In this document: positions 1-64,000 of the stretch, piece after piece
How positions within the stretch are numbered: position 1 is the first letter of the stretch
Layout of the letters: every line of letters begins with the position of its first letter
Assembly (NCBI RefSeq): GCF_988242995.1
Contig: NZ_OZ547043.1
Length of the DNA stretch: 64,000 nucleotides
Reading direction: 5' to 3' (one strand)
Translations under genes and position numbers: made by a program
The notes under the pieces: model-generated
What the model saw: the letters and a program-made list of their open reading frames with translations, nothing else
What the model was told of the DNA's origin: nothing
Databases searched by the model: none

Positions 1-648
1 CATGACGGGCGTGCTAAATACCATTTCTGGTTGTGGCGTGAGAAAATAGTAAACCCACAGACTTGCTCCCGTTAGTAGGACAAAAACGGTAATTCCGTTA
101 AATCCGCGTGCGTATTTATTCGTTACTGTGCAATAGGCTGCCCAGATAAACGCACCAATAAACGCCAGGAAATAACTCAATGGGCTGGTGGTGATATTAT
201 TGATGATTTCATCATAATGTAACCCATTGTCACCACCTAACACCCAGCAGACGCCAACCAGGGCTAATAATAATCCTGGTACAATCAGCCAGTTGGTTTT
301 CTGACCATTAAACAGAATGGCAAAGAGAATTGTCAGGCTGGGCCACAGATAGTTCACCATACCCACTTCAATCGCCTGATGACGGGTCGCCGCATATCCT
401 AAGGAAAGCGCCAGACAGATTTCATAGCTGACGAATAACAGACACCCGGCGAGTAAATAGCCTTTCGGGATCTGCCGAATACGCGGAAATCCAACCGTGA
501 AGATTAACAGCAGCCCGCTTAATGAATAGATAGCAGCTGCACCGCCGACCGGGCCGAGCCCCTCACTGACACCGCGAATCAATCCTACCATCGTGCTCCA
601 CAGGACGATCGCTATTAGCCCTATGAGCGTTGCTTTTTGTCGTGTCAT
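1..648 (-). CDS. yddG: Aromatic amino acid exporter YddG (DMT/EamA family), N-terminal part; gene runs off the window start
   Basis: Minus-strand ATG at 646-648; manual translation gives MTRQKATLIGLIAIVLWSTMVGL..., a hydrophobic multi-helix protein matching YddG as recalled. Not in the ORF track because no stop lies inside the window. Confidence 0.8.
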   Translation of the reverse strand, partial: MTRQKATLIGLIAIVLWSTMVGLIRGVSEGLGPVGGAAAIYSLSGLLLIFTVGFPRIRQIPKGYLLAGCLLFVSYEICLALSLGYAATRHQAIEVGMVNYLWPSLTILFAILFNGQKTNWLIVPGLLLALVGVCWVLGGDNGLHYDEIINNITTSPLSYFLAFIGAFIWAAYCTVTNKYARGFNGITVFVLLTGASLWVYYFLTPQPEMVFSTPVM

Positions 649-879
649 GCTCGCTGTTTTGTCTCTCTTGCCGTTAAAAATTAAGCTGAATTTTATAGCA
701 TTTTTTTAACTGGCCTGTCAGGCAGTGGTGCGTTTTTCTACCGCTATTGAGGTAGGTCAATTTGCGCAGGCGGATTATTTTGTGGCAAACACGTGTTCTT
801 TTTGATTTCGCGCAAAAAGATTCAGAATTTTACTGTTAGTTTCCTCGCGCAGTAATACCCCTGAAAAAAGAGGAAAGCA

Positions 880-3800
880 ATGGACGTCAGTCGCAGACAA
901 TTTTTTAAAATCTGCGCGGGCGGTATGGCTGGAACAACGGTAGCGGCATTGGGCTTTGCCCCGAAGCAAGCACTGGCTCAGGCGCGAAACTATAAATTAT
1001 TACGCGCGAAAGAGATCCGTAACACCTGCACATACTGTTCCGTAGGTTGCGGGCTATTGATGTATAGCCTGGGTGATGGCGCGAAAAACGCCAGAGAAGC
1101 GATTTATCACATTGAAGGTGACCCGGATCATCCGGTAAGCCGTGGTGCGCTGTGCCCGAAAGGGGCCGGTTTGCTGGATTACGTCAACAGCGAAAACCGT
1201 CTGCGCTACCCGGAATATCGTGCGCCAGGTTCTGACAAATGGCAGCGCATTAGCTGGGATGAAGCATTCTCCCGTATTGCGAAGCTGATGAAAGCTGACC
1301 GTGACGCTAACTTTATTGAAAAGAACGAGCAGGGCGTAACGGTAAACCGTTGGCTTTCTACCGGTATGCTGTGTGCCTCCGGTGCCAGCAACGAAACCGG
1401 GATGCTGACTCAAAAATTTGCCCGCTCCCTCGGGATGCTGGCGGTAGACAACCAGGCGCGCGTCTGACACGGACCAACGGTAGCAAGTCTTGCTCCAACA
1501 TTTGGTCGCGGTGCGATGACCAACCACTGGGTGGATATCAAAAACGCTAACGTCGTAATGGTAATGGGCGGTAACGCTGCTGAAGCGCATCCCGTCGGTT
1601 TCCGCTGGGCGATGGAAGCGAAAAACAACAACGATGCAACCTTGATCGTTGTCGATCCCCGTTTTACGCGTACCGCTTCTGTAGCGGATATTTACGCACC
1701 TATTCGTTCCGGTACGGACATTACGTTCCTGTCTGGCGTTTTGCGCTACCTGATCGAAAACAACAAAATCAATGCCGAATACGTTAAGCATTACACCAAT
1801 GCCAGCCTGCTGGTGCGTGATGATTTTGCTTTCGAAGACGGTCTGTTCAGCGGCTACGACGCTGAAAAACGCCAGTACGATAAATCGTCCTGGAACTATC
1901 AGTTCGATGAAAACGGCTATGCGAAACGCGATGAAACACTGACTCATCCGCGCTGTGTGTGGAACTTGCTGAAAGAGCACGTTTCCCGCTACACGCCGGA
2001 CGTCGTTGAAAACATCTGCGGTACGCCAAAAGCAGACTTCCTGAAAGTGTGTGAAGTGCTGGCCTCCACCAGCGCGCCGGATCGCACAACCACCTTCCTG
2101 TACGCGCTGGGCTGGACGCAGCACACCGTGGGTGCGCAGAACATCCGCACCATGGCGATGATCCAATTGCTGCTCGGTAACATGGGTATGGCTGGTGGCG
2201 GCGTGAACGCATTGCGTGGTCACTCCAACATTCAGGGCCTGACCGACTTAGGTCTGCTCTCAACCAGCCTGCCGGGTTATCTGACGCTGCCGTCAGAAAA
2301 ACAGGTTGATTTGCAGTCGTATCTGGAAGCGAATACGCCGAAAGCGACGCTGGCTGATCAGGTGAACTACTGGAGCAACTATCCGAAGTTCTTCGTTAGC
2401 CTGATGAAATCTTTCTACGGTGATGCTGCACAGAAAGAGAACAACTGGGGCTATGACTGGCTGCCGAAGTGGGACCAGACCTACGACGTCATCAAGTATT
2501 TCAACATGATGGATGAAGGCAAAGTCACCGGTTATTTCTGCCAGGGCTTTAACCCGGTTGCGTCCTTCCCGGACAAAAACAAAGTGGTGAGCTGCCTGAG
2601 CAAGCTGAAGTACATGGTGGTTATCGATCCGCTGGTGACTGAAACCTCTACCTTCTGGCAGAACCACGGCGAGTCGAACGATGTCGATCCGGCGTCCATT
2701 CAGACTGAAGTATTCCGTCTGCCTTCGACCTGCTTTGCTGAAGAAGATGGTTCTATTGCTAACTCCGGTCGCTGGTTGCAGTGGCACTGGAAAGGTCAGG
2801 ACGCGCCGGGCGAAGCGCGTAACGACGGCGAAATTCTGGCGGGTATCTACCATCATCTGCGCGAGCTGTACCAGGCCGAAGGTGGTAAAGGCGTAGAACC
2901 GCTGATGAAGATGAGCTGGAACTACAAGCAGCCGCACGAACCGCAATCTGACGAAGTAGCTAAAGAGAACAACGGCTACGCGCTGGAAGATCTCTATGAT
3001 GCCAATGGCGTGCTGATTGCGAAGAAAGGTCAGTTGCTGAGTAGCTTTGCGCATCTGCGTGATGACGGTACAACCGCATCTTCTTGCTGGATCTACACCG
3101 GTAGCTGGACAGAGCAGGGCAACCAGATGGCTAACCGCGATAACTCCGACCCGTCCGGTCTGGGGAATACGCTGGGATGGGCCTGGGCGTGGCCGCTCAA
3201 CCGTCGCGTACTCTACAACCGTGCTTCGGCGGATATCAACGGTAAACCGTGGGATCCGAAACGGATGCTGATCCAGTGGAACGGCAGCAAGTGGACGGGT
3301 AACGATATTCCGGACTTCGGCAATGCCGCGCCAGGTACACCAACCGGACCGTTTATCATGCAGCCGGAAGGGATGGGACGCCTGTTTGCCATCAACAAAA
3401 TGGCGGAAGGTCCGTTCCCGGAACACTACGAGCCAATCGAAACGCCGCTGGGCACTAACCCGCTGCATCCGAACGTGGTGTCTAACCCGGTTGTTCGTCT
3501 GTATGAACAAGACGCGCTGCGGATGGGTAAAAAAGAGCAGTTCCCGTATGTGGGTACGACCTATCGTCTGACCGAGCACTTCCACACCTGGACCAAGCAC
3601 GCGTTGCTCAACGCAATTGCTCAGCCGGAACAGTTTGTGGAAATCAGCGAAACGCTGGCGGCGGCGAAAGGCATTAATAATGGCGATCGTGTCACTGTCT
3701 CAAGCAAGCGTGGCTTTATCCGCGCGGTGGCGGTGGTAACGCGCCGTCTGAAACCGCTGAATGTAAACGGTCAGCAGGTTGAAACGGTGGGTATTCCAAT

Positions 3801-3927
3801 CCACTGGGGCTTTGAGGGTGTCGCGCGTAAAGGTTATATCGCTAACACTCTGACGCCGAATGTCGGTGATGCAAACTCGCAAACGCCGGAATATAAAGCG
3901 TTCTTAGTCAACATCGAGAAGGCGTAA
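880..3927 (+). CDS. fdnG: Formate dehydrogenase-N alpha subunit (selenocysteine-containing molybdoenzyme); in-frame UGA at 1465-1467 read as Sec
   Basis: Track ORFs 880-1467 and 1516-3927 are in the same frame, separated only by TGA at 1465-1467. N-terminus has a twin-arginine motif (SRRQFFK). Total length 3048 nt equals 1015 codons plus stop, matching FdnG. Confidence 0.93.
1465..1510 (+). promoter_or_regulatory. Selenocysteine UGA codon plus putative downstream SECIS hairpin
   Basis: TGA at 1465-1467 followed by sequence with hairpin potential (agcaag-tc-cttgct core; ggacc/ggtc outer arms). Bacterial SECIS elements sit directly 3' of the UGA. Confidence 0.7.
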
Positions 3928-3939
3928 GGGGGCGAACAG

Positions 3940-4824
3940 ATGGCTATGGAAACGCAGGACATTATCAAAAGGTCCGCAACTAACTCCATCACGCCGCCTT
4001 CTCAGGTGCGTGATTACAAAGCAGAAGTCGCGAAACTTATCGACGTTTCCACCTGTATCGGCTGTAAAGCCTGTCAGGTGGCGTGTTCAGAGTGGAACGA
4101 CATCCGTGATGAAGTGGGGCACTGCGTCGGGGTTTACGATAACCCCGCCGATCTGAGCGCCAAGTCCTGGACGGTGATGCGCTTTAGCGAAACCGAACAG
4201 AACGGCAAGCTGGAGTGGCTGATCCGTAAAGACGGCTGTATGCACTGTGAAGATCCGGGCTGCCTGAAGGCGTGCCCGTCTGCTGGTGCAATCATTCAGT
4301 ACGCTAACGGGATTGTCGATTTCCAGTCGGAAAACTGCATCGGCTGTGGTTACTGCATTGCCGGGTGTCCGTTTAATATTCCGCGCCTCAACAAAGAGGA
4401 TAACCGGGTATATAAATGCACGCTCTGCGTCGATCGCGTCAGCGTCGGCCAGGAACCGGCTTGTGTGAAAACCTGTCCGACCGGGGCTATCCACTTCGGC
4501 ACCAAGAAGGAGATGCTGGAGCTGGCGGAACAGCGCGTGGCGAAACTGAAAGCGCGTGGTTACGAACATGCTGGCGTCTACAACCCGGAAGGGGTCGGTG
4601 GTACGCACGTTATGTACGTGCTGCATCACGCCGATCAGCCGGAGCTGTATCACGGTCTGCCGAAAGATCCGAAGATCGATACCTCGGTAAGCCTGTGGAA
4701 AGGCGCGTTGAAACCGCTGGCAGCGGCTGGCTTTATTGCCACTTTTGCCGGGTTGATTTTCCATTACATCGGTATTGGCCCGAATAAGGAAGTGGACGAT
4801 GACGAGGAGGATCATCATGAGTAA
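3940..4824 (+). CDS. fdnH: Formate dehydrogenase-N beta subunit (4Fe-4S ferredoxin-type, C-terminal membrane anchor)
   Basis: 294-aa ORF with several CxxCxxCxxxCP ferredoxin motifs; lies 12 nt after fdnG. Confidence 0.93.
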
Positions 4825-5470
4825 GTCGAAAATGATTGTGCGCACCAAATTTATTGATCGCGCCTGTCACTGGACCGTGGTGATTTGCTTCTTTCTGGTG
4901 GCGCTGTCCGGGATTTCGTTCTTCTTCCCGACGCTGCAATGGCTGACGCAAACCTTCGGTACGCCGCAGATGGGGCGCATTTTGCACCCGTTCTTCGGCA
5001 TTGCGATTTTCGTCGCGCTGATGTTTATGTTTGTGCGTTTTGTGCATCACAACATCCCGGATAAGAAAGATATTCCGTGGCTGTTGAACATTGTCGAAGT
5101 ATTAAAAGGCAATGAGCACAAAGTGGCGGATGTTGGTAAGTACAACGCCGGGCAAAAGATGATGTTCTGGTCGATCATGAGCATGATTTTCGTGCTGCTG
5201 GTGACCGGGGTGATTATCTGGCGTCCGTACTTTGCGCAGTACTTCCCGATGCAGGTTGTTCGCTACAGCCTGCTGATTCACGCGGCTGCGGGTATCATCC
5301 TGATCCACGCCATCCTGATCCATATGTATATGGCATTCTGGGTGAAAGGATCGATTAAAGGGATGATCGAAGGGAAGGTGAGCCGTCGCTGGGCGAAGAA
5401 ACACCATCCACGCTGGTATCGTGAAATCGAGAAGGCAGAAGCGAAAAAAGAGAGTGAAGAAGGGATATAA
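4817..5470 (+). CDS. fdnI: Formate dehydrogenase-N gamma subunit (cytochrome b556)
   Basis: Internal ATG of track ORF 4775-5470 ([12 protein letters not shown]...) gives 217 aa; start overlaps the fdnH stop by 8 nt; polytopic membrane protein with conserved His residues. Confidence 0.9.
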
Positions 5471-5490
5471 TCTCTTTTGAACTTTAAGCT

Positions 5491-5524
5491 GAAAATGGCG
5501 CTTTAAGAAGCGCCATTTTTTTTA
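5491..5524. terminator. Rho-independent, probably bidirectional terminator between fdnI and yddM
   Basis: Inverted repeat aaaatggcgc...gcgccatttt flanked by A-run and T-run (aaaatggcgctttaagaagcgccattttttttatt). Confidence 0.75.
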
Positions 5525-5806
5525 TTGCGTAACCAGACGGCGCAGTCGCGACACATCCACCGTTTTTTCTGCCTCTGCCAGACTCCAGGCGTTTTGCAGA
5601 TTCAGCCACATTTGCGGCGAACTGCCGATCACCACGGAAAGTTTAATCGCCATTTCTGGTGTCAAAGCTGCTTTTCCGGTCAGCAATCGGCTTGCCGTTG
5701 AGGGCGCAATTTCCATTGCTCTGGCAAACTCGCGCAGGCTGACATTAAGTTCGTCCAGTGATTCCTGAATAATGTCCCCCGGGCGGGGATGATTGGCCAT
5801 TTTCAT
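5522..5806 (-). CDS. yddM: HigA-like XRE-family helix-turn-helix protein (putative antitoxin or regulator)
   Basis: Track ORF 5522-5884; start placed at the internal Met ([20 protein letters not shown]...) to give 94 aa as recalled for YddM. Position between fdnI and adhP matches K-12 order. Confidence 0.75.
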
Positions 5807-5951
5807 TAGTGTCTTTACTCTCAGTAGCGTTCCTTCTCTGGGAACACTATCATTATTGTTCCTTCCTACGCAACAATAATCCATTTAGCCATTTCGTGTT
5901 GGAGAGTGTGCGATGCTGCGACCCGAACATGGCAGTCGCAGCAAAGGATTC

Positions 5952-6962
5952 TTAGCGGCGGAAATCAATCACCATACGGCCACGGATTTTGCCTTCTTCC
6001 ATCTCAGTAAAGATGGTGTTGATGTCCGCTAACGGACGCAGGGCGACTTTCGGCACCACTTTGCCTTCGGCGGCAAACTGGAAGGCTTCGGTGAGATCCT
6101 GGCGCGTGCCGACCAGCGAACCGACCACTTCAATACCATCCAGCACAAGGCGTGGGATGTCCAGGCTCATAGACTCCGGCGGCAGACCGACAGCCACAAC
6201 ACGACCGCCTGCTCGTACAGCATCAACCGCCGAGTTAAACGCAGCTTTAGCTACCGCTGTCACCACCGCAGCGTGAGCGCCACCGGTTTTTTCCTGCACA
6301 ATTTTGGCGGCGTCTTCAGTGCGTGAGTTAATCGCTAAAACAGCGCCCATTTCGGTTGCCAGTTTTAACTGCTCATCATTGACATCAATGGCGATCACTT
6401 TCGCGTTAAAGACATTCTTCGCGTATTGCAGGGCGAGGTTACCCAGACCGCCAAGACCGTAGATAGCAATCCACTGCCCTGGACGAATTTTTGACAGCTT
6501 AACGGCTTTGTAGGTGGTGACCCCCGCACAGGTAATGCTGCTGGCCGCCGCCGAGTCCAGAGCATCTGGCACTTTTACCGCGTAATCGGCGACCACGATG
6601 CACTCTTCCGCCATCCCGCCATCAACGCTGTATCCGGCATTTTTAACAGAACGGCAGAGGGTTTCGTTACCACTATTACAGTATTCGCAATGACCGCATC
6701 CTTCGTAAAACCACGCCACGCTGGCACGATCGCCTGGTTTTAATGAGGTGACACCTGGGCCAACTTCTGCCACCACACCAATACCTTCATGGCCCAGAAT
6801 TACGCCGGTTTTGTCACCAAAATCGCCATTCTTAACATGAAGATCGGTATGACATACACCACAACACTCCATTTTTAGCAGGGCTTCGCCATGTTTCAGT
6901 GAGCGCAGTGTTTTATCCGTAACGTCAACATGATGATCCTTCGTAACAACTGCAGCCTTCAT
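5952..6962 (-). CDS. adhP: Zinc-dependent alcohol dehydrogenase (propanol-preferring)
   Basis: Track ORF 5952-6992 with internal start [11 protein letters not shown] giving 336 aa; GHEGIGVV zinc-ADH motif and GLGGLG Rossmann motif. Confidence 0.9.
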
Positions 6963-7095
6963 AGTTCCTCCTTTTCGGATGATGTTCTGCATAGCAGGTG
7001 AGGCAAATGAGATTTATTCGCCACTACCCAGTATGGATGAGATCTGAAAAAGAGAGAGGAAAATTGCCCGGCAGCTTTCACCACCGGGCGCAGGC

Positions 7096-8793
7096 TTAGA
7101 TGGAGGTACGGCGGTAGTCGCGGTATTCGGCGTGCCAGAAATTATCATCAATGGCCTGTTGCAGAGCTTCGGCGGAGGTTTTCACCGCCACGCCTTGCTG
7201 CTGCGCCATTTTGCCAACCGCAAAGGCAATTGCGCGGGAGACTTTCTGAATATCTTTCAGTTCCGGTAGTACCAGACCTTCGCCGTTCAGGACCAGCGGC
7301 GAATACTGAGCAAGCGTTTCACTCGCCGACATCAGCATCTCATCGGTGATACGTGACGCGCCGGAAGCAATAACGCCCAGCCCGATGCCCGGGAAAATAA
7401 AGGCGTTGTTACACTGGGCGATAGGGTAGATTTTATCTTTCCATACCACTGGGTTAAACGGACTGCCAGTGGCGACCAGCGCGTTACCTTCGGTCCAGGC
7501 GATAATGTCCTGCGGTGTGGCTTCCACGCGTGACGTCGGGTTAGACAGCGGCATCACGATCGGACGCGGACAGTGTTTATGCATCTCACGGATGATCTCT
7601 TCCGTAAACAGCCCGGTCTGTCCTGAGACGCCAATCAGAATATCTGGTTTTACATTACGCACCACATCCAGCAGTGACAGCACATCGCTGTCGGTATCCC
7701 AGTCACTGAGGTTTTCGCGCTTCTGCACCAGTTTGGTCTGGAAAGGCAGCAGGTTCGGCATCTTGTCGGTCAGCAGGCCAAAGCGATCAACCATAAAGAC
7801 TTTCTGCCGCGCCGCTTCCTCGCTTAATCCTTCACGCTGAGTCTGGGCGATGATCATTTCGGCAATCCCGCACCCCGCAGAGCCTGCGCCGAGGAAGACA
7901 ATCTTTTTCTCGCTCAGTTGACCACCCGCCGCGCGGCTGGCTGCGATCAGTGTGCCGACCGTTACCGCCGCGGTGCCCTGAATGTCATCGTTAAAAGAAC
8001 AAATTTCATTGCGATAGCGGTTAAGTAACGGCATCGCATTTTTTTGTGCGAAGTCTTCAAACTGCAACAGTACGTCCGGCCAGCGTTGTTTCACAGCCTG
8101 GATAAATTCATCAACGAATTCATAGTATTCGTCGTCAGTGATACGCGGATTACGCCAGCCCATATACAGCGGATCGTTAAGCAGCTGTTGGTTGTTCGTC
8201 CCGACATCCAGCACCACCGGAAGGGTATACGCTGGGCTGATGCCGCCACAGGCAGTATAGAGTGACAGTTTACCGATAGGAATGCCCATCCCGCCGATGC
8301 CCTGGTCACCAAGCCCCAGAATACGTTCACCGTCAGTCACCACAATCACTTTAATATTATGGTTCGGCACGTTTTGCAGAATATCGTCCATATTGTGGCG
8401 GTTCTGGTAAGAGATAAACACGCCGCGTGAACGGCGGTAGATCTCAGAAAAACGCTCACAGGCTGCGCCGACGGTTGGGGTATAAATAACAGGCATCATC
8501 TCATCAAGATGATTGTTTACCAGACGGTAGAAGAGGGTTTCGTTAGTGTCCTGGATGTTACGCAGGTAAATGTGTTTGTCGATTTCGGTTTTGAATCCCT
8601 GATACTGGATCCATGCTCGTTCCGCTTGTTCTTCGATGGTTTCGACCACTTCCGGCAGTAACCCCAGCAGGTTGAAGTTACGGCGTTCTTCCATGCTGAA
8701 GGCACTGCCTTTATTCAACAACGGAAATTCCAGCAGTACAGGGCCAGCGTAAGGAATATAAAGCGAACGCTGTTTTTTTGTTTTTGGTTCCAT
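7096..8793 (-). CDS. maeA: NAD-dependent malic enzyme
   Basis: Track ORF 7096-8829; start placed at [23 protein letters not shown] (565 aa); malic enzyme signature regions; follows adhP as in E. coli. Confidence 0.9.
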
Positions 8794-8889
8794 GTCACTC
8801 ACTCTTTTTTGAATATCCATCCCTGGCACGCTTTTATCGTCTTTGCTTTACCGCCAGGGCGTCGGCCCCAAGTATAAAGCAGATAAAAA

Positions 8890-9600
8890 TAAATATCCTC
8901 CGGCATAGCCGGAGGTTTTTCAAATGCGCCTGTAAGGCTCTGTTACCAGCCGCGCCCTAACAGGCGCACACGATCTGACATTTGCATCCAACTTCGTTAC
9001 TTACGGCCCGTAAACGGGCTGCCCGGATAGGGAATCGATAACTGCTCTCCCATTTTATCCTCTTCAAGCTGGTGCTTTATGTAGTCCTGTATCTTCGCCG
9101 TGTTCTTACCCACCGTATCGACATAGTACCCTCGGCACCAGAACTCCCTGTTTCTGTATTTGAATTTCAAATCCCCAAACTGCTCGTAAAGCATCAGACT
9201 GCTTTTCCCTTTCAGATATCCCATAAAGCCGGATACGCTCATTTTGGGTGGGATTTCCACAAGCATATGGATATGATCTGCGCAGCACTCTGCTTCCAGA
9301 ATCCGTACGCTTTTCCACTCACACAGCTTTCTCAAAATACTGCCTATCGCCCTACGCTTCTCTCCGTAAAACGCCAGTCTTCGGTATTTCGGCGCAAAAA
9401 CTATGTGATATTTACAGTTCCAGCGGGTGTGCGCTAAGCTCTTTTCGTCCCCCATTGGGACCCCCTTTTGATTTCTTGTTTGACACTTGCAGTTGCCAGA
9501 CCGCAAGGTGTTTTAACAAATCAAAAGGGGTTTTAATAACTGGCTCAAAGCTGAAAGCTTTCCGGAACCCCCAGCCTAGCTGGGGGTTTTCTGTGCACAA
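8890..9600 (-). mobile_element. IS200-type insertion sequence (IS200/IS605 family), about 0.7 kb; boundaries approximate
   Basis: Contains a 152-aa Y1 transposase gene flanked by subterminal hairpins at both ends (8897-8915 and 9566-9588), plus a long inverted repeat at about 9461-9529 over the tnpA start region (assumed to occlude the RBS). Not present at this position in K-12 as I recall. Confidence 0.7.
8997..9455 (-). CDS. tnpA: IS200 transposase TnpA (HUH / Y1 single-strand transposase)
   Basis: Track ORF 8997-9506; internal start MGDEKSLAHTRWNCKYHIVFAPKYRR...HIHMLVEIPP (HuH motif)...Y, 152 aa, typical IS200 TnpA. Confidence 0.85.
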   Translation of the reverse strand: MGDEKSLAHTRWNCKYHIVFAPKYRRLAFYGEKRRAIGSILRKLCEWKSVRILEAECCADHIHMLVEIPPKMSVSGFMGYLKGKSSLMLYEQFGDLKFKYRNREFWCRGYYVDTVGKNTAKIQDYIKHQLEEDKMGEQLSIPYPGSPFTGRK

Positions 9601-9604
9601 CAAA

Positions 9605-9630
9605 AACACCATTGCGCAGGCAATGGTGTT
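9605..9630 (-). terminator. Rho-independent terminator of sra
   Basis: Inverted repeat aacaccattgc / gcaatggtgtt; on the minus strand it is followed by tttttgttg, immediately 3' of the sra stop. Confidence 0.65.
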
Positions 9631-9659
9631 TAATCGTCATTGAGGACTGATGGTTATGA

Positions 9660-9797
9660 ATTACTTTTCAGAGGGGCGTTTTCTGCCGGTTGGGTTATTT
9701 ACCACGCTGGATTTGTCACCTTCGGTAACTATTTTGCGCTGGTTAGAAATTTTATGGTCCAGTCCAAGAATATGACGTGCCTGACGGTTCGATTTCA
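9660..9797 (-). CDS. sra: Stationary-phase-induced ribosome-associated protein (30S subunit protein S22), 45 aa
   Basis: Manual translation of the minus strand gives [45 protein letters not shown]; absent from the track (under the size cutoff). Confidence 0.85.
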
Positions 9798-9899
9798 TTT
9801 TAACTCCTCAATCCTGTTGCTAGTTTTAAGGACAACATCGCCGTAGCGAAGAAACACGTGCTAAACCCCTAAATTAGGTTGCCGATCAAGCATAGCACC

Positions 9900-10115
9900 T
9901 TAAAGCGTAGGGTGCTGGCCACTGACCACATAATTGATCGTTTGCTGGTAGATATCACTGAGGATGTCGTTATCAGAAGCTTCCACCCATTTGGTCAGCT
10001 CCATGAGAATGTCATCTTCAGTGACAACACCGTGCTCTGCCCGAAGGCCTTGCTCAATGGCATTAACCAGAGCGGGTTCTGCTGTTGAATTTTCTGCCTG
10101 ATAATAAGTAAACAT
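9900..10115 (-). CDS. bdm: Biofilm-dependent modulation protein, 71 aa
   Basis: Track ORF 9900-10178 with internal start MFTYYQAENSTAEPALVNAIEQGL...; located between sra and osmC as in E. coli. Confidence 0.85.
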   Translation of the reverse strand: MFTYYQAENSTAEPALVNAIEQGLRAEHGVVTEDDILMELTKWVEASDNDILSDIYQQTINYVVSGQHPTL

Positions 10116-10459
10116 AGCGATTCTCCGTGTCTGTGTATTTTTGGTGTCTGCTACGGATCGCAGATTTATAAAGCACATTCAGCATGGCAAATATTTGCCG
10201 CTTCGTTGTTAAGATTAGTCCTGGTTGATAATTTTTATATTATAACACCATGATATTCATAGGGATTGTAATTTGGGCGATCCGATTAATATTGATACAA
10301 TATCTTTTGGATTATATATTCCCCGTTATCTATTGTGGGAATTTAATTTAAGTACAGAGATAATGTTTTCGCCGGATTTTATTCGGAATATCCTGCTTAT
10401 CCTCGTGCGGTTTCTCACGTAGTCTATAATTTCCTTTTTAAGCCCACAGGAGAGCAACA

Positions 10460-10891
10460 ATGACAATCCATAAGAAAGGTCAGGCACACTGGGAAGGCGA
10501 TATCAAACGCGGGAAGGGAACTGTATCCACCGAGAGCGGCGTGCTGAACCAACAGCCGTATGGATTTAACACGCGTTTTGAAGGCGAAAAAGGAACCAAC
10601 CCTGAAGAACTGATTGGCGCAGCGCATGCCGCATGTTTCTCAATGGCGCTTTCATTAATGCTGGGGGAAGCGGGATTCACGCCAACATCGATTGATACCA
10701 CCGCAGATGTGTCGCTGGATAAAGTGGATGCCGGTTTTGCGATTACTAAAATCGCACTGAAGAGCGAAGTTGCGGTGCCGGGTATTGATGCCTCTACTTT
10801 TGACGGCATTATCCAGAAAGCAAAAGCAGGATGCCCGGTTTCTCAGGTACTGAAAGCTGAAATTACGCTTGATTACCAGTTGAAATCGTAA
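10460..10891 (+). CDS. osmC: Osmotically inducible peroxiredoxin OsmC (organic hydroperoxide reductase family)
   Basis: 143-aa ORF MTIHKKGQAHWEGDIKRGKG... with the two conserved Cys; AT-rich promoter region 10180-10459 upstream. Confidence 0.93.
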   Translation: MTIHKKGQAHWEGDIKRGKGTVSTESGVLNQQPYGFNTRFEGEKGTNPEELIGAAHAACFSMALSLMLGEAGFTPTSIDTTADVSLDKVDAGFAITKIALKSEVAVPGIDASTFDGIIQKAKAGCPVSQVLKAEITLDYQLKS

Positions 10892-10946
10892 AGCGTTGCC
10901 GTATGACGCGTCAGGCGCGTGATTGCCTGATGCGTTGTTAGCATCT

Positions 10947-11873
10947 CTACAGCGCCCGCCAGCACCGGATCTCACGTCCGTCCTCCCTTATTGTTAATGA
11001 TTGCCGGACTTCACATCCGTCGGTTGCCAGAGGGCAGCGTTCGCGGAAAAAACAGCCTTGTGGCAACGTGCGGTTTCCTGGTAGATCCGTTTTACGTAAT
11101 GCCCATTCTTCCTCCAGCGGTTTATCAATGGCGGGGAGGGAATCCAGCAATAATCGGGTGTATGGATGTGCCGGAGCTGTCAGCACCTGTTGCGCGTCTC
11201 CTAGTTCCACAATCTGCCCGAGATACATCACCGCCACCCGATCGCTCATATGACGTATCACCGAGACATTGTGTGAAATCAGCACATAAGTCAGCTCGCG
11301 ATTTTCCTGTAGCGTTACCAGTAAATTGAGGATCTGCGCCTGCACGGAGATATCCAGCGCCGAGGTTGGTTCATCAAGCACAATCACGTCAGGCTGCGAA
11401 GAGAGTGCTCTGGCAATGGCGATACGTTGCCGCTGCCCGCCTGAGAACGCATAAGGCAAGCGGTCGAGATACTCCGGACGAATACCCACCTGCACAGCCA
11501 GCTCCTCTGCCAACGCTCGCCGCTGTTGTTCACTACTACGCTTAGCAATCCAGAGCGGTTCCGTGATGATGCGCCACACCGGTAAGCGCGGATTAAGCGA
11601 AGAGAGCGGGTCCTGAAACACCATCTGCATAATGCGTTGTGATCCTGAACGGATGTACTGCCCGTGGCTCGGTTGCAGCATACCCATTAAAAGCTGTGCG
11701 AGGGTGCTTTTGCCGCAGCCTGACTCACCGACGATCCCTAAGGTTTCGCCACGACGGATCTGTAAATCAATACCATTGATGGCATGAACATGTTCCGTAG
11801 TTTTACCAAGCCAGTTTTTTCGGCCCGGGAAATTGATATGGACGTCGCGTAACGTTAATAACGTGTCAGACAC
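10947..11873 (-). CDS. ddpF: D,D-dipeptide ABC transporter ATP-binding protein
   Basis: Walker A GESGCGKST and ABC signature SGGQRQR; start placed at an internal GTG to give 308 aa, overlapping the ddpD stop by 8 nt. Confidence 0.85.
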   Translation of the reverse strand: MSDTLLTLRDVHINFPGRKNWLGKTTEHVHAINGIDLQIRRGETLGIVGESGCGKSTLAQLLMGMLQPSHGQYIRSGSQRIMQMVFQDPLSSLNPRLPVWRIITEPLWIAKRSSEQQRRALAEELAVQVGIRPEYLDRLPYAFSGGQRQRIAIARALSSQPDVIVLDEPTSALDISVQAQILNLLVTLQENRELTYVLISHNVSVIRHMSDRVAVMYLGQIVELGDAQQVLTAPAHPYTRLLLDSLPAIDKPLEEEWALRKTDLPGNRTLPQGCFFRERCPLATDGCEVRQSLTIREDGREIRCWRAL

Positions 11874-12852
11874 TAATGACCTCCTGCTGAGGATACCAAC
11901 AGGCGCAGCGGTGGTTGTTGTCACTACACGCTGTCAGCGCCGGGACGTTTTCACACTGTGCACCTGCCGCATAGCAACGATCGCGAAAAGCGCAGCCGTC
12001 AGGCAAATGGGTGAGGTTTGGTACCGTCCCCGGAATAGCGGGTAATGGCTGGCGCGGTATTCCATGTTCCGGTGCGCATTGCAGCAAACCAATGGTATAC
12101 GGATGCCGGGGATGATGGATAACGTCTGCCGTCACGCCGCTCTCAATCACGCTTCCGGCATACATCACGTAAACGCTATCGCACAGTTGCGACACCACGG
12201 CCATATCATGGCTGATGAACAGTACCGCAGTTCCACTGGCGCGGGCTTTATGTTTAAGCAGACGCAGTACCTGCAACTGTACCGTGACGTCCAGCGCCGT
12301 AGTCGGTTCGTCGGCAATAATCAATTGCGGCTCGCAGGAGAATGCCAGCGCAATCATTACCCGTTGGCGCATACCACCTGAAAGCTCAAACGGATAGCGC
12401 GACATAACTTCCACGGCATCCGGGATTTGCATCTCTTCCAGCAGGGCAATCGCTTTAGCTCTGGCTTCCCGACGACTTATTGGTTGATGATGGCGGATCA
12501 CGTCCATCATCTGAAGACCTATTCGACGTGTCGGATTAAGGGCGGTCATCGGTTCCTGAAAGATCATCGCCACTCGTGCGCCGCGCCACTGACGAAGCTG
12601 CTTTTCCCGAGCGTTAAGAGCATCTTCTCCCAGCAGTGAAATATGTCCCCGATCTACGCAATAACTGCCCGTCGGTAGCAGACGCATAATCAACATTGCA
12701 GTGACTGATTTACCTGAGCCGGATTCTCCCACCAGACCGACAATTTCACCGCGGTTAATCTGCAAGGACACATTGTTGAGCGCGTGAACATCACCGTTAA
12801 AACCGGGGAAACTCAAATGCAGCTGTTGAATGTCCAGAACGGGTTGGGTCAT
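11866..12852 (-). CDS. ddpD: D,D-dipeptide ABC transporter ATP-binding protein
   Basis: 328 aa; Walker A GESGSGKS and signature SGGMRQR; start overlaps the ddpC stop by 4 nt. Confidence 0.9.
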   Translation of the reverse strand: MTQPVLDIQQLHLSFPGFNGDVHALNNVSLQINRGEIVGLVGESGSGKSVTAMLIMRLLPTGSYCVDRGHISLLGEDALNAREKQLRQWRGARVAMIFQEPMTALNPTRRIGLQMMDVIRHHQPISRREARAKAIALLEEMQIPDAVEVMSRYPFELSGGMRQRVMIALAFSCEPQLIIADEPTTALDVTVQLQVLRLLKHKARASGTAVLFISHDMAVVSQLCDSVYVMYAGSVIESGVTADVIHHPRHPYTIGLLQCAPEHGIPRQPLPAIPGTVPNLTHLPDGCAFRDRCYAAGAQCENVPALTACSDNNHRCACWYPQQEVISV

Positions 12853-13745
12853 GACTGCTTTCCTCCTGCTTTCGGGTCAAGCAGATCGCGAATACCATCA
12901 CCAAAGAGATTAAACCCGACGGCGGTAAGCAAAATCGCTGCCCCCGGAAATGCGCAATACCACCATTGATCGAGCACATAGTTGCGACCATTCGCCACCA
13001 TCGCTCCCCATTCAGCACTCGGTTGTTGAGCACCCAGGCCAATAAATCCCAACGTGGCGGCCATTAAAATCGCGCTACCAATATCCAGCGATGCCTGCAC
13101 AATCAGCGGCGGCAGCGAGTTACGTAAAATATGCCAGTTGATCAGATGCCAGCGTGACGCACCAAAGGTTTTCGCCGCCTGAACGTAAGTGTACTGGCGG
13201 ACAACTAATGTTTGCCCCCGCGCCAGGCGCACATAAAAGGGAATTCGCACAATAGCAATCGCCAGCATGGCGTTAAACAAACTCGGCCCGAGAGCGGCTG
13301 CCAGTGCCATTGTCAGCACCAGCGAAGGAATCGACAGCATAATGTCCATGATGCGCATGATAATCGCGTCTGCGCGTCCGCCAAGCACACCGGATAGACA
13401 CCCGAGTAGCGACCCCATCATACCTGCAATGGCGACCACCACTAATCCGGCGAGAATTGATTGCTGACTGCCGACCAGTACGCGGCTAAACAGATCGCGT
13501 CCCACTTCATCGGTGCCAAACCAGTGCGCCGCAGAAGGCGGCAAAAGGCGGGCGGTTAAATCAATGGCGTTGGGATCATGCGTCGCCAGCCACGGTGAAA
13601 AAATCATCATCAGTAGCATTAATACAATGATGACTGCGCCGGTCACGGTAAGCGGGCTGCCTTTCAGCATCCATACCAGTTTTGCACCGTTAAATCGCGT
13701 TTGTTTTTGTGGGCGTACGGCGGACGTTTCCTCGCTTAGCATCAT
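12849..13745 (-). CDS. ddpC: D,D-dipeptide ABC transporter permease
   Basis: 298 aa, multi-TM, Opp/Dpp-type permease; 4-nt overlap with ddpB. Confidence 0.9.
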   Translation of the reverse strand: MMLSEETSAVRPQKQTRFNGAKLVWMLKGSPLTVTGAVIIVLMLLMMIFSPWLATHDPNAIDLTARLLPPSAAHWFGTDEVGRDLFSRVLVGSQQSILAGLVVVAIAGMMGSLLGCLSGVLGGRADAIIMRIMDIMLSIPSLVLTMALAAALGPSLFNAMLAIAIVRIPFYVRLARGQTLVVRQYTYVQAAKTFGASRWHLINWHILRNSLPPLIVQASLDIGSAILMAATLGFIGLGAQQPSAEWGAMVANGRNYVLDQWWYCAFPGAAILLTAVGFNLFGDGIRDLLDPKAGGKQS

Positions 13746-14764
13746 TCACCACCTCCACGTCCGATACGCGGATCAATCCACAAATAGAGCAAATCCACCA
13801 CCAGGTTCACCAGCACATAAGCAAACGAAACCACGACGGCAAATCCCATCACCGCAGGGAAGTCGAGCGCCTGTATTGATGTCACTACCCATGCCCCCAT
13901 TCCGGGCCAGGCAAAAACGGTTTCGGTGAGCACTGCGCCATACAACAAATCGCCCAGCGCCAGCCCCAATACGGTAATCGAGGGGATCAACGCATTCGGT
14001 AGCGCATAACATAAAACGATATACCAGCCGGGCAAGCCGCTGGCCCGGGCGGTACGAATGTAATCTTCACTCAATTGTTCCAGCATCGCTGAACGGATCT
14101 GGCGAGCGACAATTCCCAGGTGAACGAACGCCAGCGTTAATGCCGGTAAGATGAGATGTTGCAGCGCATTGAAGAAGACTTCACCGTTGCCTTCAAGCAG
14201 CGCATCGAGCAGATAAAAGCCGGTAACGTGCGTTGGTGGATCCAGCCAGTCATCAAGCCTTCCGCCGCCGGGAAGAATTTGCAGATGACCATAAAACAGC
14301 ACAATGACACCCAGCCCAAGCCAGAACGCAGGTGTGGAGATTCCGGTAATGGCCATTATTCGCACCAGATGATCCAGCCAGCGATTTCGCCAGACTGCAG
14401 AGAGTATGCCCAGCGGGATGCCAATCAGGAGTGCCAGCAGCAGGGCACAAAAAGCCAGTTCCAGCGTCGCCGGGAAAAATATGCGCAACTCTTCCAGCAC
14501 CGGACGCCCGGTACGAATGGATGTTCCCAGGTCACCCTGAAACAGGTCGCTGACGTAGCGGTAAAACTGTACATACAGTGGCTGGTCCAGTCCCAGTTGC
14601 TGGCGAATATTATCCACGATAGCATCGCTGGCGCGGTCACCCGCCAGTAACCGCGCCGGATCGCCGGGGATCAGGTGCGAGATAATAAACGTAATCACAC
14701 AGACGCCCGCCACCACGAGCACCAGCCCCCAGCAGCGTTGGCGTAAAATACTCCAGAAGGTCAC
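13742..14764 (-). CDS. ddpB: D,D-dipeptide ABC transporter permease
   Basis: 340 aa, multi-TM, Opp/Dpp-type permease. Confidence 0.9.
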   Translation of the reverse strand: MTFWSILRQRCWGLVLVVAGVCVITFIISHLIPGDPARLLAGDRASDAIVDNIRQQLGLDQPLYVQFYRYVSDLFQGDLGTSIRTGRPVLEELRIFFPATLELAFCALLLALLIGIPLGILSAVWRNRWLDHLVRIMAITGISTPAFWLGLGVIVLFYGHLQILPGGGRLDDWLDPPTHVTGFYLLDALLEGNGEVFFNALQHLILPALTLAFVHLGIVARQIRSAMLEQLSEDYIRTARASGLPGWYIVLCYALPNALIPSITVLGLALGDLLYGAVLTETVFAWPGMGAWVVTSIQALDFPAVMGFAVVVSFAYVLVNLVVDLLYLWIDPRIGRGGGE

Positions 14765-14765
14765 G

Positions 14766-16316
14766 TTATTTACTCATGGTATTGATATTGAAGACCTGTT
14801 CCAGCATGGGATTGAACACAAAGCCTTTCACCTCTTTGTTCATCGCCAGTTGGTAGTTTTTCTGGAACAGGTACACATAAGCAGCGTCATCAATGACGAT
14901 TTTCTGTGCCTGCTGGTAGTCCCGGGTACGCTGCGTCTGGTCGGTGGTCGCTAGCGCATTGCGCAGTAACTTATCGACCTCACTGTTTTCATAGAACGAG
15001 CGGTTACCCGGCAGACCTTTTTTGTCTGACTCAAACCAGTAATTCATAAACATATACGGGTCGGCAAAATCCGGACTCCAGTTGCCAATCGCAATGTCGT
15101 AATCACCTTTACCCACTCTGTCGCGCATGGTGGCGTTCGCCAGTTTTTCCAGCTTCACATTGATGCCCAGCTTGTTGAGACTGGATTGTGTCGCCAGAGC
15201 GATCGGTTCCCAGTTCGGGTCGTTATCGGAGTAGAGAAACGTCAGGCTGGTGGGTTTGCTCGTCACTTTATCCCATTCGGCTTTGGCTTTCGTTTCGTCA
15301 TGGTTGTATTGCATTGCCGTCGCATCGTATCCCCACATGCCTTCCGGAATCGGGCCGCGCATTTGTTTTCCGTTACCACTCAGAATGCCGTTAACCATAC
15401 CCTGATAATCGGTAGACCAGGAAATGGCCCGACGCAGATCCGCCTGATTAAGCGGCGCTTTGCTGTTATTCAGATACAGATAGGTGACGCGTAGTGACGG
15501 ATACTCTGCCACGTTGACTTTGTTTTCCTGCTTCAGTGCGTTGAGTTGATCCACCGGCAGCGCATCGGCAATGTCAATGTCGCCACGGGAGAGTTGCAGG
15601 CGACGGGAGGCACTTTCACCGATAATTTTTACCGATACCCGTTTAAAGTTCGGTTTATTGCCAGGGTAATGCGGATTTGGCACCAGAACTAATTGCTGAC
15701 CTTTTTGCCAGCTTTTCAGCATAAACGGTCCGGAGCCAGCGGTATTTTGCGCGAGGAAACCACGGGCATCATCGGCCGCATGTTCCTTTAAGACCGCCGG
15801 ATTGATAATGGATGCACCGTCATTCGCCAGCGTATAGAGGAACGGTGCGAATGGCTGGCTAAGGGTAAACCTCACTGTATGTTCGTCGGGAGCATCAATC
15901 TTTAAATCTTTGGGAAATGCTTCTGCTGGCCCCTGGCCGATTTTTAGTAACCGCTCAAAAGAGAGTTTTACTGCTTCGGCAGTGACAGGTGTGCCATCGG
16001 CAAATTTAGCATTGTCCTTCAGGGTGAACGTCCACTCTTTTTGATCGTCAGACGCTTTCCAGCTACTCGCCAGATCGCCTTCAACGTCGGTTGAGCCTTT
16101 ATCACCGTCCGTTTTGTACTGAACCAGTCGCTGATAAGACGGGTAGGTCACTGTCCAGTCGTTATTATCAATTGTCACCGCTGGGTCGAGGGTTTGTGGG
16201 TCGGCAGCTTTACCGATCACCAGCATATCTTTCGGTACGGCGGCGTGCGCAACCGGCATTGTTGTGGCAAGGACGATCGCGAGCAATGTAGGACGAAACG
16301 AAATCGATCTCTTCAT
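14766..16316 (-). CDS. ddpA: D,D-dipeptide periplasmic substrate-binding protein
   Basis: Track ORF 14766-16451; start placed at MKRSISFRPTLLAIVLATTMPVAHA (signal peptide) giving 516 aa; family 5 solute-binding protein. Confidence 0.88.
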   Translation of the reverse strand: MKRSISFRPTLLAIVLATTMPVAHAAVPKDMLVIGKAADPQTLDPAVTIDNNDWTVTYPSYQRLVQYKTDGDKGSTDVEGDLASSWKASDDQKEWTFTLKDNAKFADGTPVTAEAVKLSFERLLKIGQGPAEAFPKDLKIDAPDEHTVRFTLSQPFAPFLYTLANDGASIINPAVLKEHAADDARGFLAQNTAGSGPFMLKSWQKGQQLVLVPNPHYPGNKPNFKRVSVKIIGESASRRLQLSRGDIDIADALPVDQLNALKQENKVNVAEYPSLRVTYLYLNNSKAPLNQADLRRAISWSTDYQGMVNGILSGNGKQMRGPIPEGMWGYDATAMQYNHDETKAKAEWDKVTSKPTSLTFLYSDNDPNWEPIALATQSSLNKLGINVKLEKLANATMRDRVGKGDYDIAIGNWSPDFADPYMFMNYWFESDKKGLPGNRSFYENSEVDKLLRNALATTDQTQRTRDYQQAQKIVIDDAAYVYLFQKNYQLAMNKEVKGFVFNPMLEQVFNINTMSK

Positions 16317-16329
16317 GACAGTTTCCTGA

Positions 16330-16911
16330 TTAACTGGCGTGCTGTGTGCCAGGGGATATAAAACAGGTGAATTGATCAGCGAGTAGTGGGTAACTCGCTG
16401 CCTGGGGTAATTCGAAGTGCCACCATTCGCTCGGGATACCGACAAAGCCACCGCCAGTCATAATCGCATTCAGCAACAGCCGATTGCGCTGAGCGGCGGG
16501 CGGGACGGAAGGGTGATAAGCATGGGAACGTTCGTGCATTTCATCGAACTCTGCACCCATATCCAGTATGTTCCCGTGCTCATCACGAAGCGTCAGGTCG
16601 ATCGCCGTGCCACGGCTGTGATTAGAACCGACCGTCACATCAACAACATATTGCGGGTCTGGGCAGGCTTGCCACAACATCGCCTGTGCTTGTTGTGGGC
16701 GATACGCATCGTAAATCACCAGTTGTAAGCCTGACAGCTGGGCGATACTGATACTTTTCGCCAGCGCGGTAATCGCATCCTTGTGTAACAGACAACGCGC
16801 TTGCTGATAAATAGCTTTACCTGTGATGTTATCAGCGCAGGCGTATTTCAATTCGATCTCCAGATCAGGGAAGATCACGGCTAAATCAACCAGTTCGGTG
16901 GTATCCGACAT
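16330..16911 (-). CDS. ddpX: D-alanyl-D-alanine dipeptidase (VanX homologue)
   Basis: 193 aa with zinc-peptidase-like SNHSRGTAIDL and EWWHFE segments; first gene of the ddp operon. Confidence 0.9.
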   Translation of the reverse strand: MSDTTELVDLAVIFPDLEIELKYACADNITGKAIYQQARCLLHKDAITALAKSISIAQLSGLQLVIYDAYRPQQAQAMLWQACPDPQYVVDVTVGSNHSRGTAIDLTLRDEHGNILDMGAEFDEMHERSHAYHPSVPPAAQRNRLLLNAIMTGGGFVGIPSEWWHFELPQAASYPLLADQFTCFISPGTQHAS

Positions 16912-16955
16912 AAACGGTTCCTGTATAAGACAAAAATTGCTGCGCTTTCCGCTTA

Positions 16956-16971
16956 TGCAGATCTCATGCCA
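16956..16971 (-). promoter_or_regulatory. Putative sigma54 (-24/-12) promoter for ddpX
   Basis: Minus-strand sequence TGGCATGAGATCTGCA has GG and GC at the canonical spacing (consensus TGGCAC-N5-TTGCA), about 45 nt upstream of the ddpX ATG. Confidence 0.5.
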
Positions 16972-17168
16972 TGCCGGGATAAGCGCCAGAATGCTGGCTT
17001 AAAGTTATATTTTTTAACTTTTGATCAACATTTGTGCAGCGTAGTGCAGTTTTGGTGCAAGAGGGGAAGTTAAGGAAGGAATCTCCCGGAATCGTAGCTG
17101 AAATCACAGTATTTAAGTGACAGTGTCACGTTAAAGGAAAACCCGCGAGTGCGGGCGAGAGGAATTTG

Positions 17169-19568
17169 TCAGATTTTCAGCGGTAACACGCTGCTCATCC
17201 AGCCTGGAATTTCTTCGGCGGGTAGGGGGCGGGAAAAGAAATATCCCTGAATAACGCGACAGTGGATCTTGCGTAGCATCTCAAATTGCTCTTTGGTTTC
17301 GACGCCTTCCGCCACGACGGTTAAATTAAGGCTTTGCCCAATGCTGGTAATGGCTTCAAGTAAGGCAAGGATGCGTTTTTCGGTCAGACAACGATCGACA
17401 AAACTTTTGTCAATTTTGATTTCCGTCACCGGAAGACTGACTAAGCGGGATAATCCGGAAAAGCCCGTGCCAAAATCATCTACCGATAAACCCACGCCCA
17501 TATCGCGCAGGATCTGAATGCGCTTAAAGATTTCGGTATCGTGTTCCATCATCATGCTTTCCGTGATTTCCACCGTCAGCTGGTGGCCGTCAATACCCCA
17601 GGCGTGCATTGCATCAGACACCTGATTAGGCAGTTGATTACTGCGAAAGTGCAGCGCCGACAAGTTAACGGATAACGCCGGGATATGAATATTCTGGCTA
17701 CGCCATTCTGCTAACTGACGACAAGCTTCCGCGATGACCCAGCGTCCAATATTTTCGATTTCACCGATCTCTTCTGCGAGAGGAATAAACCGTGAAGGGG
17801 GCACATGACCATGCAGGGGATCGTGCCAGCGAGCAAGGGCTTCGATGCCGTAGAGTTCACCCGTTTCTGCGAAGATTTGCGGCTGGTAAACCAGTTTTAG
17901 TTGGTTATTGCTAATCGCTTCTTTCAGCGCCGCGCCTAAAACCAAACGCTCTTTTACCATTTCGTTCATCGCCGGGCTGAAGAACTGCCAGCCGTTACCG
18001 CCATTCTTGCGAATATAATCCATTGCATTGTGAGCAGTGGAGAGCAGGTAATCGCGGTTTTTACCCACGTCGTAGCTGATGCCAATGCTCAAGGTGAGCG
18101 GGAATGGTTTATCGTCAATCATTATCGGCTTGCTGACCACATTCCGTAGCTCATCGGCGATTTGGGTTATGTTACTGACGTCGTTTTCCAGGCTCACGAG
18201 GACAAACTGCGTACCTTCGATACGACAGAGATACTGATCCGGTTTGAGTTTTTCACGAAAGCGATTGACCACTTCCAGCAATGCCTGATCGGCCCACGCA
18301 TAGCCAAGGCTATCAATCACATCCTGAATATGGTCAACACCGATGAGATACACCACCGGAGAGACGGCTTTGTCGACCAGGTCATCGAGGTAATTGTGCA
18401 GGTTATTGCGATTTGGCAGACCGGTCATCGGATCAAATTGGATGAGTTGTTCAATATGCTGACGGCTTTTTTCCTGTTCCAGCGCCAGCGCGGCCATATG
18501 CTGGCTGATATCTGCCACGCGTTCGATAAAGGCGCTGGTTTCTGCTCCTGACGAGGTTTTAATTTGCAGGATCCCCGCCGGCGCGCCATCACGCTGACGA
18601 ATGGTCGCTGACCAGCTTTGCGCATTTTGAACTTCTGTACCGTGCGAAGATGACGCCCAGTGTATCGGCATCCCGTTGCGCAGCGCGAACAGCGAAACAT
18701 GCGATTCGTTGAGTACAGATTCGATGTTACGACAAATGATTTCCCCCATTTCATGAAATGGCGGGCTGCTGCACATGGCGGCGAGAATATTGCCTTCAAG
18801 CTGGCGGATTTGCCGTTCTTCGGTGATATCCGAGAAAGTCATTACCAGGTTCTGCAGATGCGCGAGCACGTCATAAACCGGGCTGATAGAGGCTTTAATC
18901 CAGATTTTTTCACCGGTGCGCGTCAACAGCAGAAATTCATCCTGATCGCGGGCGGTTTTCCATAGCAACTGTTGTAAACGAATGCGGTTATCGGCAGGGA
19001 ATTCAGGAATGTTCAGGAGTGAATCGGGCTGCATACCGCTGGCTTCGCTAATGCAGTAACCAAACATTTCGGTAAATGCGCGATTGCACTGCACAATATG
19101 GCGTTCCGGATCGAGGACAATCACCGGTCGGTCGAGATGGTCAACGGCAATAATCAATTGTCGGGTCTGTTCTTTTTGCGCCATTTCTACGCTGGCATCC
19201 CGTACCAGCGCCAGGTAATAAACTTTCCCCTCGGCGCTCACTTTCGATAGCGCAAAACGGGTCCAGATTTTACTGCCGTCTTTTTTCTCCAGCTGCAGCT
19301 CCCGACTCATCCCCTCGACGCGCGCTTTACCGCCTTCACGGTTGTGACGGATGTATTCAGGATGCGCAGGACGCAAATCCCGCGGAATCAGCATATCAAT
19401 GTTATTGCCAATGACTTCTTCACGTTTGTACCCCCAGAGCTTCTCTGCGGCTGGGTTGAAAAACATCACTTCATCATTTTCGTTAATTAACACCGCGCCC
19501 ATCATATTTTGCTCAAGGGCGGGGAAAAAAATGCCATCGGCGGCATTATCCGCATCGGTTAGCTTCAT
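17169..19568 (-). CDS. dosP: Heme-regulated c-di-GMP phosphodiesterase (PAS-PAS-GGDEF-EAL), direct oxygen sensor
   Basis: Track ORF 17169-19592 with start at MKLTDADNAADGIFFPALEQNMMGAVLIN (799 aa); EAL-domain motifs in the C-terminal part. Confidence 0.9.
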   Translation of the reverse strand: MKLTDADNAADGIFFPALEQNMMGAVLINENDEVMFFNPAAEKLWGYKREEVIGNNIDMLIPRDLRPAHPEYIRHNREGGKARVEGMSRELQLEKKDGSKIWTRFALSKVSAEGKVYYLALVRDASVEMAQKEQTRQLIIAVDHLDRPVIVLDPERHIVQCNRAFTEMFGYCISEASGMQPDSLLNIPEFPADNRIRLQQLLWKTARDQDEFLLLTRTGEKIWIKASISPVYDVLAHLQNLVMTFSDITEERQIRQLEGNILAAMCSSPPFHEMGEIICRNIESVLNESHVSLFALRNGMPIHWASSSHGTEVQNAQSWSATIRQRDGAPAGILQIKTSSGAETSAFIERVADISQHMAALALEQEKSRQHIEQLIQFDPMTGLPNRNNLHNYLDDLVDKAVSPVVYLIGVDHIQDVIDSLGYAWADQALLEVVNRFREKLKPDQYLCRIEGTQFVLVSLENDVSNITQIADELRNVVSKPIMIDDKPFPLTLSIGISYDVGKNRDYLLSTAHNAMDYIRKNGGNGWQFFSPAMNEMVKERLVLGAALKEAISNNQLKLVYQPQIFAETGELYGIEALARWHDPLHGHVPPSRFIPLAEEIGEIENIGRWVIAEACRQLAEWRSQNIHIPALSVNLSALHFRSNQLPNQVSDAMHAWGIDGHQLTVEITESMMMEHDTEIFKRIQILRDMGVGLSVDDFGTGFSGLSRLVSLPVTEIKIDKSFVDRCLTEKRILALLEAITSIGQSLNLTVVAEGVETKEQFEMLRKIHCRVIQGYFFSRPLPAEEIPGWMSSVLPLKI

Positions 19569-19592
19569 GATTACCTCTGCATCCTGGCGCAT

Positions 19593-20975
19593 CTAAAGAC
19601 TGGCTTTCCAGAGTTCAACACGGTTTCTACCTCGTCTTTTGGCGATATACAGAGCTTCATCGGCTATTTGAATGAGGCGCTCATAGTCAGGATGACCATT
19701 AAACATGGCGGCACCGATGGAAAGTGAGAGGGCAATATCTTCGCCGTTTGCGGCTTTCAGTTTGGTTTTCTCCACCCGACTGCGAATACGTTCTGCGGTA
19801 CGTAACGTTTCGTTTTCAGAAGCTTCAGTCAAAACAATGATAAATTCATCGCCCCCGTAGCGGAAAACATAATCACTACTGCGGACGTTGTCATAAAAGG
19901 CCTGAGAGACTTTACGCAGAATTTCATCGCCAGTGTTATGGCCCCACGTATCGTTGATCTCTTTGAATTTATCAACGTCAATAATCAGCACTGACAGCGG
20001 TGTACCGGTCCGGTTGGCATGGGCAATTTCGCGTTTGAAGATCGTCGGCAGGAAACGGCGGTTAAGTAATTTCGTCAGTACATCCATACCGACTTCGTGG
20101 CGCGATACTTCTTCAAACAATTCACGCAGCAAGGTAATAATTTGCGATACGGTATTTCTTATCTGTAATAAAAATTTCACCCGTAAACTTCTGTTATTCA
20201 AATTCCTGGTGTTACGCATGGTTTGATTGAAAATACCGTCAAAATCCTGAATCAGACGGGAGATATGGCCCACTTCGGCTATGCCGCTAAAATAATGTCG
20301 ACCTTTATGGTTAAACCACAGGCCAAAATCAGCCTGGCTTAAAGGCAAACTACTGCCTAAATCAGAATCCAGCAGGACTTTATAGATAATATCTATTTCC
20401 CATGAAAGTAATGAGGCTATTTGCCGCTCTTTTTCTTCTTCGGCATTTTCCAGTAACGAGAAGATACGATAGTTTTCATCTTCTTTTGAGGCACTACTGT
20501 CACTAAAGGTAAACGCGCGGGTCATCACTTCCATAGCGATATCAATACTGTTAATAGAGAAATGGTAGACCTGAAGTTTTTCTGCGGCGGAATAATCCGA
20601 AGAGAAGATGACCGGATAGAGGATTTTTTTCAGCACCCGAAACCCCATCTCGACAATTTCTACCGGAATTCCTATGCGGGCATGCACTTCCGCAACGGTA
20701 TGCTGGATTTGTATTAGCCTTTCGACATCGTCAACCTGGGCAGAAAGCACGTTAATAATCCAGCGTTCCATCGCACTTTTCAACTGCCGCTCAACTTGTT
20801 CATTACTCAAGAATTCTTCGGCATGCGGGTCGATACGGACAATTCGGTAAAACTCAATACTCAGATAATGGGCATGCGCAACGGCAATTTCCGCGGCTTT
20901 AGCACGAATGAGCGGATCTGCTTGTTCGACAAGCCCGGTCCACTCATCTTTCATTCTTTTAAAATACATCTCCAT
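19593..20975 (-). CDS. dosC: Globin-coupled diguanylate cyclase
   Basis: 460 aa; N-terminal globin sensor region and C-terminal GGDEF (RYGGDEFIIVL). Confidence 0.9.
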   Translation of the reverse strand: MEMYFKRMKDEWTGLVEQADPLIRAKAAEIAVAHAHYLSIEFYRIVRIDPHAEEFLSNEQVERQLKSAMERWIINVLSAQVDDVERLIQIQHTVAEVHARIGIPVEIVEMGFRVLKKILYPVIFSSDYSAAEKLQVYHFSINSIDIAMEVMTRAFTFSDSSASKEDENYRIFSLLENAEEEKERQIASLLSWEIDIIYKVLLDSDLGSSLPLSQADFGLWFNHKGRHYFSGIAEVGHISRLIQDFDGIFNQTMRNTRNLNNRSLRVKFLLQIRNTVSQIITLLRELFEEVSRHEVGMDVLTKLLNRRFLPTIFKREIAHANRTGTPLSVLIIDVDKFKEINDTWGHNTGDEILRKVSQAFYDNVRSSDYVFRYGGDEFIIVLTEASENETLRTAERIRSRVEKTKLKAANGEDIALSLSIGAAMFNGHPDYERLIQIADEALYIAKRRGRNRVELWKASL

Positions 20976-21350
20976 AATTCACACCCTTATAAGGCTGGGA
21001 AAGCAGACGGAATCAAAACGAAACGCAACGTGCGAGATCGACTAACTGCACCATATTCTCCTGAAATATGAAGATATACTGAAAAGAAATAAGCGACTTA
21101 GGACAGTTTCAATCTACGCTACTGTTCTTCAGAAGAGTATAGCCCATCGTAATTATTTTTCGGTGACAGCGAATATCGTATGTTTTTTCATATTCATACA
21201 TTTTTATTAGGGGATTTATGACTGTTTAACTAAGTGTGGTTAATTGCGTAGTTAATTTGACTTAAGTAAGCATGATTACTAGTGGGATATTTCAAGAGGG
21301 TAACAAGCCGGGGGGAAAGCACCGGCTTGTTACAAAGTAAGAATGGGAGT

Positions 21351-22670
21351 TTAACTGCCCCAACGACTTTGCAGATAGCTGACCGCTTGTTGAGTCTGTG
21401 GCTTATTCAGATAGTCCTCACGGAACAAGATTGTGCCGCTAATTTCTGGCACGGCATCGTTAAGATCGAGCTGCTTTTTCAGTTCCGGTACGCCGCCGTT
21501 AATCATCCAGTCTGGCTCTATCTTTGAAGGTTCACCCACTTTATAGAAGGCGATACCGATATACAGGCGGGTCCTGGTCGGTTTAACGACATCTGCCCAC
21601 CATTTTGCCAAAACGTCATAACGTGCGGCACTCCGTGAGAACGGCCAGTAAATTTGGGGAGCAATGTAATCCAGCAATCCTTGTTCCACCCATCGACGGG
21701 TGTCAGCGTAGGATTCGTCATAGGCTGCCGCGCCTCGGGTATCGGAACCGAGCGGATCGTGTGATCGGTTACGCCACACGCCTGCCGGGCTAACGCCAAA
21801 TTCGACTTCCGGCTTAATGCTTTTAATGGTGTGCGATACCTTCGCAATTAACTGCTGAGTATTGTTGCGCCGCCAGTCTGCTTTTGACGCAAATGCGCCT
21901 CCGTATTTGCGGTACGTTTCGTTATCATTTAGCCGTGAACCCGGTGACTCAGTATAGAAATAGTCGTCAAACTGCACGCCATCTACCGGATAGCGGGAAA
22001 CCACTTCCGCGACTATTGATGTGATCCAGTCCTGAACTTCAGGGATGCCCGGGTCGAGGACAAAGCGATCGCCGGACGTTCTGATCCAGTCGCGGTGTTG
22101 CACATAGACGCTCGCTGGTTGTTGAGCCAGAGTGCTATTCAGTTCCCTGATAGTACCGGGCTTCGTATTAACCGATACGCGATAGGGGTTAAACCAGGCG
22201 TGTACTTTCATCCCACGCTTGTGGGCTTCGTCGAGCATAAATTGCAGCGGATCGTAACCTGGATTTTCACCAATCTTTCCGGTCATAAGATCGGACCACG
22301 GCAAAATTTTTGATGGCCACAGGGCGGTACCGTCCGGCTTGACCTGGAAAAAGACCGTGTTGATGCCGAGACGTTGCAGATGATCCAGTTTGTCGACCAT
22401 CGCCTGTTGTTGTACACGGGCCCGGCTGGTGGGGTTACTAATGTTAACCGAGGAAACCGGTGGCCAGTCGAGGCGAGACACTGTGGCCAGCCAGATGCCA
22501 CGCATCGGTTGTGACGATTGTTGCGTCGTAGCTGGTGGCTTCGAACCTGTTGGTGGTGTCACCATTGACTCTGGAGGCGTGCTTTTGCAACTACACAGTA
22601 AAAGTGCCAGTGCAACCAGTACCGCTGGTCTTCTAATCGCTAATTTCTCGTTTCGGGAGCAGATATCCAT
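21351..22670 (-). CDS. yddW: Predicted outer-membrane lipoprotein, glycoside hydrolase-like
   Basis: 439-aa ORF with N-terminal signal and a Cys-containing lipobox-like segment (LLLCSCKS); position between dosC and gadC. Confidence 0.8.
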   Translation of the reverse strand: MDICSRNEKLAIRRPAVLVALALLLCSCKSTPPESMVTPPTGSKPPATTQQSSQPMRGIWLATVSRLDWPPVSSVNISNPTSRARVQQQAMVDKLDHLQRLGINTVFFQVKPDGTALWPSKILPWSDLMTGKIGENPGYDPLQFMLDEAHKRGMKVHAWFNPYRVSVNTKPGTIRELNSTLAQQPASVYVQHRDWIRTSGDRFVLDPGIPEVQDWITSIVAEVVSRYPVDGVQFDDYFYTESPGSRLNDNETYRKYGGAFASKADWRRNNTQQLIAKVSHTIKSIKPEVEFGVSPAGVWRNRSHDPLGSDTRGAAAYDESYADTRRWVEQGLLDYIAPQIYWPFSRSAARYDVLAKWWADVVKPTRTRLYIGIAFYKVGEPSKIEPDWMINGGVPELKKQLDLNDAVPEISGTILFREDYLNKPQTQQAVSYLQSRWGS

Positions 22671-22751
22671 ATATGCTGGTTTCCGGTAAACAGATGTGCG
22701 CTCATTCTCGTACTTATCCCGGTTAAGTCAATACGACAGCGAGCACGAAAA

Positions 22752-22785
22752 AGGGAGCGATGAATTATCGCTCCCTTATCTTATA
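22752..22785 (-). terminator. Rho-independent terminator downstream of gadC
   Basis: Perfect inverted repeat agggagcgat / atcgctccct; on the minus strand it is followed by a T-run. Confidence 0.7.
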
Positions 22786-22800
22786 ACCATTCATACATGG

Positions 22801-24336
22801 TTAGTGTTTCTTGTCATTCATCACAATATAGTGTGGTGAACGTGCACGCGGGTGCAGGAAGAAGTGACCTTTTGGTGCGTTCTGACTGTTGATTGGCTCC
22901 AGAGTGACGCCGGTATTCCCTTTGCCTTTACGATCATGAACAGCATAGAGAATAAAGGGCAGGGCAAGTACCACCAGGAAACTCACGACCAGTAATTCAA
23001 CATACATATCGGTAGAGTCACCCTGGATGTTATCCGGCGGCAGGAAGGAAACAATAAACGCCATAATTGAAGTCAGCAGACCGACAACAGCCACGACCAG
23101 TTTCACCCCTTTACCACCAGGGATATTAAATGTGCGTTTTAAGTCAGGATGTTTAAGAACCAACACAATGTAGCCAATAAACAGCATGAAATAAGCACAC
23201 AGATAAATCACCACCGTCAGCGCCAGTGCGATCAGGAAGGACATGTTGTTACCGCCACCGGTATTGGTGAGGATGATCAACGCGATAGAAGTAATCACCA
23301 ACTGCGAAATGACCAGCGTTACCGGTACGCCATTTTTGTTCATTTTAGCGAATGCTGCTGGCAGCAGGTTTTTCTGCGCTGTGACATACATCCCGCGAGA
23401 AGGACCAACAATCCAGGAGGCGATTTCCGCCAGAACACCCAGCAACAGCAGTGCGGAGATCACGCGAACCGTCCACTCAATTTCCGGTGCCACATGGGAC
23501 ATCAGAACGGTAAAGGTTTGCATTACCCCTGCGGAGAGGTTGATTTCATTACCCGGAATGACCATCGCAATAGACAAACCGCCAACAGAGCTTAAGCAGA
23601 TTGCCGCCACCATCAGCAGTAACATAGCCAGTGGATAGTCGCGCCCTGGATTGCTCATTTCATTGACGTGGGTTGCGGAAGCTTCAACGCCCATATAACT
23701 CAAAATGAAGGCAACAAATACAACCAGGGTGCCCACTTTAGAGAAGTCAGGGAAGAAGGTCTTCGAATCCATTTCGATAGCAACGGGGGCACCGGAGTGC
23801 AGATAAATAGCCGCTAATGCGATCAAAATAAATGCAGGTAACAGGATACCGGCGAAGAAGCCAACTTTAGCAATTCGCGCCGTGTATTTCGTGCCACCAA
23901 ACTGCGTTAATGCCAGCGCCCAAAGAATGATGAGTGCTGCAATAGTTTTGGTAATAGGGTCTTCATTCAGCGCTGGCCATTTCAGGATGTAGGAGAGTGC
24001 CCCTAACACGAAATAGAGCATCGGAATAAAACCAATGGCGATTTGCAGATAGCCAAATGAGATCGCTGCAAATCCCCATCTCGGCCCCAGAGTATTTGAT
24101 ACCCAGGCGAAGACACCACCTTCTTCCCAGCCGTCGACGGTAGCCATTTCCGCAGCACAAAGTCCCACGGGAATAAACCATAAAATCCCGCCTAATAGCA
24201 GGAAGAAGACTAATGAAAAGCCCGATGTTGCGAAGGTAGGGTATTCATAAACAGCCATTACCATCGATGCCGTTATGGCAAAAAATCCGAGTAATGTGAG
24301 CTGCTTAGCTTTACCTGTCTGTACTGATGTAGCCAT
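22801..24336 (-). CDS. gadC: Glutamate:GABA antiporter
   Basis: 511 aa, APC-family transporter with about 12 TM segments, directly downstream of gadB. Confidence 0.92.
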
Positions 24337-24491
24337 ATTATCCCCCTAAAACGGTATTCCTGTCGGAACCGCACCTGTTTTGTTCTGTAGCGTATTCAGA
24401 ACAATATTTTCCGTTGCTAATGCCAGTGAACAGACTTTAGAAATTGTCCCGAAACGGGTGCGTTTCGGGACACCGTTACCGTTAAACGTTA

Positions 24492-25892
24492 TCAGGTATG
24501 TTTAAAGCTGTTCTGCTGGGCAATACCCTGCAGTTTCGGGTGATCGCTGAGATATTTCAGGGAGGCTTTGTAGTCTTCCAGCAACAGTTCAGCAAAGTCC
24601 ATTTCGAAGCCGCGACGACACATAATGCGCATCACCACGATGTCGGTGGCTTCACCGCCGAGAGTGAAGGCCGGAACCTGCCAGCCGCGCAGACGCAGAC
24701 GTTCAGAGAGGTCGTAGAGGGTGTATCCCGGGTCTTCACCATCTTTCAGTTTGAAGCAAACCGCCGGGATGCCTTCGTCCGGGCGACCGGTACAGATGAA
24801 CTCATACGGCCCCAGTTTGGCGATTTCATCCGCCAGATAAGCGGCAACCTGGTAAGAGGCGTTCTGTACTTTGGTATAGCCTTCACGACCGAGGCGCAGG
24901 AATTCATAGTACTGTGCAATTACCTGACCCGCCGGGCGGGAGAAGTTGATGGCGAAAGTACCAATCTGACCACCGAGATAGTCAACGTTGAACACCAGTT
25001 CCTGCGGCAGCGCTTCTTCATCACGCCAGATAACCCAGCCGCAGCCCAGCGGAGCCAGACCGAATTTATGGCCTGAAGCACTGATCGATTTCACACGCGG
25101 CAGGCGGAAGTCCCAGACGATATCCGGGGCGACGAACGGTGCCAGGAAGCCACCGCTGGCGGCGTCGATGTGCATGTCGATGTCGATACCGGTGTCGGCC
25201 TGGAATTTATCCAGCGCATCGTGCAGCGGTTGCGGGAACTCATAGTTACCGGTGTAGGTCACGCCGAAAGTCGGCACCACGCCGATGGTGTTTTCGTCGC
25301 AGGCTTCAATCATGCGTTTCGGGTCCATAAACAACTGACCGGGGCGCATAGGGATCTCACGCAGCTCCACATCCCAGTAGCGGGCGAATTTATGCCAGCA
25401 GATTTGCACCGGACCGCACACCAGGTTTGGTTTATCCGTTGGTTTGCCTGCAGCTTCCATACGCTTGCGCCAACGCCATTTCATCGCCATCCCGCCGAGC
25501 ATACAGGCCTCGGAAGAACCAATGGTGTTGGTGCCAACGGCCTGACCATTTTTCGGCGCAGGCGCATGCCACAGATCGGCAACCATGTTTACGCAACGCA
25601 GGTCGATTGCTGCAGATTGCGGATATTCTTCTTTGTCGATCCAGTTTTTGTTAATGGATAAATCCATCAACTTATGGACATTTTCGTCGTCCCAGGTCTG
25701 GCAGAAAGTGGCCAGGTTCTGACGAGCGTTGCCATCAAGATATAATTCGTCATTGATAATCTGGAATGCGACATCATCGCGCATTTCGTGCAGCGGAAAT
25801 CGTTTTGATTCTGCGATAGTGGAAATAGACTTCGCACCAAAACGTGAATCGAGTAGTTCCGACCTTAAATCCGTTACTTGCTTCTTATCCAT
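24492..25892 (-). CDS. gadB: Glutamate decarboxylase beta (PLP-dependent)
   Basis: Track ORF 24492-25961 with start at [21 protein letters not shown] (466 aa); PLP-lysine motif [10 protein letters not shown]; adjacent gadC marks it as gadB rather than gadA. Confidence 0.92.
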
Positions 25893-25972
25893 TTTAAACT
25901 CCTTAAAATGATTGGATCGCATTAAAAAAGTAGGATTTATCGATAAAGTAAGCAAGTGCAAAGGACTCTGGT

Positions 25973-25992
25973 TTAAATAACAAAATCCTAAT
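25973..25992 (-). promoter_or_regulatory. GAD box (GadE-binding site) in the gadB promoter
   Basis: Minus-strand sequence TTAGGATTTTGTTATTTAAA, about 80 nt upstream of the gadB ATG, matches the 20-bp GAD box as recalled. Confidence 0.7.
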
Positions 25993-26253
25993 GTTATTTA
26001 TCGTGAAATATTACGAGAATAATGTTTTTTCATTAAAAAACAATACAATAGAGAATTGCTTGGTGGTAGTAAGGTGTTTTATGTTGTTATTTTTATGCGC
26101 TTTCTATGTCTCCTGAATTATCGCGTAAAAATCAGACATTAAAATATCATTATTAGCACTCGACTATTATTTTGAACGCATTTATAAAATTATTACATAA
26201 AAATGTCGAATATTGCTAAAATCCCCGCCAACGAGGTGTTGACGGGGCTGTTA

Positions 26254-29049
26254 TTATTTTGGCAATAATACTCCGGTATAGGTATTCACCGGATGAGAAA
26301 GATATTGTTTAACGGCAGTGTTAACATTCTCTACCGTCATTTGTTTCAATAATTGCTCCTGCTCAGTCCATGCTGCAGGATCGTCATATTGAATAAGACT
26401 ATTTACAATGGTGTTCGCTAATTGTTGAACGCTACGCTGTTGGATATCGAGGCTGCGCTGAACGTTTTGCTGGTATTCGTTCAGTTCTTGCTCACTGATC
26501 CCTTTAGCCAGACGCTTAACCATCACTTCATTCGCTAACGTTAACAGTTCATCATGTCGTTCTGGTTGACAAGTAAAAGCCAGCAAATGACTGATATCTT
26601 TGGCCTGAGGATCAACCGAGAGGCGAGAAGAAACGCTGTATGCCCCAGAGGCCTGTTCACGAATATTAACGCGTAGATCTTTTGCCAGTGCGACGTTAAA
26701 AGCATCGAGCGCCATACGCGTCTCCAGATTTACAGGTGTCCGGGAATCATAACGCTTCCACTGTGAAACCTGTGCCACAGGTTCATTTTGTTCTTTTACA
26801 GTAACCGATGCGTTGTCCGTCGCGCGAGTTAATGGTTTACCTGCGGCTAATGGCGAATCAGAGTGTTTGATTGATCCTAAGTAACGCGTAATTAACGGCA
26901 GGAGTTTGTCTTCTGCGACATTACCGACAATGACAAACGTGATATCCGCTGGAGATGAAAACAACTGGCGATCGGCAGCCAGCGCATCTGCGGCAGTAAA
27001 CTGTGCAATCTGATTTTCTTGCAGTAATTTCGTGCGGTCATCAGCATAGCGCGTCTCATACATCTGCTGGGCGAATTTCTCCGCTGGACGCTGGTCGAGC
27101 GTTTTCAACGCCTGAATTTGAGCATTTTGTAGCGATGCCCAAATATTATCATTAATCGTGCTGTGAGTGATTCGCTGGTTAATCAACTGGAAACCAGGTT
27201 CAGGGTTATTAGTCCGCGCGCTAACAGAGAGCAATGTATTCATGCCACTGACTTTACTGCTCATGGTTACCGAGTTTTCCGCACTCCAGCGTTTCAGGCT
27301 GGAAGAGGAGAGTTCACCAACGCCGCTTCCGCTTACTGCTTTATTTGCCAGCGCGATAAGTGATTTTTGCTGCGCAGGGAAACTTAAATCGCCTTTATTA
27401 GATACGGCAGTAATTTGTAGCTTTTGCTCTTCACCCGCGGATTTTGCCAGAATAACCCTGGCACCATTGGAAAGTGTTAATGATGTCAGATTCTCAGCCA
27501 GCGTTTCTTTGCTGCTAATTTCCGCCTGTGGGTCAACGTCTACTGTTAACGATAAATTTCTGCCTGGGAAGATGTAAGCCGCCAGCTTTTTGTTGGCGTA
27601 CTCTTTTTCCAGCGCCAGGATAGCCGCAGGAGACAATGCTTTTTTGGCGGCAACCTCATTGTTTACCATTTGCTCCCAAAATGCGTCCTGGTTCTTTCTT
27701 AACTGCTGCCATTTTTCCGCCAGACTTTGCACGGTAATTTGCTGCCACAGACGTTTCGAAAGTTGATATGTCTCTTCCGGCGACAAGAACGGCGTATTAT
27801 TTAATGAGCTGGATGCCAGGCGACTGGTCAGCATACGTAAATCACGTTCAGCTTGCTGATCAACCGCATTTTTCAGCCAGGTGAGACGGGTAGATTTGAC
27901 ATCATCGAGTTCTTCAGCAGAAAAACCATGCTGATCAATAGTTGCCAACTCTGCCATTAATGCATTCGCAGCATCCTGCATATTATCGTCTCGTGCATTT
28001 ACACGGAAAAACAGCGATTGATAATCGGGTGCAATTCTAACGCTGCGCGCAGTGCCGCCAGAAATAGTCTTCAACTCGCCCGACTGTATACGTTCCTGCA
28101 GACGTTGATTGAACAGCTGAACTAACATGCTCCATTCAGCTTGTTCGATAAAGCTTTGCTCATCGCTCACTTGCACCATTGGCAGGCGATAATAGAGTGC
28201 GATGCCGTTCACCCGGTTTTCTTTATCATTAATGATATTAAAGCGCAGGTGGTTTTCGGCTTTTGTCGGCCAGACGCGATTTTCAGCTGCTTTGTTAGCC
28301 GGAAGCTTACTTAAATTGTCCTTTATCAGCGCCAGCGCTTCTTTACTGTCGATATCGCCGACCACGATAAAGGTCATATTATTTGGTTGATACCAGCGTT
28401 GATAAAATTGGCGCAATTGTGCCGGTGTGACCGTGGCGACAGTATCCATCAGGCCGATAGGTTCACGGTCTAAATTACGGGTATTTGCCAGCAGGAAAGG
28501 GCGGCGCGCCTGAGAGGTGCGCCATTTCACATCCTGATGGGCACGCCATTCCTCAGTAATTACGCCGCGTTCAGCGTCTACTTCGAGTTTATCAAAGGTC
28601 GCGGCATTACCCCATTCACTGAATATTGCCATCACTTGTTGCAGATTTTGTTTCTGCGTAGTCGGCAAACTTACCTGATACACCGTTTCGTCATAGCTGG
28701 TATAGGCATTAACATCGCGACCAAAGCGCAGACCCATCGACTCAAATGTTTCGATGACTTTATTACCCGGCCATGTTTTTGTGCCGTTAAACATCATATG
28801 TTCTACAAAATGAGCCACGCCGCGCTCATTGTCCTCTTCCTGCAATGAACCGGTATGAATTTGCAGCCATAAATTTACCTGATCCTTTGGTTGAGCATGC
28901 GGATAAATCATATATCGCAAGCCATTGTCCAGTTGCCCGGTAATTAACTTTTCATCCTGCGGTAAGGCGGCGGCAATCAGTCGCCCGGGGAGCAACAGAG
29001 TTACCACTAACGTCAGTAAGAAACAGAGGTTTCTCATAATTATCTCCAT
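26254..29049 (-). CDS. pqqL: Periplasmic M16-family zinc metallopeptidase
   Basis: Roughly 930 aa with signal peptide and inverzincin motif HFVEHMMFNGT; start approximate (track ORF extends to 29064). Confidence 0.88.
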   Translation of the reverse strand: MEIIMRNLCFLLTLVVTLLLPGRLIAAALPQDEKLITGQLDNGLRYMIYPHAQPKDQVNLWLQIHTGSLQEEDNERGVAHFVEHMMFNGTKTWPGNKVIETFESMGLRFGRDVNAYTSYDETVYQVSLPTTQKQNLQQVMAIFSEWGNAATFDKLEVDAERGVITEEWRAHQDVKWRTSQARRPFLLANTRNLDREPIGLMDTVATVTPAQLRQFYQRWYQPNNMTFIVVGDIDSKEALALIKDNLSKLPANKAAENRVWPTKAENHLRFNIINDKENRVNGIALYYRLPMVQVSDEQSFIEQAEWSMLVQLFNQRLQERIQSGELKTISGGTARSVRIAPDYQSLFFRVNARDDNMQDAANALMAELATIDQHGFSAEELDDVKSTRLTWLKNAVDQQAERDLRMLTSRLASSSLNNTPFLSPEETYQLSKRLWQQITVQSLAEKWQQLRKNQDAFWEQMVNNEVAAKKALSPAAILALEKEYANKKLAAYIFPGRNLSLTVDVDPQAEISSKETLAENLTSLTLSNGARVILAKSAGEEQKLQITAVSNKGDLSFPAQQKSLIALANKAVSGSGVGELSSSSLKRWSAENSVTMSSKVSGMNTLLSVSARTNNPEPGFQLINQRITHSTINDNIWASLQNAQIQALKTLDQRPAEKFAQQMYETRYADDRTKLLQENQIAQFTAADALAADRQLFSSPADITFVIVGNVAEDKLLPLITRYLGSIKHSDSPLAAGKPLTRATDNASVTVKEQNEPVAQVSQWKRYDSRTPVNLETRMALDAFNVALAKDLRVNIREQASGAYSVSSRLSVDPQAKDISHLLAFTCQPERHDELLTLANEVMVKRLAKGISEQELNEYQQNVQRSLDIQQRSVQQLANTIVNSLIQYDDPAAWTEQEQLLKQMTVENVNTAVKQYLSHPVNTYTGVLLPK

Positions 29050-29093
29050 GCGAAAACCGGGCAAATTTACCCGGTTAAGTAAAATCCGAACTA

Positions 29094-31466
29094 TTAAAAT
29101 TTCATGCTGACATCAAGCCAGAAAGTACGGCCACTGGCGTAGGTCGCCACACCGGTATTCGTTGTATCAACCGCGGTTTTGCTATCCAGTACATTGAGAA
29201 TATCGGCACTGATCGTCAGGTTTTGTTGTTTCAGAAATTGTGGCGTCCAGGACAAGCGGGTGTCCCAGGTCAGGCTGCTATCCAGTTTTTCGTCAACATA
29301 CTGCTTGTAATCTGAATATTCGCTGATGTATTGCGCATTCGTCTTACCCAGGATAATGCGAGCTTTACGCGCTTCTTGCCAGGCTAGCGTATTCGCCCAC
29401 ACCAACCCGCTCGGTTGATGCGTGAAATCCATGTTTAAGGAGATCTTTAATGGGTTATTAAAATCTGCCACTGGAACGCTATCGTAAGAGACCAGATTAC
29501 GGTTATAAACCACCTGGTTATCACCGGTATTGCTTTCCTCATAACCATTGTTTAACGACAAGTTGCCCTTGCTCTTGATATAGCTAAAGACAATTTGCGG
29601 GTTAATATCTACCTGGCTGATATGCAGGGGTTCGGCCAGTTCAAAACTGAGGTTGAACGAATGCGTTTTAGTTTTGCCGTCGTTGTTATATTCAGTAATG
29701 GTGGTTTTAGTCGCGCTGTCGGTACGACTGCTTTTACTGATTTGATCATGCGCTTCACGATAAACATAGTTTGCACGCGCAATAACGTTCTTACCGATTT
29801 TCTGCTGCAACCCCATTGCCAGTTCATCGTTATAAGGCGTTTTCAAATCCTGATAACGCGTCAGGGTTTTATTGCCTGATACCGATTCCGTCCAGCTATT
29901 GCGGATATCACGTAATCCCATATCAAGAATATTACCGCCATAGTAACGGTTATAACCTGCGGTAATCATTGAGGTTTGATCAGCAAAAATATCCCATTCC
30001 GTCATAAAGCGCGGGGAGATATTGTGGTTTGACAGATAGTTGTCATAGTCATACCGCACGCCGGGCATTAATGACACATTACGCCAGCTAATGCGATCCG
30101 CCATATACAGCGTGTAGTTGTCAATTCCCAGGCTGCCTTTACCTTTATGGTAAATGGTATGGTTAGTTTTCTTTCCGGCAGCATTAATCACATAGGATTC
30201 TGACTGGTTATGGCGTTCAGTCCATGCATCGGAATAGATGTATTCCGCGCCGAAGTAGGGTTGATGAGAAACATTACCCACGGTGAATTTTTGCCAGTCC
30301 AGGCGTGTTTTGAAGGTGTAATTATCTACAGCCTGGGAAATGTGTCCTAATCCGCCACGGGTGCAACGCCCTATAATATCACCATATGTACATGAAAGTT
30401 CGGTGTACCAGATGTCATGATCGTGACGGGTATAATCACTAATATGATCCCAACCAACGGTGGTACGTAGTTTGGCCCATGCGAGCTGCGTATCCATATC
30501 CCATGCCAGACCGTAGGATTTATTACCCATTTCACGATCAGACTGCGGGAAGGTGCTGGTATTATAATCACGACTGGAGCCGGTATATTTTAATGTTAAA
30601 TCGTGGGTAAAGCGGTCGCTGGCAAACCAGGTAAATTTGCTCACTGCGGTATCGATAACGTTTTTATACTGTGCCCGACCGGCGACAATGCCGTCATTCG
30701 AAACATAATCCGCGCGGGTGATATCAGACTGGCGGCGCGATAAACCGGCGGTAACGCCGAAGTTATCAGCGAGTTCCTGATTCAACGCCAAAGTATAAAA
30801 GTTCTTTTTAAAATCTGGAGAGTAATAAGTACTTCCTGAAGAACCTTGATTAAATGCGCTCTTGTTATTCTCATCGATATGCGATGTTAACCAGTCCGAA
30901 CGCGTAGTGCGATAACCCAGTTTCACGCTGCTATCATCAGCATTGAAGCGTTTGATCTTTGCATCAATTACCCCGCCATTGAAGCGACCAAATTCAACCG
31001 GCACAAAACTGTCATAAAGCGTCACATTGTCAAGTAAGCTGACATCTAGATAATACCCCTGTGACATCCCGCTAATATTGGTTGCACTACTGGCATCGGA
31101 CTCATTCGCTGGGTTCAGGTTATTAGTTGCACTAATACCATCAATCAAATAGGCATTCTGGTAGGGCGACGCACCGTGAATAGAGATTTTCTCCGGGCGA
31201 ATATCTCCCTGGTTCAACGAGGTACTTTGCGTTGAATCCATGCGCACAGCAGGGTTGGTTCTCAGCAGATCGCTGATATTGCCATTCCCGGTCGGTAAAC
31301 GCTCGATGCTTTCACTGGTGTAATGCGTGTTGCCGTTTACGGGTACAGGGACAGGAGCATAGACCGTCATCTCTTCAAAAACATGCATGTACATATTTTT
31401 GTCATCGACGGCCTGCGCCACATCAGCGCCACATAAAATGACGCCAGGAATAAGAACTCGCTTCAT
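29094..31466 (-). CDS. yddB: TonB-dependent outer-membrane receptor
   Basis: 790 aa; signal peptide, plug and barrel, C-terminal ...WLDVSMKF ending in Phe. Confidence 0.88.
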   Translation of the reverse strand: MKRVLIPGVILCGADVAQAVDDKNMYMHVFEEMTVYAPVPVPVNGNTHYTSESIERLPTGNGNISDLLRTNPAVRMDSTQSTSLNQGDIRPEKISIHGASPYQNAYLIDGISATNNLNPANESDASSATNISGMSQGYYLDVSLLDNVTLYDSFVPVEFGRFNGGVIDAKIKRFNADDSSVKLGYRTTRSDWLTSHIDENNKSAFNQGSSGSTYYSPDFKKNFYTLALNQELADNFGVTAGLSRRQSDITRADYVSNDGIVAGRAQYKNVIDTAVSKFTWFASDRFTHDLTLKYTGSSRDYNTSTFPQSDREMGNKSYGLAWDMDTQLAWAKLRTTVGWDHISDYTRHDHDIWYTELSCTYGDIIGRCTRGGLGHISQAVDNYTFKTRLDWQKFTVGNVSHQPYFGAEYIYSDAWTERHNQSESYVINAAGKKTNHTIYHKGKGSLGIDNYTLYMADRISWRNVSLMPGVRYDYDNYLSNHNISPRFMTEWDIFADQTSMITAGYNRYYGGNILDMGLRDIRNSWTESVSGNKTLTRYQDLKTPYNDELAMGLQQKIGKNVIARANYVYREAHDQISKSSRTDSATKTTITEYNNDGKTKTHSFNLSFELAEPLHISQVDINPQIVFSYIKSKGNLSLNNGYEESNTGDNQVVYNRNLVSYDSVPVADFNNPLKISLNMDFTHQPSGLVWANTLAWQEARKARIILGKTNAQYISEYSDYKQYVDEKLDSSLTWDTRLSWTPQFLKQQNLTISADILNVLDSKTAVDTTNTGVATYASGRTFWLDVSMKF

Positions 31467-31503
31467 TTATTTTTATCTCCGTACAGCAGGGCTTTTATTG
31501 TTT

Positions 31504-33189
31504 TTATAAAACCGCGCTAATGTCACAAATATCATCGGCCAGGTTCCAGACACCGGGTTGATGTGTAACCATAATGACGCCGCTTGTGGGTAGTTTTTCA
31601 CGCACTAAACGCAGTAAGCGGATAGCCTCTTGTTCCTCAAGATGAGAGGTAGTTTCGTCAAGAAATATCCATTTCGGACGTCGTAAAATTAATCGTGCCA
31701 GGGCGATACGTTGTTTTTCGCCGCTGGAAAGAATATCTCCCCAGCGATCGTGGTCATGAATACGCGCAGCCAATTTCCCCAGACCAACCTGATGCAGTAT
31801 TTCGCTCAACGATTTATCGTCTACGGGCAGGGGAAGTGCTTTACAAATAATCTCTTTCAGTAAGCCGGTTTTGATTAACGGTGTTTGTGACACATACCAA
31901 CTGTCAGCAGGAGAAGAAATATCACCTTTGAACCACGGCCAGCAGTGGGATAATGTTTTAAGCAGTGTGGTTTTTCCCGCACCAGAGTAACCTTTCAGTA
32001 ATAGCCATTTGCCTGGCGAAACATGAAAGTTCAGGTTCTCTAATATGATCTTATTATCAGGAGTACGAATACTCGCGTCAGCCACTTGTACCGCATGTTG
32101 GCAATTTTTAGGCTTATTCGTAGGGCGCTGTTCGGTGAGTTGATGGAACTCATACAAACGATCGATAACCGCAGCCAGTTCAGCAAGTTCGTCATATTTA
32201 TAAATAAACCAGCTTAAATTGTTCGATACCAGCATAAATGCCTGGCGCGATTTCATCAGTCCGCCCAGATTGATCTGTCCGCTAATAAACTGTGGCAATA
32301 ACAGAAAGTAGGGAAGAACGCTAAGCGAGCGCGAATAAATATTCTGCCAGTAATCAAGCCAGCGCTGACGATTCATTAAACGATGCCAGTTCTCTTTAAT
32401 GGTATGAAAATTGTCGCTCAACTCCTGGCGTTGTAGAGACTCAGCATTGCTTAGCGCAATCAGTTCAGCCTGCTTATTATGCTGCACAAGATTAGTTCGA
32501 AATGTCGCTTCGCTACGTTGTTTTTCCACATTAAGCGGACGAATACGTTTACCCACCTTATGAGTAAATAAAGTTCCACCGATCACAATGAGCACGACGG
32601 TATAGACCATATACCCCTGGATATTCCATTCTGTTCCACCAACAGTGAATGAGAGCGTACCCGCGCTTTGCCAAAGAATAACGGTAAAGGTGATCAGCAT
32701 GCTAAGCGACTGGATGAAGCCAAATGAAAGGCTGAGCGTTTTACTGATCAGCAAGAGAATGTCCTCAGCGATACGTTGGTCAGGGTTATCTGTATTTTTA
32801 TGCTCGCCGTAGATTTGCGTGAAGTAGTAGTTTTTATCTGCAAACCAGCGATTAAGGTAGTAATCTGTTAACCATTCGCGCCAGCGAATAGTCAGTAGTT
32901 TAATTAACCATGTTTTGTTTACGGATATTAATACAAAGATCCCCAGCAGGGCAGGGAACCAAAGAACAAGCTGCCAAAGCTTATCGGTTTCTTTCTGGCT
33001 TAGCGCATTGAAAAAATCATTATTCCAGTCGTTTAACCAGACCTGAATTTTAACAACGCCAAGGATCATGGCGAGGATAATAATGATTAACAGCACTGAA
33101 GTTTTATTATTCTTACGCAGCCAAAAGGGCTTCAGCAGACAGAGATACTTTGCTATCAACATACAAAACGTAATGGGAATGGTTATCAT
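31504..33189 (-). CDS. yddA: ABC transporter, fused permease/ATPase
   Basis: 561 aa; N-terminal TM domain, C-terminal Walker A GYSGAGKTT and signature SSGEKQR. Confidence 0.88.
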   Translation of the reverse strand: MITIPITFCMLIAKYLCLLKPFWLRKNNKTSVLLIIIILAMILGVVKIQVWLNDWNNDFFNALSQKETDKLWQLVLWFPALLGIFVLISVNKTWLIKLLTIRWREWLTDYYLNRWFADKNYYFTQIYGEHKNTDNPDQRIAEDILLLISKTLSLSFGFIQSLSMLITFTVILWQSAGTLSFTVGGTEWNIQGYMVYTVVLIVIGGTLFTHKVGKRIRPLNVEKQRSEATFRTNLVQHNKQAELIALSNAESLQRQELSDNFHTIKENWHRLMNRQRWLDYWQNIYSRSLSVLPYFLLLPQFISGQINLGGLMKSRQAFMLVSNNLSWFIYKYDELAELAAVIDRLYEFHQLTEQRPTNKPKNCQHAVQVADASIRTPDNKIILENLNFHVSPGKWLLLKGYSGAGKTTLLKTLSHCWPWFKGDISSPADSWYVSQTPLIKTGLLKEIICKALPLPVDDKSLSEILHQVGLGKLAARIHDHDRWGDILSSGEKQRIALARLILRRPKWIFLDETTSHLEEQEAIRLLRLVREKLPTSGVIMVTHQPGVWNLADDICDISAVL

Positions 33190-33213
33190 TAGCGAAAATT
33201 GATTGTGCCATCC

Positions 33214-33237
33214 AATGATTATCTATGGCAATGATTT
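33214..33237 (-). promoter_or_regulatory. Putative Fur box upstream of yddA
   Basis: Plus-strand sequence aatgattatctatggcaatgattt; the minus strand contains GATAATCATT, matching the Fur consensus core, about 30-50 nt upstream of the yddA start. Confidence 0.45.
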
Positions 33238-33479
33238 ACTGATGAAATTTATTTAAGTATCATTTAACAATATGAAATATAAAGGAATATTTCATTTTCA
33301 GTGGTTATGGTTATGCTATTGATAATCAAGGATATTGCTAATGCCCTGACGCATACCACGTAAGCCAGGATTTTCGCAAGGGAAGATGATGATGACGAAA
33401 CACCCGACAGGAATATGTGTCAGGTGCATTGTTAAGGTCATAAGAAGGAGGCTAAGACTGGAGCTAAGAGGGAGCGTTA

Positions 33480-34637
33480 TTAATTATTCTCCATTTGTCT
33501 TGCAACATCCATGATGTGGTAAAGCGGTACTCTGTTCTTAGCTAACTCCACCATGGCGTTCATATAAGGCACCATGGTTGAAAAAAGGATTTTATAACCT
33601 TCACAAAAATAGGAAACAGTCTCATTGTTTACTTTAGTAATACGATGCTTAGGACAACCGCCATTGCAGATAGGTTTATATGCACATTGCTGACATTTCG
33701 CTGAAATCCGTTTTTTTTGCGCTGTCAGTTGTACACTGTTCATCGTTTTGAGTTCAGATTTATTAATGTTTCCAATTTTGTACTGTGGATAGACAAAATG
33801 GTCGCATTCGTAAATGTCTCCATTACTTTCAACAACCAGATTATCCTTGCAGGACTCCTGGAAAATACAACTGGTATGCCCATTCCCTAAAAAACGGCTG
33901 ACAAAGCTTTCAAACTGACGGATGAAAATTTCACCCACATCGTTTTTAACCCATTGCATAAAAATGGTTGACATAAACTTGCCATAAGCCGTGGGAGGCA
34001 CAGAAAAATCAATGATACGGAATGTGTTCTCACTATGACCACTGAAATCAATATTCGGCGTCCCGGTTTCTAGCAATTCGATAAATTGCATATGTTTACT
34101 GCCGATAGATTTTAAAAAATGATAAACCTCAAGAGGGTAATGGACATTAACGTTATTAATGACGGTTAACGTATTAAACTCAACTTGATATGATTTCAGA
34201 CGCTCGATGGCTGCTATCACTTTTGCAAAAGTACCGTTACCTGAATTACTGCGTCTGTAACGGTCATGTAGCTCCTGGGGGCCATCGATCGAGATACCAA
34301 CCAGAAACTCATGTTCTTTGATAAAAGCACACCATTCATTATTCAATAAAATGCCATTCGTTTGTAATGCATTAAAAATACGTTTTTGGCCTGCATAGCG
34401 TTGTTGATAGTGAATAACTTTACGGAAAAAATCCAGGCCAGCCAGAGTGGGTTCACCGCCTTGCCAGGTAAAATAGACCTGATTGCCAGACGCTGCGATA
34501 TATTGTTTGATGAACTCTTTCAGAGTACTGTCATCCATCCATTTTTCATGAGTAAACTGCGACTCTTTTTCAAGGTAAAAACAGTAATCACATTTGAGAT
34601 TACATTGAAAACTGGAGGGCTTGGCTGTAACGTGCAT
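33480..34637 (-). CDS. ydeM: Radical-SAM anaerobic sulfatase-maturating enzyme homologue
   Basis: CNLKCDYC (Cx3Cx2C) radical-SAM motif near the N-terminus plus extra Cys clusters (SPASM-like) near the C-terminus; start approximate. Confidence 0.85.
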
Positions 34638-34688
34638 CGCTATCTCGCTCAATAAGGCGGCGGAAAATTCCGCCGCATGAAGGTTTAG

Positions 34689-36371
34689 TTATTTCGCTTC
34701 GCTTAGTGCTTTCTTGATATTGTTAAACTTCTCCTGATTTACCTCGCTAAGCGGTGGCTGGCTGCTGTCGATAAACTCTCTTACCACGCCTTGCATCTCT
34801 TTAACGACCTGCGGATTGGCGGCGGCAAGGTTATCTTTTTGCTGTAGATCCGTCAGTTTGTAGAGACCTAACTGATTGTTTTCTACTGTATAGACAAGCG
34901 AATAATCGTTATTTCTCACCGTATAAGAGAATTGGCTTAAGTCCTCAGTGTTGGGGTTATGCGGGTAATCGTCTGACTGATGGCGAACAAATTTGTGGTA
35001 ATTATCCCAGAATGGAATATTTTCCTCGTCAAACCAGTGAGAATAAGAGGTTATCCAGGTCAGATTTTTATGTGGCTCGCCTTGTTTCTTATCTTGCAAC
35101 CAGGGCAGCAAGGAAACGCCATCCAGCTTAAGGTCTTTTGGAATGCTGATATCGGCTGCATCAAGAGCTGTCGGGTAGAAATCCATTGCGGAAATCAGCT
35201 TGTCATAATTACCGGGTTGAAGTTTTCCTTTCCACCACATAAACATTGGGGTGTGAGTACCGCCAGGATAGGTCTGACTCTTATAGCCTTTTTGCGCCCC
35301 GTTCAGCGGCAGAGGACCATCGATAACCGCACCATTATCGGAGGTAAAGAGAATAATTGTATTGTCATACTGTCCGTTTTTCTTCAGTTGTTCGAGAATG
35401 CGTTTTACACCCTGATCAACAGAATAAACGGAAGCGTAGTAGTTATCTGCTGTTTGACTACCGGTATTAAATTGCTTCTGATATTGCTCCGGTGCAGGAT
35501 TATCATTTGGCAGGTGCGGAGCATTATAAGCCAGGTAAAGCATAAAAGGCTGGTCAAGTGTTTTGGCACGATCAACAACGCCAATTGCCTCATCGGTTAA
35601 CTGATCGCTGATATAACCTTTTGCGGGGACGCGTTCACGGTTTTTGAACAGTGAAGGGGAGTTGTAATATGCCGTTCCTGCAGCGTGGAATCCCATAAAG
35701 TAATCAAAGCCACGGTTTTGAGGTTGCCATTCTTCCGCAGAAAATGTGGTGAAGTTGTCATGATAGTCACGCGTTTGTTTATCTTCCGGTACCGGCACAT
35801 TACTGATTTTTGACAAGTGCCATTTACCTACTGCTGCAGTGTAATAACCATGATTCTGGAATAATTCAGGCAAGAAAGTTTCTGTTAGCGGAATACCATC
35901 CTGAGCATCGGTATTGGAATAGACACCAAAGCGGGCGGGCGCTCGACCGGTCATTATTGCGGCGCGGGAGGGGCCGGAAACACCGTGCGCCACATAGCCG
36001 TTAGTAAAACGTACGCCTTCATCCATTAATGAAAGGAGCGTCGGCGTTGATTTTTGCGCAGCTTCAATGGCTTTATCTATCCCTATTTTGTAGGTATCGA
36101 CAACTTCACGATTTTCCATTGTTTTTGGGTCAAAAGATCCCTTATCAAAAGGAAGTTGTCCATAACCAAGATCATCCATGGTCAGTACGATAATATTTGG
36201 CTTTCCTTTGGTACTGTATTCAGTCGGCGTAAAGTCTGAGAAAGCAACGTTTGTTTTGGTTGCTTTCAGCTTTACATCATCTGCCGCATGAGCAGCAAAT
36301 GCAGCCATACCAGATGCCAGTATCAAAGATATCGAGGTACTTACGACACTTTTCTTTAATGCAGACTTCAT
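34689..36371 (-). CDS. ydeN: Periplasmic sulfatase (type I sulfatase family)
   Basis: Track ORF 34689-36551 with start at MKSALKKSVVSTSISLILASGMAAFAAHA (signal peptide), 560 aa; sulfatase active-site region and DDLGYGQ metal-binding region. Confidence 0.85.
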   Translation of the reverse strand: MKSALKKSVVSTSISLILASGMAAFAAHAADDVKLKATKTNVAFSDFTPTEYSTKGKPNIIVLTMDDLGYGQLPFDKGSFDPKTMENREVVDTYKIGIDKAIEAAQKSTPTLLSLMDEGVRFTNGYVAHGVSGPSRAAIMTGRAPARFGVYSNTDAQDGIPLTETFLPELFQNHGYYTAAVGKWHLSKISNVPVPEDKQTRDYHDNFTTFSAEEWQPQNRGFDYFMGFHAAGTAYYNSPSLFKNRERVPAKGYISDQLTDEAIGVVDRAKTLDQPFMLYLAYNAPHLPNDNPAPEQYQKQFNTGSQTADNYYASVYSVDQGVKRILEQLKKNGQYDNTIILFTSDNGAVIDGPLPLNGAQKGYKSQTYPGGTHTPMFMWWKGKLQPGNYDKLISAMDFYPTALDAADISIPKDLKLDGVSLLPWLQDKKQGEPHKNLTWITSYSHWFDEENIPFWDNYHKFVRHQSDDYPHNPNTEDLSQFSYTVRNNDYSLVYTVENNQLGLYKLTDLQQKDNLAAANPQVVKEMQGVVREFIDSSQPPLSEVNQEKFNNIKKALSEAK

Positions 36372-36772
36372 AAATGTTCCTCTTCTTATTGTACTTAATT
36401 CCAAAGTAATTTTACGAAGAGAAATAAGTGGATGTAAGTGAAGTGAGTCACATAAAGAGATAGCAGATTTAGCTAAAAAAAGGGAAATAACAGTCCATAA
36501 AGCGTTGACATTACTTTCTGTTCTACTAAGTAATTTCTCGCCGATAAACAACTAATCTATTGATATTTAATAAATTATTGCATTTTAATGACAAAATGCC
36601 GAATTGAGATCATAAATAATCATGCAACAGGTTATGCAAATGCATAAATATGTGATGAATGTCACTTATTTATTTCAAGAAATATATCGCCTAAAAACAA
36701 CGCGGGGCAGGAAATGGCTGCCCCATTTAATTCTTACGTAGCGTGTGTGGTTGACTACTCGTTAGCAAATAA

Positions 36773-37534
36773 TCAAATAGCTAAAGCACTCATCGTGTTG
36801 TCCGTGTTCATACCGGTGTGCCTTTGACAACGGTACTCCTTCGAAACTCTCTTCGGACTGTTGCCGAAATGTTTGCGGAACGCATAAATAAAATATGATG
36901 TACTCGCATAACCACATTGTTCGGCAATTTTATTGACTGAACCTTCTACGCGTATCAAATTTTTTGCGTGCTGCATTCTGGCATCTAAAAGAATCTGTGA
37001 GAATGTCGTTTGCTCTTGCTTTAGTTTTTTCTTCAACAGGCTTTCACTGATGTACAGGCAGTCACAAATATCTTTCAGCTTCCATGGGTGCGCCAGCTTC
37101 ATGTTGACAATATTTCTCACTTTCCCGGAAACGGATAGCACACCGTTAGTTAATAGTGTAATGAAACCTTTGCATGCGGCAAAAATAGACAGGCAAGAAA
37201 AAAGCAAAAGTTCTGAAAAGTTATGATGATTGCGTTCTTCCGAGTTGAGATAAGCAATCATTTCATTAAGCAATCCCGTCGGTACATTTGAAGCACGTAA
37301 AAACTTCGCAGGAACAGGCACCGTCACTGTCTGGATGTTAGTGCATTGTAGATATTTTTTAATGGTGTTTTCATTAAATCCGATTTCTTTGAAATGCCGC
37401 TCATAAGGTTCAAAATGCGTACGAACAGCGTTATCTACCATCAGGATCTCGCCGTCAGAGAAGGCGTAATCTTTATCTAAAATGTTAGCGTTGAAGGCAT
37501 GATGAATAAATATAACAGAACAAACGAGCGACAT
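36773..37534 (-). CDS. ydeO: AraC-family transcriptional activator of acid resistance
   Basis: 253 aa with C-terminal AraC HTH; downstream of safA in the same orientation. Confidence 0.88.
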   Translation of the reverse strand: MSLVCSVIFIHHAFNANILDKDYAFSDGEILMVDNAVRTHFEPYERHFKEIGFNENTIKKYLQCTNIQTVTVPVPAKFLRASNVPTGLLNEMIAYLNSEERNHHNFSELLLFSCLSIFAACKGFITLLTNGVLSVSGKVRNIVNMKLAHPWKLKDICDCLYISESLLKKKLKQEQTTFSQILLDARMQHAKNLIRVEGSVNKIAEQCGYASTSYFIYAFRKHFGNSPKRVSKEYRCQRHTGMNTDNTMSALAI

Positions 37535-37602
37535 TTTATCTCCTTAAAACAATAAAGTTTTTATCGATACTTTTTTAACATTTCACATTTATAATTTGCT
37601 GT

Positions 37603-37806
37603 TTATTTCCAGTCTTGCAAACTATTGATAATGAAATGTGTAAGATCTCTTGCCATGCGACCCATTTCTGAAATGCCCTGCTGATCAATTGCCGAAAAAA
37701 TGGCTATCAACGTAAGTGTCAGCAACAAGACAACCACAATTACAGACATGATTTCTTTATAGTTGTCTCTTTGCATGATTTTGTTTTTCACTGTGGTCGC
37801 ATGCAT
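37603..37806 (-). CDS. safA: Small membrane protein connecting the EvgS/EvgA and PhoQ/PhoP systems
   Basis: About 65 aa with a single TM segment (IVVVLLLTLTLIAIFSAI); immediately upstream of ydeO. Confidence 0.8.
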   Translation of the reverse strand: MHATTVKNKIMQRDNYKEIMSVIVVVLLLTLTLIAIFSAIDQQGISEMGRMARDLTHFIINSLQDWK

Positions 37807-37917
37807 TTCAAATGTGTTTATTTAGCGGATAACGTTAAAAATCGTTAATCAGTATGATTAATATAACAGGCTGGATAAAAGAGGAAATAGGACTGGCACT
37901 TCAGTACTGAGCGGAGT

Positions 37918-37935
37918 TTCTTACAACTGTAGGCA
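37918..37935 (-). promoter_or_regulatory. EvgA-box-like inverted repeat upstream of safA
   Basis: TTCTTACAACTGTAGGCA resembles the EvgA consensus TTCYTACA-N2-TGTARGAA; about 110 nt upstream of the safA ATG. Confidence 0.55.
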
Positions 37936-38053
37936 GAGGTTTATATCTTATAGTGTGTATTTTAATTTAATCCATGTGAGCAAATTGCGCGATAATAGTC
38001 AATGAGGAATTCTTCTGCTGTGCGGATGACAGCAGAAGAAATGAGGAGGCGAA

Positions 38054-40333
38054 TTAATTTGATGGCTCTAATTCAACAGGAATACTTTTATAGCCAGGAA
38101 TGCCACTTAATGGATCGTGGTTATCAAGTGTTAGCATGTGATTCGATTCTGGAAAATAGGTCACCAGTGAGCGGTCAGCCATAGGGTAAATGACCACTTT
38201 TAATCTATCCATGCGGCGTGAGCTTCGCTTACCGTCTGGCGTAAGCGCAATAAGATTAACTCTTTCGCCGTTTTTTACACGGCAAATTTTAGCTTGTTTA
38301 GCACTCATAAAGACCACATCTCGTTGACCGAATACCCCTCGATAGCGATCATCCATACCATAAATCGTCGTGTTGTACTGATCGTGACTGCGTACTGTCG
38401 CCATGACTAGCTTACTGTTAAACGCTGAAGAGGGATCTTCTAACAGCCCTTTACTGGTAATGAAATTAGCCTTACCTGACGGCGTCATCCAGCGCCTTTC
38501 AGCAGCTGCGTTTATCAGGTGAAAACCTCCAGTATGTCGGATGCGCTGGTTATAGTCGGCGAACTCTGGCAGCACAGCTTCAATGTCATTGCGAATGCGA
38601 TCATAATCTTCCACCAGATACTCCCAGGCTACCACGCTCTGGGGTAGTGCCGCCTGCGCGATACCCGCGACCACTGCACACTCTGATTTCAGCATTACAC
38701 CGGCGGGTTTTAACACGCCACGCGAGGCATGAATCATCGACATTGAATCCTCAACGGTTACCGCCTGCGCACCGCTTTTTTGCATGTCAATCTCGCTACG
38801 TCCCAGAACCGGCAGAATATAGCTATGCCGTGCGGTCAGCAGATGAGAGCGGTTAAGCTTAGTGGCTACGTGTACCGTCAGATCTAATTGTGTTAACGGT
38901 ACAGCGCTCGCTTCCCGATCTGGCATTGCCAGTGCAAAGTTGCCCCCCATGCAGATCAATGCTCGAGCCTGCCCCGTACATATTGCTTGCATGCTGGCAA
39001 TTGCAGCATGTCCAGGTGCATGAGGTGGGGTGAAACCATAGCGCTCACCCAGGCGAGCCAGAAACTCTGCAGACGGTTTCTCGGTGATACCGACGGTTCG
39101 GTCGCCCTGTACATTAGAGTGACCTCGTAGTGGGCAGATACCCGCACCAGGCTTGCCAATGTTACCTTTCATCAACAGCAGATTGACCAGTTGCTGTACA
39201 TTCTGGGTACCATGTTCGTGCTGAGTGATCCCCATTCCGTAACAGATAATGGTGCGTTCGGCAGCGGCATATGCATCAGCCAGTTCGGCGATTTGAGTCT
39301 GACTTAGTCCAGAAATACGTTCGATATCTTTCCACTCGGAATTGAGCACGTCACGGCGTAGCTCGTCAAAGCCGACGGTATGCGTTTGAATAAATTCGTC
39401 ATCCAGCAATGAGGGCCGACCTGCGGCGCTTGCAGCATCATCGCGCTCAATTAACAGGCGCATCATCCCCTTGAGCAATGCCATATCGCCACCAATGCGC
39501 ACGTTATAGTAGGCACTGGCCAACTGAGTCTCAGAGTTCGTCAGCATTTCAAACGGGTTTTGCGGTGCGGTAAATCGCTCCAGGCCACGTTCCTGTAGAG
39601 GGTTGATAGCGATCATTTTCGCTCCCCGTTTCACTAAAGCGCGCAACGAAGTCAGCATGCGAGGGTGGTTTGTACCAGGGTTATGCCCAATGCAAATGAC
39701 TAAATCGCATTTCTCAAAGTCTTCCAGCAACACGGTCCCTTTACCCACACCGATACTCGCTGCCAATCCCACACTGGTCGGTTCATGGCACATGTTGGAG
39801 CAGTCGGGAAAGTTATTGCTCCCGTATTCACGGGCAAAAAGCTGATAAAGAAAGGCAGCTTCATTGGAAGTGCGCCCCGAAGTATAGAATTCAACCTGAT
39901 TGGGATCACTATAGCTTTGAAGGCGAGCGCCAATTTCGTCGAAAGCTTGTTGCCAGCTTAATGGCTTGTAACAGTCGCTGACGTCATCATATTTCAAAGG
40001 CTGAGTGAGACGTCCCGCAGCCTCAAGCTCGTGATCTCCCCAGGTAAGTAATGATTGAACCGTATTCTCAGCAAAGAAAGAGGCATTTACCTGCTTATCC
40101 GTGACTTCCCAGGCGATTGCTTTTGCGCCGTTTTCACAAATGTCGAATGACGCACTGTGCTTAGGATCTGGCCATGCACATCCCGGACAGTCAAAGCCCT
40201 CTGGCTTATTCATGTCAAACATGGCAATAACATCCTGGCGTATATCCATCTGCTTACGTACTGCATTCGCTACGGATTTAACAGCACCCCAACCACCGGC
40301 AGCTCCCTGGTAGGATTCAATTTTTTTCTTCAT
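38054..40333 (-). CDS. ydeP: Molybdopterin-dependent oxidoreductase (formate dehydrogenase-like, acid resistance)
   Basis: 759 aa; N-terminal Cys cluster (CPGCAWPDP), molybdopterin oxidoreductase fold. Confidence 0.88.
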
Positions 40334-40581
40334 CTGCTTATCCTGTGTGGAAATGAATTATTAGGATTTGTAATAGCGATGATGCAAAGTATATACAAAG
40401 GGTTTATCGTCAACATGAATATATAAGAGTAGGGGACTACTCTCTTACTATTTTTACTCTATTATCGTTAAATAATAGAGTAGTATAAATACGATAAGTT
40501 AAGCATCATCTCTCATAGGGTTTAAATTAACATAATTCTCAATATAAAAAATAAGACTCTGGCTTCAATTGTGCGCGGATT

Positions 40582-40599
40582 TTCTTACAAGTGTAGGAT
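40582..40599 (-). promoter_or_regulatory. EvgA-box-like inverted repeat upstream of ydeP
   Basis: TTCTTACAAGTGTAGGAT matches the EvgA box pattern; about 250 nt upstream of the ydeP ATG. Confidence 0.55.
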
Positions 40600-40671
40600 A
40601 ATAGCCTTCACAAAATAATTATCCGCGCAATTTTCATGAATGGAGCGCATAGACTAATGTCAAAATCACAA

Positions 40672-41586
40672 TTATTCATAGATAAAAGTGACACCAATGA
40701 CTGACTGGACGGCTCCGGCTGCAACCTTGTTTCCTGTTTGTCCATAGGTTGCGCTTAAACCCAGAGGTACTTTGCTTTTATTTACTGTCCCCAGGGAGAC
40801 ATTTTCTCCTGTTGCCAGTGTTTTTCCATTACGCATCAGAGAGACACCCACGCCCGATGCTTTTGTTGCATCTGGTGCTGTGTTAGCAAACACTTGTCGG
40901 GCACTGTCAGTGGTGGCACCCGAAAGATAAAATGAGAGCTTTTGTTCGCTAGAGCAATATACACCAAGGGGTATTTCTGCGCTTCCAGGAAAGTCCGGGA
41001 GATTCACGGTGACATTACGACTATCAACGGTGCAACCGCCTGTTGGCATAACAACACTGTTATTTGAAATAATATTCCACGTAAAATTACGCGGATTTCC
41101 GCTTCCTAACGTGGCAATTTTATACATATGAATACGGGCAATAACTTCCCCTGCTTTTATGACAACTCCACCAGCCGCTCCGACTGGGGTAATATAGAGT
41201 TTTAACGGTAATGGCATCGGTGTCTTATCACCAATATCCAATACGTTGGTATTTGTCGTCAACGGGAAAGGGTAGGTCACATTATTCCAGTACAGTGATC
41301 CTTTATATGACTGTAGGGAGCCTGCGAAAGCTGATCCTTGTACCAGGTTTATATGATCAGTGTCGTACCAGCCGCCGTAATCATTCCAGCAACTTATATG
41401 CTGAGACAAGTCTACAACCAGATTCTGGCCCGGTTGTATTACAGGATCGAGATTAACATAAACAGAGGTTGTACCTGCTCCAATACTTGACCCGCCATCG
41501 ACATTACAACTGAAGGCAAAAACTTTGCCTGCCATTAATAGAAGATAAATACCGAACAGGACCTTTATACTGAATGTTTTACCCAT
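40672..41586 (-). CDS. ydeQ: Fimbrial tip adhesin, FimH-like two-domain
   Basis: 304 aa with signal peptide; last gene of the chaperone-usher operon; C-terminal pilin domain motif. Confidence 0.8.
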
Positions 41587-41645
41587 GATATATCCTAAGG
41601 TTAAAAAATTGATTTAAAAAGGAGGAAAATAAAATCAAATTGATG

Positions 41646-42149
41646 TTATTGCCAGGTATAGATCACATTGATTAGCGCCTCGATCGTACCCTGGCTTGCG
41701 TTTCCATTCACCGTGATAGCTCTTGCCTTAAGTGGAAACTGTGCATTACGAGTGATCTCATCAACAATAACCGTTTTGCTATCGCCATTTTTTAACGTCG
41801 CATCCTGGTCATCCCTTAGCTCTATCTGAATATTTTCGGCAGTACCTTCATTTTTGTAATAACCCGTATTGTCAGTTGAACCTGTCACGATTGCCGTCAC
41901 TGCACTTGTTTCAACCGGACAATCGGTTAATGACAAAGTAATATTGTGCCAGCCTGATGCAGAACCAGGTTGTTGCAGATTGCGCGTATAAAGATCCCCG
42001 AGATTAACGTTAGCTTCTTTGGTTTGAATAGTGCAGGGTTTAGCGACTACCCGACCATTAACAGTGATAGTGACATCGGCGGCCTGGAGAGTTACTGTGA
42101 ATAACGCGCAAAACGTAGCTAACAGGAACCTCTTGTGAAGTCTTTTCAT
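41646..42149 (-). CDS. ydeR: Fimbrial minor subunit (FimG-like)
   Basis: 167 aa, signal peptide, pilin fold with C-terminal aromatic residues. Confidence 0.8.
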   Translation of the reverse strand: MKRLHKRFLLATFCALFTVTLQAADVTITVNGRVVAKPCTIQTKEANVNLGDLYTRNLQQPGSASGWHNITLSLTDCPVETSAVTAIVTGSTDNTGYYKNEGTAENIQIELRDDQDATLKNGDSKTVIVDEITRNAQFPLKARAITVNGNASQGTIEALINVIYTWQ

Positions 42150-42161
42150 ATCTGACTCTGA

Positions 42162-42692
42162 TTATTGAAATTCAAGGGTAAAGGTTGCCGAAGCCCTCAC
42201 CAGTCCCGGATTGACGGACTTCTGAGTTGACTTCAGACGAGCGGAGTAAGGCAAAATATTGTTCTGTTCTGGTATCAGTGGGATCCACTGCATCCCGGCA
42301 TGAAGGTCATTCAATTTCACCGGACGCATATTTCCGTCCAGTATTTCTATACCCAAACCGGAGGCCGTATTGCTTCCTTCATCCAGTTTCAACAGAGTAT
42401 TATTTTCTGCATCCTCAATACCGTTAAATGCAACCCGAACCCCCGTTGTCTCTTTACTGCATTCACTTAACGTAATCTGAAAAGGGACGGCTGGACTTGT
42501 GCTACCGGTCGTTGGAAATTGTCTGGCACTGTTTTTTTGGAGATCTACGGTAAAATTAAGCGAATCCGATGAGACTGTGCAGCCATAATCGAGGACGCGC
42601 CCGCTAATTTTAATAACGCTATCTGCGGATAAAGCAGAATAGGTGGTTAACCCCAGACATAAACCGAGGAAAATAATGTTATTGTATTTCAT
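42162..42692 (-). CDS. ydeS: Fimbrial minor subunit (FimF-like)
   Basis: 176 aa, signal peptide, pilin-like. Confidence 0.8.
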   Translation of the reverse strand: MKYNNIIFLGLCLGLTTYSALSADSVIKISGRVLDYGCTVSSDSLNFTVDLQKNSARQFPTTGSTSPAVPFQITLSECSKETTGVRVAFNGIEDAENNTLLKLDEGSNTASGLGIEILDGNMRPVKLNDLHAGMQWIPLIPEQNNILPYSARLKSTQKSVNPGLVRASATFTLEFQ

Positions 42693-42705
42693 AATCTATT
42701 GTTCC

Positions 42706-45357
42706 TTAGCGACAGATTGCTGTCTGCTGGTTCAGTAAGGTACCAGGAGAAACTTCAGGAAGCTTGTACTCGACAATACAGTTTGAGTTTTTATCTTTGC
42801 CCCATGAAACCTGTAATTTCCCTGACTGTGGAAGTCCAGTCAGATAAACCTGACCGTTTTCCGCGACAATGCTGCCATTTTTATTCTCACCATGTATGAC
42901 AATTGCACCGAATGGAACGCTCTTATTACCGTACTTCAACGTCATTAATACTTTCCCGCCGATTTGTGCATTAAATGTTGCTCTGGCAATAGCACCGTGA
43001 GTTGGGATGACAGTGACAACGGTTTCATCCAGTTCAACATTATCTGCAAGGGAATTCGCGTTAAGAGCGACACGATTTTCTCTATATTCTGTCGCAAATG
43101 GTAATATGGCATAGCCACGCCAGTCGGTATGAATTCCGGTCTGGTTCTCTATTTTGACATTATCAGCGCCAGGAGCCTTAACCAGAACCATTGTGTCGCC
43201 CAGCGGCTGACCAAAGGTGATGCCATCAGCATGAGCAATAATCCCACCACTCATTCCGTAATAAATCTGGCTGCTGTCACCACTCCGACTGTAACCGACA
43301 TTAGTATTACCGTAAGCTCCACGATAATTAAGAGAACTGTAACCACTGGTGGCAGACGATGTATTACCCCCGTGGGTGTTACCGACCTGAACGCTATAAT
43401 TCAGGTTATTATCCGGCAGCAGAGTGCCATAAACCCCCGATAGATTGGTCATACCGCCTTTCAAATCGTTTGACATACTGTAACTGGCGTTTGAATTACG
43501 AAATGCCGACTGACTGTCTGTACGCATCCAATGACTGAAGGGAACATTAAGCGTAAAAGCAAGTAAATGATCCCGATCGTTTTGCCATATATTATTGGAA
43601 TAGCTGTAATTCAGCGAAGTCGTAATATCACCAAACGGCACATTTAATCCAAATGATATTTGCTGGTCGCTGCGTGACGTGTTCCAGTAACTTTGGCGAC
43701 TGGCACTGAAAAATGTCGTACCGTAATTTCCAAGCTGCTGAGAGATGCTTATTTGTTCCTGACCACGCTTACTGTAGAACAGATTAAAATAATCAATAAA
43801 TTGTGTCTGCTCATTGCTGTCTCCGGTAGGAGGCTTGACGGTGTAACCACTCATTCGACTGTAGGCACTGTCGGATAAGTTATAAAAACCTTGCGTAGAA
43901 TAGCGATATCCTGCGACCTGGATATTGGTTCCCGTCTGGTAGAAGGATTTGCTGTAGACGGATTTAATCGATTGCCCGCTGTGACGGGTGCCATCTGCAA
44001 GTGTCGTATTGGCCTGCGTGATATCGAAAGAAAAGGCACCAAAAAGTCCTAAATCTTTACCAATACCAAGGTTGAAGGCTTGATAATCTTCTGCAATTTG
44101 CATTCCGCCATAAGGTGTCCAGTTTCCTTCCAGTCCATGCATCAAGCTACCTTGTATGAACTTGGGGGAGCTTTGCAGGTTATTTCCACTACGATATTCC
44201 CCCATGGCAAGCGCATAACGCGTATATCCAGCACGTTGGAGAACCGGAACAGACGAATAAGGAACATATAATGTCTGAATACTGCCGTCTGCCTCTTTTA
44301 TGGTTACTTGCAGATCACCACCATTGGCCGCAGAGTTGATATCATCAATAGTAAAAGGGCCGGGTGGGACAGTAGTCTGATAAACATCGTATCCATTCTG
44401 TTTTACACTCACTTGTGCGGTGCCGCGGGCAATACCATGAATCACCGGAGCGAAACCATGTTGGCTATCGGGCAACATCGCTTCTGTTGAATTTATTTTG
44501 AGGCCACGAAAGTTCACACTATCAAAAATATCGCCATCGGTATAACTATCACCTACCGTTAAGCGTGAGCGTAAGGGAATAATGTCACGTTCAGCCGACG
44601 TATTGATGTGCTGCCATTTATTGCTGTCAGATGAATTGCTACTCCCACTGTTATAACTCCACGTTGAGTTATCGCGCAGTCGCCAACTACCAATGTTGAT
44701 GCCACTCTGTAAATTCAAATATGCATAGTTGGATTTTCCTGCATTATGGTTACTACGATTATTAATAGAATTACCATTAAAACTATAGTTTAGAAGCCCA
44801 GCATTTATTCCTTCTTCCCACAGATCAGGAGAAACATAGCCGCGAGCCATTCTGCCAACATAAATTTGCGGAACGGAGAGTGACAAATGTTGCTGACCAA
44901 CATCAAACTCAGTTGATGCGTCGGCCAAACGATCCTGAAGTGGTGTGCATGCGCTGTTGTCCGGCACATGTTTTTCTGCCAAATGTTCTTTATTGTCTAA
45001 TAACGCTGATTTTTTTATGCCAAGACTGACAAGAAGATCTGTACTCAGGCATGGGATGAGATCTGCGTTATTATCATCTGCAATAAAAGTAATATCCCGA
45101 CTAGTCATAAATTCGTCGTTCAAATAAATGTCGACCCGATATGTACCAGGTGGTGCCTCGCGTCCCTTAGTAAAGGCGGATAAATCGACAGATTCAGCAA
45201 GATCATTGCTTAAAAACCGTGGATTAAAATAATACTCTGCGTCAACGGGAAATACCGCAGTTGCTAAGCCAAGGGCAATGGTAAGCCGTGCAAAGCGAGG
45301 CAGTAGTAACACCTGATGCATACGATATGCCTTAAATGCGGCACGAAAGGCTGTCAT
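42706..45357 (-). CDS. ydeT: Fimbrial outer-membrane usher, full length (FimD/PapC family)
   Basis: 883-aa uninterrupted ORF; as I recall ydeT is a truncated pseudogene in K-12, so here the usher appears intact. Confidence 0.8.
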   Translation of the reverse strand: MTAFRAAFKAYRMHQVLLLPRFARLTIALGLATAVFPVDAEYYFNPRFLSNDLAESVDLSAFTKGREAPPGTYRVDIYLNDEFMTSRDITFIADDNNADLIPCLSTDLLVSLGIKKSALLDNKEHLAEKHVPDNSACTPLQDRLADASTEFDVGQQHLSLSVPQIYVGRMARGYVSPDLWEEGINAGLLNYSFNGNSINNRSNHNAGKSNYAYLNLQSGINIGSWRLRDNSTWSYNSGSSNSSDSNKWQHINTSAERDIIPLRSRLTVGDSYTDGDIFDSVNFRGLKINSTEAMLPDSQHGFAPVIHGIARGTAQVSVKQNGYDVYQTTVPPGPFTIDDINSAANGGDLQVTIKEADGSIQTLYVPYSSVPVLQRAGYTRYALAMGEYRSGNNLQSSPKFIQGSLMHGLEGNWTPYGGMQIAEDYQAFNLGIGKDLGLFGAFSFDITQANTTLADGTRHSGQSIKSVYSKSFYQTGTNIQVAGYRYSTQGFYNLSDSAYSRMSGYTVKPPTGDSNEQTQFIDYFNLFYSKRGQEQISISQQLGNYGTTFFSASRQSYWNTSRSDQQISFGLNVPFGDITTSLNYSYSNNIWQNDRDHLLAFTLNVPFSHWMRTDSQSAFRNSNASYSMSNDLKGGMTNLSGVYGTLLPDNNLNYSVQVGNTHGGNTSSATSGYSSLNYRGAYGNTNVGYSRSGDSSQIYYGMSGGIIAHADGITFGQPLGDTMVLVKAPGADNVKIENQTGIHTDWRGYAILPFATEYRENRVALNANSLADNVELDETVVTVIPTHGAIARATFNAQIGGKVLMTLKYGNKSVPFGAIVIHGENKNGSIVAENGQVYLTGLPQSGKLQVSWGKDKNSNCIVEYKLPEVSPGTLLNQQTAICR

Positions 45358-45398
45358 TTTTAATTCCGATTGAGTTTATTATTAATTAGGTCACTGGC

Positions 45399-46118
45399 TT
45401 ATTGCATGGTTGCCTTAATACGCGGAGTTAATGCACCGTAATCATTGATCGTCTGAAAACTGATATCCCCGGTTGCAGCATGCGGGATATCCACCGATAC
45501 TTCACCTTTTGGCGGCACCATGGTGTTTGGGAGATTGCTATTTCCTGCTTTCATATTTGTTACGGTAATGAAGTAGGGCGTTGGATTAATAAGAGTGAGT
45601 TTGCTGCCGCTGCGACGAAACCGAAGCATTGCAGGCGCTTCTTCAGGTGCCATTGCCAGGTTCGTGGGGCGATAAAACATTTTTATGCGGCTAATAATTG
45701 CCAGCTGTAATGTATTCTCATTCTTCTGATCTTTTTCCATAGCAGGAATAGCTTTAACATTAACCCAGAACAGGCTTTCACGGTCGCCTGGTAACTGATG
45801 ATTAGTGGCGTTGATTATCCGCAGCGTATTCTCTTTTTTACCTTGCATGGAAAAAAGCGGTGGCGTAATGACAAACTGGGTGTCTTTTTGGTCACCCTCA
45901 TTTTCTATCCATGACTGAATGAGATAGACACTGGCAGGATCATTATTCGTGACAGGCAATAAAACCTGTTTCTGGTTTGCCGGATAAATTACCCGCGTCG
46001 CACCCAGTGCGACAGCTGCGTTGGCAACGGTGCTATGGCAAGCAAAGAGCAATAAAAGTAACACTGTCGCCATAAAGGAAATAGAGTAGGGGGTACGCCT
46101 AGTTTGCATCTGATGCAT
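45399..46118 (-). CDS. Periplasmic fimbrial chaperone (PapD/FimC family)
   Basis: 239 aa; signal peptide; chaperone-like N-terminal region and C-terminal domain. Confidence 0.8.
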   Translation of the reverse strand: MHQMQTRRTPYSISFMATVLLLLLFACHSTVANAAVALGATRVIYPANQKQVLLPVTNNDPASVYLIQSWIENEGDQKDTQFVITPPLFSMQGKKENTLRIINATNHQLPGDRESLFWVNVKAIPAMEKDQKNENTLQLAIISRIKMFYRPTNLAMAPEEAPAMLRFRRSGSKLTLINPTPYFITVTNMKAGNSNLPNTMVPPKGEVSVDIPHAATGDISFQTINDYGALTPRIKATMQ

Positions 46119-46471
46119 TCTCCATGTGTTAAGAGGATAAGCGGGGAAACCGTTACATCAGACAATCGGTAAATGTTGCTAATACATTGGCGACTCGCCG
46201 GGTTTCCAGACTTAATGCGTTTGTAATAAATGTTGGTTCTCTTTTAATAGGAAAACATTGCTACAAAGTAAATATTTTAAATAACAGTAAGTTTAACTAC
46301 TGTTGTTTATTGATCGTTTAGATATTATGTGATTTTTTCATGCCGCTCCAAAACACAAACTATTCCTCATTAATAATGAGATGAACATTGGTGAATTGCT
46401 CGGGTGTGCGTAGCCATGCCACACACACCCTGTTTCAATTTCAGATGACGTATAGCCACCTTAAGATTGAA

Positions 46472-47035
46472 TTATAGATATTGAACTTTGAAGGTCGCAT
46501 CAGCGTTTGCAGTACCAGCTACTGACTGCCCGAGAGCAATATAACGAGCCTGGAACGGCAGTATATTCGTGCCATCAATCAAGTCAGTTTTAGCGCTAAA
46601 AGTGGCACCATCAAGTATTAATACCTCACCCGTACGGTCCAAAATTTGAATACCGACATTTTGGGCAGAGCCTGCCGCTGAACTCTGCAGCGCTAACGTA
46701 TCGTCATTACTGGTGACAGTAGTACCCAGGAATGCAACAGCTGCATTACTGGAAACATTGGTATCACAATCATTCAGCTTGATATTGAAGCCAACGGCGG
46801 AGCTGAGGTCACCCGCTTTAGCCAGACGAGAAGAACGGACCTGACCCAGCTCAACCGTTTGGTTCATTGATTCTGAATCAATCGCACAAGCGGCATTTAC
46901 CACTTCACCTTTAAAATGAATAACACCGCCATTAACAGTGGTCGTTACTGATTCATCACCCTCGGCTGCGCTTACCGCAGCAGACGACATCGCCAACACA
47001 GAAACGACAATCATACCGACATGTTTGAGTTTCAT
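46472..47035 (-). CDS. Major fimbrial subunit (type 1 / F9-like pilin)
   Basis: Track ORF 46472-47083 with internal start [23 protein letters not shown]; Cys pair and C-terminal ...TFKVQYL typical of FimA-like pilins. Confidence 0.8.
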
Positions 47036-47468
47036 AATTCTCCAGAATTTATATTTAAGTAGCTGAATAAAGAAAGTTAACAATTAAGTCATTCTGTTAT
47101 TGCTTATAAAACAAGAATCATTCTTGATGGGATATTGCCCTGAGAATATAGTTTCCAGGGTTATTACATTTCACGAAGAACGATAATATCTTTAAATTAC
47201 AAGGACACCTAATCACAACAAGTTTATTGCAGCACTTGTTGTAGAGGGTATTTGCAAAGACATTTTATGTCGCTAAATAACATTACGATTTCATTATGCA
47301 TGTTATTTATAAACAGCGACTAAACAGAATATTATTGCGAACAAGGGAAGTGTCAGGAAAGGTCAAGAGCGGCCAATGGTTTATATGGCTATAAAACATT
47401 AGCTATGGTTAATGTTTGACTGGTGTAACTAACACGGAATTGCTCTAAACAGATAAGTGCAGGGTTTA

Positions 47469-47723
47469 TTAAAGCTGACCGACAGACTTTCTTAACCCGG
47501 TAATATCTCTCTTAGGTGACTCTCCAAACATCCGCGAATATTCCCGACTGAAATGGGATAAGCTTTCGTAACCGACAGCATAGGCTGCAGTGGTGACATC
47601 GTAATGTTCATTCAGCATCAGTCGCCTGGCTTCATTGAGGCGTAGCCATTTCTGATACCGGAGTGGACTCATTCCCGCAAGCTGTCTGAAGTGTTGATGG
47701 AAAGTGGGGGTGTTCATTTGCAC
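47469..47723 (-). pseudogene. yneL: Remnant of an AraC-family regulator (C-terminal HTH only)
   Basis: 84-aa ORF is only the AraC C-terminal HTH domain (LRYQKWLRLNEARRLM...GYESLSHFSREYSRMFGESP); no N-terminal domain ORF upstream. Confidence 0.65.
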
Positions 47724-48003
47724 GCGGTTTGCCAGCCTGACTCTTCAACGCAGGGAAGATGCGGCAAACGGCAAACCTGCATACCAGCCAGCCTATATCC
47801 GGTATGCACAGGCCAATCATGAAAGAGGAGAGGCTTTATGTTCTGGAACCCTGAAGTAATAACGACGACTGGAAAATCGCTTCGCATCACTCAAATTCCA
47901 TTTAACTATTCTGGGTTTGAGGGATATACATAATTGACTTCAGCACCAGAAACAGCATAACAAACTGTTTTAAATGGATATTAATCAAATGGCGATTCAA
48001 ACT

Positions 48004-48038
48004 CACAGTTATGAACTCAGTTTTGGTTCATAACTGTG
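48004..48038. repeat. Perfect 13-bp inverted repeat with 9-bp spacer
   Basis: cacagttatgaac-tcagttttg-gttcataactgtg; a related palindromic 10-mer gttcatgaac lies about 40 nt further on. Confidence 0.8.
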
Positions 48039-48137
48039 TTAAACGCTGTCCATAAATCACTCGATGTTACGCTTATTGGTTCATGAACTGTTCGTTCTAA
48101 TGTTGTGATGTGCGTCAGGTTTTAGTGTTCGGTAATG

Positions 48138-48941
48138 TTACCTTTTACTCGATGATCGATTGTTTAGCACCTCTCCCACAACCGGAGCAGCGGTAAATGC
48201 GTTTGGCCAGCCAGCATAGAAGGCGGCCTGGGTAACGATCTCACCAGCTTCCTCAACAGAAAGTCCATTATCCATTGCTCTGTTAAGGTGATAGCCAATC
48301 TGCGCGCTCTGTCCGGATGCGATTAAGGCGCTGACCGTAATCAGGCTTCTGTCGCGGGGTTTCAGCGCGGGTCTTTGCCAGAGATCCAGGAAGAGTGGAT
48401 CAGCAGTGAATTTAACCAGGCCTGGAGATATTGGGCCAACATTTTTTTCCACTGTTTCTGAACGCTGCTTTTCTGCTTCCTGATTGAGAGGAAGCAGGTC
48501 CGGAGAAGCGTCAGGAAGTGCATCTGCCGTGACGCCACGAGTTTCAAATACTGCTTTGGTCACGCTGACGGCTGACATTGCATTTGGCCAACCTGAGTAG
48601 AACGCCAGATGGGTAATGATTTCTGATAATTCCGCTGGCGTCACGCCGCTATCGAGAGCGACGTCAATATAGTGCTTAAGCTGGGCAGGCTGGTTGCGGG
48701 CAATCAGCATGGCGACGGTCACCACACTACGATCCCTCGGTGAGAGGGCGTCGCGTGTCCACAGATCTTCAGTAATAGCTTCGCGACCAAAGCGCGCGAG
48801 AGCCGGTGAGACGGAACGAATATCAGCTTCCGAAATCGCTGACGGTTCTATTTTCATCATAGCTTTACCTCTTGTTTCCTCAGCATTGGCAAAATCAGAA
48901 ATAACAAGCGACATAGCCGCTGCTGCAAGTACGCTTTTCAT
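48138..48941 (-). CDS. Tandem carboxymuconolactone decarboxylase-like (AhpD-like) protein with predicted signal peptide
   Basis: 267 aa; two repeated modules each with a ...ITHLAFYSGWPNA... type segment (CMD/AhpD fold); N-terminus MKSVLAAAAMSLVISDFANA looks like a Sec signal. Confidence 0.7.
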   Translation of the reverse strand: MKSVLAAAAMSLVISDFANAEETRGKAMMKIEPSAISEADIRSVSPALARFGREAITEDLWTRDALSPRDRSVVTVAMLIARNQPAQLKHYIDVALDSGVTPAELSEIITHLAFYSGWPNAMSAVSVTKAVFETRGVTADALPDASPDLLPLNQEAEKQRSETVEKNVGPISPGLVKFTADPLFLDLWQRPALKPRDRSLITVSALIASGQSAQIGYHLNRAMDNGLSVEEAGEIVTQAAFYAGWPNAFTAAPVVGEVLNNRSSSKR

Positions 48942-48956
48942 GTTAATCCTTACTGG

Positions 48957-49682
48957 TCAACGTTGCTGCTCCTGTTTGATTCCGCCTTTGTTACGAAGAA
49001 ATACCGGTTTTACCGGGATTGCGTCCTTCCTGGCGCTCATATGCGCCGTTTGCCTGAGGTAATCCAGGAAGTGCGGCGTTTGTCGGTGCAGTTGATAATC
49101 CTCCTCACTGGCGTAAATCTCATAGAAATACCAGCGTTTTGGAGTCTCTGAATCTGTACCGGCATACATGGCTAACACGCCTTTCTCTACTTTGAGCGAC
49201 TCGACCATTTCAGGAAGGACGATGTTTCTAAATTCGCTCTGAAATTCAGGCTTTACTTCGACGATCACCAGATTATTGATAGTTCGTTCATTCGGTATGA
49301 TGTGTTTGTCGCCCAGAAACTGTGGCTCCAGGGTAATTTTCTTCTTCCTGTCAATAATGTCAGGTGCACGAGCAGCGAATGCTTTGTATGGGGCGGCATT
49401 GAGATGTTTGCGATAAGCACGCTCATTTTCATAGAGTTCGAACATGAATGCCTTATGTGGATTGTCGCTGTGGTGCAGGGCGTACATCGCCAGCGTACCT
49501 ACTTCATGATCAACCGAAGCGGAAATCGTCTGTCTGGCTACGTCTGCAAAGTCGTTGTCCCGATCGGGTCTGATGCCGAGCTCGAAGATATTCATCTCCG
49601 GCTTATTCGGCGCGTCCGGTTTTGTTGCAAAGACAGGGCTGCTTATTAGCATGCAAATTAAAAGCATAAAAGTCTTTTTCAC
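48957..49682 (-). CDS. Tandem ABM-type (antibiotic biosynthesis monooxygenase-like) protein with predicted signal peptide
   Basis: 241 aa; two halves each with LAMYA...FYEIY / FELYENE... features of the ferredoxin-like ABM fold; N-terminus MKKTFMLLICMLISSPVFA. Confidence 0.6.
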   Translation of the reverse strand: MKKTFMLLICMLISSPVFATKPDAPNKPEMNIFELGIRPDRDNDFADVARQTISASVDHEVGTLAMYALHHSDNPHKAFMFELYENERAYRKHLNAAPYKAFAARAPDIIDRKKKITLEPQFLGDKHIIPNERTINNLVIVEVKPEFQSEFRNIVLPEMVESLKVEKGVLAMYAGTDSETPKRWYFYEIYASEEDYQLHRQTPHFLDYLRQTAHMSARKDAIPVKPVFLRNKGGIKQEQQR

Positions 49683-49797
49683 GATGATCTTTTTACTGAC
49701 ATTACTGTTTAAGACGTTCGATCAACTGGTGCTGGTAGGAACGTAACCGACCGCTACTGGCGCTCTCAAAGACTAGAGGAGGAAAAGTGAATAAGGG

Positions 49798-50817
49798 CTA
49801 TCGCGTCCATACCTGCTTAACATCTTTCGTTTGCGGCGTATTTTGCGCCATGATCCCCGTCAGAACATGCGGCTGGTAGGTTTCTTCCAGAAACTGAATT
49901 TCCTCCGGACTTAGTTGAAGATTTACTGCGTTTACCGCGCCATCGACATGAGCTTTTTTTGTAGCCCCTACGACAGGTGATGTGACTTTTGTCAGCAGCC
50001 AAGCGAGAGATATTTCCGTCATTGACACCAGATGGCGTTCGGCCAGTTCGGCTACACGCTCAATAATGCTGCGATCCTGTTCAGCCGTGCTGTCATATTT
50101 TCCACGCGCATAGTCATCCTCTGTGGCTCGCCGCGTATAGCCTTCTTTACGAGAGAGGCGGCCGCTGGCCAGCGCGCTATAGGGGGTCATTGCGATATTA
50201 TCCTCAGTGCACAGGCCGAAGAGCTCCCGTTCATCTTCGCGCATAATTAGATTGTAGTGGCTCTGTACGGAAACAAAGGGCGTCAGCCCTTCGCGTTCAG
50301 CAAGGGCGTTCGCCTTCGCCAGCTGCCAGGCATAGCAGTTTGAAATACCAACAGCTCGTACTTTGCCAGCAGTAACAGCGGTATGTAACGCTTCAAGCAC
50401 GTCGATAATGGGCGTGTTGTAATCCCAGATGTGGTAGATGTAGAGGTCGATATAGTCCATCCCCAGATTCTTCAGGCTCTGGTCAAGGGATTGAGCGATT
50501 GCCTCTTTTCCGCTGATCCCTCCGGCAATTTGTGCGGGGGTTCGCGGCAGAAACTTGGTGGCCAGGACGATATCATCGCGTTTCGCCATCTCCCGTAATG
50601 CCCGGCCAACGTATCGCTCACTGGAGCCATTCTGGTAGGCTATAGCGGTATCGTAAAAGTTGATGCCCTTTTCAAGGCCATAGCGAATGATGTCGCGGCT
50701 TGCTGTTTCGTCCAGCGTCCAGCTATGCTGACCCGTCGACGGATCGCCAAACCCCATGCATCCCATGCAGATGCGGGAAACAAGTAAGTCACTTTTACCG
50801 AGCCGGGTATACTGCAT
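49798..50817 (-). CDS. Aldo/keto reductase
   Basis: 339 aa; AKR motifs (GINFYDTAIAY, catalytic Tyr/Lys context). Confidence 0.8.
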   Translation of the reverse strand: MQYTRLGKSDLLVSRICMGCMGFGDPSTGQHSWTLDETASRDIIRYGLEKGINFYDTAIAYQNGSSERYVGRALREMAKRDDIVLATKFLPRTPAQIAGGISGKEAIAQSLDQSLKNLGMDYIDLYIYHIWDYNTPIIDVLEALHTAVTAGKVRAVGISNCYAWQLAKANALAEREGLTPFVSVQSHYNLIMREDERELFGLCTEDNIAMTPYSALASGRLSRKEGYTRRATEDDYARGKYDSTAEQDRSIIERVAELAERHLVSMTEISLAWLLTKVTSPVVGATKKAHVDGAVNAVNLQLSPEEIQFLEETYQPHVLTGIMAQNTPQTKDVKQVWTR

Positions 50818-50819
50818 TG

Positions 50820-51392
50820 TTATTCTCCCTCTGGATTATTCACGACGGAATTGAGCAGTTCGACAAGCCTTGAAGCGTGTTCCCGGGCAAGCGTTTTTTG
50901 CTGCGCGATTTTGTCGGCATCCCGGTCGGCATAGCTGATACCGCAGGTATAAACCGGCGCCAGCAGCTCAAGATTGCACAGCCTTGCCGTGGTTTCGAAC
51001 GGAATAAGATACTCTTCAATGGTATTGCCAAAGAAACTGTCGACGGTATAGAGCTCCTCTGGCGCTCCCGTTGTAAAGGAGAGGATCAGCTTTTTACCGC
51101 CCAGTTTCGCCGTTGAGCCATGCGCGAAGCCGTGAACAAAGACCTCGTCCAGCCATTTTTTCATTAATCCTGGCAGCCCATACCAGGAAAAAGGGAACTG
51201 CCAGACAATCACATCGGCCCTGAGCAGGCTTTTCTGCTCCGCCGCGATGTTGAATTTGCCATCCGGATAGAGCCTGTCCAGACGACGAATCTCAACATCG
51301 GGAAGGGCGGTCTCCACTTCATCAAGAATAGTGGCATTGGCGACGGAATGGGTAAGCTCAGGATGACCTGAAATAACAAGGATATTTTTCAT
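50820..51392 (-). CDS. Flavodoxin-like NAD(P)H:quinone oxidoreductase family protein
   Basis: 190 aa; MKNILVISGHPE... N-terminus and WQFPFSWYGLPGLMKKWLDEV typical of NAD(P)H dehydrogenase (quinone) family; 3-nt gap to the downstream AKR gene. Confidence 0.75.
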   Translation of the reverse strand: MKNILVISGHPELTHSVANATILDEVETALPDVEIRRLDRLYPDGKFNIAAEQKSLLRADVIVWQFPFSWYGLPGLMKKWLDEVFVHGFAHGSTAKLGGKKLILSFTTGAPEELYTVDSFFGNTIEEYLIPFETTARLCNLELLAPVYTCGISYADRDADKIAQQKTLAREHASRLVELLNSVVNNPEGE

Positions 51393-51542
51393 TTCAATCA
51401 GTTAAACATCTTTGGTGAATATTAAATCCAGTATAGAGTGACAACATTATTTTTTTAGAGCAGTAAAGGCTCATTCACTTTTAGGCAAAAACTAATAATT
51501 GTCGGCTGATCACAATGTGCTCAGTCATCATGAAACGGTGAA

Positions 51543-52220
51543 CTAAACCGTGATGCCCAGTAAACGTTCTGCATTGCGAAACGCGATGGCCTCTTTTTCA
51601 GCCTTGTTGACGGGCAGACTGTCTATAAAGGTTTTTACACCGTCCAGGGGTCTGATAGGGATAACCGACGGAGAACAGGATCCTTTCAGCACCCATTAAC
51701 GCGTAGATAAACTGGAAGTGCGGCAGTGTTAGCATATGACGGGGTAACGTAAACGTGTTCCTGGAAGGTTCTCGTTAGCGTGCGTGACAGACCCGTTGCA
51801 GCCAGTGCTAGGCTGTCATCAAGACGCTGGAGCCAGAAGGGTAACATCTCCCCCCAGTGGCCACTGATTACCTGCAGGTTGGGATATTTATCAAATGCGC
51901 CCGATAACATCAGCCGCAACAAATGGATCCCCGCTTCGTGATGCCAGCCCCAGGCAAACATAGAAAGCCTGGCGTTGACCTCTGCGCTGAAGCCCGTGAA
52001 GTAGGCCTGCTGTACGCTTTTAAGCGGTAACCCGGGATGAAGATAGAGTGGCACATTCAGTTTATTAAAGCGGGAAAGCAGGGAGTCGGTCAGGATTATG
52101 ACCATCAGCGACGGTTTTCCCCCTGTCGCCAAGGAAAGGTGCCTGCTCAAGCGCAACAGGCATACACGCGCGCCCTAACTCGCTGTCGAGATAATTTTCT
52201 TCGAGGCAAATGATTTTCAT
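51543..52220 (-). pseudogene. Frameshifted amidohydrolase-2 (TIM-barrel metal-dependent hydrolase) gene
   Basis: Coding potential is split over three frames: MKIICLEENYLDSELG... (from ATG at 52220), a 156-aa middle ORF (51686-52156) containing ISGHWGEMLPFW, and a C-terminal piece ...AEKEAIAFRNAERLLGITV* ending at 51543. Confidence 0.55.
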
Positions 52221-52322
52221 ATTCTCACCATTCATACAAAGCAGTAAAAGTGATACAGATTAGAATCACCCGGAACAGCCCGTTCGTGTGTGTCATTCAT
52301 GACAGTCTGTTCCGGACGGGCT

Positions 52323-53270
52323 TTACACCATCGGTTTTTCCCAGGCGCCTCGTGTATCCACTCTGGTCTCTGCGGCGAGTTGTTCCAGCAGGATGATTTC
52401 CTCATCGCGTAACTGGATGTCTGAAGCGCAGGCGGCGTCCAGAACGTGATGGACTTTAGTCGCACCAACGAGGGGAAGGGTACCTTTCACAATAGCCCAT
52501 GCGATGGATATCTGTGCCACGCTGGCATTCCTTTCGGCTCCCATTTTTTTCATGGCGGCGGTTAGTCTTTCTATCTGCGGCAGTACGGCGTTATAACTTT
52601 CGGCCCGGCCACTCCCGGCAGGCATGGGATGATTTGAATCATAACGACCACTGAGCGCGCCTTGCTCCAGGACCATGTAAGCAAAGAACGTGATGTTATT
52701 TTGTCGGCAATAATCAAGGATCCCGGCCTCTTCAGAAGCGCGATAGAGCAGGCTGTAGTGATTTTGTACTGCACTGAGGGAATAACCGGAAGCGTTAAGG
52801 ATTTCATTGGCGCGTCTGATTTGTGCCAGATTGTGGTTGGAAACACCTACGCGTTTTACCTTACCGCTTTGTAAAAGTGGGATCAGTCCTGGCGTCCATT
52901 TTTCGACGTCGAGGGGATTATGGATCCAGTAGATATCAATCGCGTCCACGCCCAGGCGCCCAAGGCTGGCCTCAAGCATATCGCTGACAGGCTGCGCAGA
53001 CTGCTTGTCCGCAATCTGCGGCGTGAATTTGGTGGATAAAATTATGTTCTCGCGGGGAAACTGACGGACTAATGCTCCCAGCGCAGTCTCGGAACTCCCC
53101 ATACCATATACTGCTGCGGTATCCCAGAGATTGAGGCCCTTACTCATGGCCGCAGTGAACACTTCTGCCATCTGAGTATCAGAAAGATGATTACCAAAGA
53201 CGGTGTCGCCGCCGGCAAAGCCTGTGCCCCAGGACCATGTACCTAGTGCGACTGGAGGTAGTGTTTTCAT
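52323..53270 (-). CDS. Aldo/keto reductase
   Basis: 315 aa; AKR motifs (LWDTAAVYG, IDIYWIHNP). Confidence 0.8.
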   Translation of the reverse strand: MKTLPPVALGTWSWGTGFAGGDTVFGNHLSDTQMAEVFTAAMSKGLNLWDTAAVYGMGSSETALGALVRQFPRENIILSTKFTPQIADKQSAQPVSDMLEASLGRLGVDAIDIYWIHNPLDVEKWTPGLIPLLQSGKVKRVGVSNHNLAQIRRANEILNASGYSLSAVQNHYSLLYRASEEAGILDYCRQNNITFFAYMVLEQGALSGRYDSNHPMPAGSGRAESYNAVLPQIERLTAAMKKMGAERNASVAQISIAWAIVKGTLPLVGATKVHHVLDAACASDIQLRDEEIILLEQLAAETRVDTRGAWEKPMV

Positions 53271-53343
53271 ATTCAGCTCCTGAAAAAAGGCCGGATCGTG
53301 GCTGACTTAAACCGGCCAAGTAAGGTGAGTAACGATGAATTAA

Positions 53344-54033
53344 TTAAGCTGTCCGGCGGAGTGCATTTAACAGCGCCACACCAACCCCATGTGCTGAAGC
53401 GGGATTCTGCCCCGTGATAAGGCGATCGTCGGTAACCACGTTTTCAGACCAGTTTGGAGCTTCATGATAAAGCGCACCATGCTCGCGAAGTGCGGTTTCA
53501 AGCAGGAAGGGAACCACATCTGTTGTGTGAACTTCTTCCTCTTCCTTGTTGGTAAAGGCCGCCACATTTTTCCCTTTTATCAGGTATTCGCCGCTACTGA
53601 GTTTTGCGTCAACCAATGCCGCAGGCCCGTGGCAGACGGCTGAGACAATCCCATCACTTTCATACACTTCGCGGATAATACGCTGGGCATCCTGATTATC
53701 ACGGAAATCCCACATGGTCCCATGACCACCTGCAAAGAAAACTGCGCTGTAATCGGCACCTTTCAGCTCGGATAACGCAGGTGTTGTTGCCAGGCGCTGC
53801 TGAAAATCGGTTTCGTTCCAGTACCAGGCGTTAACAGGGTCGCTGAGGTCAAATCCATCCACCGGTGGCTGCCCCCCGCGAATACTGGCTATTGTTGTTT
53901 TTATTCCGGCATCTTCCAGTACTTTCAGCGGATGAGTCAGCTCGGCCAGGAAAAAACCGGTTGGTACACCGGATGCGCCTTTAATCGGATGGCTGGAAAC
54001 GACACATAGCACTGGTTTATATGCAGGTTTCAT
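53344..54033 (-). CDS. DJ-1/PfpI (class I glutamine amidotransferase-like) family protein
   Basis: Roughly 229 aa; nucleophile-elbow-like AVCHGP; start uncertain (track ORF extends to 54045). Confidence 0.75.
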   Translation of the reverse strand: MKPAYKPVLCVVSSHPIKGASGVPTGFFLAELTHPLKVLEDAGIKTTIASIRGGQPPVDGFDLSDPVNAWYWNETDFQQRLATTPALSELKGADYSAVFFAGGHGTMWDFRDNQDAQRIIREVYESDGIVSAVCHGPAALVDAKLSSGEYLIKGKNVAAFTNKEEEEVHTTDVVPFLLETALREHGALYHEAPNWSENVVTDDRLITGQNPASAHGVGVALLNALRRTA

Positions 54034-54041
54034 ATCGGTCC

Positions 54042-54353
54042 TCACTCTTTATTTTTAAATTCATCGGCGAAGAGATTTTCCCAGTTAATAAAGGAGCCAA
54101 GCGGTATACACTCGAAGCTTAGTAAGCCTGCTTTTGCCAACGGGAATTCGGCCATAACGTTCATCGCTTCATCGACAGAGTCACATTCAAGAAAAATAGC
54201 GACGCCAGGTCTGTCCTGACGGAAGTAGATGTCGCGGATGAAGCCTGATTTATACAATCCCCAGGCGTGCAGCGCTTCAGCGTTGAGGTGCGGAGCATAT
54301 TTCTCCAGCGATGCTCCAGGGGCAGGGATATCCAGACATAAAATTCGCATCAT
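54042..54353 (-). CDS. Small alpha+beta-barrel protein, possibly muconolactone-isomerase-like
   Basis: 103-aa ORF first in the operon; weak pattern similarity to muconolactone isomerase and other dimeric alpha/beta-barrel proteins; assignment tentative. Confidence 0.45.
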   Translation of the reverse strand: MMRILCLDIPAPGASLEKYAPHLNAEALHAWGLYKSGFIRDIYFRQDRPGVAIFLECDSVDEAMNVMAEFPLAKAGLLSFECIPLGSFINWENLFADEFKNKE

Positions 54354-54489
54354 AGTCTCCTGAACTCAGGTCGTTGTAGAAAGAGACTAAAGTATAAGAG
54401 GCGTATTTCAGGAAGATTAGAGGGTCATTGACTTAAGCATTTTTAGACTGTACTTAATAATCAGGCGAGAATTGCTTTAGGAAAACATT

Positions 54490-55389
54490 ATGAATAACGC
54501 TCTTTATAACCAGATTCGCATCTTCCAGAGCATTGCGCGGGAGGGCAATATTTCGGCAGCCGCAAGGAAACTGGAAATTACGCCTCCCTCCGTCAGCAAT
54601 GCACTAAAGCTGCTGGAAGAGTATATCGGCCATCCGCTTTTTGTGCGTACGACCCGCCGTATAGAGCTGACGGAAACCGGTCAATTATTGCTGGAACAGA
54701 CCGCTGCGGCGGTGGAGTCGCTGGAAAACTCACTTGAAAGCATTCGCGACCAGCATCAGGAGCCCTCTGGGATGGTGCGAATTACGCTCTCGCGTTTTGC
54801 CTACCTGTTAATTCTTAAGCCTGCGATGGCAGAATTCTGTCAGCAATATCCGGGTATACAGTTAGAAATTTCGGTCTACGACGGTACCGTGAATATCATC
54901 AAAGAGCGTTTTGATCTGGGGATCCGTTTTGGCGATATTCTTGAGGGAGGGGTGGTGGCCCGACCGTTAATGAAACCGTTTCGTGAAGGATTATATGCAT
55001 CCTCAGCGTATCTCTCCCGACATGGAACGCCTGAAGTGCCGGCAGATCTCTGTCATCACCAGCTGATTGGTTACCGTTTTATCACCAACAACCGCATCCT
55101 TCCGCTGCTCCTGAACGATCGCGGTGAGCAGTTGACCGTTGAGATGCCGGGGCAGTTAATCAGCAACGATATTGACGTTATGGCAGACGGGATCCGTAAC
55201 GGGCTGGGAATTGGGCGCTTGTTTGAGCCTGTCTGGCAGTTACAGCCGGACAGGGAGCGCTTTATTCCGGTGATGGAGAGCTACTGGAAAACCTACCCGC
55301 CAGTGTATCTCTATTACCCCAAAAACGCGGGTAAAACGAAAAGAGTGAAGGCCCTGATTGATTTTCTGATATCCACTACGGGGCGATAA
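54490..55389 (+). CDS. LysR-family transcriptional regulator
   Basis: 299 aa; N-terminal HTH (ISAAARKLEITPPSVSNALKLLEE) and LysR substrate-binding domain; divergent from the redox operon. Confidence 0.85.
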   Translation: MNNALYNQIRIFQSIAREGNISAAARKLEITPPSVSNALKLLEEYIGHPLFVRTTRRIELTETGQLLLEQTAAAVESLENSLESIRDQHQEPSGMVRITLSRFAYLLILKPAMAEFCQQYPGIQLEISVYDGTVNIIKERFDLGIRFGDILEGGVVARPLMKPFREGLYASSAYLSRHGTPEVPADLCHHQLIGYRFITNNRILPLLLNDRGEQLTVEMPGQLISNDIDVMADGIRNGLGIGRLFEPVWQLQPDRERFIPVMESYWKTYPPVYLYYPKNAGKTKRVKALIDFLISTTGR

Positions 55390-55787
55390 AGACGATAACG
55401 CCTCGTTCAGTATGGAGATGCATCGAATGGCATTGTGAGTTTTTTTTCACAGATGGGCGTAATCGTCAGTGGATTTTACATACGAGGATAGCGCCCACAT
55501 ACTGACATCATTAATTAACGTTGGGTGAGGTTTACCGGGGGGGAGGGGAACGCGAACCAGGAGATGGAGGTGGCCAATCTGGTACGAACCGCCGCGTAGC
55601 TTGCACGGCAAGAGCTGCTGACTGATTCATCAGTTAAGCTACTGAAAGAGCGGAACACATGAACTTAAGAACAAACCACCACATTTAACATAATATACAT
55701 TATGCGCACCAGCATAAACCAAGGAAGAATCCAGTCGTTGGCGGCCATAATTGTCCTGCTCATTAACAACGACCAAAACCCCATATC

Positions 55788-57110
55788 TTACTTAATACCG
55801 TATTCTCGGCTTAACCGGCCGTGCAACCTCAACACATTGGTTTCAACTGCCGTCACCACGTTCTCCGGAAAATCTGTCGGTAACGAAGTCTTCACGTTAT
55901 CCAGTGCTGCCGGAATCATTCTGGCAAAGTAATTCAGGATTTCATGCATCTGCACTTCCGGGAATCTCAGCACCTTTGCTGTCGCCAGAAAATGTCGCGG
56001 ATAAATTTTATCGATTGCCGTTTTTTTGCCTTTGGATGCGTTAAGCCCCATTGCCAGTTTGAGATCGCTGATGTGTATTCCTGCGCCACCCAATACCGGA
56101 AATGCTGAAATGATGTCGTAAAATGGCGTGAGTCGATAACTGCCGCCAGCCTGAATAAATACGGAGAAGTTTTTTGCATGGCCATCCGTTGCGCCAATCA
56201 ACCACTGGAACACCTGAAACTTCATAAAATCATAGCGATCTTTCAGCGCCTCGCTGGACCCCATCAAAAAAGCCATGATCCGCGCGATGCCTGGGCCTCC
56301 ATCTGATTCATATTTCACCGATGAAGGTAAACCGAATGTCTGACACATATCCTCCTGTGGCAAGCGAAGTAAAACCGTTCGCTCAGCATTCCAACGCCTG
56401 TCAAAACGTTCGACCGCTAACGCGCGCACATTTCCCGCTTTAATGATTTCTGCGTCCGGCACATTCAACCCAAGTTCTTTCGCCAGCAGCAGACAGTAAT
56501 ACTCATTATCAACGCTTTGGCTGAGATCGAGCGTCGCATTGGGCTGCCTGATTTCGCCAATCGGTAATTTAATGATGTGCGTCGTCGGCGTTATTCCTTT
56601 CGGAATGCACCAGTCATTGCCTATTCTGAGCAGCGCTGTCTTCTCCTGCGCGCCAGCAACCGAGATGCGAAAGTCATTTTCTTCTCTAATCATGCCCAGA
56701 GGGATATCTGCTTTATAAGCCGTTAATACTTCTTCAAGCCTGGCTTCAGTGAGCTGTTCCCATGCCATTATCGGGCGCGTTATGGTTTCATTTTCGGGTA
56801 ATAACGTTACGGCACCAACGCTATCTCGCCCTATTTCTGACAATAAATCAAACGGTTGTCTGGATTTAGCATGATAACGTTTAACGATCCGGTCACGTAC
56901 AATCGGGCTATCGGGTAGCAGGTTATCGAAGAAGTTAAATACAGCATCAGAGGTGATATTCCCCCTCTGCAATGGCAGCGAAAGTGATAACGGTCTGGCA
57001 TAACGGTTGGCTAACCACTCCGGTGCATACTTAAAGGTGTGCGCGCCATTGGCTAACTTCGTTAACTCGCCTACCCGCTGGTTGTTCATCCAAGTGACAA
57101 GTTTAGGCAT
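55788..57110 (-). CDS. hipA: Serine/threonine kinase toxin HipA
   Basis: Track ORF 55788-57167 with start MPKLVTWMNNQRVGELTKLANGAHTFKYAPEWLA (440 aa); start overlaps the hipB stop by 1 nt. Confidence 0.93.
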   Translation of the reverse strand: MPKLVTWMNNQRVGELTKLANGAHTFKYAPEWLANRYARPLSLSLPLQRGNITSDAVFNFFDNLLPDSPIVRDRIVKRYHAKSRQPFDLLSEIGRDSVGAVTLLPENETITRPIMAWEQLTEARLEEVLTAYKADIPLGMIREENDFRISVAGAQEKTALLRIGNDWCIPKGITPTTHIIKLPIGEIRQPNATLDLSQSVDNEYYCLLLAKELGLNVPDAEIIKAGNVRALAVERFDRRWNAERTVLLRLPQEDMCQTFGLPSSVKYESDGGPGIARIMAFLMGSSEALKDRYDFMKFQVFQWLIGATDGHAKNFSVFIQAGGSYRLTPFYDIISAFPVLGGAGIHISDLKLAMGLNASKGKKTAIDKIYPRHFLATAKVLRFPEVQMHEILNYFARMIPAALDNVKTSLPTDFPENVVTAVETNVLRLHGRLSREYGIK

Positions 57111-57376
57111 TACCACTCCAGATCTTGCTGTTCTGTTGATTCTGGCGAGGCATTTTTCGTGTCGCATAGCGTCATTGAGAGTTCAAGCGACTGTAAAATC
57201 TTAAAAAATGTCGTCAGCGTGGTATTGTCAGGGTTGTTTTCGAAATTGGAAATTGTCGCCTGCTTAATGCCGATTTTTTTCGCCAGCTCGCTCTGCGTCC
57301 AGCCATTTTGCTGACGAACCAGTTTCATTGCATTCGCTAATTGCGTTGGGCTATAGATCTTCTGAAAGCTCATCAT
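57110..57376 (-). CDS. hipB: HipB antitoxin (Xre-type HTH repressor)
   Basis: Track ORF 57110-57394 with start MMSFQKIYSPTQLANAMKLVRQQNGWTQSELAKKIG (88 aa). Confidence 0.93.
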   Translation of the reverse strand: MMSFQKIYSPTQLANAMKLVRQQNGWTQSELAKKIGIKQATISNFENNPDNTTLTTFFKILQSLELSMTLCDTKNASPESTEQQDLEW

Positions 57377-57397
57377 GTCATACGTCCACAGCAAATT

Positions 57398-57511
57398 TAT
57401 CCGCTCAAGGGGATATTATCAGTTTTATCCTTTAGTGAGGATAAAGTCAATCTGGAAACACATCTTATCCGCTCTACGGGATAAACGCTGCGATATCCGC
57501 GATCGCGGATA
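57398..57511 (-). promoter_or_regulatory. hipBA promoter/operator region with four HipB operators (TATCC-N8-GGATA)
   Basis: Four copies of TATCC-N8-GGATA at 57398-57415, 57426-57443, 57466-57483 and 57494-57511, all upstream of the hipB ATG. Confidence 0.85.
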
Positions 57512-57586
57512 AAAAGGAGGATTTAAAAGTCGTTTGAAGTCGGCAATATTAAGCCGCATGCATCTTCGACATGCGGCTTATACGGT

Positions 57587-60500
57587 TTACCAGCTATATT
57601 TCACACCCAGCATGCCCTGAGTATCGCTATAGCCTTTATCACCTAGTTGCACACCGACATTCCCCCACAGGCTAAGGTTGTTATTTACTTTCGCCTCAAC
57701 CCCGGTACGTACTTCACCGAGATTACGCGCACCATCACGGCTTACGGTTTGACCATTCATCTTCACGGCGTAGACTTTGCTGTTGTTGATCCAGTTCGCT
57801 TCAATGTAAGGCTGGAACTCACGCTGTTTACCATTGTCACGCTGGTGATGACTGTTCAGGTAGGTTTTCACCCCAAGTCGCGTTTGCACGTTTCCGTCGC
57901 CTTCCGTTTCAATGCGTGTTCCGTCTTTCCGGGTATGGTCAGAATCTTTCACACCCATCCAGGTGATTTGTACCTGTGGCTGGACGTACCAGGTATTCAG
58001 CGTCCCTTCGCTGCCGCTAAAAGTTCCCGCTTCAAAGGTATACCCACCCTCAACAGAGGCCGTCACACCGCGAGAATCATAGTCGTCAGCAGAACGGTTA
58101 TCGGAACTGACGCTGTTATCAAACCAGTTATACAGCGCCCAGCTGTCAACATAAGCGCCGGTCTTATTCGCATCGTTCTGATACCAGGTCGCGTACAGTC
58201 CTGCGCTGTAACCGCTGATGCGCCCATCCGATTTATAACCCACACGATTACTCTGAGTATTACTGTGCTGATTGGCGTAGCCTGCCATCACGCCAAGATG
58301 CCAGCGATCCTGCGCGTTGCTACTCCACTGCGCCAAATCGCCTCCTAGCTGCAATACATAGCGGTTAGCCTGAGTATTTAGCTGCCCGTCACCGGTCCTG
58401 AAACGTTCGTGCCCCCCGACATGACGCATCCACATACTGCTTGCCGAACCCTGAGAATGCAGTGAATCTGTATACTGCGGCTCACCCAGACGGTCGTGTA
58501 AGCGATGGCTAAACAGCGAGTTGGCTGCGGCAATGTTGCTGATATAGCTTCCGGCCTCCGGGCGATAAACTGATGGGCCTTCCGGATCCACAACAGGGGG
58601 ATTATTGATGGGATCGGGTGTATCCGCTGGCGTTACGCCGTCCCATTTACTGGTCAGATACCAGTTTTTCTCGTCATTCCCCTTCCCTTTAGCCAGCGTG
58701 TAGACGTAAGCCCCAGCTTCGACAGTTCCGGTGGTCAGCGCGAAGTTACCTGCAGAATTACCGCCAACCTCAATGAGTTCAATACCGTTGACCGTTTGTG
58801 CACCGACGCCGCCAATGTTATCAACCCGAACGCGAGTGTTCCCTTGGGTATCGCCTTTCACGTTCATTTTATCCGTGGGTGAATTATCGCCGCCCAGCGT
58901 CGCGTTGAACGTCATCAGGCCATTGTTTCCGGTATAGTTGCCGTTAACGGTCAGTACATTCCCCGGTTTTCCTCCTTCACTATTCATTTGAACCGTGCCG
59001 CCATTCTCCAGGTTACCGCCGACAGTGGTTTTAGCGACACGCAGTGTCCCCCCTGGCATAACGTTCACATCACCTGCAGTAGTGACATTTCCCGACATCA
59101 CACCGCTGTTATGGATATTAATGTGCTGACTTGCCATATTAATGGCAGAGTCGGAACCGAAAGCAATTTCACCACCCACGATATCCGTCGTACCCTGATA
59201 CGCCGCGGAATCTTTGTTAAGAGTCAGGATCCCGGTCCCCAGTTTTGTCACATCACCGCTACCGCTGATACTGTGCGTCATCGCCCAGCTACGCTCAGTG
59301 GAGATGGTGAGCAGGCCATTATTGATAACGGAAGCATCACCCAGGTTTTTCTGCTCGTTGACGCTGAGCGCGCTGCCTGTATCAATGTTGAATTGCCCCA
59401 CAAAGCGGCTATTATCGCCATCCAGCTCTACGTCTGTCCTGGCGGTTGCGCTCACGATACCCTTCCCGCTTATGCTATTACGCAGTTCGCCGGTCACATT
59501 TTTTAGCGTTAACAGACCGTCATTGGCAATATTTCCTCTACCTAACCCCTGCGTATTATCGAGGCTGACTTCCGCATTTGGGCTAATGCTGGTTAACGCA
59601 TTGTAGCGTGCATTAAGCCCCTCGATAGCCAGCGTTCCCCCTGTAACATTCAGGTTTCCGCCACCTGTCAGTTCGCCCTGACTGATCCCACCTTTATTCA
59701 CCGTCAGCGACCCCTCTTTAAACAAAACAGTCGAACCCATCAGCCCGGTGAATGTCTCTACCGTCTGGGCCGATCCATTAAGATCGACGATGGCCGCGTT
59801 GCTGATGTTCAGTTCCCGAGTATTGCCCAGCGCGCCATCCGCATCGGTACGTAATGTCCCCATCTGAACGTAGGTTGCCCCCTGATAGTCGTTCTGACCG
59901 TTGGAAAGCGAAACCTGTCGCACCGTATTGATTGCCAGATCCCCTTCACCACCGATTTTTGCCGACATATCGGCCGTTGCGCCATAGGCTCCGCCATGTT
60001 CGGCTAACGTCAGCTTTTGCCCACCATGGATGTTCAGCGCTTTCAGCCCATAGTTAACGTACAAACCATCACCTGGTGCGGTCGTGAGGCGGAATCCATA
60101 ATCACCCTCGGCGACCACTGTCCCGTTTTGTGCAATATGTAACGTTTTGTCCGCTTCCACCTCGTCGCCCTGTAAATCACGTAACGTTAATGAGCCACCC
60201 GACCCAATAACCGTTTGCGCCTTCACCAGTTGAACGCCGACATGACTATCATCGTGTTCCAGCAAATTGAGCGTCGTCAGAGGGTTATTCGCCATGGGAT
60301 CATTCCACGGTTTAGGCACGTCGATAAGCACGTCGCCCGTCCCGTTTACCTGATAGTTACGGCCTTTCCAGGTGTAGTCACCCGCGCCGACAACCAGCGT
60401 ATCGACGCTGATATATCCCTCCGCGAGCGTCGCAGCAGGAATATCCGTATCGAAAATGAGCGTACCGCCATTCATGGCCAGTCCACCAATGGATTGCTCT

Positions 60501-63007
60501 CCCACGTTTACCGATGTGGTATTTTCACTGTCAGACTGCAACATCGCGTGAGTAAGCGCAGCGGTGTTGTCGCGTTCCAGCGTGAAGGTACTATCTTTCA
60601 GTTGGGCAACACCGGCGAATTCAGTCCCTGTTGCATGGGTAAAGCCAAACATCTTGTCGGAGGATGACAGCTGCACTCGCATCAAGCCATCGCCTTTGAG
60701 CGCATTGGTCAGCGTGTAATCTCCTGCACTGTTCGTTGATGCGAGAATGTCGAGCGTACCGGGGTTTGCAATGGTTACTTCACTCGAACCCATGCCCGTT
60801 ACCCCATCTGCCGTATGAGACGCAATGGTCAGGAGGCCGTCATTGACCAGCGTTTTACCGCTATAAGTATTCCCTGCATTGAACACCGTATGGCCTGCAT
60901 CATGGATCACTTTTCCGTCTTTATCGTCACCTGTAATCAGCATATCGACCTGGTAGCCGGCATCACTGTTATTAGTATGATTAAAGACAAAAACACCTTC
61001 GCCAGAGCCAAACTCTATTTTCGTCGCGTTGGTGATAAATCCGGCATCTGCCGCCGCCTCACCGTGAGCTGCACCAATGTTTAGCGTTCCTACAGCAGGT
61101 TCAAAAACACCTAAGTAAACTTCTCCACCTTCGACATTCAGCGTACCGTTATTCGTCAGTGTTAACGTACCTGTGCCAGTCGTCCCTACATTCATATTGA
61201 ATGTTTCAAGAAGAGAGTTCTGCCCATCCACCCGCACGTCGCCCTTACTTTTGTCATTGAGAGCTATCTGTGTATCACGCGCTTTAACTATACCTCCGGT
61301 GGTAATATTCAGTTCACCCGCGCCTAATACACCGACCTGTAGCAATTGGGCGTTAGTAGATGACGTTTTTAAATTCCAGAGACTATCCGTTGAAATATTA
61401 ACTATCCCCTTACCGGAGGCATTTCCTCCGATAAATCCATAGCCCGTTGAATTAAGAGTGGCACCATTACTGACATTTACGATGCCGCTACCAAAATTAC
61501 CGACATTAATACCTACAGTATCGAACAATGATGTCGCATCCATCAGGTTCAGTGTGCCGATACCGCTTGCTTTATCGCCCAAAAAAGTAATATTTTGCGA
61601 TACAAACTTACCGCCATCGCTAATATTGAGGTTTCCGACACCCGCAACACCAATGGTGGTATAGACATTCTTATTGACCTCCCACATCCCCCCCGTGGTG
61701 ATGCTGACATTCCCGACGCCGGTTTCTCCATAACCGAGTGAGCTTCCTCCGTTGCTGACAACAAGCCCCTCATTACTGATATTCATTTCGCCGTGGCCGT
61801 CATAACCAAGATTAGTTCCGAGATTAGTGATAACGGAGTTCTTATCCTTAATAGTAATGTTGCCTGTGCCTGTTTCTTTCATCCCCGCAGTGATAATTCC
61901 CGAATCTACTTTTCCTTCACTCGAGACATTAAGTTCACCGTCGCCAGCATCACCGATATAGATATAGCGGAAAGCTTCGCCCGTTCCGAGGAAATTCCAA
62001 TGCCCTTTATCAGTCACGTTGACGACACCGTGGGAACCGTCCTGAACGCCCACCAATGAATATTCTTTGTTATTAATCAGTCCATTATTGGAAATATTGA
62101 CTTTGCCATTACCGAAATATCCATTATAGAGTCTGCGTACCGTGATGACAGAGTCTTGATCCTGCACATTCAGGGTTCCGATACCGGTGGCATTGCCACC
62201 GATAATCGTATTTTCAGCCGTAATCAGCCCACCCTCGCGAATAGTCGCTTCCCCAGTTCCTTGATTGCCAATTTGAAATTCAATTGAGGAATCATTATTT
62301 TTTATTAGCCACTCGCCACCCTTTTCAACGACAACCTTACCATTACTGTTCGCCTGATATCCTACAATGGCGACGATTGAACTCGTGACGTAACCCTTAT
62401 CCGTAATATTTAATGAGCCTGTACCGTAACTCCCTATTTCGAATAATTCGGTCATCAGAACCGAGTCCTCTCCCTCAACATTGACCGTCCCGACGCCTCC
62501 TGTCGAAGAACCTATCCTTAAATATCCTCCGTCAACGTGCCCCTTCTGTTTAATATTCAGCATCCCCGTTCCGGATTGGCCCACATTTAAAGGCCTTGCA
62601 TTATTTCCGCTATCATACAATCGCCAGGTGCCACCCAAAACATTAACGGTGCCCTTCGAGTTCTCATTACCACCAATGACGCTGGTAGTAATAGTGGTTA
62701 AGGAGGCATTACCGCCAGCCAAAATATTAAGCACTCCAGTGCCATACCACCCAACCAGGTAGGCATCATAAGCAATATCAGTATTAATATTGGTAATCTG
62801 ATCATTATCAACTTCCAGACTCGCACCAGACGCTGAACCGCTTAGTGCCAGCAAAACACCCAGCGACAATCTACTGAATTTCGTTGTCAGTCCAGAGGAT
62901 TTACGCAAATTAACCGTCGATGTTTTACCTACTCTGCGAGTTAATTCCGAGCAGACCTGAAATACCTGTAGGGTGCAATTCCATATCACGCGATAGATTC
63001 TATTCAT
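57587..63007 (-). CDS. yneO: AIDA-I-type autotransporter adhesin, intact, 1806 aa
   Basis: Extended autotransporter signal region (MNRIYRVIWNCTLQVFQVCSELTRR...), long passenger with reiterated G-x-G / NxG beta-helix-like modules, and a C-terminal beta-barrel ending ...GVKYSW; position between hipB and lsrK matches K-12 yneO. Confidence 0.85.
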   Translation of the reverse strand: MNRIYRVIWNCTLQVFQVCSELTRRVGKTSTVNLRKSSGLTTKFSRLSLGVLLALSGSASGASLEVDNDQITNINTDIAYDAYLVGWYGTGVLNILAGGNASLTTITTSVIGGNENSKGTVNVLGGTWRLYDSGNNARPLNVGQSGTGMLNIKQKGHVDGGYLRIGSSTGGVGTVNVEGEDSVLMTELFEIGSYGTGSLNITDKGYVTSSIVAIVGYQANSNGKVVVEKGGEWLIKNNDSSIEFQIGNQGTGEATIREGGLITAENTIIGGNATGIGTLNVQDQDSVITVRRLYNGYFGNGKVNISNNGLINNKEYSLVGVQDGSHGVVNVTDKGHWNFLGTGEAFRYIYIGDAGDGELNVSSEGKVDSGIITAGMKETGTGNITIKDKNSVITNLGTNLGYDGHGEMNISNEGLVVSNGGSSLGYGETGVGNVSITTGGMWEVNKNVYTTIGVAGVGNLNISDGGKFVSQNITFLGDKASGIGTLNLMDATSLFDTVGINVGNFGSGIVNVSNGATLNSTGYGFIGGNASGKGIVNISTDSLWNLKTSSTNAQLLQVGVLGAGELNITTGGIVKARDTQIALNDKSKGDVRVDGQNSLLETFNMNVGTTGTGTLTLTNNGTLNVEGGEVYLGVFEPAVGTLNIGAAHGEAAADAGFITNATKIEFGSGEGVFVFNHTNNSDAGYQVDMLITGDDKDGKVIHDAGHTVFNAGNTYSGKTLVNDGLLTIASHTADGVTGMGSSEVTIANPGTLDILASTNSAGDYTLTNALKGDGLMRVQLSSSDKMFGFTHATGTEFAGVAQLKDSTFTLERDNTAALTHAMLQSDSENTTSVNVGEQSIGGLAMNGGTLIFDTDIPAATLAEGYISVDTLVVGAGDYTWKGRNYQVNGTGDVLIDVPKPWNDPMANNPLTTLNLLEHDDSHVGVQLVKAQTVIGSGGSLTLRDLQGDEVEADKTLHIAQNGTVVAEGDYGFRLTTAPGDGLYVNYGLKALNIHGGQKLTLAEHGGAYGATADMSAKIGGEGDLAINTVRQVSLSNGQNDYQGATYVQMGTLRTDADGALGNTRELNISNAAIVDLNGSAQTVETFTGLMGSTVLFKEGSLTVNKGGISQGELTGGGNLNVTGGTLAIEGLNARYNALTSISPNAEVSLDNTQGLGRGNIANDGLLTLKNVTGELRNSISGKGIVSATARTDVELDGDNSRFVGQFNIDTGSALSVNEQKNLGDASVINNGLLTISTERSWAMTHSISGSGDVTKLGTGILTLNKDSAAYQGTTDIVGGEIAFGSDSAINMASQHINIHNSGVMSGNVTTAGDVNVMPGGTLRVAKTTVGGNLENGGTVQMNSEGGKPGNVLTVNGNYTGNNGLMTFNATLGGDNSPTDKMNVKGDTQGNTRVRVDNIGGVGAQTVNGIELIEVGGNSAGNFALTTGTVEAGAYVYTLAKGKGNDEKNWYLTSKWDGVTPADTPDPINNPPVVDPEGPSVYRPEAGSYISNIAAANSLFSHRLHDRLGEPQYTDSLHSQGSASSMWMRHVGGHERFRTGDGQLNTQANRYVLQLGGDLAQWSSNAQDRWHLGVMAGYANQHSNTQSNRVGYKSDGRISGYSAGLYATWYQNDANKTGAYVDSWALYNWFDNSVSSDNRSADDYDSRGVTASVEGGYTFEAGTFSGSEGTLNTWYVQPQVQITWMGVKDSDHTRKDGTRIETEGDGNVQTRLGVKTYLNSHHQRDNGKQREFQPYIEANWINNSKVYAVKMNGQTVSRDGARNLGEVRTGVEAKVNNNLSLWGNVGVQLGDKGYSDTQGMLGVKYSW

Positions 63008-63530
63008 ATAAACGCTCCATATACAAACAATACAGCCACGAAAGAGATGAGTCGTCAGACATTAAAAATGAAACTTATTAAATTGTCAGAGGTCTGTATT
63101 GAGTGTTGGTTGGAGGTGGGAAGGTGTCAATTTGGCTAATTTGCTAATACTTTCGAATTGATAGATTAAAAATTGCATAGTTCTTATTTTATTTAAAAAT
63201 GAACCATGAGTTATTGTTGCTTAATAAGAAAAATGTTTCTTTTAATAAGAAAATTACCATCATCATATTTAACAAAGAATAGCATTAATTGCTAAAAAAG
63301 AACTCTATTAAAACTCTTTTTCATTCATTTATGCCTTTAGGAATATTCGCTATAAAATAAGGGTTATGCTTAATATTTTAAGAAAAATAGCAATTTCCCC
63401 TTGAATATATTACTGGCGATGGAACGATGAATCTGCAAGCTGGCATTTAACAAACCAGCTCTAAAAGAAGGGAAATAAGAATACTCAAAAACTAACAGCC
63501 ACGGTCATCATGATGTGGCTGTCAATGAAA

Positions 63531-64000
63531 CTATAACCCAGGCGCTTTCCATAACGACGTCGTCAGCCCGTGATCAACCAGCCCCAGCTGATCCTGATAA
63601 ACTGCCTGCCACTTATCGCGTGAATCCTGATAAAGTTCATGTTTTTCCGGGTCTGGTGTGTGCGTCCGTTCCCAGCGAACCAGGCGTTCTCCGGTTTCTG
63701 CCATTGATGAAAAAATTCCGGCACCGACGCCAGCTGCAATGGCACATCCTAATGCGGTGGCTTCTTTGACCACCGGAATATTGACAGGTAATCCCGAGAC
63801 ATCAGCGAGAATTTGACTCCATAATTTCCCTTTTGAACCTCCGCCTGCAAAGACTAACGATGAAGGATGAATATCCGAGAAATCAGCGATTTGCTGCAAG
63901 TTACACGCTGATACAATCGCCGCATTTTCTTCCAGCGCACGGAACAACGTCGCTTTGTTACATTTATCCGGATCAATAGACAAATTAATAAAGGAAGGCG
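63531..64000 (-). CDS. lsrK: Autoinducer-2 kinase (FGGY carbohydrate kinase), C-terminal part; gene runs off the window end
   Basis: Track ORF 63531-63983 contains FGGY-kinase C-terminal motifs ([20 protein letters not shown]...); the reading frame continues past position 64000. Confidence 0.85.

Follow-up and report, generated by a model that had tools for sequence, protein, structure and literature searches.

Probable export of two tandem-domain proteins, of the CMD and ABM families, encoded by adjacent genes in an Escherichia coli island

Enzymes of the carboxymuconolactone decarboxylase (CMD)/AhpD fold and of the ABM fold are treated as cytoplasmic, and we know of no cofactor for either family. 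AhpD of M. tuberculosis (PDB 1knc/1gu9) carries a CxxC motif with a His/Glu proton relay and needs AhpC and Lpd/SucB as partners. PcaC (TIGR02425; PDB 2af7) is a cytoplasmic, single-domain CMD protein encoded with pcaBDGHIJ. In the quinone cycle of E. coli K-12, of which Adams and Jia reportedly gave the original description in 2005, MdaB, an NADPH quinone reductase of the Flavodoxin_2 family, acts with YgiN, a single-domain ABM quinol monooxygenase that is a 104-aa homodimer and works without added cofactor; both proteins are cytoplasmic. This MdaB-YgiN quinone redox cycle is cited in PMC3686733. Tandem ABM domains are found in the anthrone-oxidase-like protein 5f9p and in PenE (9kdp), cytoplasmic enzymes that tailor polyketides in actinomycetes or fungi and oxygenate polycyclic aromatics without an added cofactor. 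The structures closest to the proteins described here are uncharacterised structural-genomics entries: 4g9q (Sinorhizobium, '4-carboxymuconolactone decarboxylase'), with a tandem CMD fold, and 3f44 (Lactobacillus acidophilus) and 3mcs (Fusobacterium nucleatum FN1347), both 'putative monooxygenase' and both a single-chain double ferredoxin-like barrel. Proteomic or fusion localisation data for these tandem CMD/ABM subfamilies were not found in the literature on CMD, AhpD-like or ABM proteins in connection with the periplasm, signal peptides or secretomes, which dealt only with CxxC-type CMD proteins, fungal secretome lists and unrelated ABM proteins.

Two adjacent genes, encoding a tandem CMD protein (CMDx2) and a tandem ABM protein (ABMx2), were analysed in a 64 000-nucleotide stretch of E. 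coli DNA (RefSeq assembly GCF_988242995.1, contig NZ_OZ547043.1), called the window below. Coordinates are given in Table 1. Both open reading frames were found on the minus strand exactly where a preliminary description had placed them, and the internal duplications that it had read in them were borne out by Pfam and by alignment of the two halves of each protein (44% identity, E 4e-32, in CMDx2; 26% identity, E 6e-14, in ABMx2). The genes are co-oriented, and 15 nt separate the TGA stop of ABMx2 from the CMDx2 ATG downstream of it. Together they close an operon whose order is hyp103, DJ-1, aldo-keto reductase (AKR), Amidohydro_2 pseudogene, KefF-like flavoprotein, AKR, ABMx2 and CMDx2. The divergent LysR gene is kept in related loci, hyp103 also stands first in the operons of Klebsiella, Dickeya, Enterobacter and others, and almost all related loci have an AKR gene ahead of the predicted exported gene. 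Neither Pfam nor NCBIfam gave a significant match for hyp103. NCBIfam AKR models matched AKRa below their equivalog cut-offs. The KefF-like protein scored 148 bits against NCBIfam KefF, below the cut-off of 210, and 0/37 homologues had a signal. Scanning the operon for consensus promoters and terminators gave nothing above shuffled expectation. The stem-loop downstream of CMDx2 folds at -25 kcal/mol (z = -4.9; 0/200 shuffles as stable) and, since it was missed by the consensus terminator scan, is a putative terminator only.

Table 1. Features of the operon and of its last two genes (positions in the window).
Feature	Coordinates	Strand	Details
Stem-loop	47995..48044	minus	~95-145 nt downstream of CMDx2 stop; candidate transcription-unit end
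CMDx2 CDS (tandem CMD protein)	48138-48941	minus	267 aa precursor, ~247 aa mature; ORF plus two Pfam CMD domains
CMD domain 2	48177..48416	minus	residues 176-255; Pfam E 2.9e-17
CMD domain 1	48555..48782	minus	residues 54-129; Pfam E 1.3e-16
CMDx2 predicted Sec signal peptide MKSVLAAAAMSLVISDFANA	48882..48941	minus	codons 1-20; predicted cut after ANA, mature start EETRGK
CMDx2 Shine-Dalgarno AAGGA	48947..48951	minus	5 nt upstream of ATG; from sequence
ABMx2 CDS (tandem ABM protein)	48957-49682	minus	241 aa from GTG, ~222 aa mature; ORF plus two Pfam ABM domains
ABM domain 2	49056..49262	minus	residues 141-209; Pfam E 3e-13
ABM domain 1	49371..49589	minus	residues 32-104; Pfam E 6e-11
ABMx2 predicted Sec signal peptide (M)KKTFMLLICMLISSPVFA	49626..49682	minus	codons 1-19; predicted cut after VFA, mature start TKPDAPNK
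ABMx2 start codon GTG	49680-49682	minus
AKRa, aldo-keto reductase	49798..50817	minus	339 aa; next gene upstream of ABMx2; cytoplasmic, no signal
KefF-like Flavodoxin_2 NAD(P)H oxidoreductase	50820..51392	minus	190 aa, cytoplasmic
Amidohydro_2 pseudogene (LigW/dihydroxybenzoate-decarboxylase-like)	51543..52219	minus	tblastn vs intact L013 protein
AKRb, second aldo-keto reductase	52323..53270	minus	315 aa; cytoplasmic
DJ-1/PfpI-type protein	53344..54045	minus	cytoplasmic
hyp103, first operon gene	54042..54353	minus	102/103 aa
LysR-family regulator	54490..55389	plus	divergent from operon; presumed operon regulator

The island was found in 462 of the 5426 complete E. coli genomes (~8.5%) and borders an AraC-type pseudogene. 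Residues ~93-210 of the amidohydrolase are deleted and frameshifts are present, RefSeq annotating three fragments; Flav2x and DUF1330, found in Rahnella and Pantoea, are absent. In its E. coli form the island is reduced, ABMx2 and CMDx2 being the only predicted exported members. Together with a nonsense codon in the CMDx2 of a relative, these features would fit a decaying acquisition in which the exported genes are intact but serve no pathway. Such a remnant is unlikely: almost all of the ~460 island-bearing genomes have both open reading frames intact, at 95-99% identity, and minimal operons of LysR, AKR and CMDx2, apparently complete, occur in Klebsiella and Pseudomonas, so that a reduced set can function. 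The question bears on present usefulness, and a remnant would be compatible with export. Because of the amidohydrolase pseudogene and the missing Flav2x and DUF1330, the pair may have little function in E. coli, and because the island is accessory and partly decayed there, its local importance would be modest.

CMDx2, named 'carboxymuconolactone decarboxylase family protein' by RefSeq in a syntenic genome, belongs to Pfam CMD (PF02627) and to the AhpD-like fold (Foldseek to 4g9q, 2q0t and 2af7). ABMx2 belongs to Pfam ABM (PF03992) and, by the fold of its AF2 model (pLDDT 93), to the dimeric alpha-beta barrels. The tandem folds proposed earlier were confirmed by structure comparison with 4g9q, 3f44 and 3mcs. 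4g9q is 50% identical to CMDx2 over residues 25-262 (E 2.8e-73; Foldseek TM 0.89). Its native protein (P0391/P0392) also carries a signal peptide, MKRLFAPLIGVMMMTASNAGA followed by QQPN, and the first ~30 residues are disordered in the crystal (238/269 ordered). It differs in belonging to another clade, the alpha- and gamma-proteobacterial 'QQPN' type; in the one context examined for this clade, that of a Pseudomonas relative, the operon holds LysR, AKR and CMDx2, with no ABMx2. 3f44 and 3mcs superpose on ABMx2 with TM 0.96 and 0.92, respectively (rmsd 1.3-1.8 A, 26-27% identity). Their crystallised chains differ in that they lack a signal segment, the first strand being preceded by ~5 residues, and the Lactobacillaceae ABMx2 homologues retrieved by genome scan have no signal. 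5f9p and PenE are more distant (Foldseek E 1e-11 to 1e-10, TM ~0.55, 11-13% identity).

The best named likeness of CMDx2 at the domain level is PcaC. Both CMD domains match PcaC-type models, and the two proteins share an RDRS...H...E...Y.G.P motif and lack CxxC; the invariant columns of domain 1 in the ortholog alignment read RDRS...H...E..ITHLAFYSGWPNA. Identity with PcaC was rejected at 112.6 bits, summed over the two domains, against a TIGR02425 cut-off of 155.7. No pca genes (pcaB, pcaD, pcaGH, pcaIJ) were found in the window region or in related loci and, unlike PcaC, CMDx2 has a predicted signal peptide. The best matches of ABMx2 were uncharacterised tandem ABMs and LsrG. Identity with LsrG (NF007791) was rejected at 58.3 bits against a cut-off of 135, with no lsr genes nearby. 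Identity with YgiN was rejected as well: none of the five PDB sequence matches (E <= 0.01, in a PDB copy whose YgiN content was unchecked) is named YgiN or quinol monooxygenase, and no YgiN model is among the NCBIfam matches. Uncharacterised CMD and ABM members are named by transfer, and both '4-carboxymuconolactone decarboxylase' and 'quinol monooxygenase' fail the membership tests here.

The proteins had been taken for a periplasmic redox pair, which in its fullest form would be a thiol/redox couple of an AhpD-like peroxidase (CMDx2) and a quinol monooxygenase (ABMx2). CMD is the AhpD fold family, RefSeq calls ABMx2 a 'putative quinol monooxygenase', the genes are neighbours, and in relatives an exported Flavodoxin_2 adjoins ABMx2 as MdaB adjoins YgiN. 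The likeness to the MdaB-YgiN cycle extends to many loci, in which members of the same two Pfam families, Flav2 or Flav2x and ABMx2, adjoin each other; further shared traits are the link to quinones and an ABM enzyme that needs no added cofactor. A couple of this kind is nevertheless very unlikely. Cys is absent from the whole of CMDx2 and from mature ABMx2, and the alignment of 31 CMDx2 orthologues holds no conserved Cys; the CxxC thiol mechanism is therefore excluded for CMDx2, identity with an AhpD-type alkylhydroperoxidase was rejected, and the thiol part of the earlier claim falls. By sequence, CMDx2 is best matched by PcaC-type domains, AhpD resembles it at the fold level only and with poor scores (Foldseek ranks 11-13, E ~0.3, rmsd > 10 A), and the AhpD partners are absent at the locus. 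For ABMx2 there is no YgiN structure match at E <= 0.01; it is a fused, signal-bearing tandem protein, in contrast to the YgiN homodimer. Each gene is widespread without the other. The ABMx2-linked flavoprotein of relatives has a Tat signal, unlike MdaB, and it is missing from the E. coli island, which has only the cytoplasmic KefF-like protein.

Signal peptides were called using a home-made rule that required a positive n-region, an uncharged 8-residue window with a mean Kyte-Doolittle hydropathy >= 2.3 and small residues at -3/-1. The rule was benchmarked on 46 annotated proteins from the same chromosome region (11 exported, 27 cytoplasmic, 8 membrane). It passed 9/11 known exported proteins, 0/27 cytoplasmic proteins and 2/8 membrane proteins, both polytopic. 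A relaxed version, also home-made, took the best of several candidate starts. CMDx2 and ABMx2, the latter from the GTG start, both pass, and neither contains a further transmembrane segment. The CMDx2 precursor begins with MKSVLAAAAMSLVISDFANA followed by EETRGK, with n-, h- and c-regions MK, SVLAAAAMSLVIS and DFANA (before E); the ABMx2 precursor begins with MKKTFMLLICMLISSPVFA followed by TKPD, with MKK, TFMLLICMLISS and PVFA (before T). Both have the tripartite form of a Sec signal cleaved by signal peptidase I: an h-region of 7-15 residues, small -3/-1 residues and a +1 residue other than Pro. The best 8-residue hydropathy is 3.34 in ABMx2, where Lys at +2 of the mature protein is mildly unfavourable for Sec export. 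It is only moderate in CMDx2 (2.38, with Asp at -5), and some CMDx2 orthologues failed the strict rule. The -3/-1 residues remain small across genera in the orthologues of both proteins. In Enterobacterales, column identity of aligned CMDx2 was 0.68 in the signal region vs 0.85 in the mature part, properties being kept. The first ~28-30 residues lie outside the confident predicted folds: the ABMx2 fold begins at residue 29, and residues 1-30 of CMDx2 have pLDDT < 50. Tat routing of the E. coli proteins was rejected, as neither has RR within its first 20 residues. Lipoprotein routing (lipobox [LVI][ASTVI][GAS]C) was rejected as well: CMDx2 has no Cys and the LLIC of ABMx2 misfits, with Ile at -1. 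This h-region Cys is replaced by G, W, F or Y among orthologues. From the rule, the conservation, the absence of RR and the lack of a conserved lipobox, the Sec signals with ANA-EE and VFA-TK sites read in the preliminary description are very probably real, and we infer with good confidence that CMDx2 and ABMx2 are truly exported and cleaved. Uncleaved anchors tethering both enzymes to the periplasmic face of the inner membrane are highly improbable. The ABMx2 h-region is very hydrophobic, and lipobox-like motifs in a few distant homologues (LNAC, LTAC; MSGC in Yersinia artesiana CMDx2) indicate that membrane attachment occurs in the family, but 12-13 uncharged residues, the length of the h-regions, do not suffice for a stable transmembrane helix, next come Pro/Ser/Asp, which break helices, and a small-x-small site that is conserved, and the Cys of E. 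coli ABMx2 is neither in a lipobox nor conserved.

The distribution of signals was surveyed in a census of 76 genomes. The genome scan was made from an alignment of 12 sequences, and eight control families were treated in the same way. A signal was called for ABMx2 in 49/60 Proteobacteria vs 0/11 monoderms (p = 2.8e-7), and for CMDx2 in 12/16 cases, for Flav2x in 10/10 (six with RRxFx), for Amido2 in 10/15 (nine Tat) and for DUF1330 in 7/11 (Sec). The control families gave 2/163. Twin-arginine motifs in Amido2 and Flav2x of related loci were RRQFL, RRTFV, RRKLL, RREFI and similar. Judged by sequence, export is the norm for the tandem CMD/ABM subfamilies in Proteobacteria, where they are probably periplasmic. 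Signal peptides had been called unusual for these families; this is right for CMD and ABM at large and wrong for the proteobacterial tandem subfamilies, in which export is the rule.

The two genes are adjacent in 13 of the 21 Enterobacterales loci and do not form an obligate pair. Operons ending in a signal-bearing CMDx2 without ABMx2 were found in Klebsiella, Dickeya and Pseudomonas; signal-bearing ABMx2 without CMDx2 was found in Pasteurellaceae, Neisseriaceae and others. A distant signal-bearing CMD-like gene adjoins ABMx2 in Stenotrophomonas, Lysobacteraceae, Acinetobacter and Eikenella, and one metagenomic gene call (P0438) joins a signal peptide, CMDx2 and ABM in a natural fusion. Tandem ABMs with and without signal coexist, a genuine CMDx2 paralogue without signal is present in one locus (L015), and in another (L013) a nonsense codon falls exactly at the first mature codon of CMDx2. 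The predicted signals are an add-on module. As signal-less paralogues occur in the same operon type (L015), the chemistry does not need the periplasm.

The start codons were then compared. RefSeq gives ABMx2 231 aa, with a start at Met11, i.e. 10 codons late. This start removes the n-region and half of the h-region, so that the signal is hidden and the rule failed; the ABMx2 signal is hidden from automated localisation calls by a systematic RefSeq start-codon error. Two orthologues (L007 and L009) keep the GTG with a purine-rich Shine-Dalgarno sequence upstream, while Met6 is not kept (Val in L009); the E. coli sequence, AAAAAGA, is weak. At the position of the CMDx2 Shine-Dalgarno, both L007 and L009 have GAGGA. 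A better upstream start, which had been named as a reason to give up the signal peptides, does not exist: neither gene has an earlier in-frame start in the upstream sequence, and the actual annotation problem is the downstream start in RefSeq. That the true starts are internal (ABMx2 Met11/Met30; CMDx2 Met27/28), both proteins being cytoplasmic and their hydrophobic N-termini untranslated, is extremely improbable: it could draw on the RefSeq length, on the many ABMx2 database entries beginning at Met6, Met11 or Met30, on 240-aa CMDx2 entries beginning at MMKIEPS, on the weak ABMx2 Shine-Dalgarno, on an AGAGG upstream of CMDx2 Met27 and on the paralogues without signal, but the segments are open and property-conserved over dozens of genera with a canonical AxA right before the fold, the ABMx2 GTG and its Shine-Dalgarno are conserved where Met6 is Val, the first CMDx2 ATG has a good AAGGA, the 240-aa CMDx2 cluster that was examined (L013) derives from the long form by a nonsense mutation and is no short gene, the 245-251-aa entries of the 4g9q clade begin at an h-region Met with the c-region still present, the control families hardly ever pass, and the segment is wholly missing in monoderm homologues.

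The explanation that we prefer combines export, a two-compartment operon and the handling of an aromatic or quinone compound; taken as a whole it is rather likely. CMDx2 and ABMx2 would be soluble periplasmic enzymes, exported by Sec, with the cuts of signal peptidase I falling behind ANA20 and VFA19, respectively. The rest of the operon would encode cytoplasmic enzymes, most of them of NAD(P)H-dependent kinds and, in the wider family, an exported 3' block would be joined to a cytoplasmic 5' block. In relatives, Tat signals are carried by metal or flavin families (a LigW-like decarboxylase and a KefF-like Flavodoxin_2 paralogue) and Sec signals by families without known cofactor (DUF1330, ABMx2, CMDx2). 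There is a reasonable likelihood that this two-compartment organisation acts as a functional unit. A periplasmic site limits substrates and partners: this compartment offers neither NAD(P)H nor thiol reductants, in keeping with families that have no known cofactor. As a separate observation, a KefF-like flavoprotein in the periplasm would be without NAD(P)H, and the model leaves this unexplained.

The chemistry is tentative and rather doubtful. For the intact amidohydrolase, the matches (E 1e-47 to 1e-32) are decarboxylases of 5-carboxyvanillate, 2,3-dihydroxybenzoate, gamma-resorcylate and salicylate, and further hints in the operon are the KefF-like quinone reductase, the AKRs and DJ-1. The pairing of Flavodoxin_2 with ABM, a parallel to the MdaB-YgiN cycle, is another hint. 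The compound handled by the cluster might be membrane-permeant and of a hydroxy-aromatic or quinone type. ABMx2 would be an O2-dependent oxygenase or a tautomerase with no added cofactor, CMDx2 would be a PcaC-like decarboxylase or isomerase and not a thiol peroxidase, and the cytoplasmic reductases would deal with whatever enters the cell.

It is possible, if speculative, that the pair is the tip of an undescribed, widespread two-compartment system under one LysR-controlled operon. Its cytoplasmic block would hold AKRs, the KefF-like flavoprotein, DJ-1 and YCII or hyp103; its periplasmic block, of up to five enzymes, would hold a LigW-like decarboxylase of hydroxy-aromatic acids and a KefF-like flavoprotein, both exported by Tat, along with DUF1330, ABMx2 and CMDx2, exported by Sec. 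Signals would be gained and lost gene by gene, tracking the presence of a periplasm; the observed pattern is Tat on metal/flavin families, Sec on cofactor-less families and no signals in monoderms. The exported flavoprotein and ABMx2 would then be a periplasmic counterpart of the MdaB-YgiN cycle, and dietary or plant polyphenols and quinones would be detoxified or processed ahead of the cytoplasm. The system was found among Enterobacterales and Xanthomonadaceae that are plant-associated and among Pasteurellaceae and Neisseriaceae that are host-associated. The operon pattern would point to a periplasmic defence against, or catabolism of, phenolic/quinone compounds in gut-, oral- and plant-associated bacteria. 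The gene cluster is probably widespread and previously unstudied, with products split between periplasm and cytoplasm, and its operon pattern provides a testable handle on hyp103, YCII, DUF1330, tandem ABM and tandem CMD proteins.

A minor observation concerns the conserved Met27/28 of CMDx2. The AGAGG that precedes it lies in codons (E-E-K-R-G-E) that are purine-rich anyway; as a mere idea, an internal start at this position may give a second, cytoplasmic isoform.

The two genes lie in the ydeP / ydeQRST-fimbrial / hipBA region of an E. coli chromosome. Each product had been described as an internal duplication of its domain, and this was borne out by the homology of the halves, at 44% identity (E 4e-32) in the tandem CMD protein (CMDx2) and 26% (E 6e-14) in the tandem ABM protein (ABMx2). 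The tandem folds were confirmed by structure comparison. CMDx2 matched PDB entry 4g9q (50% identity, E 2.8e-73; Foldseek TM 0.89), and the ABMx2 model (pLDDT 93) was superposed on 3f44 and 3mcs with TM values of 0.96 and 0.92, respectively. These three structural-genomics entries share the tandem folds and none has a described function. The TGA stop of ABMx2 is in frame with the CMDx2 ATG, with five sense codons between them (48942-48959). This arrangement probably has no consequence, although reading through the TGA would yield a fusion with a signal peptide in its interior.

Features of the locus and of related genome loci (positions after an L number are those of the related locus)
Feature	Position	Strand	Remarks
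CMDx2 CDS	48138-48941	minus	267-aa ORF; Pfam CMD at residues 54-129 and 176-255
ABMx2 CDS	48957-49682	minus	241-aa ORF from GTG; ABM domains at residues 32-104 and 141-209
ABMx2 disputed start	49653-49682; L001 10558-11253	minus	RefSeq WP_000909116 begins at Met11 (231 aa)
AKRa (aldo-keto reductase)	49798-50817	minus	co-directional; followed by ABMx2 and CMDx2
Flav2 (KefF-like Flavodoxin_2)	50820-51392	minus	co-directional
Amido2 (LigW-like amidohydrolase) pseudogene	~51543-52219	minus	residues ~93-210 deleted, at least 2 frameshifts relative to intact 344-391-aa orthologues
AKRb (aldo-keto reductase)	52323-53270	minus	co-directional
DJ-1	53344-54045	minus	co-directional
hyp103 (first operon gene)	54042-54353	minus	co-directional with CMDx2 and ABMx2
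LysR	54490-55389		divergent from the operon
Amido2 with predicted twin-arginine signal	L013 141-1316; L011 2683-3849; L012 3338-4495		LigW-like
Amido2 with predicted twin-arginine signal, further loci	L028, L043-L049, L054, L065, L081		LigW-like
Flav2x (second, KefF-like Flavodoxin_2 paralogue)	L011 3886-4488; L021 ~9380-9978; L035, L037, L043, L045, L065		predicted Tat signal or remnant
DUF1330	L009 5939-6307; L019, L021, L023, L028, L045, L057, L065		predicted Sec-type signal; 3' exported block

The N-terminus of CMDx2 reads MK-SVLAAAAMSLVIS-DFANA↓EETRGK and that of ABMx2 (M)KK-TFMLLICMLISS-PVFA↓TKPD (arrow, predicted cleavage). Signals were scored with a home-made rule that has three requirements: an n-region whose net charge is positive, a stretch of 8 uncharged residues averaging at least 2.3 on the Kyte–Doolittle scale, and small −3/−1 residues at position 15-32. 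The rule was benchmarked on 46 annotated proteins of a syntenic RefSeq chromosome, where it was passed by 9/11 known exported proteins (fimbrial subunits, chaperone, YddB, PqqL, DigH and DdpA), by none of the 27 cytoplasmic proteins and by two of eight membrane proteins, both polytopic. CMDx2 (hydropathy 2.38) and ABMx2 (3.34) passed, and neither contains a further transmembrane segment. The segment is retained across Enterobacterales, with an identity of 0.68 in the signal versus 0.85 in the mature part (after predicted cleavage) for CMDx2 and 0.48 versus 0.59 for ABMx2. Charge, hydrophobicity and a small-x-small site are conserved (ANA, YAN, ALA, AFA, VQA; VFA, VLA, AFA, VIA). Such divergence in sequence with retention of properties is typical of signal peptides. 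In the AF2 models of both proteins the first 28-30 residues form a low-confidence coil outside the fold, and 238 of the 269 residues are ordered in 4g9q. Since neither a twin-arginine motif nor a conserved lipobox was found in the two N-termini, export is predicted to use Sec and signal peptidase I. Five independent lines (local benchmark, evolution, start codons, structure and modularity) thus agree with the Sec-type signal peptides first proposed from the sequence, and both proteins are very probably exported.

A better upstream start codon removing the hydrophobic N-terminus had been considered; neither ORF offers an upstream alternative. AAGGA is located 5 nt 5' of the CMDx2 ATG. The L007 and L009 orthologues retain the GTG of ABMx2 and a purine-rich SD (AAAAGGA / GAAGGGA), the SD being weaker in E. 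coli (AAAAAGA), and Met6 is replaced by Val in L009. Other databases and callers give ABMx2 236 aa (from Met6) or 241 aa. With the RefSeq start at Met11 the n-region is lost together with half the h-region; hydropathy is then 1.75 and the rule is failed, so that the signal is invisible to automated pipelines. The complete signal peptide is obtained only from the GTG (241 aa), the start conserved with its SD, and Met11 is likely a systematic start-codon misannotation. The 4g9q clade is similarly truncated: entries of 245-251 aa start at a Met inside the h-region and still contain '...TA.A↓QQPN'.

The signal behaves as a removable module. A signal-less CMDx2 paralogue of Enterobacter soli (L015) has its own SD and starts exactly at the conserved post-signal Met of the long forms. 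In locus L013, the first mature codon of CMDx2 is changed from GAG to TAG (~3921-4000, directly 5' of the CMD gene as called, 4001-4723). The 'short' 240-aa form found there (cluster P0136, 46 members) is the long gene with a nonsense codon, rescued by callers from Met27/28; the L013 gene is either a pseudogene or yields a cytoplasmic isoform by initiation at the internal Met, which AGAGG precedes. In the window, Met27/28 of CMDx2 (codons 21-27, 48861-48881) is conserved in orthologues, is preceded by AGAGGT and falls at the same point as the start of the signal-less paralogues. Internal initiation there, which would yield an additional, cytoplasmic isoform, is conceivable and is inseparable from the purine-rich coding constraint of E-E-K-R-G-E. 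A 58%-identical CMDx2 paralogue of Yersinia artesiana (L024 15322-15963, minus strand) carries a lipoprotein-type signal, MINQKLLVIVSILMMSGC↓VSQ, and LNAC or LTAC lipoboxes occur on the distant tandem ABM proteins P0277 and P0337.

Related loci were scanned with one genome per species (76 loci), in which the partner genes were located by tblastn under identity thresholds. One identical procedure was applied to all mapped genes; the census rules were home-made, the relaxed rule picking among alternative starts with controls handled identically. The preliminary description regarded export as unusual for these families, which stands for CMD and ABM proteins at large but not for the tandem subfamilies. 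In 49/60 proteobacterial ABMx2 the N-terminus has a signal-like extension that stops immediately ahead of the first strand (e.g. '...LSAQA↓APVFNIFEL'), versus 0/11 in monoderm Firmicutes and Actinobacteria (p = 2.8e-7, on phylogenetically non-independent loci); ABMx2 of the diderm Veillonella also has one. A set of 92 full-length tandem ABM representatives at 50% identity was scored as well: at least 32 passed the strict rule, and several more were obvious by eye. The native Sinorhizobium protein behind 4g9q starts MKRLFAPLIGVMMMTASNAGA↓QQPN, and its relatives in Pseudomonas, Caulobacter and Sphingomonas have the same type of N-terminus. Since the crystallized chain (269 residues) corresponds to the 259-aa native precursor (P0391) plus 10 extra N-terminal residues (offset deduced), the structure was apparently produced with the signal peptide still attached.

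The same gene kit was found in related loci in many combinations. Its fullest form, in Rahnella rivi, comprises LysR (divergent), then hyp103, DJ-1, AKRb, Amido2, Flav2 and AKRa, followed by DUF1330, Flav2x, ABMx2 and CMDx2. In E. coli the island is reduced: the AKRa–ABMx2 gap is only 115 nt and therefore holds no DUF1330 or Flav2x, and Amido2 is a signal-less, internally deleted pseudogene annotated as three fragments in RefSeq. A stable hairpin lies 3' of CMDx2. The island is accessory in E. coli: at least 80% of the two-gene query (48138-49682) was held by 462/5426 complete genomes, with eight matching places on plasmids. Between the island and the fimbrial operon lies an AraC-type HTH gene with a missing N-terminus (47469-47723, minus strand; RefSeq pseudogene), and an intact small AraC-type gene occupies the equivalent place in Dickeya (L005 9512-9871).

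Predicted signals were also carried by other kit members, in Flav2x (10/10), DUF1330 (7/11), CMDx2 (12/16) and Amido2 (10/15 in Proteobacteria, nine of them Tat; 0/9 in monoderms). In eight control families (AKRa, AKRb, DJ-1, Flav2, other Flav2, LysR, YCII and hyp103) they numbered 2/163 (p ~1e-46), and the strict rule gave the same picture. Twin-arginine signals of Amido2 (ERRDLIK, SRRRIFL, NRRQFL and others) were found in L011, L012, L013, Rodentibacter, Actinobacillus, Serratia inhibens and others; the Pantoea, Rahnella and Xanthomonas orthologues have no signal. Those of Flav2x (DRRTFVKG, DRRKLLQS, TRREFIQA and others), whose gene is immediately 5' of ABMx2, have decayed from RR to HR, YR or RK in several Enterobacterales while the hydrophobic segment stays; RR is retained in Rahnella and Yersinia artesiana. 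Tat signals thus fall on metal (amidohydrolase) and flavin (Flavodoxin_2) families and Sec signals on families without a known cofactor. This is the division expected from what is established about the two pathways, and it gives internal support that the predicted signals function. One operon may serve two compartments, with an exported and a cytoplasmic part, although this reading is somewhat doubtful. Of the three DUF1330 copies in Testudinibacter, one lacks a signal. Near ABM/CMD genes, Sec-like signals were seen on distant DJ-1-like proteins (L067, L069 and L071; Stenotrophomonas, Lysobacteraceae) and Tat-like signals (NRRNFIKQ, DRRDFLKK) on distant AKR-like proteins (L090 and L091, Bacteroidales), which hints that other kit members are also exportable. 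In Pseudomonas orientalis (L016 6863-6982), a 39-aa ORF, MSETTSYDRSDGDEVSTDRRNFLIAGSGVLLAATSFAFS, between an AKR gene and a signal-bearing CMDx2 resembles, by its sequence, a Tat signal peptide standing alone. An exported gene since lost may have left it behind, or it may be a small subunit targeted to Tat.

The proteins had been called a redox pair. In the thiol sense this fails, as both mature proteins are cysteine-free, and a thiol-redox function was rejected. CMDx2 was rejected as PcaC (motifs kept, but 112.6 bits for a cut-off of 155.7, and no pca neighbours). ABMx2 scored below the LsrG cut-off and no specific YgiN similarity was found, so its RefSeq name is only a family-level guess. 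Intact Amido2 matches LigW and the 2,3-dihydroxybenzoate, gamma-resorcylate and salicylate decarboxylases (E 1e-47 to 1e-32) and, by sequence, groups with non-oxidative hydroxy-aromatic-acid decarboxylases; we know of no description of a periplasmic one. The cytoplasmic products include a KefF-like quinone reductase, two AKRs and DJ-1. The MdaB–YgiN quinone cycle pairs a Flavodoxin_2 with an ABM protein, an arrangement mirrored by the kit loci. Because of the decarboxylase likeness, the cytoplasmic reductases and this neighbourhood, the substrate might tentatively be a hydroxy-aromatic or quinone-type compound, with periplasmic steps independent of any added cofactor and reduction taking place in the cytoplasm; this proposal is of rather low probability. 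It leaves unexplained the electron donor of a periplasmic Flav2x, an NAD(P)H-type flavoprotein. CMDx2 and ABMx2 are already known as annotated family members with close structures, and the literature search returned no paper on export of CMD- or ABM-fold enzymes of this type nor on this operon. The two-compartment operon is the more novel reading.

As for the 'pair', the functional link is only partly supported. CMDx2 and ABMx2 are adjacent in 13/21 Enterobacterales loci, with a 15-nt spacing in E. coli. In Stenotrophomonas, Lysobacteraceae, Acinetobacter and Eikenella, ABMx2 is adjoined by a distant CMD-like gene that bears a signal, and P0438 (381 aa; JGI metagenome 3300078620, one metagenomic gene call) joins a signal peptide, CMDx2 and a single ABM. 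Each is nevertheless common without the other: loci of Klebsiella, Dickeya and Pseudomonas end with a signal-bearing CMDx2 and lack ABMx2, and Pasteurellaceae, Neisseriaceae and others have a signal-bearing ABMx2 without this CMDx2. They are therefore treated as optional modules of one system rather than as an obligate pair. Other natural fusions are P0498 (417 aa; signal peptide, cupin and CMDx2) and P0480 (320 aa; cupin and CMDx2). The neighbourhood of P0438 contains a separate cupin gene and a xanthine-dehydrogenase-like Fer2 / FAD_binding_5 set.

Follow-up and report, generated by a model that had tools for sequence, protein, structure and literature searches.

A multiply lesioned amidohydrolase gene remnant in a LysR-controlled redox operon of Escherichia coli

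The operon and its surroundings

The DNA analysed here, referred to below as the window, is a stretch of 64,000 nucleotides from contig NZ_OZ547043.1, and it carries next to hipBA an accessory E. coli operon under the control of a LysR-family regulator (loci and proteins used for comparison are given with L and P numbers). The regulator, characterized by the list of open reading frames (ORFs), orthologue comparison and family search, is encoded divergently on the plus strand (54490-55389). The genes on the minus strand code for a 103-aa protein with no family match (54042-54353), a DJ-1/PfpI protein (53344-54045), aldo/keto reductase 1 (52323-53270), the amidohydrolase remnant that is the subject of this study and the fourth member of the operon (51543-52220), a Flavodoxin_2 NAD(P)H oxidoreductase that is KefF-like below the equivalog cut-off (50820-51392), aldo/keto reductase 2 (49798-50817), a tandem-ABM protein (48957-49682) and a tandem-CMD protein (48138-48941). 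Apart from the remnant, all eight operon genes are of full length when compared with their orthologues in L004 and L012, with which they share 83-99% amino-acid identity. The NCBIfam search returned no equivalog-level name for any operon protein, and the full-text literature search on this gene combination and locus found no relevant description; "redox operon" is a fair label for it.

The preliminary description had regarded the operon as otherwise intact, which holds for the eight full-length neighbours but not for the layout as a whole. Comparison with L004 and L006 revealed a second deletion scar, marked in the window by ~92 bp left over from the 3' end of a second Flavodoxin_2 gene (49693-49784, minus strand). 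At ~49784, between the genes for aldo/keto reductase 2 and the ABM protein, ~952 bp are missing that comprise a DUF1330 gene and the 5' 514 bp of the second Flavodoxin_2 gene and are present in L004 (10809-11760). The same layout at the ~49784 scar was observed in E. coli L012, whose amidohydrolase gene is intact, and partly decayed versions of this interval were seen in L015 and L016.

Several further features of the surroundings were recorded. The ABM (MKKTFMLLICMLISSPVFA...) and CMD (MKSVLAAAAMSLVISDFANA...) proteins of the window start with signal-peptide-like sequences, and a part of the pathway may be periplasmic, judging by these starts. Overlapping inverted repeats lie at 52270-52322 (arms 52270-52283/52302-52315 and 52277-52286/52313-52322), immediately after the stop codon of aldo/keto reductase 1 and outside the remnant; this cluster, which may form an intercistronic stem-loop, one without an Rfam match, is retained in L001-L006, whereas L012 and L015 have different sequence in its place. 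Window positions ~47469-47735 (minus strand) correspond, by locus offset only, to the site of a helix-turn-helix pseudogene annotated in the RefSeq records of L002 and L003 as "incomplete, missing N-terminus", with the CMD gene on one side of it and the fimbrial operon on the other.

Extent and reading-frame layout of the remnant

The ORF list, translation and orthologue alignments delimit the remnant of an Amidohydro_2 (PF04909) gene at 51543-52220 on the minus strand, its ends being the ancestral ATG (52220-52218) and the ancestral TAG (51545-51543). Its length is 678 nt versus 1035 nt in intact orthologues, a difference of 357 nt. The coding potential for an amidohydrolase had been described as spread over three reading frames in exactly this interval, and the ORF list together with the three-frame translation bears this out: from 52220 to 51543 the minus strand is read in frame A, then B, then C and then A again, with segments that account for the whole remnant (132+1+351+1+87+1+102+3 = 678 nt).

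The first segment (52088-52220, frame A, with the coding part 52220-52089) holds codons 1-44 and the first base of codon 45, and its peptide is MKIICLEENYLDSELG...GHNPD. The second (51737-52087, frame B) represents codons 164-280 with the peptide DSLLSRFNKLNVPLYLHPG...GHWGE...HVYVTPS, in which the strand-5 His and the GHWGE motif are kept. Codons 282-310 follow in the third segment (51649-51735, frame C; MLTLPHFQFIYALMGAERILFSVGYPYQT), and codons 311-344 with the stop codon in the fourth (51543-51647, frame A; LDGVKTFIDSLPVNKAEKEAIAFRNAERLLGITV followed by the stop).

The middle fragment alone scores above the gathering cut-off of the Pfam Amidohydro_2 profile (PF04909; E=9.8e-9, 35.8 bits, cut-off 26.4), with a match that spans profile positions 128-192 of 289 only. 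The stitched translation of all segments retrieved 740 homologues, the best of which are intact proteins of 344-349 aa with 77-83% identity and E-values down to 5.6e-133; the match of the stitched remnant to these proteins is far beyond chance.

Signals other than coding sequence were searched for as well. Promoter-like sites in the remnant region numbered 0, where shuffles average 1.1; two terminator-like sites were found there, no more than in shuffles. The Rfam search over 47500-56000 at E<=0.1 gave nothing, and the repeat search gave only short chance-level repeats in addition to the inverted-repeat cluster described above. The Rfam, site and repeat searches thus lend no support to a hidden structured RNA, promoter or terminator in the remnant.

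Frame-breaking lesions

The lesions were placed by base-level alignment to intact single-frame genes from the Logan contigs L004, L005 and L006 and the NCBI/ENA contigs L012-L016. Such an alignment had been proposed for locating the indels, and it identified a 356-bp deletion, a 2-bp deletion and the insertion of a single C; the main lesion is not a homopolymer slip, and only the third of the three lesions falls in a homopolymer. The alignment to intact single-frame orthologues also demonstrates that the frame changes are real, as expected for the frameshifted pseudogene that had been postulated.

The 356-bp deletion, with its junction at 52088/52087 (52085-52088), has removed codons 45-163. 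In the window the junction reads CCTGACC/GACTCCCTG, while the intact genes have CCTGACCGAAGCC...(codons 45-163)...CATCCTGACTATGACTCCCTG at the deletion site. A 2-bp GA microhomology at 52087-52086 is common to both breakpoints, so that the breakpoint can be placed on either side of it, and an imperfect CCTGAC repeat stands beside both breakpoints in the intact genes. Because 356 = 3x119 - 1, the frame is shifted at the junction, and translation from the native ATG therefore ends after 51 codons at a TAA TAA (52067-52062).

The second lesion is a 2-bp (GG) deletion in codon 281 with its junction at 51737/51736 (51736-51737), by which TCA GGT ATG became TCA T ATG. The third, at 51647-51650, is the +1 C insertion, a run of four C in place of three in the intact genes (ACC CTG to ACCCCTG), which brings the reading back to frame A. 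With a net indel of -357 nt, the last segment of 34 codons thus regains the first frame. Judged from the aligned sequences, this return of the frame at the 3' end would be without functional meaning, since every intermediate frame runs into stop codons; by chance alone, ~1 in 3 cases would give a multiple of 3.

Conserved residues and predicted fold

The stitched translation was aligned with 97 full-length homologues, and 138 columns of this alignment reached a conservation of 95% or more. Of these, 40 have no counterpart in the window, namely 39 inside the deletion and Gly281, and a further 4/138 carry substitutions of near-invariant residues there (H9N, W33R, P257A and D305G). His9Asn (CAT to AAT, base 52196; 52194-52196, minus strand, as for the following three) affects the strand-1 E-E-H motif at a position that is invariant in the 97 homologues. 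Trp33Arg (TGG to AGG, base 52124; 52122-52124) and Pro257Ala (CCA to GCA, base 51808; 51806-51808) lie in invariant columns, the latter being private to the window among 12 sequences compared. Asp305Gly (GAT to GGT, base 51665; 51664-51666) affects the strand-8 DYPY motif. The His9 and Asp305 columns are 98-100% conserved in the 97 homologues, and the window has Asn and Gly there; His180 and His240 are kept in the window, but out of frame with the start codon. Another invariant column is substituted in the E. coli allele of L010 (S280P). Taken together, the substitutions at invariant columns (H9N, W33R, P257A, S280P and D305G) argue for relaxed constraint among the E. coli alleles.

The AlphaFold2 model of an intact E. 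coli orthologue, P0125, has a mean pLDDT of 92 and a pTM of 0.92 and represents a high-confidence alpha/beta fold that is consistent with a TIM barrel, with strands at residues 4-10, 78-83, 117-119, 147-150, 177-180, 236-239 and 275-278. According to this model, the deletion of residues 45-163, which amount to about a third of the protein, would have cost the barrel its strands 2-4 together with the associated helices. In the HMMER alignment to the 5-carboxyvanillate decarboxylase LigW (4inf), His180 (PLYIHP) and Asp305 (DYPYQ) line up with the LigW motifs. We take the DYPYQ Asp of LigW opposite Asp305 to be the metal-ligand Asp314, and, going by the structures of LigW and gamma-resorcylate decarboxylase, His180, Asp305 and the strand-1 Glu/His are presumably metal ligands. 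By this analogy, two presumed metal-ligand positions are mutated in the window (His9Asn and Asp305Gly).

The window copy is hence neither a complete enzyme with one frame and a barrel of ~340 residues, given three frame-breaking lesions and the deletion of residues 45-163, nor does it retain the full set of presumed metal and catalytic residues made up of the strand-1 Glu/His, the strand-5 HP His, the GHxGE His after strand 6 and the strand-8 DYPY Asp. Because of the frame breaks and the lost barrel strands, no functional enzyme is expected from it. The remnant combines homology to the family with lesions that disable it, as the comparison with intact copies of the same operon shows, and we regard it, with very little doubt, as an ordinary pseudogene, non-functional and multiply lesioned, of a metal-dependent TIM-barrel Amidohydro_2 enzyme from the ACMSD/LigW-like decarboxylase branch.

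Intact orthologues and the lost function

As indicated by the names of cluster members, intact orthologues of 344 aa exist in Enterobacter asburiae, E. bugandensis, E. cloacae and E. roggenkampii as well as in Klebsiella pneumoniae, K. aerogenes, Pantoea, Serratia ficaria (P0004) and Escherichia whittamii. A few E. coli assemblies also carry the intact gene (WP_097420437.1, which is P0125 with 344 aa, and WP_250393300.1). The operon with the intact gene was found in L004, L005, L006 and L012-L016, and in the E. coli assemblies that carry the intact gene the operon is embedded in different mobile DNA, flanked by resolvase, integrase or phage-tail sequences. These varied mobile flanks therefore mark the operon as a horizontally mobile cassette, of which the hipBA-adjacent E. 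coli copy carries the deletion.

Some of these copies have peculiarities of their own. In L015 (9001-10176; P0122, 391 aa) and in L012 upstream of 9001, an N-terminal extension of ~47 aa (MKSVTLPERRDLIKKGVGALAWAAL...) resembles a twin-arginine export signal; the extension is absent in the window lineage, which has unrelated sequence upstream. In L006 (4214-5263; P0001), the full-length gene for 349 aa has CAT changed to AAT at the strand-5 His (PLYLNPG), and on the same contig the genes for aldo/keto reductase 1 and the ABM protein are each split in two. L006 thus suggests that the operon is decaying independently in another host.

P0125 matches Pfam Amidohydro_2 with 117.8 bits over profile positions 24-289. 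Its closest solved relative is an uncharacterised amidohydrolase of S. aureus (3nur, E=1.4e-71), and it matches non-oxidative aromatic-acid decarboxylases with E=1e-35 to 1e-47, among them LigW (5-carboxyvanillate; 4inf, 4icm) and the decarboxylases of 2,3-dihydroxybenzoate (6m53), gamma-resorcylate (2dvt, 3s4t) and salicylate (6jqw). By analogy with these enzymes, a plausible ancestral role is the decarboxylation of a hydroxy-aromatic acid, whose phenol or quinone product would then be handled by the reductases. The step now missing from the pathway in the window strain probably served to decarboxylate or hydrolyse an aromatic acid and thereby to supply these reductases.

Distribution and order of the lesions in E. 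coli

The population set consisted of 5,426 complete E. coli genomes, and the 930-bp interval was present in 472 of them, so that ~9% carry the island. When the intact gene was used as query, it was covered to at least 80% in 0/5,426 genomes. Diagnostic short queries detected the exact junction of the 356-bp deletion in 460 genomes and the +1 C allele in 129, and the 2-bp deletion was detected in 313 with a query in which every 28-mer includes the junction. The lesions are thus real in the population rather than an artefact of one assembly. It had been suggested that the pathway is partly decayed in this particular strain; the loss of the amidohydrolase step stands, and its restriction to the strain does not, as all complete E. 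coli genomes with this locus have the decay in common.

The sets of genomes that carry the three lesions are nested by size (460 > 313 > 129), and nine aligned E. coli alleles fit the same order. L002 and L011 have the 356-bp deletion only, L007-L010 have the 356-bp and 2-bp deletions, L003 has both of these and a 26-bp inverted duplication, and the window and L001 have both deletions and the +1 C; in a fifth allele (L017/L018), another 91 bp adjoining the junction are deleted, which results in an in-frame ORF of 200 aa. The same 356-bp junction was common to every E. coli remnant allele examined, which speaks for a single founding deletion, after which the alleles went on decaying independently. 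On the basis of this alignment, at least five remnant alleles can be distinguished, and decay is furthest advanced in the one that the window carries. Within this interval, the window and its closest relatives among the complete genomes share 99.7% identity; the differences, at 52196, 52170 and 51808, are all substitutions. Among 10 E. coli remnant alleles pN/pS was 0.39 (14 nonsynonymous and 11 synonymous changes; 25 sites), and the neighbouring intact genes gave 0.12-0.99 on very few sites; the remnant does not stand clearly above them, and polymorphism at so small a number of sites does not in itself demonstrate relaxed selection.

These observations can be arranged in a history. The founding event would be the single 356-bp deletion evident in the alignments, presumably mediated by the 2-bp microhomology, and once selection was gone sublineages would have gained the 2-bp deletion, the +1 slip in the C-run and the substitutions at invariant residues.

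Individual alleles showed features of their own. In L003 (NZ_CP145671.1, strain S1-ZIM-01-A) the 26-bp insertion inside the remnant, opposite window position ~51708, repeats the 26 bp before it exactly, as their reverse complement. The L017/L018 allele (3001-3603; P0163) is widespread, being listed in 863 collection blocks; here 356 and the adjacent 91 bp are deleted (447 in total), strand 5 and its His are gone as well, and the 200-aa ORF is annotated as amidohydrolase or hypothetical protein. The remnant is separated from the Flavodoxin_2 gene by a spacer of 150 bp (51393-51542), which occurs in two sharply distinct haplotypes with roughly 25 differences, one represented by the window, L001, L003, L007-L009, L012 and L015 and the other by L002, L011, L006 and L004, with L010 mixed. 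The spacer haplotypes suggest that recombination events had their breakpoints at the remnant's 3' end.

Alternative interpretations

The remnant could have been kept for a new role, either as a truncated protein encoded by the ORFs of 139, 187 or 200 aa or as a spacer or regulatory element for the downstream reductases. Long ORFs, from which truncated products may be expressed, are indeed kept in some alleles (187 aa in L002 and L011, 200 aa in frame in L017/L018), fragments are called as coding sequences (CDSs) by PGAP, the 200-aa in-frame allele is widespread with its 863 collection blocks, and in none of the ~470 genomes has the remnant been wholly deleted. However, the fragment ORFs differ by allele, and in the window lineage they are disrupted even more, the reverse of what conservation would produce; residues at invariant positions are substituted, and it is normal that a few hundred bp of dead DNA persist where a pseudogene is recent. 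We consider such a role very improbable.

Similarly slim is the chance that the 3' frame was restored by selection in two independent allele lineages (-357 in the window type; -447 in L017/L018 with the 200-aa ORF). Such selection would have favoured either a truncated half-barrel with a new role or translation across the remnant, by which the four redox genes downstream are spared Rho-dependent polarity. Were this true, the locus would hold a gene that is being remodelled and not simply decaying.

The explanation of the frame changes as sequencing or assembly errors in an otherwise intact gene, which the preliminary description had offered as an option, has almost nothing left to it. The +1 C (51647-51650) sits in a homopolymer of 3-4 bases, a typical error site, and two single-base differences from the nearest relatives (52170 and 51808) are private to the window. 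The main lesion, on the other hand, is a deletion of 356 bp and no homopolymer error, and the exact lesions recur in 460, 313 and 129 independently assembled complete genomes, with none of the 5,426 intact. Errors are still conceivable at the two private SNPs alone, which would leave the conclusion unchanged.

Programmed ribosomal frameshifting or recoding that joins the three frames into one functional protein is likewise practically dismissed: the net change of -357 nt is a multiple of 3, the first and last segments share a frame and a second E. coli allele (356 + 91 = 447 bp deleted) is also in frame, but even perfect read-through would yield a protein that carries H9N and D305G and is without residues 45-163 (3/8 barrel strands and 39 conserved columns), the places at which the frame shifts are scars of mutation that vary between alleles and do not occur in the intact single-frame orthologues, neither a conserved slippery site nor a frameshift common to the orthologues was found, TAA TAA closes the first frame, and a net multiple of 3 has the chance expectation given above.

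Annotation, significance and comparison with known systems

In the RefSeq records of L001, L002 and L007-L011, PGAP annotates the remnant as a 51-aa "hypothetical protein" and a 139- or 187-aa "amidohydrolase family protein", listed as ordinary WP_ CDSs, sometimes with a further 50-aa "amidohydrolase family protein" CDS. Among the copies seen, only that of L003 (S1-ZIM-01-A) is flagged by PGAP as a pseudogene ("amidohydrolase family protein; internal stop"). The remnant is a textbook case of gene decay that is already visible in public annotation, and its biological importance is very small. Its practical consequences lie elsewhere. The fragments should become one pseudogene in the RefSeq records of E. 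coli. The three nested lesions (the 356-bp, then the 2-bp deletion, then the +1 C) provide ordered markers of sublineages among the ~9% of E. coli that carry the island. For studies on the function of the LysR/DJ-1/AKR/flavodoxin-like/ABM/CMD cluster, the intact copy from Enterobacter, Klebsiella or the rare E. coli assemblies is preferable because the common E. coli version is without the amidohydrolase step.

The closest counterparts of the remnant are its intact orthologues, in which the gene likewise lies between those for aldo/keto reductase 1 and the Flavodoxin_2 oxidoreductase. The retained DNA of the window is 91-99% identical to theirs, and the stitched protein 77-83%. Unlike them, the window copy lacks codons 45-163 and has two more frameshifts and four near-invariant substitutions, and it cannot encode the enzyme. 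With the ACMSD/LigW-type decarboxylases and 3nur the relationship is that of the intact protein: P0125 matches them over residues ~50-343, and its HP, GHxGE and DYPY motifs align with those of 4inf. The subfamily of P0125 has no NCBIfam equivalog match, however, and the window copy is only a remnant of it. Finally, the remnant resembles ordinary bacterial pseudogenes formed by deletion and frameshift in its broken frame, the loss of conserved residues and lesions that vary between lineages, and differs from them in that most RefSeq records list its fragments as real proteins and not as one pseudogene.

Follow-up and report, generated by a model that had tools for sequence, protein, structure and literature searches.

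LTTRs share a layout in which a site carrying a T-N11-A motif (the RBS) is accompanied by an activation-binding site (ABS) beside the -35 hexamer, under a footprint of 50 to 60 bp (PMC2724274, PMC8407307). The T-N11-A geometry accommodates one pair of LysR DNA-binding domains about one helical turn (~11 bp) apart (PMC2724274), and members of the family frequently repress their own genes from the RBS and shift between sub-sites of the ABS under the action of an effector (PMC2724274, PMC8407307, PMC11739112). CrgA of Neisseria meningitidis, an octamer, represses its own gene and activates the divergent NADPH quinone oxidoreductase gene, mdaB, via T-N11-A sites that lie over the -10 of crgA and abut the -35 of mdaB within a footprint of ~63 bp; the induction of mdaB by an electrophilic lactone, alpha-methylene-gamma-butyrolactone, is CrgA dependent (PMC2724274). 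CrgA-mdaB is the closest characterised system to the locus described here, whose regulator is a full-length homologue of CrgA and whose target is, in many species, likewise a divergent flavodoxin-fold NAD(P)H oxidoreductase. Electrophile induction in the meningococcal system also fits the detoxification gene content found here. The two differ in several respects: (i) the present regulator is a distant homologue at the subfamily level, not an orthologue, and the enzyme is KefF-like rather than MdaB; (ii) both T-N11-A sites of CrgA, 15 bp from each other, are clear, whereas here there is one clear box and a conserved TTAG 26 bp away; and (iii) the gene cluster, unlike crgA-mdaB, has grown in Escherichia coli to about nine genes with two copies of the operator module.

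The locus lies in a 64-kb stretch of DNA (here, the window) whose host is E. coli. Positions 53900 to 55500 were at least 99% identical in 483 complete E. coli genomes and were found in 486 of 5,426 (~9%), which marks the cluster as accessory. The control region separates two divergent genes (Table 1). A preliminary description had given this gap as 136 bp, and so it is, with the minus-strand open reading frame (ORF) beginning at 54353 and the LysR ORF at 54490; RefSeq starts the 103-amino-acid (aa) gene at the second ATG, which makes the gap 139 bp. That description's labels, a redox operon facing a LysR gene, are also fair by the RefSeq gene list and by the Pfam domains. In RefSeq, at an identical locus, the genes running outward from the gap encode, all on the same strand, a hypothetical protein of 102 or 103 aa, a protein of the DJ-1/PfpI type, the first of two aldo/keto reductases, an amidohydrolase (broken), the NAD(P)H-dependent oxidoreductase, the other aldo/keto reductase, a putative quinol monooxygenase, and a member of the carboxymuconolactone decarboxylase family, while the opposite strand encodes the LysR family regulator followed by hipA and hipB. 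The latter pair (toxin-antitoxin; 55788-57394) and a gene for an 1806-aa autotransporter of the ECSE_1600 family (57587-63007) directly follow the LysR gene; hipA encodes 440 aa from the RefSeq start versus 459 aa for the longest ORF in the window. The amidohydrolase gene, between the aldo-keto reductase and oxidoreductase genes, looks broken in E. coli (51541-52322; ORF 51686-52156 and neighbours): RefSeq splits it into coding sequences of 564 bp and 156 bp, and the gap between its neighbours is ~930 bp in E. coli versus ~1270 bp in the Pantoea, Rouxiella, and Rahnella loci.

TABLE 1 Features of the control region, its second copy, and the adjoining genes (coordinates in the window)
Feature	Position	Strand	Basis or conservation
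Intergenic region	54354-54489		136 bp, 37% G+C, between divergent 103-aa gene and LysR-family gene
LysR-family regulator gene, 299 aa, uncharacterised, CrgA-like subgroup	54490-55389	+	Pfam, NCBIfam, PDB comparison
First operon gene, 103 aa, no family match	54042-54353	-	Predicted YCII/muconolactone-isomerase-like alpha+beta barrel fold
KefF-like NAD(P)H-dependent oxidoreductase gene (Flavodoxin_2)	50820-51392	-	Pfam, NCBIfam
Proposed RBS, T-N11-A box TTAGACTGTACTTAA, consensus TTAG-N7-YTAA	54443-54457		Conserved position in orthologous loci
TAATAAT box extension	54455-54461		90-100% per column; also in module B copies without lysR downstream
C-T-y-A-A block	54432-54436		C 87%, T 95%, T/C, A 95%, A 79%; overlaps left arm of the earlier dyad
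TTAG, 26 bp from RBS TTAG	54417-54420		92-100% conserved in 39 modules, outside search pattern; invariant in alignment A1
Inferred -10 hexamer TATACT (5/6), operon promoter	54391-54396	-	AGTATA invariant or nearly so in A1, whichever gene follows
Earlier dyad TTAAG-N15-CTTAA	54433-54457		Present, chance level, not conserved as a dyad
Second operator copy (module B), perfect dyad TTAGGCAAAAACTAA then TAAT(AAT)	51481-51495		Only other pattern site in the 64-kb window
Promoter-proximal TTAG of module B, 26 bp from the RBS there	51455-51458		Overlaps GAGC-N7-GCTC dyad 51458-51472
Module B inferred -10 hexamer TATACT (oxidoreductase gene)	51430-51435	-	AGTATA conserved

The regulator has an N-terminal wHTH and a C-terminal substrate-binding domain (Pfam HTH_1, 7e-22; LysR_substrate, 2e-26). 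No NCBIfam equivalog describes it: the best-scoring named models were those of E. coli K-12 YafC, GcvA, TtdR, and AaeR, and it is none of these, every score being far under the curated cut-off (YafC, the best, gave 162.8 bits versus 470). Its closest solved relatives were PDB 3mz1 and 3hhg, the latter being N. meningitidis CrgA, which aligned over residues 8 to 298 (phmmer E = 5e-28). The 103-aa protein encoded across the gap had no significant match in Pfam, NCBIfam, or a PDB sequence search and is 83 to 98% conserved across 11 genera; its AlphaFold model, of moderate confidence (pLDDT 71), is a ferredoxin-like alpha+beta barrel closest to the YCII protein HI0828, the hydroxyhydroquinone dehydrochlorinase TftG, and a chloromuconolactone isomerase (TM ~0.57).

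A scan of the LysR protein against one genome per species yielded 33 loci. Orthologues 75 to 94% identical were encoded in about 25 species of Enterobacterales, including members of Klebsiella, Raoultella, Serratia, Yersinia, Pantoea, Rahnella, Pectobacterium, and Erwinia, and remoter ones (57 to 66%) in Lautropia, Cardiobacterium, and Acinetobacter. The divergent arrangement was kept in about 30 species, and the gene facing the regulator was always one of the same five detoxification genes, its identity varying between species: the 103-aa gene, the KefF-like oxidoreductase gene, either of the two aldo-keto reductase genes, or the DJ-1 gene. Because the first target gene varies in this way, phylogenetic footprinting of the intergenic region is informative. 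The KefF-like oxidoreductase gene was directly divergent from the regulator in at least 10 loci, and across species no other gene was as constant in its linkage to the regulator and to the conserved upstream elements. One of the loci, a 1136-bp contig in a "Collinsella sp." metagenome-assembled genome (L018), encodes LysR and 103-aa products 100% identical to those of E. coli over the aligned parts and bears the same box as E. coli; almost certainly it reflects contamination of the Collinsella bin by E. coli.

Footprinting drew on the orthologous loci of about 25 Enterobacterales species, two of Vibrio, and one of Acinetobacter, through alignments of the 150 nt upstream of lysR, of 40 modules anchored on a box pattern, and of 30 modules with MAFFT (alignment A1). 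It places the likely operator of the regulator at a 15-bp dyad, TTAG-N7-YTAA (54443-54457), together with the TAATAAT that overlaps its end, which re-maps the site from the dyad that the preliminary description had put forward. The box has the 4-N7-4 form with T-N11-A, a form that the earlier TTAAG-N15-CTTAA does not have. In 24 orthologous Enterobacterales loci the pattern stood 47 ± 1 nt upstream of the lysR ATG, and in E. coli TTAGACTGTACTTAA also stands 90 to 104 nt upstream of the start of the 103-aa gene. About half of the modules read TTAG/CTAA; E. coli and its nearest relatives read TTAG/TTAA, and the E. coli box is therefore imperfect, with 3 of 4 outer pairs. In ~270 kb of orthologous loci there were only 6 pattern matches outside modules. 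In the 64-kb window the distinct sites were only two, 54443-54457 and 51481-51495, each 89 to 90 nt upstream of an operon gene start; counting both strands, the 3 matches in the window are no enrichment over the 3.5 expected at random, so the case for an operator is made by position and conservation. Box columns 0 to 3 and 11 to 14 are 100% conserved by construction, the pattern having served as the anchor, and many of the compared loci are related by descent and hence not independent; support independent of the anchor comes from the fixed position, from flanking elements outside the search pattern, and from the distant lineages considered below. Conservation is concentrated in blocks: column identity was 41 to 59% in the N7 spacer and in the stretch after TAATAAT, and 36 to 59% in the columns between and beyond the conserved blocks. 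Searches of the literature for the motif, for the accession of the protein, and for this combination of genes found nothing, nor was a TTAG/CTAA half-site found described.

The dyad of the preliminary description does exist, with TTAAG at 54433-54437 and CTTAA at 54453-54457 exactly 15 bases apart. An LTTR footprint would be expected to cover the stretch in which it lies, each arm shares columns with conserved positions (left, T54433, A54435, and A54436; right, T54455 to A54457), and it is intact in the 8 closest relatives, all of which speaks for its being itself the operator, bound by one dimer or by two subunits on its arms. We nevertheless consider that reading very improbable and reject the dyad as an operator by its count, its conservation, and its geometry. 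In this AT-rich region, perfect 5-bp dyads with gaps of 0 to 25 numbered 4, against 4.05 ± 2.5 expected from 5,000 dinucleotide-preserving shuffles of the 136 bp; 96% of shuffles had at least one such dyad and 14% had one with a gap of exactly 15. All five pairs were intact in only 8 of 40 homologous modules, and the 26 more diverged modules kept a mean of 2.6 of 5, no better than other registers, which reached 2.8. The left arm falls in a less conserved stretch between the box and the promoter-proximal TTAG, where the three columns named above are the only conserved ones; the inner pair was poorly kept (G54437 in 36% of modules, C54453 in 23%), and compensatory change between the arms was not seen, position 54434 flipping between T and C against a constant A at its partner, 54456. 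From centre to centre the arms are separated by 20 bp, as against ~11 bp for T-N11-A. The inverted-repeat reading is also not unique, since CTTAAG is itself palindromic and ACTTAA recurs as a direct repeat 21 bp apart. What stands of the earlier proposal is the right arm, which is the right half-site of the conserved box: its true and better-conserved partner is TTAG 54443-54446, and TTAAG 54433-54437 was the wrong one. The broader claim of a LysR divergent region bearing an operator is well supported, while the specific dyad is not a conserved unit.

The same arms could instead form an RNA hairpin in the lysR leader, such as a translational or stability element, and would be in the 5' untranslated region of lysR if transcription starts upstream of 54433. 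This reading we reject and give next to no weight: the predicted fold of 54425-54489 leaves the arms unpaired and has no unusual stability (-10.9 kcal/mol, z = -1.72, equalled or bettered by 13 of 200 shuffles), no Rfam match was found at E ≤ 1, a stem of 5 A/U-rich pairs closing a 15-nt loop is unstable, and pairing between the arms is not conserved.

The elements flanking the 15-bp box are conserved at fixed spacing. With A54439, which is also conserved, TAATAAT makes an imperfect palindrome of ~23 bp, and it may double as the -10 of lysR (AATAAT, 5/6). Candidate lysR promoters were nonetheless unsatisfactory: AATAAT at 54456-54461 has a -35 matching at just 3/6, and TTGACT at 54428-54433 has no acceptable -10 at 16 to 19 bp. 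On the operon side, we propose that TTAG 54417-54420, which would sit at about -33 to -36 over a poor -35 (TAATCT, 2/6), is the promoter-proximal part of the ABS, and that the C-T-y-A-A block is probably its distal part. At this TTAG the A at +12 that a second T-N11-A site would have is not kept (G 69%, A 26%); one box is clear. Two further dyads were set aside: GAGC-N7-GCTC, considered as an ABS dyad, is perfect in module B but degenerate in module A, the intergenic copy, and over the modules as a whole keeps a mean of only 2.1 to 2.4 of its 4 pairs; and CTyA-N7-TTAG (54432-54446, 2.9 of 4 pairs) shares the TTAG of the box with opposite half-site polarity and is regarded as a by-product.

Provided that TATACT (54396-54391), a conserved hexamer, is the -10 of the operon promoter, transcription would start near 54384 and the box centre (54450) would lie at about -66. 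A sigma-70 consensus scan of 54200-54650 found no promoter at its threshold, so it is conservation from which the -10 and the start are assigned; a poor -35 and no consensus promoter are what would be expected of an activator-dependent promoter. With the box at about -66 and TTAG at -33 to -36, the arrangement would match the published LTTR layout. Classical LTTR promoters (e.g., BenM/CatR/CbnR; RBS at about -65, ABS at about -35; PMC8407307, PMC11739112, PMC2724274) share with it the 15-bp 4-N7-4 dyad with T-N11-A, the divergent genes, a weak target -35 under the second conserved element, and a conserved span of ~45 to 50 bp; a difference is that positions relative to the transcription start are here inferred rather than mapped.

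The complete module recurs within the cluster. At 51423-51506 (module B), the same series is found in the ~150 bp that part the KefF-like oxidoreductase gene from what is left of the amidohydrolase gene: a -10-like TATACT, TTAG, the dyad TTAGGCAAAAACTAA, here 89 to 103 nt upstream of the oxidoreductase start (51392), and TAATAAT. A full module ~90 bp upstream of the oxidoreductase gene was present in 14 loci (E. coli and 13 others), and it was kept whether lysR was adjacent or 1 to 3.5 kb away. By this account the cluster probably comprises two regulator-dependent transcription units, each with its own promoter. Tandem boxes 73 to 133 bp apart occur in Erwinia mallotivora (L015, 3881-3968), Yersinia artesiana (L032, 3821-3968), and Enterobacillus (L019, 3827-3967), the full module standing by the downstream gene and the lysR-proximal box having neither the -10 nor the TTAG; the pairs look like remnants left where genes were gained or lost in the interval from lysR to the oxidoreductase gene.

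Loci in distant lineages bear on whether the box belongs to this regulator. Two Vibrio orthologues (50% identity) retain it as TTAGTCTTGAGCTAATAAT and TTAGGTAGAAACTAACAA (TTAG-N7-CTAA), one of these loci having the full module, with the 26-bp spacing from TTAG to TTAG, before an oxidoreductase homologue. The Acinetobacter marinus regulator is 57% identical, and the two boxes at homologous positions in its locus, the first near lysR and the second 94 nt before the oxidoreductase gene, are both TTTC-N7-GAAA (L028, 669-683 and 3932-3946; register checked in A1). The change is symmetric, both half-sites being altered with all spacings retained, and the recognition-helix region of the A. marinus regulator reads GAPAVS versus TPPSVS in the enteric proteins. 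In "Candidatus Symbiopectobacterium" (L030, ~3950-4878), the match to lysR falls into two segments with an overlap at residue 194, suggestive of a frameshift, and the right half of the box is gone (TTAGCAAAAGCCTAT); in this symbiont the regulator and its operator seem to be decaying in parallel. The retention in Vibrio, the symmetric change in Acinetobacter, and the decay in the symbiont link box and regulator. Loci of Lautropia and Cardiobacterium gave ambiguous information or none: upstream of lysR, Lautropia has TTTC-N7-GAAA, yet its recognition helix is that of some enterobacterial orthologues with a TTAG box, e.g., in Serratia.

Not every element follows the box, and a different explanation can be put forward, in which the module is made up of promoter elements or serves as a site for another factor not encoded beside it, such as a global regulator, with the LysR protein binding elsewhere or nowhere. 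The promoter-proximal TTAG and a T-run are constant in Acinetobacter though the 15-bp box changes, which for the TTAG is unexpected if both are read alike, and TAATAAT and AGTATA resemble -10 hexamers. Such binding by another factor is unlikely because of the strict linkage to lysR, the module occurring in every locus only beside or within a few kilobases of a lysR orthologue, and because of the co-variation in Acinetobacter, where the symmetric change goes with a different recognition helix. The T-N11-A dyad form of the box, typical of LTTRs, and its decay where lysR looks disrupted point the same way. So does a locus of Bibersteinia trehalosi (L033, 3377-3900), in which the LysR homologue is fragmentary and the oxidoreductase homologue adjoins a small ORF whose translation looks like an HxlR-type winged-helix regulator: the dyad upstream there is a different one, CTTAC-N5-GTAAG.

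We therefore read the intergenic region, with a probability of roughly 0.8, as the control region of a CrgA-like LTTR whose primary site would be the box TTAGACTGTACTTAA, with an ABS at about 54417-54436 and a second promoter at module B. From the conservation, geometry, and duplication of these elements and their co-occurrence with the regulator gene, all established from the sequence, we infer protein binding, transcription starts, activation, autorepression, and the nature of the inducer as follows. The regulator would be anchored at a high-affinity RBS formed by the box and TAATAAT (54443-54461) and would make weaker contact with the ABS, where TTAG overlies the poor -35 of the operon promoter. 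An oligomer spanning both sites could, by analogy with described LTTRs, rearrange on the ABS upon receiving its signal, of an electrophile, quinone, or carbonyl type, and recruit RNA polymerase to the operon promoter. As the RBS and TAATAAT lie 29 to 47 nt upstream of the lysR start codon, their occupancy would probably also repress lysR. The same regulator very probably drives the module at 51430-51499, before the KefF-like oxidoreductase and aldo-keto reductase genes. As for the class of signal, reactive quinones, hydroquinones, or carbonyls are suggested by the gene content: the cluster encodes a KefF-like quinone reductase, two aldo-keto reductases, a DJ-1/glyoxalase-III-like protein, a quinol monooxygenase, an AhpD-like decarboxylase, and the 103-aa protein whose model resembles YCII and TftG.

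This is a routine LysR-type divergent control region that had been uncharacterised, and knowledge of how LysR regulators work is unchanged by it. A more far-reaching reading can be offered only tentatively, as we think it less probable than its alternative: that the regulator is an undescribed electrophile or quinone sensor, the functional counterpart of CrgA in Enterobacterales, Vibrio, and Acinetobacter; that the whole cassette of -10, promoter-proximal TTAG, and 15-bp box has been copied before different detoxification genes during growth of the cluster; and that operator and recognition helix switched together in Acinetobacter, symmetrically from TTAG/CTAA to TTTC/GAAA and from TPPSVS to GAPAVS. 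Were it true, the family would provide a natural test case for the co-evolution of LTTRs and their operators and possibly a biosensor part. Short of that, the analysis corrects the site to target in binding or mutagenesis work, assigns a concrete candidate operator (TTAG-N7-YTAA with TAATAAT) and two candidate target promoters to an uncharacterised LysR regulator that is widespread in Enterobacterales, and links that regulator to a KefF-like oxidoreductase, aldo-keto reductase, and DJ-1 detoxification cluster that resembles the quinone response of CrgA-mdaB.

Follow-up and report, generated by a model that had tools for sequence, protein, structure and literature searches.

The open reading frame at positions 57587..63007, on the minus strand of the 64,000-nucleotide stretch of DNA analysed here (the window), is an intact Escherichia coli gene orthologous to yneO (formerly ydeK/ydeU), a pseudogene in K-12. 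We put at roughly 85 % the probability of the overall reading, in which the gene encodes an ECSE_1600-family type Va autotransporter that forms a rod on the cell surface, is expressed at a low level and is repeatedly lost. As an earlier note made from the letters alone had it, the frame is single and uninterrupted, running from an ATG through 1806 codons to a TAA with zero internal stops. The protein scores 4148 bits with the NCBIfam model NF011422 ('ECSE_1600 family autotransporter'), whose cut-off is 2335, residues 1–1806 lying on model positions 1–1806 of 1806; it is identical to an NCBI entry under the ECSE_1600-family name, seen on 82 contigs, and is 97–98 % identical to the main database clusters. 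The gene and its two neighbours are placed as follows:

57587..63007, minus strand: complete coding sequence of the ECSE_1600-family type Va autotransporter (NF011422 match and K-12 locus)
57110..57376, minus strand: hipB (88 aa), next gene downstream, which fixes the identity of the locus (NF007271, E-value 3e-55)
63531..64000, minus strand: 3′ end of lsrK (autoinducer-2 kinase), located upstream and annotated there in every E. coli locus fetched

In K-12, yneO (b4696) sits between hipB and lsrK, and the window gene is in the equivalent place, with hipB and hipA following it and the lsrK 3′ end preceding it, so the position that the earlier note had assigned to it is correct. All E. coli loci that retain hipB have it directly downstream of the gene, as do two distant orthologues (L021 and L022). 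A set of 149 substitutions and a G run that is longer by one G are all that separates K-12 yneO from the window gene. Of 5426 complete E. coli genomes, 3949 contain the locus (5.9 kb, at least 80 % covered). The best-matching complete genomes are 99.1 % identical over 24 kb, and across the locus itself none in the collection exceeds about 99 %. The full-length collinearity with NF011422, the shared K-12 gene order and the presence of the locus in so many genomes show that the frame is neither a chimera nor a misassembly across collapsed repeats.

The gene is an ordinary one, and public databases already contain both its family and a protein identical to its product. ECSE_1600 was described in E. 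coli SE11 in 2008 as a protein of 1806 aa, with a patchy distribution: SE11 and HS have it intact, in MG1655, E24377A and Sakai it is disrupted, and the three phylogroup B2 strains that Oshima et al. examined lack it (PMC2608844). The window gene is the same gene as that of SE11, with the same length and the same hipB–lsrK locus. About three quarters of complete E. coli genomes carry this uncharacterised autotransporter, and the intact allele is the natural template for a first functional study.

The domains of the protein follow one another in this order:

62867..63007, minus strand: ESPR extended signal-peptide region, aa 1–47 (Pfam PF13018, E-value 2.8e-14)
62822..62866, minus strand: hydrophobic core and likely signal-peptidase I region, aa 48–62, ending LSLGVLLALSGSASGA (read from the translation)
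61022..62821, minus strand: N-terminal passenger, aa 63–662 (TIGR04393, rung scan, orthologue alignment, AlphaFold2)
59018..61021, minus strand: middle passenger 'stalk', aa 663–1330, a less regular β-helix with PATR repeats (Pfam, homologues, AlphaFold2)
58652..59014, minus strand: autochaperone or pertactin-like junction, aa 1332–1452 (Pfam AC_1 and Pertactin; PDB 3ML3)
58436..58651, minus strand: linker, putatively threading the barrel pore, aa 1453–1524 (aligned to AIDA-I, 4MEE)
57590..58435, minus strand: C-terminal β-barrel translocator, aa 1525–1806 (PF03797, TIGR01414, AIDA-I 4MEE)

The extended signal region and the C-terminal β-barrel of the earlier note are both present, the latter matching the autotransporter β-domain PF03797 at aa 1525–1784 (E-value 4.5e-42) and TIGR01414 (E-value 1.3e-122). 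Between passenger and linker, Pfam places AC_1 at aa 1332–1438 (E-value 4.3e-26) and Pertactin at aa 1335–1452 (E-value 1.8e-10), and the structure of the IcsA autochaperone (3ML3) matches the same junction with an E-value of 1.4e-17. Signal-peptidase I cleavage is likely near aa 48–62, a placement read from the translation. The legacy name 'lipoprotein YdeK' does not apply, since the translation contains no Cys at aa 20–100 and hence no lipobox. An N-terminal Sec signal (ESPR plus hydrophobic core) and a β-barrel translocator are thus carried by one polypeptide, and in predicted structures the passenger is β-helical and ends in an autochaperone junction; judged from its sequence, the protein is a classical type Va autotransporter and is predicted to be displayed on the surface. 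If the protein follows the established type Va pathway, Sec-dependent export would be directed by the ESPR signal, BAM would insert the barrel, and the linker and passenger would pass to the surface with the C-terminus first. The linker would run through the barrel pore, by analogy with the AIDA-I transport unit structure (4MEE). The passenger would be driven outward as the autochaperone folds and the rungs stack, and the product would be a long rod on the cell surface.

The kinship with AIDA-I that the earlier note proposed holds for the translocator and junction. The autochaperone, linker and β-barrel are homologous to those of AIDA-I (4MEE; E-value 3e-87 over aa 1345–1806) and stand in the same order, and this homologous translocation unit with its pertactin-like junction places the protein in the AIDA-I-type subgroup. 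It falls outside AIDA-I proper, however, scoring 357 bits against a cut-off of 1200 with the AIDA-I model NF033176, and over aa 1298–1805 only. The passengers are unrelated in sequence, that of AIDA-I having 19-aa repeats and that of the window protein rungs of 24–30 aa. AIDA-I and TibA have cognate heptosyltransferases (aah and tibC), whereas the window gene has none adjacent: its neighbours are hipB and lsrK, and the 523-nt spacer upstream contains no ORF of at least 60 aa that runs in the same direction as the gene. Salmonella MisL and ShdA, E. coli YfaL/EhaC and Shigella IcsA are also similar in translocator and autochaperone (E-values 9e-140, 1e-62, 1e-59 and 1e-17, respectively, the last for the IcsA autochaperone), but these matches are confined to the C-terminal third and lie far below the equivalog cut-offs, and the passengers differ. 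The 'stalk' (aa ~700–1330) is 33–48 % identical to parts of large autotransporters of Citrobacter, Pseudomonas, Silvimonas and Xanthomonas, some of which also have N-terminal rungs of the TIGR04393 type; these proteins range from 1.5 to 7.7 kaa, have other N-terminal regions, and carry no specific name or known function.

The passenger spans about 1270 aa, and a continuous β-helix is predicted for it with high confidence. AlphaFold2 models of aa 55–700 (pLDDT 91.3, pTM 0.90) and aa 690–1345 (pLDDT 87.1) are both all-β solenoids. The best PDB matches of the N-terminal model are to Ag43 and TibA (4KH3, 7KOH and 4Q1Q), whereas the middle-passenger model has weak matches to the passengers of SepA, Ag43 and IcsA. 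The likeness to Ag43 and TibA is that of a β-helical rod (Foldseek E-values 3e-6 to 2e-5, probability 1.00), but sequence identity is 11–15 %, TM-scores are low (0.18–0.39), and rung period and curvature differ. In AIDA-I, TibA and Ag43 the rungs or repeats are 19 aa long. The imperfect repeats of about 19 aa that mark self-associating autotransporters are not seen in the window protein, which instead has about 22 rungs of the form G-x-G-x-[LVI]-x-[IVL] between aa 89 and 662, spaced 24–30 aa apart and grouped in the N-terminal part as five four-rung super-repeats of about 104 aa. This N-terminal passenger (aa 63–662) is the most divergent part between orthologues. By analogy with characterised relatives of the same build, the rod would most likely act as an adhesin or as an aggregation or biofilm factor.

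The earlier note had also called the passenger highly reiterated and had expected its repeats to cause slippage and recombination, with repeat number varying between strains. The reiteration is real in the protein, where TIGR04393 matches in eight stretches and the rungs recur about 22 times, but it does not extend to the DNA. Tandem Repeats Finder reports no tandem repeat in the gene, and the longest direct DNA repeats found by a seed-based search are 15–25 nt at 70–88 % identity. Rungs are 24–34 % identical in protein and 41–48 % in DNA, and the five super-repeats, also at 41–48 % nucleotide identity, share at most 10 nt of exact match in register. RecA-dependent recombination in E. coli needs roughly 20–30 nt of identity. 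Nor does length vary as expected: each of the eight intact alleles in the sample measures exactly 5421 nt, and two orthologues at 83–84 % nucleotide identity align ungapped, with zero indels, over all 5421 nt. In two database clusters, of 5726 and 18868 distinct sequences, the representatives and most members among those listed are 1806 aa.

A passenger acting as a substrate for slippage and unequal recombination, with gene length varying as in tandem-repeat adhesins, would also accord with two further observations. Public sequences include about 94 distinct in-frame internal deletions of 55–363 aa, and Citrobacter relatives differ in length within one 90 %-identity cluster, although the Escherichia gene is constant. 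The deletions are mostly singletons, however, and are scattered from aa 31 to 1771, autochaperone and barrel included, with no match to the repeat register. At the 94 junctions microhomology averages 3.2 nt, close to the 2.5 nt at random, mostly spanning 1–6 nt and in a few cases 9–11 nt; one example has a direct repeat of 11–12 nt and another has none. These deletions are rare, heterogeneous and not repeat-mediated. The near-identical DNA units and whole-unit length steps of tandem-repeat, length-variable surface proteins are both missing, and we regard instability of the repeats as largely refuted and barely credible for this gene. Its length is frozen at 1806 codons and the passenger repeats are without effect on length stability; a repeat pattern in a protein is by itself no sign of genetic instability. 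Such length changes as do occur are +1 or −1 slippage in poly-G runs, or the rare in-frame deletions with mostly 1–6 nt of microhomology.

Comparison of alleles points to three poly-G sites:

61688..61694, minus strand: site A, G7, gene nt 1314–1320, the longest homopolymer of the window allele
59170..59177, minus strand: site B, GGGTGGTG in the window (Gly-Gly as GGT GGT), an interrupted tract
59048..59053, minus strand: site C, G6 in the window

Across complete genomes site A is G7 in 2161, G6 in 37 and G8 in 55, both of the latter being frameshift variants, and a truncated product of 485 aa linked to this site occurs on 867 contigs. Most E. coli alleles have an unbroken G8 at site B, often slipped to G7 or G9 (G8 2656, G7 374, G9 437, window type 662), whereas outgroup orthologues have an interrupted tract there, as the window allele does. 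At site C, K-12-like intact alleles have G7 and K-12 itself has G8, which is its single frameshift; the exact K-12 G8 allele is found in 384 complete genomes, the six listed being laboratory strains or close relatives. The window allele thus differs from K-12 in being unframeshifted (G6 against G8 at site C) and in its interrupted site B, and it has the fewest and shortest G runs of the alleles compared, with tracts of G7 and G6 only. Five of the 13 full-length loci in the sample are frameshifted, and truncated products are each found on between 61 and at least 1000 contigs. The poly-G tracts explain the frequent frameshift calls of annotation pipelines and provide a simple marker of recurrent loss of the gene, which is repeatedly lost through +1 and −1 poly-G slippage, other small indels, IS insertions and deletions. 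Such frequent inactivation in nature indicates that the gene is dispensable in many lineages. We note that of four yneO mutations in a study of long-term stationary phase, one was nonsynonymous and three were IS2 insertions, with no tract slippage.

Losses on this scale raise the possibility that the gene is decaying, a functionless relic, and that the window frame is intact by chance only. In keeping with this are the absence of the gene from three B2 strains and its disruption in K-12, O157 and E24377A, the five frameshifted loci among 13, and the fact that no functional study was found in the literature under yneO, ydeK, ydeU or ECSE_1600, although general autotransporter reviews may list the gene. 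Against it, dN/dS between the window gene and eight intact alleles is 0.07–0.15 (about 0.12) and similar in all regions, the surface-exposed passenger included, which indicates purifying selection along the whole gene. The absence of any indel across some 16 % nucleotide divergence, the conservation of the 5′ leader and upstream boxes, and the many thousands of distinct database sequences that are 1806 aa long also argue against decay. We therefore consider a relic very improbable, and retain the reading of a selected gene that many lineages nevertheless lose.

A different role for the tracts would be that of contingency switches, with reversible +1 and −1 slippage switching production of the surface protein on and off within populations; Ag43, for comparison, is phase-variable through Dam and OxyR. 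Sites A and B do show one feature of a contingency locus, a homopolymer within the coding sequence that varies in length from isolate to isolate and thereby determines the reading frame. Frameshifts are concentrated in the G runs of a gene that, when intact, is under purifying selection; site B commonly slips in both directions, and slippage is rarer at the G7 site A (37 and 55 against 2161), so that its frequency rises with tract length. The alleles with G9 at site B, L014 and L020, have distinct backgrounds. Several points weigh more heavily on the other side. The recurrence of the same truncated products on hundreds to at least 1000 contigs fits clonal inheritance better than rapid switching, and the G8 tract is derived, since outgroups and the window allele are interrupted, and is thus no conserved design feature. 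Some frameshifted genomes carry further lesions, as in the L020 allele with its 233-nt deletion, and some of the counts may include homopolymer errors from long-read assemblies. Runs of G7 to G8 in mismatch-repair-proficient E. coli also slip rarely relative to classical contingency loci. Phase variation through these tracts is accordingly unlikely, and it is just as doubtful that the derived G8 and G7 runs of the main E. coli lineages are mutational on/off switches with window-like alleles 'locked on'. The case is testable, if unlikely, and if true would provide a homopolymer-based contingency locus in E. coli. Simple recurrent loss remains the reading we prefer.

Upstream of the gene the following elements can be placed:

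63008..63530, minus strand: intergenic regulatory region of 523 nt, 30.6 % GC, from the lsrK stop to the autotransporter start (sequence and conserved blocks)
63282..63296, plus strand: marbox-like GCATTAATTGCTAAA, some 275 nt before the ATG, one base off a MarA ChIP-seq site (PMC5684230)
63061..63089, minus strand: σ70 promoter CTGACA-17-TTTAAT, reported for K-12 yneO (PMC3946193) and identical in the window
63015..63018, minus strand: Shine–Dalgarno GGAG, 7 nt before the ATG

A scan for consensus promoters and terminators returned promoter-like sites no more numerous than in shuffled sequence, and these assignments rest instead on published SELEX and ChIP data together with conservation. The spacer shares conserved blocks with distant orthologues; in K-12 it is flagged as H-NS-bound (PMC3946193), and a spacer so AT-rich and reported to be bound by H-NS suggests that expression is probably low in standard culture. 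An RpoS SELEX peak, reflecting holoenzyme binding, has been reported in the ydeK–lsrK spacer (PMC5493296). The MarA ChIP-seq site was assigned to yneO in ETEC H10407 (PMC5684230), and MarA control of the window allele is uncertain because GCAT replaces the GCAC of the ETEC site. The position of the marbox is nevertheless conserved in 21 of 22 loci, distant orthologues included. The sequence CTGACA-17-TTTAAT has one exact match in the window and none in 100 shuffles, and the 5′ leader, with its Shine–Dalgarno sequence, is almost invariant across orthologues.

The autotransporter gene is a single ORF on the − strand (57587..63007) that runs from an ATG through 1806 codons to a TAA. The gene is 49.9 % G+C, and the 523 nt spacer 5′ of it 30.6 %. 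Downstream lie hipB (NF007271, E-value 3e-55) and hipA, and upstream the 3′ end of lsrK, and it is exactly in this hipB–lsrK interval that the yneO pseudogene (b4696) sits in K-12 MG1655. The features claimed in the earlier note are all present at the coordinates it gives, and it rightly identifies the gene as that of an AIDA-I-type autotransporter in the yneO position.

Pfam domains of the autotransporter protein (gene on the − strand)
aa 1–47, ESPR extended signal peptide (E-value 2.8e-14)
passenger, PATR repeats
aa 1332–1438, autochaperone AC_1
aa 1335–1452, pertactin-like region
aa 1525–1784, Autotransporter beta-domain (E-value 4.5e-42)

The build is that of a signal peptide, a long beta-helix rod, an autochaperone, a linker and a barrel, and no domain of a protease or another enzyme turned up in the protein. 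Residues 1–1806 align to the 1806-position NCBIfam model NF011422, 'ECSE_1600 family autotransporter', at 4148 bits (curated cut-off 2335 bits), and the protein belongs to the ECSE_1600 family and to the classical type Va autotransporters, having all of their defining features that can be tested in a sequence. Thousands of genomes, like the family model, are collinear with the gene, and the ORF is thus neither chimeric nor an assembly collapse, a possibility that had been raised.

The gene, the family and the exact protein are already known. The family takes its name from the commensal strain SE11, where ECSE_1600 is an intact autotransporter of 1806 aa; HS likewise has an intact copy, while the gene is disrupted in MG1655, E24377A and O157 Sakai and missing from the B2 strains CFT073, UTI89 and 536 (Oshima et al., 2008; PMC2608844). 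The identical amino acid sequence is public on 82 contigs, including NCBI EGH0559607.1 under the ECSE_1600 family name. At least 80 % of the 5.9 kb locus is present in 3949 of 5426 complete E. coli genomes, with only a 129 nt flank left in strain 536 (B2; PMC2608844) and several others. No genome in this collection is identical to the window (99.1 % at best over 24 kb), and the most similar autotransporter allele, with 27 mismatches, is that of E. coli AR_0006 (NZ_CP024851.1). The old name 'lipoprotein YdeK' has no basis, since the lipobox cysteine is absent. A literature search found no experimental papers under any of the gene's names (yneO, ydeK, ydeU, ECSE_1600).

The passenger is reiterated at the protein level, as had been noted. 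Eight stretches of its N-terminal part match TIGR04393 (T5SS/PEP-CTERM-associated repeat), some 22 copies of the motif G-x-G-x-[LVI]-x-[IVL] follow one another across aa 89–662 at a spacing of 24–30 aa, and five super-repeats of ~104 aa, each of four rungs, can be recognized. The further proposal, that these repeats are prone to slippage and recombination, is not supported. The super-repeats share 24–34 % pairwise identity as protein and 41–48 % as codon-aligned DNA, exact in-register nucleotide matches between units do not exceed 10 nt, Tandem Repeats Finder reported no tandem repeat in the gene, and its longest direct repeats are 15–25 nt at 70–88 % identity. The units are old and diverged, and DNA of this kind gives neither replication slippage nor homologous unequal crossing-over anything to act on.

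The suggestion that repeat number may vary between strains does not hold either: it is frozen rather than variable. Among 13 near-full-length loci picked at even steps along the ranking, 8 are intact and all 8 genes are exactly 5421 nt long, with the locus-length differences of 10–15 nt falling in intergenic spacers. Two distant orthologues (~85 % amino acid and 83–84 % nucleotide identity), from 'Enterobacteriaceae bacterium G50' (GCA_035726825.1) and an SRA assembly (SRR26334011), are likewise 5421 nt long and align to the window gene without gaps. Both adjoin hipBA, with a small gene of the Pmp3 family separating autotransporter and hipB, but upstream of them a molybdo-flavoprotein (xanthine-dehydrogenase-like) operon takes the place of lsrK. 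A Citrobacter autotransporter that has the middle passenger module in common with the window protein (P0247, P0337–P0350) occurs in forms of 2077, 2255, 2281 and 2640 aa within one 90 %-identity cluster, and length variation of the proposed kind may exist in that relative.

Against eight intact alleles the overall dN/dS is 0.07–0.15, with similar values for the rung repeats, middle passenger and barrel and one close to zero for the autochaperone. Together with the lack of any indel over ~16 % nucleotide divergence to the distant orthologues, and a 5′ leader that is nearly invariant across loci, this shows that the gene, where intact, is under purifying selection. Public sequences include ~94 distinct in-frame internal deletions of 55–363 aa (P0003–P0120), most in single-member clusters, whereas the two main clusters, with 1806 aa representatives, hold 5726 and 18868 distinct sequences. 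The deletions are scattered over aa 31–1771, autochaperone and barrel included, and most have little or no junction microhomology, the mean being close to random (3.2 vs 2.5 nt) with a few at 9–11 nt; of two examined as DNA, one has an 11–12 nt direct repeat (GGCGCGGGTGA) and the other has none. They look like sporadic losses in a large dispensable gene rather than changes of repeat units. One, of aa 953–1169, gives a 1589 aa product and is found in 78 index blocks of the collection.

Seven different frameshifting lesions are found in the five frameshifted loci of the sample taken together with K-12, EDL933 and one more locus. Six are +1 or −1 changes in a run of a single nucleotide, G in five cases and T (T6) in one; unlike these, the EDL933 lesion is an 8 nt duplication. 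K-12 yneO has 149 substitutions relative to the window gene, and one extra G in a G run, which leads to a stop at codon 1326.

Poly-G sites with run-length frameshifts (− strand)
Site A, gene nt 1314–1320 (window 61688..61694)
Site B, gene nt 3831–3838 (window 59170..59177)
Site C, gene nt 3955–3961 (window 59048..59053)

Site B is G8 in most E. coli alleles: exact matches in complete genomes number 2656 for G8, 374 for G7, 437 for G9 and 662 for an interrupted form, GGGTGGTG, or 4129 of ~4150 carriers. The corresponding counts at site A are 2161 for G7, 37 for G6 and 55 for G8, so the longer tract has shifted more often. G9 at site B is found on two different allele backgrounds (loci L014 and L020), which shows that frameshift events recur. 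Truncated products do exist and are passed on, with the 1325 aa (K-12), 1289 aa (G9) and 1343 aa (EDL933) forms on at least 1000 contigs each, a 485 aa form on 867 and a 1302 aa form on 61. The exact K-12 allele at site C (G8) was counted in 384 complete genomes; the six of them that are listed are all laboratory strains or closely related to these. The pattern of poly-G frameshifts at population scale, the one mildly new point, could represent phase variation, a testable hypothesis, but more probably it reflects recurrent gene loss. With G7 at site A, G6 at site C and the interrupted tract at site B, which the outgroup orthologues also have, the window allele is the form least exposed to slippage. 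The true mutational weak points of the gene are its poly-G runs, along with sporadic deletions.

AlphaFold2 models are all-beta solenoids throughout, both for aa 55–700 (pLDDT 91.3, pTM 0.90) and for aa 690–1345 (pLDDT 87.1, pTM 0.83). The best solved matches of the N-terminal model in Foldseek are Ag43 (4KH3, 7KOH, 7KOB) and TibA (4Q1Q), with E-values of 3e-6 to 2e-5 and probability 1.00, yet with TM-scores of 0.18–0.39 and 11–15 % identity; the middle passenger model weakly matches the SepA, Ag43 and IcsA passengers. By sequence, aa 1293–1457 align to the IcsA autochaperone and aa 1345–1806 to the solved AIDA-I transport unit (4MEE, E-value 3e-87). Although its translocator is AIDA-I-like, the protein is not AIDA-I, scoring 357 bits against a cut-off of 1200 with the AIDA-I model NF033176 and only over its C-terminal third. 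Two testable features set it apart from the self-associating AIDA-I/TibA/Ag43 group: it lacks the ~19 aa repeats, and its gene lacks an adjacent glycosyltransferase gene. Outside Escherichia, unnamed autotransporters of Citrobacter come closest to it (43–48 % identity in the middle passenger). On the established scheme of type Va secretion, the ESPR signal would slow Sec export, BAM would assist barrel insertion, and the passenger would cross C-to-N, driven by autochaperone folding and rung stacking, to be displayed on the surface. By analogy with relatives of the same build, the role is most likely in adhesion, aggregation or biofilm formation.

A sigma-70 promoter, CTGACA-17-TTTAAT, has been listed for yneO and the yneO–lsrK spacer flagged as H-NS-bound (Shimada et al., 2014; PMC3946193), and an RpoS-holoenzyme peak was placed in the same spacer (Shimada et al., 2017; PMC5493296). 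The identical 29 nt promoter element is at window 63061–63089, with zero matches in 100 shuffles; a plain consensus scan was uninformative, as shuffled sequence gave just as many sites. In ETEC H10407 a strong MarA ChIP-seq site, gcactaattgctaaa, was reported at yneO (Sharma et al., 2017; PMC5684230), and a one-mismatch copy, GCATTAATTGCTAAA, lies at 63282–63296 (+), ~275 nt 5′ of the ATG. Of 22 loci fetched, 21 have such a marbox-like element 5′ of the gene, ~275–290 nt from the start codon where measured, and it is kept in the distant orthologues (84 % nucleotide identity) despite their different upstream neighbour; it contains GCAT in the window allele and GCAC in most others.

Downstream of hipA, window 43933–47213 and 47679–55682 have no K-12 counterpart (blastn against the K-12 ydeR–lsrC interval). 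Here the window has an intact 883 aa fimbrial usher (42706–45357) and an ~8 kb cluster encoding a LysR regulator, a DJ-1/PfpI protein, two aldo-keto reductases and KefF-like and PcaC-like proteins, where in K-12 there is just a truncated usher, ydeT, and a pseudogene, yneL. The closest complete genomes (~99 % identical; H59–H70) have an extra SIR2-family NAD-dependent deacylase gene listed under the match; in AR_0006 it lies just past a truncated hipA, beside an ISNCY transposase fragment, whereas the region compared in the window, ~55700–57400, has a full-length hipA and no SIR2-family gene. In AR_0006, lsrK and lsrC are annotated as partial and mutually adjacent, which hints that a piece has been deleted from within the lsr operon beside the autotransporter gene.

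Follow-up and report, generated by a model that had tools for sequence, protein, structure and literature searches.

Among the closest relatives of the region described here are the promoters of UpaC, EhaG/UpaG, and YeeJ, autotransporter or adhesin promoters of E. coli that are repressed by H-NS and for which derepression in hns mutants has been shown experimentally. Other H-NS-silenced loci, bgl and flhDC, are known to be activated by insertion sequence (IS) elements, and E. coli adhesin genes are often phase-variable. Within the mar/sox/rob regulon, the known class I and class II promoters carry their marboxes, the sites of MarA, SoxS, and Rob, at about -40 to -75. A direct counterpart is the K-12 spacer between ydeK and lsrK (both on the minus strand), which is catalogued with a length of 345 bp as one of 78 K-12 'promoter islands' (Panyukov & Ozoline 2013, PMC3661553 Table 1). 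For this island the H column reads 'A', meaning that it was H-NS-bound in all of the ChIP studies compiled, namely those of Grainger, Kahramanoglou, and Oshima (PMC3661553). Listed as yneO<lsrK, the same spacer bears the 'HNS' mark, denoting that it contains an H-NS genomic-SELEX site, and it also contains an RpoD-holoenzyme genomic-SELEX site with the best-match promoter CTGACA-17-TTTAAT (Shimada et al. 2014, PMC3946193), while an RpoS-holoenzyme SELEX peak was reported in the K-12 yneO/lsrK spacer (Shimada et al. 2017, PMC5493296). These published data on the orthologous K-12 sequence establish its occupancy by H-NS in vivo and in vitro and its in-vitro binding by both the RpoD and the RpoS holoenzyme.

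We analyzed the corresponding spacer in a 64-kb stretch of E. coli DNA, hereafter the window. It spans 523 bp (63008-63530) between the ATG of an autotransporter gene (63005-63007) and the stop codon of lsrK (63531-63533), both on the minus strand, and the limits assigned to it in an earlier note on this DNA, from the autotransporter start to lsrK, proved to be exact. The lsrK gene, encoding the autoinducer-2 kinase, is represented by its 3' end (63531-64000, minus strand) and continues past the end of the window, as known from the annotations of K-12 and of E. coli strain 7/2, the latter being 100% identical over 741 bases around the spacer. The annotations of K-12 MG1655, strain 7/2, and ETEC H10407 agree on a single-strand arrangement of hipA-hipB, followed by the autotransporter gene and then lsrK-lsrR. 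Of the 5426 complete E. coli genomes, 4229 (78%) carry the spacer, nearly always as a single chromosomal copy. Functionally, it is the cis-regulatory DNA of an autotransporter gene of the YneO/ECSE_1600 family.

In the window, this gene (57587-63007, minus strand) is intact and encodes an AIDA-type autotransporter of 1806 aa, with an ESPR signal peptide, a repeat passenger, an AC_1 autochaperone, and a beta-barrel. The protein matched the NCBIfam model NF011422 ('ECSE_1600 family autotransporter') from end to end, with 4148 bits against a cutoff of 2335, and the Pfam domains ESPR, AC_1, Pertactin, and Autotransporter (the beta-barrel) were recovered. Its K-12 ortholog is the pseudogene yneO, earlier named ydeK/ydeU. 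Among 11 genomes, the gene was intact in six (7/2, Eco_23-3511, ECONIH5, RM9245, MSB1_7C, and KSC1031) and disrupted by frameshift or truncation in the other five (K-12, ETEC H10407, W4, GN03139, and O157 JEONG-1266), and the genome paper on strain SE11 reported it as intact in SE11 and HS and truncated in MG1655, E24377A, and Sakai (PMC2608844). Despite this frequent decay of the gene, the upstream spacer is ~97% conserved. The CpxR-regulon table of Bury-Moné et al. 2009 lists ydeK at 2.2-fold (PMC2731931). Truncated E. coli products made up the bulk of the matches in our protein search, in which new diversity came only from loci of two other types, represented by the enterobacterial contig L021 and by Pseudocitrobacter. 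E. coli-type yneO sequence was also present in a contig of a 'Candidatus Nanosynbacter' MAG (L012, 96%) and in an 832-bp 'Marinomonas sp.' contig (L014, 89%), both of which almost certainly reflect contamination or mis-binning of public assemblies.

The window spacer is 94.5% identical to the orthologous K-12 spacer and, by our own mapping, the equivalent of the K-12 ydeK/lsrK island (U00096.2 1596197, 345 bp) is an AT-rich core at 63095-63438, with an offset of +88 to +432 from the ATG. The likeness between the K-12 island and the window locus extends from orthology and AT-richness to promoter-like sites on both strands and to the binding of RNA polymerase and H-NS. The two differ in the gene downstream, which is a pseudogene in K-12 but encodes the full-length protein in the window's strain, and in a distal patch (63230-63345) that belongs to another haplotype in the window and includes a C-to-T change in a marbox. 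Neither this marbox nor a conserved promoter is mentioned in the paper on the K-12 islands (PMC3661553).

The comparison with H-NS ChIP data that the earlier note had proposed came out in its favor, the K-12 orthologous spacer being H-NS-bound in three independent ChIP studies and carrying the SELEX mark (PMC3661553, PMC3946193). Its reading of the spacer as an H-NS-type adhesin promoter appears right in substance, supported by the published data on the K-12 ortholog, and the heuristic by which it arrived there, from sequence alone, worked: the locus has the look of a textbook-style H-NS-occupied adhesin promoter. Such a status is already known and largely ordinary, having been catalogued in K-12. 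With UpaC, EhaG/UpaG, and YeeJ, yneO has in common H-NS occupancy and AT-rich DNA upstream of a type V adhesin gene that is cryptic or weakly expressed; it differs from them in that the evidence for yneO consists only of binding data, and in that the yneO coding sequence has a normal E. coli GC content. Our literature search returned no hns-mutant expression result for yneO, and we infer from occupancy that H-NS silences the autotransporter gene.

With respect to composition, the strong AT-richness that had been claimed was borne out, at 69.4% AT for the spacer against 52.1% for the whole window, and it reaches 77.2% in a core of 281 bp (63130-63410). A GC content this low is seen in just 0.09% of all 523-bp segments of the 64 kb, the global minimum of which is located in the spacer, and GC dips to 0.24-0.26 over 200-bp segments. 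The spacer is AT-rich over hundreds of bp, as expected of an H-NS-silenced region. The other descriptors proved to be less distinctive. The 'many A and T runs' of the earlier note correspond to 15 homopolymer runs of at least 4 nt, but mononucleotide shuffles of the same sequence gave 10.2 ± 2.7 such runs (P = 0.06). Likewise, when curvature was computed under the Bolshoy-Trifonov wedge model, with predicted peaks at 63133 and 63292, the spacer mean fell in the top 0.45% of 523-bp segments, but end-to-end compaction did not exceed that of composition-matched shuffles (P = 0.32).

Promoter-like sites followed the same pattern. In our own PWM scan (rather than PlatProm), 29 were detected in the spacer, that is, 55/kb against 17.8/kb in the window (top 0.8%), a density that was not above that of composition-matched shuffles. 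Promoter islands are delimited as at least 300 bp with dense predicted starts on both strands, and the spacer has this property, at a density equal to that expected from its composition. The H-NS nucleation motif, taken as the 10-mer TCGATAAATT, was not enriched in the spacer, where 2 matches were found against 1.65 expected. Since runs, curvature, promoter density, and the H-NS motif were all at the level set by composition, nothing except AT content marks this DNA as an H-NS site. The special property of the spacer is its AT content itself, and the other descriptors follow from it.

These counts, all equal to composition-matched expectation, are also what would be seen under a plainer explanation, in which the spacer is AT-rich through weak selection or mutation bias, is bound by H-NS incidentally, and holds no dedicated elements beyond a basic promoter. 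The pseudogenization of the gene in about half of the sampled strains, suggestive of relaxed selection, points in the same direction. We nevertheless regard this account as improbable, on the strength of elements that have been retained at fixed positions while the sequence around them diverged.

The elements were recognized by footprinting across three lineages in which the gene sits in three different contexts, namely E. coli, contig L021, and Pseudocitrobacter. In Pseudocitrobacter vendiensis (contig L013, with the same arrangement in L016 and L017), the N-terminal protein identity is 78% and the gene follows bluF-bluR-like genes, while in L021 (74% identity) the upstream neighbor is a divergent paoA-like gene. 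Upstream GC over the last 300 bp is 0.29-0.32 in the three lineages (0.31-0.32 in L021 and Pseudocitrobacter); the AT-richness travels with the gene, of which only this upstream spacer is compositionally unusual. Compared with K-12, the L021 spacer is 68% identical overall and that of Pseudocitrobacter 50%, and against this background three conserved islands stand out: a marbox, a promoter block, and the 5'UTR. Within the species, moreover, an alignment of nine E. coli alleles showed the gene-proximal ~190 bp (63008-63200) to be almost invariant.

The conserved promoter block (63090-63130, minus strand) holds a candidate sigma-70 promoter, TTGACA-17-AACACT, with its -35 at 63125-63130 and its -10 at 63102-63107, proposed from the PWM scan together with conservation in the three lineages. 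Its PWM score of 10.6 was the highest on the gene strand, and all three lineages keep the TTGACA hexamer, the 17-bp spacing, and the block around the -10 and the start, as TTGACA-17-RACACTCAAWACAGAC. The -10, AACACT, agrees with the consensus at just three of six positions. Closer to the gene, we located in the window the promoter that Shimada et al. 2014 had predicted (PMC3946193), CTGACA-17-TTTAAT (63061-63089, minus strand; -35 at 63084-63089, -10 at 63061-63066), which was conserved neither in L021 nor in Pseudocitrobacter and is E. coli-specific. The third conserved island is the 3' part of the 5'UTR (63008-63057, minus strand), in which a Shine-Dalgarno GGAG lies at 63015-63018; cross-lineage alignment placed the last ~50 nt at 88-93% identity to Pseudocitrobacter and L021, compared with 50-68% for the remaining spacer. 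A structured RNA in the 5'UTR was considered as a candidate but found no support, the fold being a weak AU/GU hairpin with zero compensatory pairs and no covariation.

At the opposite end of the spacer, the fold and the E. coli alignment revealed the intrinsic terminator of lsrK (63487-63522, minus strand), consisting of the stem ACAGCCAC/GUGGCUGU (63495-63502 paired with 63515-63522) followed by UUUUU at 63487-63491. It begins 9 nt after the stop codon and, with an 8-bp GC-rich stem and a 12-nt loop, has the makeup of a Rho-independent terminator; the fold of 63425-63540 on the minus strand reached -33.6 kcal/mol (z = -3.86), and the terminator is invariant in nine E. coli strains. The right-hand ~45 bp of the spacer (63487-63530) are hence lsrK terminator and not promoter DNA. 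A rule-based promoter and terminator scan of the spacer had given no match, under rules that exclude TTTAAT-type -10 hexamers and loops of more than 8 nt, and the terminator was missed by this consensus scan because of its 12-nt loop; our own PWM promoter scan and RNA fold were used in its place. Between this terminator and the AT-rich core lies a small inverted repeat, AGCTGG(C)...(G)CCAGCT (63438-63460), which lacks a following U-run and has no equivalent in L021 or Pseudocitrobacter.

The remaining conserved island is a marbox, that is, a MarA/SoxS/Rob site, ATAGCATTAATTGCTAAAAA (63279-63298, plus strand), the core of which, GCATTAATTGCTAAA, occupies 63282-63296. It is backward relative to the autotransporter gene, with its center 282 bp upstream of the ATG. 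Against the marbox consensus AYnGCACnnWnnRYYAAAYn (Martin et al. 1999), the window site agrees at 12 of 14 specified positions and the K-12 site at 13 of 14. The spacer has no other match to the core, and the 64 kb just one more. In ETEC H10407, a MarA ChIP-seq peak was reported at yneO (peak 1717096, site 1717112, sequence gcactaattgctaaa; Sharma et al. 2017, PMC5684230 Table 1), and in-vitro MarA binding at this site was rated +++, the strongest class (PMC5684230). By the ETEC annotation (ATG at 1716829), this marbox is 283 bp upstream of the ATG. The core in the window is identical to that of the grxA/ybjC marbox, likewise rated +++ (PMC5684230 table). Published data on orthologous sequence thus show that MarA binds the homologous ETEC marbox both in vivo and in vitro.

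The marbox is backward in all three lineages, and its position relative to the ATG is -282 in E. coli and -283 and -277 in L021 and Pseudocitrobacter, respectively, with 159, 160, and 159 bp from its center to the TTGACA -35. The E. coli and Pseudocitrobacter sites, GCAC-TAATT-GCTAAA and GCAC-AAAAA-GCTAAA, differ only at degenerate positions of the consensus. We put the chance of a marbox-core match anywhere in these spacers at 0.8-1.5%, and that of a match at the conserved position and orientation at ~2e-4. This cross-genus conservation of position and spacing is a new observation of our own and the only fresh angle on the locus, although it may be no more than a small lead: the footprint comprises three independent lineages only, and the conserved spacing could merely reflect an absence of indels.

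As a near-consensus site bound by MarA in vivo and in vitro, and one of the +++ sites of PMC5684230, the yneO marbox resembles those of class I and class II promoters of the mar/sox/rob regulon. Its geometry is different: from its center it is ~194 bp to the inferred start of the conserved promoter and 282 bp to the ATG, which places the site upstream of the class I/II range, and on neither strand was a conserved promoter found at class I/II distance from it. The locus also differs from the regulon in that MarA-dependent expression is not on record for yneO.

Taken together, these results bear directly on the plain-spacer account. It is made less likely by the conservation of the marbox, promoter, and 5'UTR blocks across three lineages in a diverged background, by the fixed marbox-promoter spacing of 159-160 bp, by published MarA binding in vivo and in vitro (PMC5684230), and by the near constancy of the proximal ~190 bp among nine E. 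coli strains. The spacer is structured beyond its AT-richness, with the lsrK terminator, the conserved promoter and 5'UTR, and the conserved marbox, all of which the earlier note had missed. We favor, as the probable explanation of the whole, a cis-regulatory spacer comprising the lsrK terminator, an H-NS-bound AT-rich core of ~340 bp, a marbox, promoters, and a 5'UTR, in which the gene would be silenced by H-NS and modulated by MarA.

Under this cis-regulatory explanation, H-NS would polymerize on the AT-rich DNA and cover the promoter, such that the adhesin gene would stay largely silent, as described for promoter islands in general. Other E. coli autotransporters are likewise kept poorly expressed by H-NS. 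The abundant promoter-like hexamers may be a by-product of AT-richness that H-NS would suppress as well. MarA, SoxS, or Rob, bound with the conserved promoter at a fixed distance of about 190 bp downstream, would modulate the silenced state, and would not work there as a classical class I/II activator. Because the marbox keeps its position within the H-NS-bound core, the most attractive reading of the site is that MarA/SoxS/Rob would modulate silencing. In its most specific form, which we offer as tentative and somewhat doubtful, the marbox would be a position-fixed distal element, 159-160 bp or ~15 helical turns from the -35, at which MarA/SoxS/Rob might remodel or counter-silence the H-NS filament and so make expression of the cryptic adhesin responsive to stress of the antibiotic, oxidative, or bile type. 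If so, MarA-family action at this marbox would represent a mode distinct from class I/II activation and a non-canonical addition to a well-studied regulon, and it would link expression of a surface adhesin to the multiple-antibiotic-resistance stress response. The modest value added here lies in linking the published promoter-island and H-NS ChIP records, RNA polymerase SELEX peaks, and MarA ChIP-seq site with the newly observed cross-genus conservation of the marbox.

A different role for the marbox would be to serve a divergent transcript on the plus strand, such as an sRNA or an RNA antisense to the 3' end of lsrK, or the spacer might hide a small gene. The marbox is indeed 'forward' for plus-strand transcription, and the plus strand has several promoter-like hexamer pairs, but none provides a class II -10 at the proper distance, and the lineages show no sequence conservation on the plus side of the marbox. 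In Pseudocitrobacter, moreover, the terminator and stop codon of a same-strand upstream gene lie directly beside the marbox, so that a plus-strand promoter there would fire antisense into that gene. A search of the spacer against Rfam at a permissive threshold yielded no family match for an sRNA, the one weak, sub-threshold match being within the coding sequence. As for a hidden gene, ORFs of 20-30 aa do occur in the spacer, but they span variable, indel-bearing sequence and none is conserved. A MarA-driven transcript on the plus strand is unlikely, and we consider this family of explanations, as a whole, to have very little chance of being correct.

A phase-variation switch, whether a fimS-like invertible promoter segment or Ag43-like control by Dam methylation and OxyR, is already largely refuted and hardly credible: the general frequency of phase variation among E. 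coli adhesin genes and an 18-nt imperfect inverted repeat (I2; 63175-63192 and 63352-63369, 83% complementary) with both the marbox and the most variable patch between its arms are outweighed, for a fimS-type switch, by the finding of the inverted arrangement in 0 of 4214 genomes, the lack of an adjacent recombinase gene in the K-12 and 7/2 annotations, and the poor conservation of the repeat arms in L021 and Pseudocitrobacter, and an Ag43-type switch is rejected by the presence of zero GATC sites in 63008-63530.

The adhesin gene had also been taken for horizontally acquired. This part of the claim fared less well, and we consider horizontal acquisition of the autotransporter gene doubtful. 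In its favor, the gene is accessory, being absent from B2 reference strains (CFT073, UTI89, and 536; PMC2608844); it occupies other contexts in Pseudocitrobacter and L021, which fits mobility; and it is pseudogenized in 5 of 11 genomes. Against it, the gene has a normal GC content (49.9%, with a GC3 of 0.515) and occupies a single, fixed locus across 78% of the complete E. coli genomes, and no mobility genes lie near that locus. In addition, only one of five foreign-DNA predictors flagged the K-12 ydeK/lsrK island (PMC3661553), and the SE11 authors read the absence from B2 strains as loss (PMC2608844).

Within E. coli, the patch at 63230-63345 exists as two haplotypes, one shared by the window, W4, and GN03139-like alleles and the other K-12-like, with many differences concentrated in ~115 bp and nearly identical flanks, a pattern that suggests allelic recombination inside the regulatory region. 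Further upstream, a distal block (63332-63395) is common to E. coli and L021 only (80% identity over K-12 -389 to -326) and contains GAATATTCCTAAA, which resembles an RcsAB box. With TAAGAATATTCCTA as the RcsAB-box consensus, three matches of at least 11/14 were present (63246, 63338, and 63476) against 0.2 in shuffles, and the one at 63338 (AGCGAATATTCCTA, minus strand, 11/14) lies inside the L021-conserved block. From these motif matches, possible Rcs control of the adhesin may be taken as a lead. We also searched metagenomes for further alleles: a first scan, for a non-E. coli promoter variant, gave zero matches, and in a second scan each of the 74 loci recovered carried an E. coli-type allele, with no new lineages among them.

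IS elements have entered the same part of the spacer in some strains. An IS5 copy in E. coli MSB1_7C (L010, 2011-2991) and an IS1 end in a metagenome contig (L069) fall in the same stretch, corresponding to ~63336-63345 of the window, just distal to the marbox and in or next to the GAATATTCCTAAA block. Their clustering could reflect a preference for AT-rich targets, or promoter activation as at bgl and flhDC. The presence of IS5 and IS1 in an AT-rich upstream region recalls those two loci, which their insertions activate; at yneO the insertions may simply mark AT-rich targets.

Five more low-GC clusters were present elsewhere in the window (25620-26519, 32776-33374, 36050-38097, 40178-40847, and 46888-47586), whose GC minima over 523 bp are 0.32-0.35, and these are likely to be further H-NS-type regions. 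The cluster near 25900 had the top promoter-like density of the window, and strong curvature peaks were located at 36126-37696.

Finally, two strains carry deletions next to or through the spacer. In strain 7/2 (L002, 8632-10717), past the point that corresponds to the end of the window, a deletion joins a 5'-truncated lsrK to lsrC, with lsrR, lsrA, and part of lsrC gone. A separate deletion in strain KSC1031 (L011) removed the spacer, lsrK, and lsrR altogether, such that the autotransporter start abuts a truncated lsrA.
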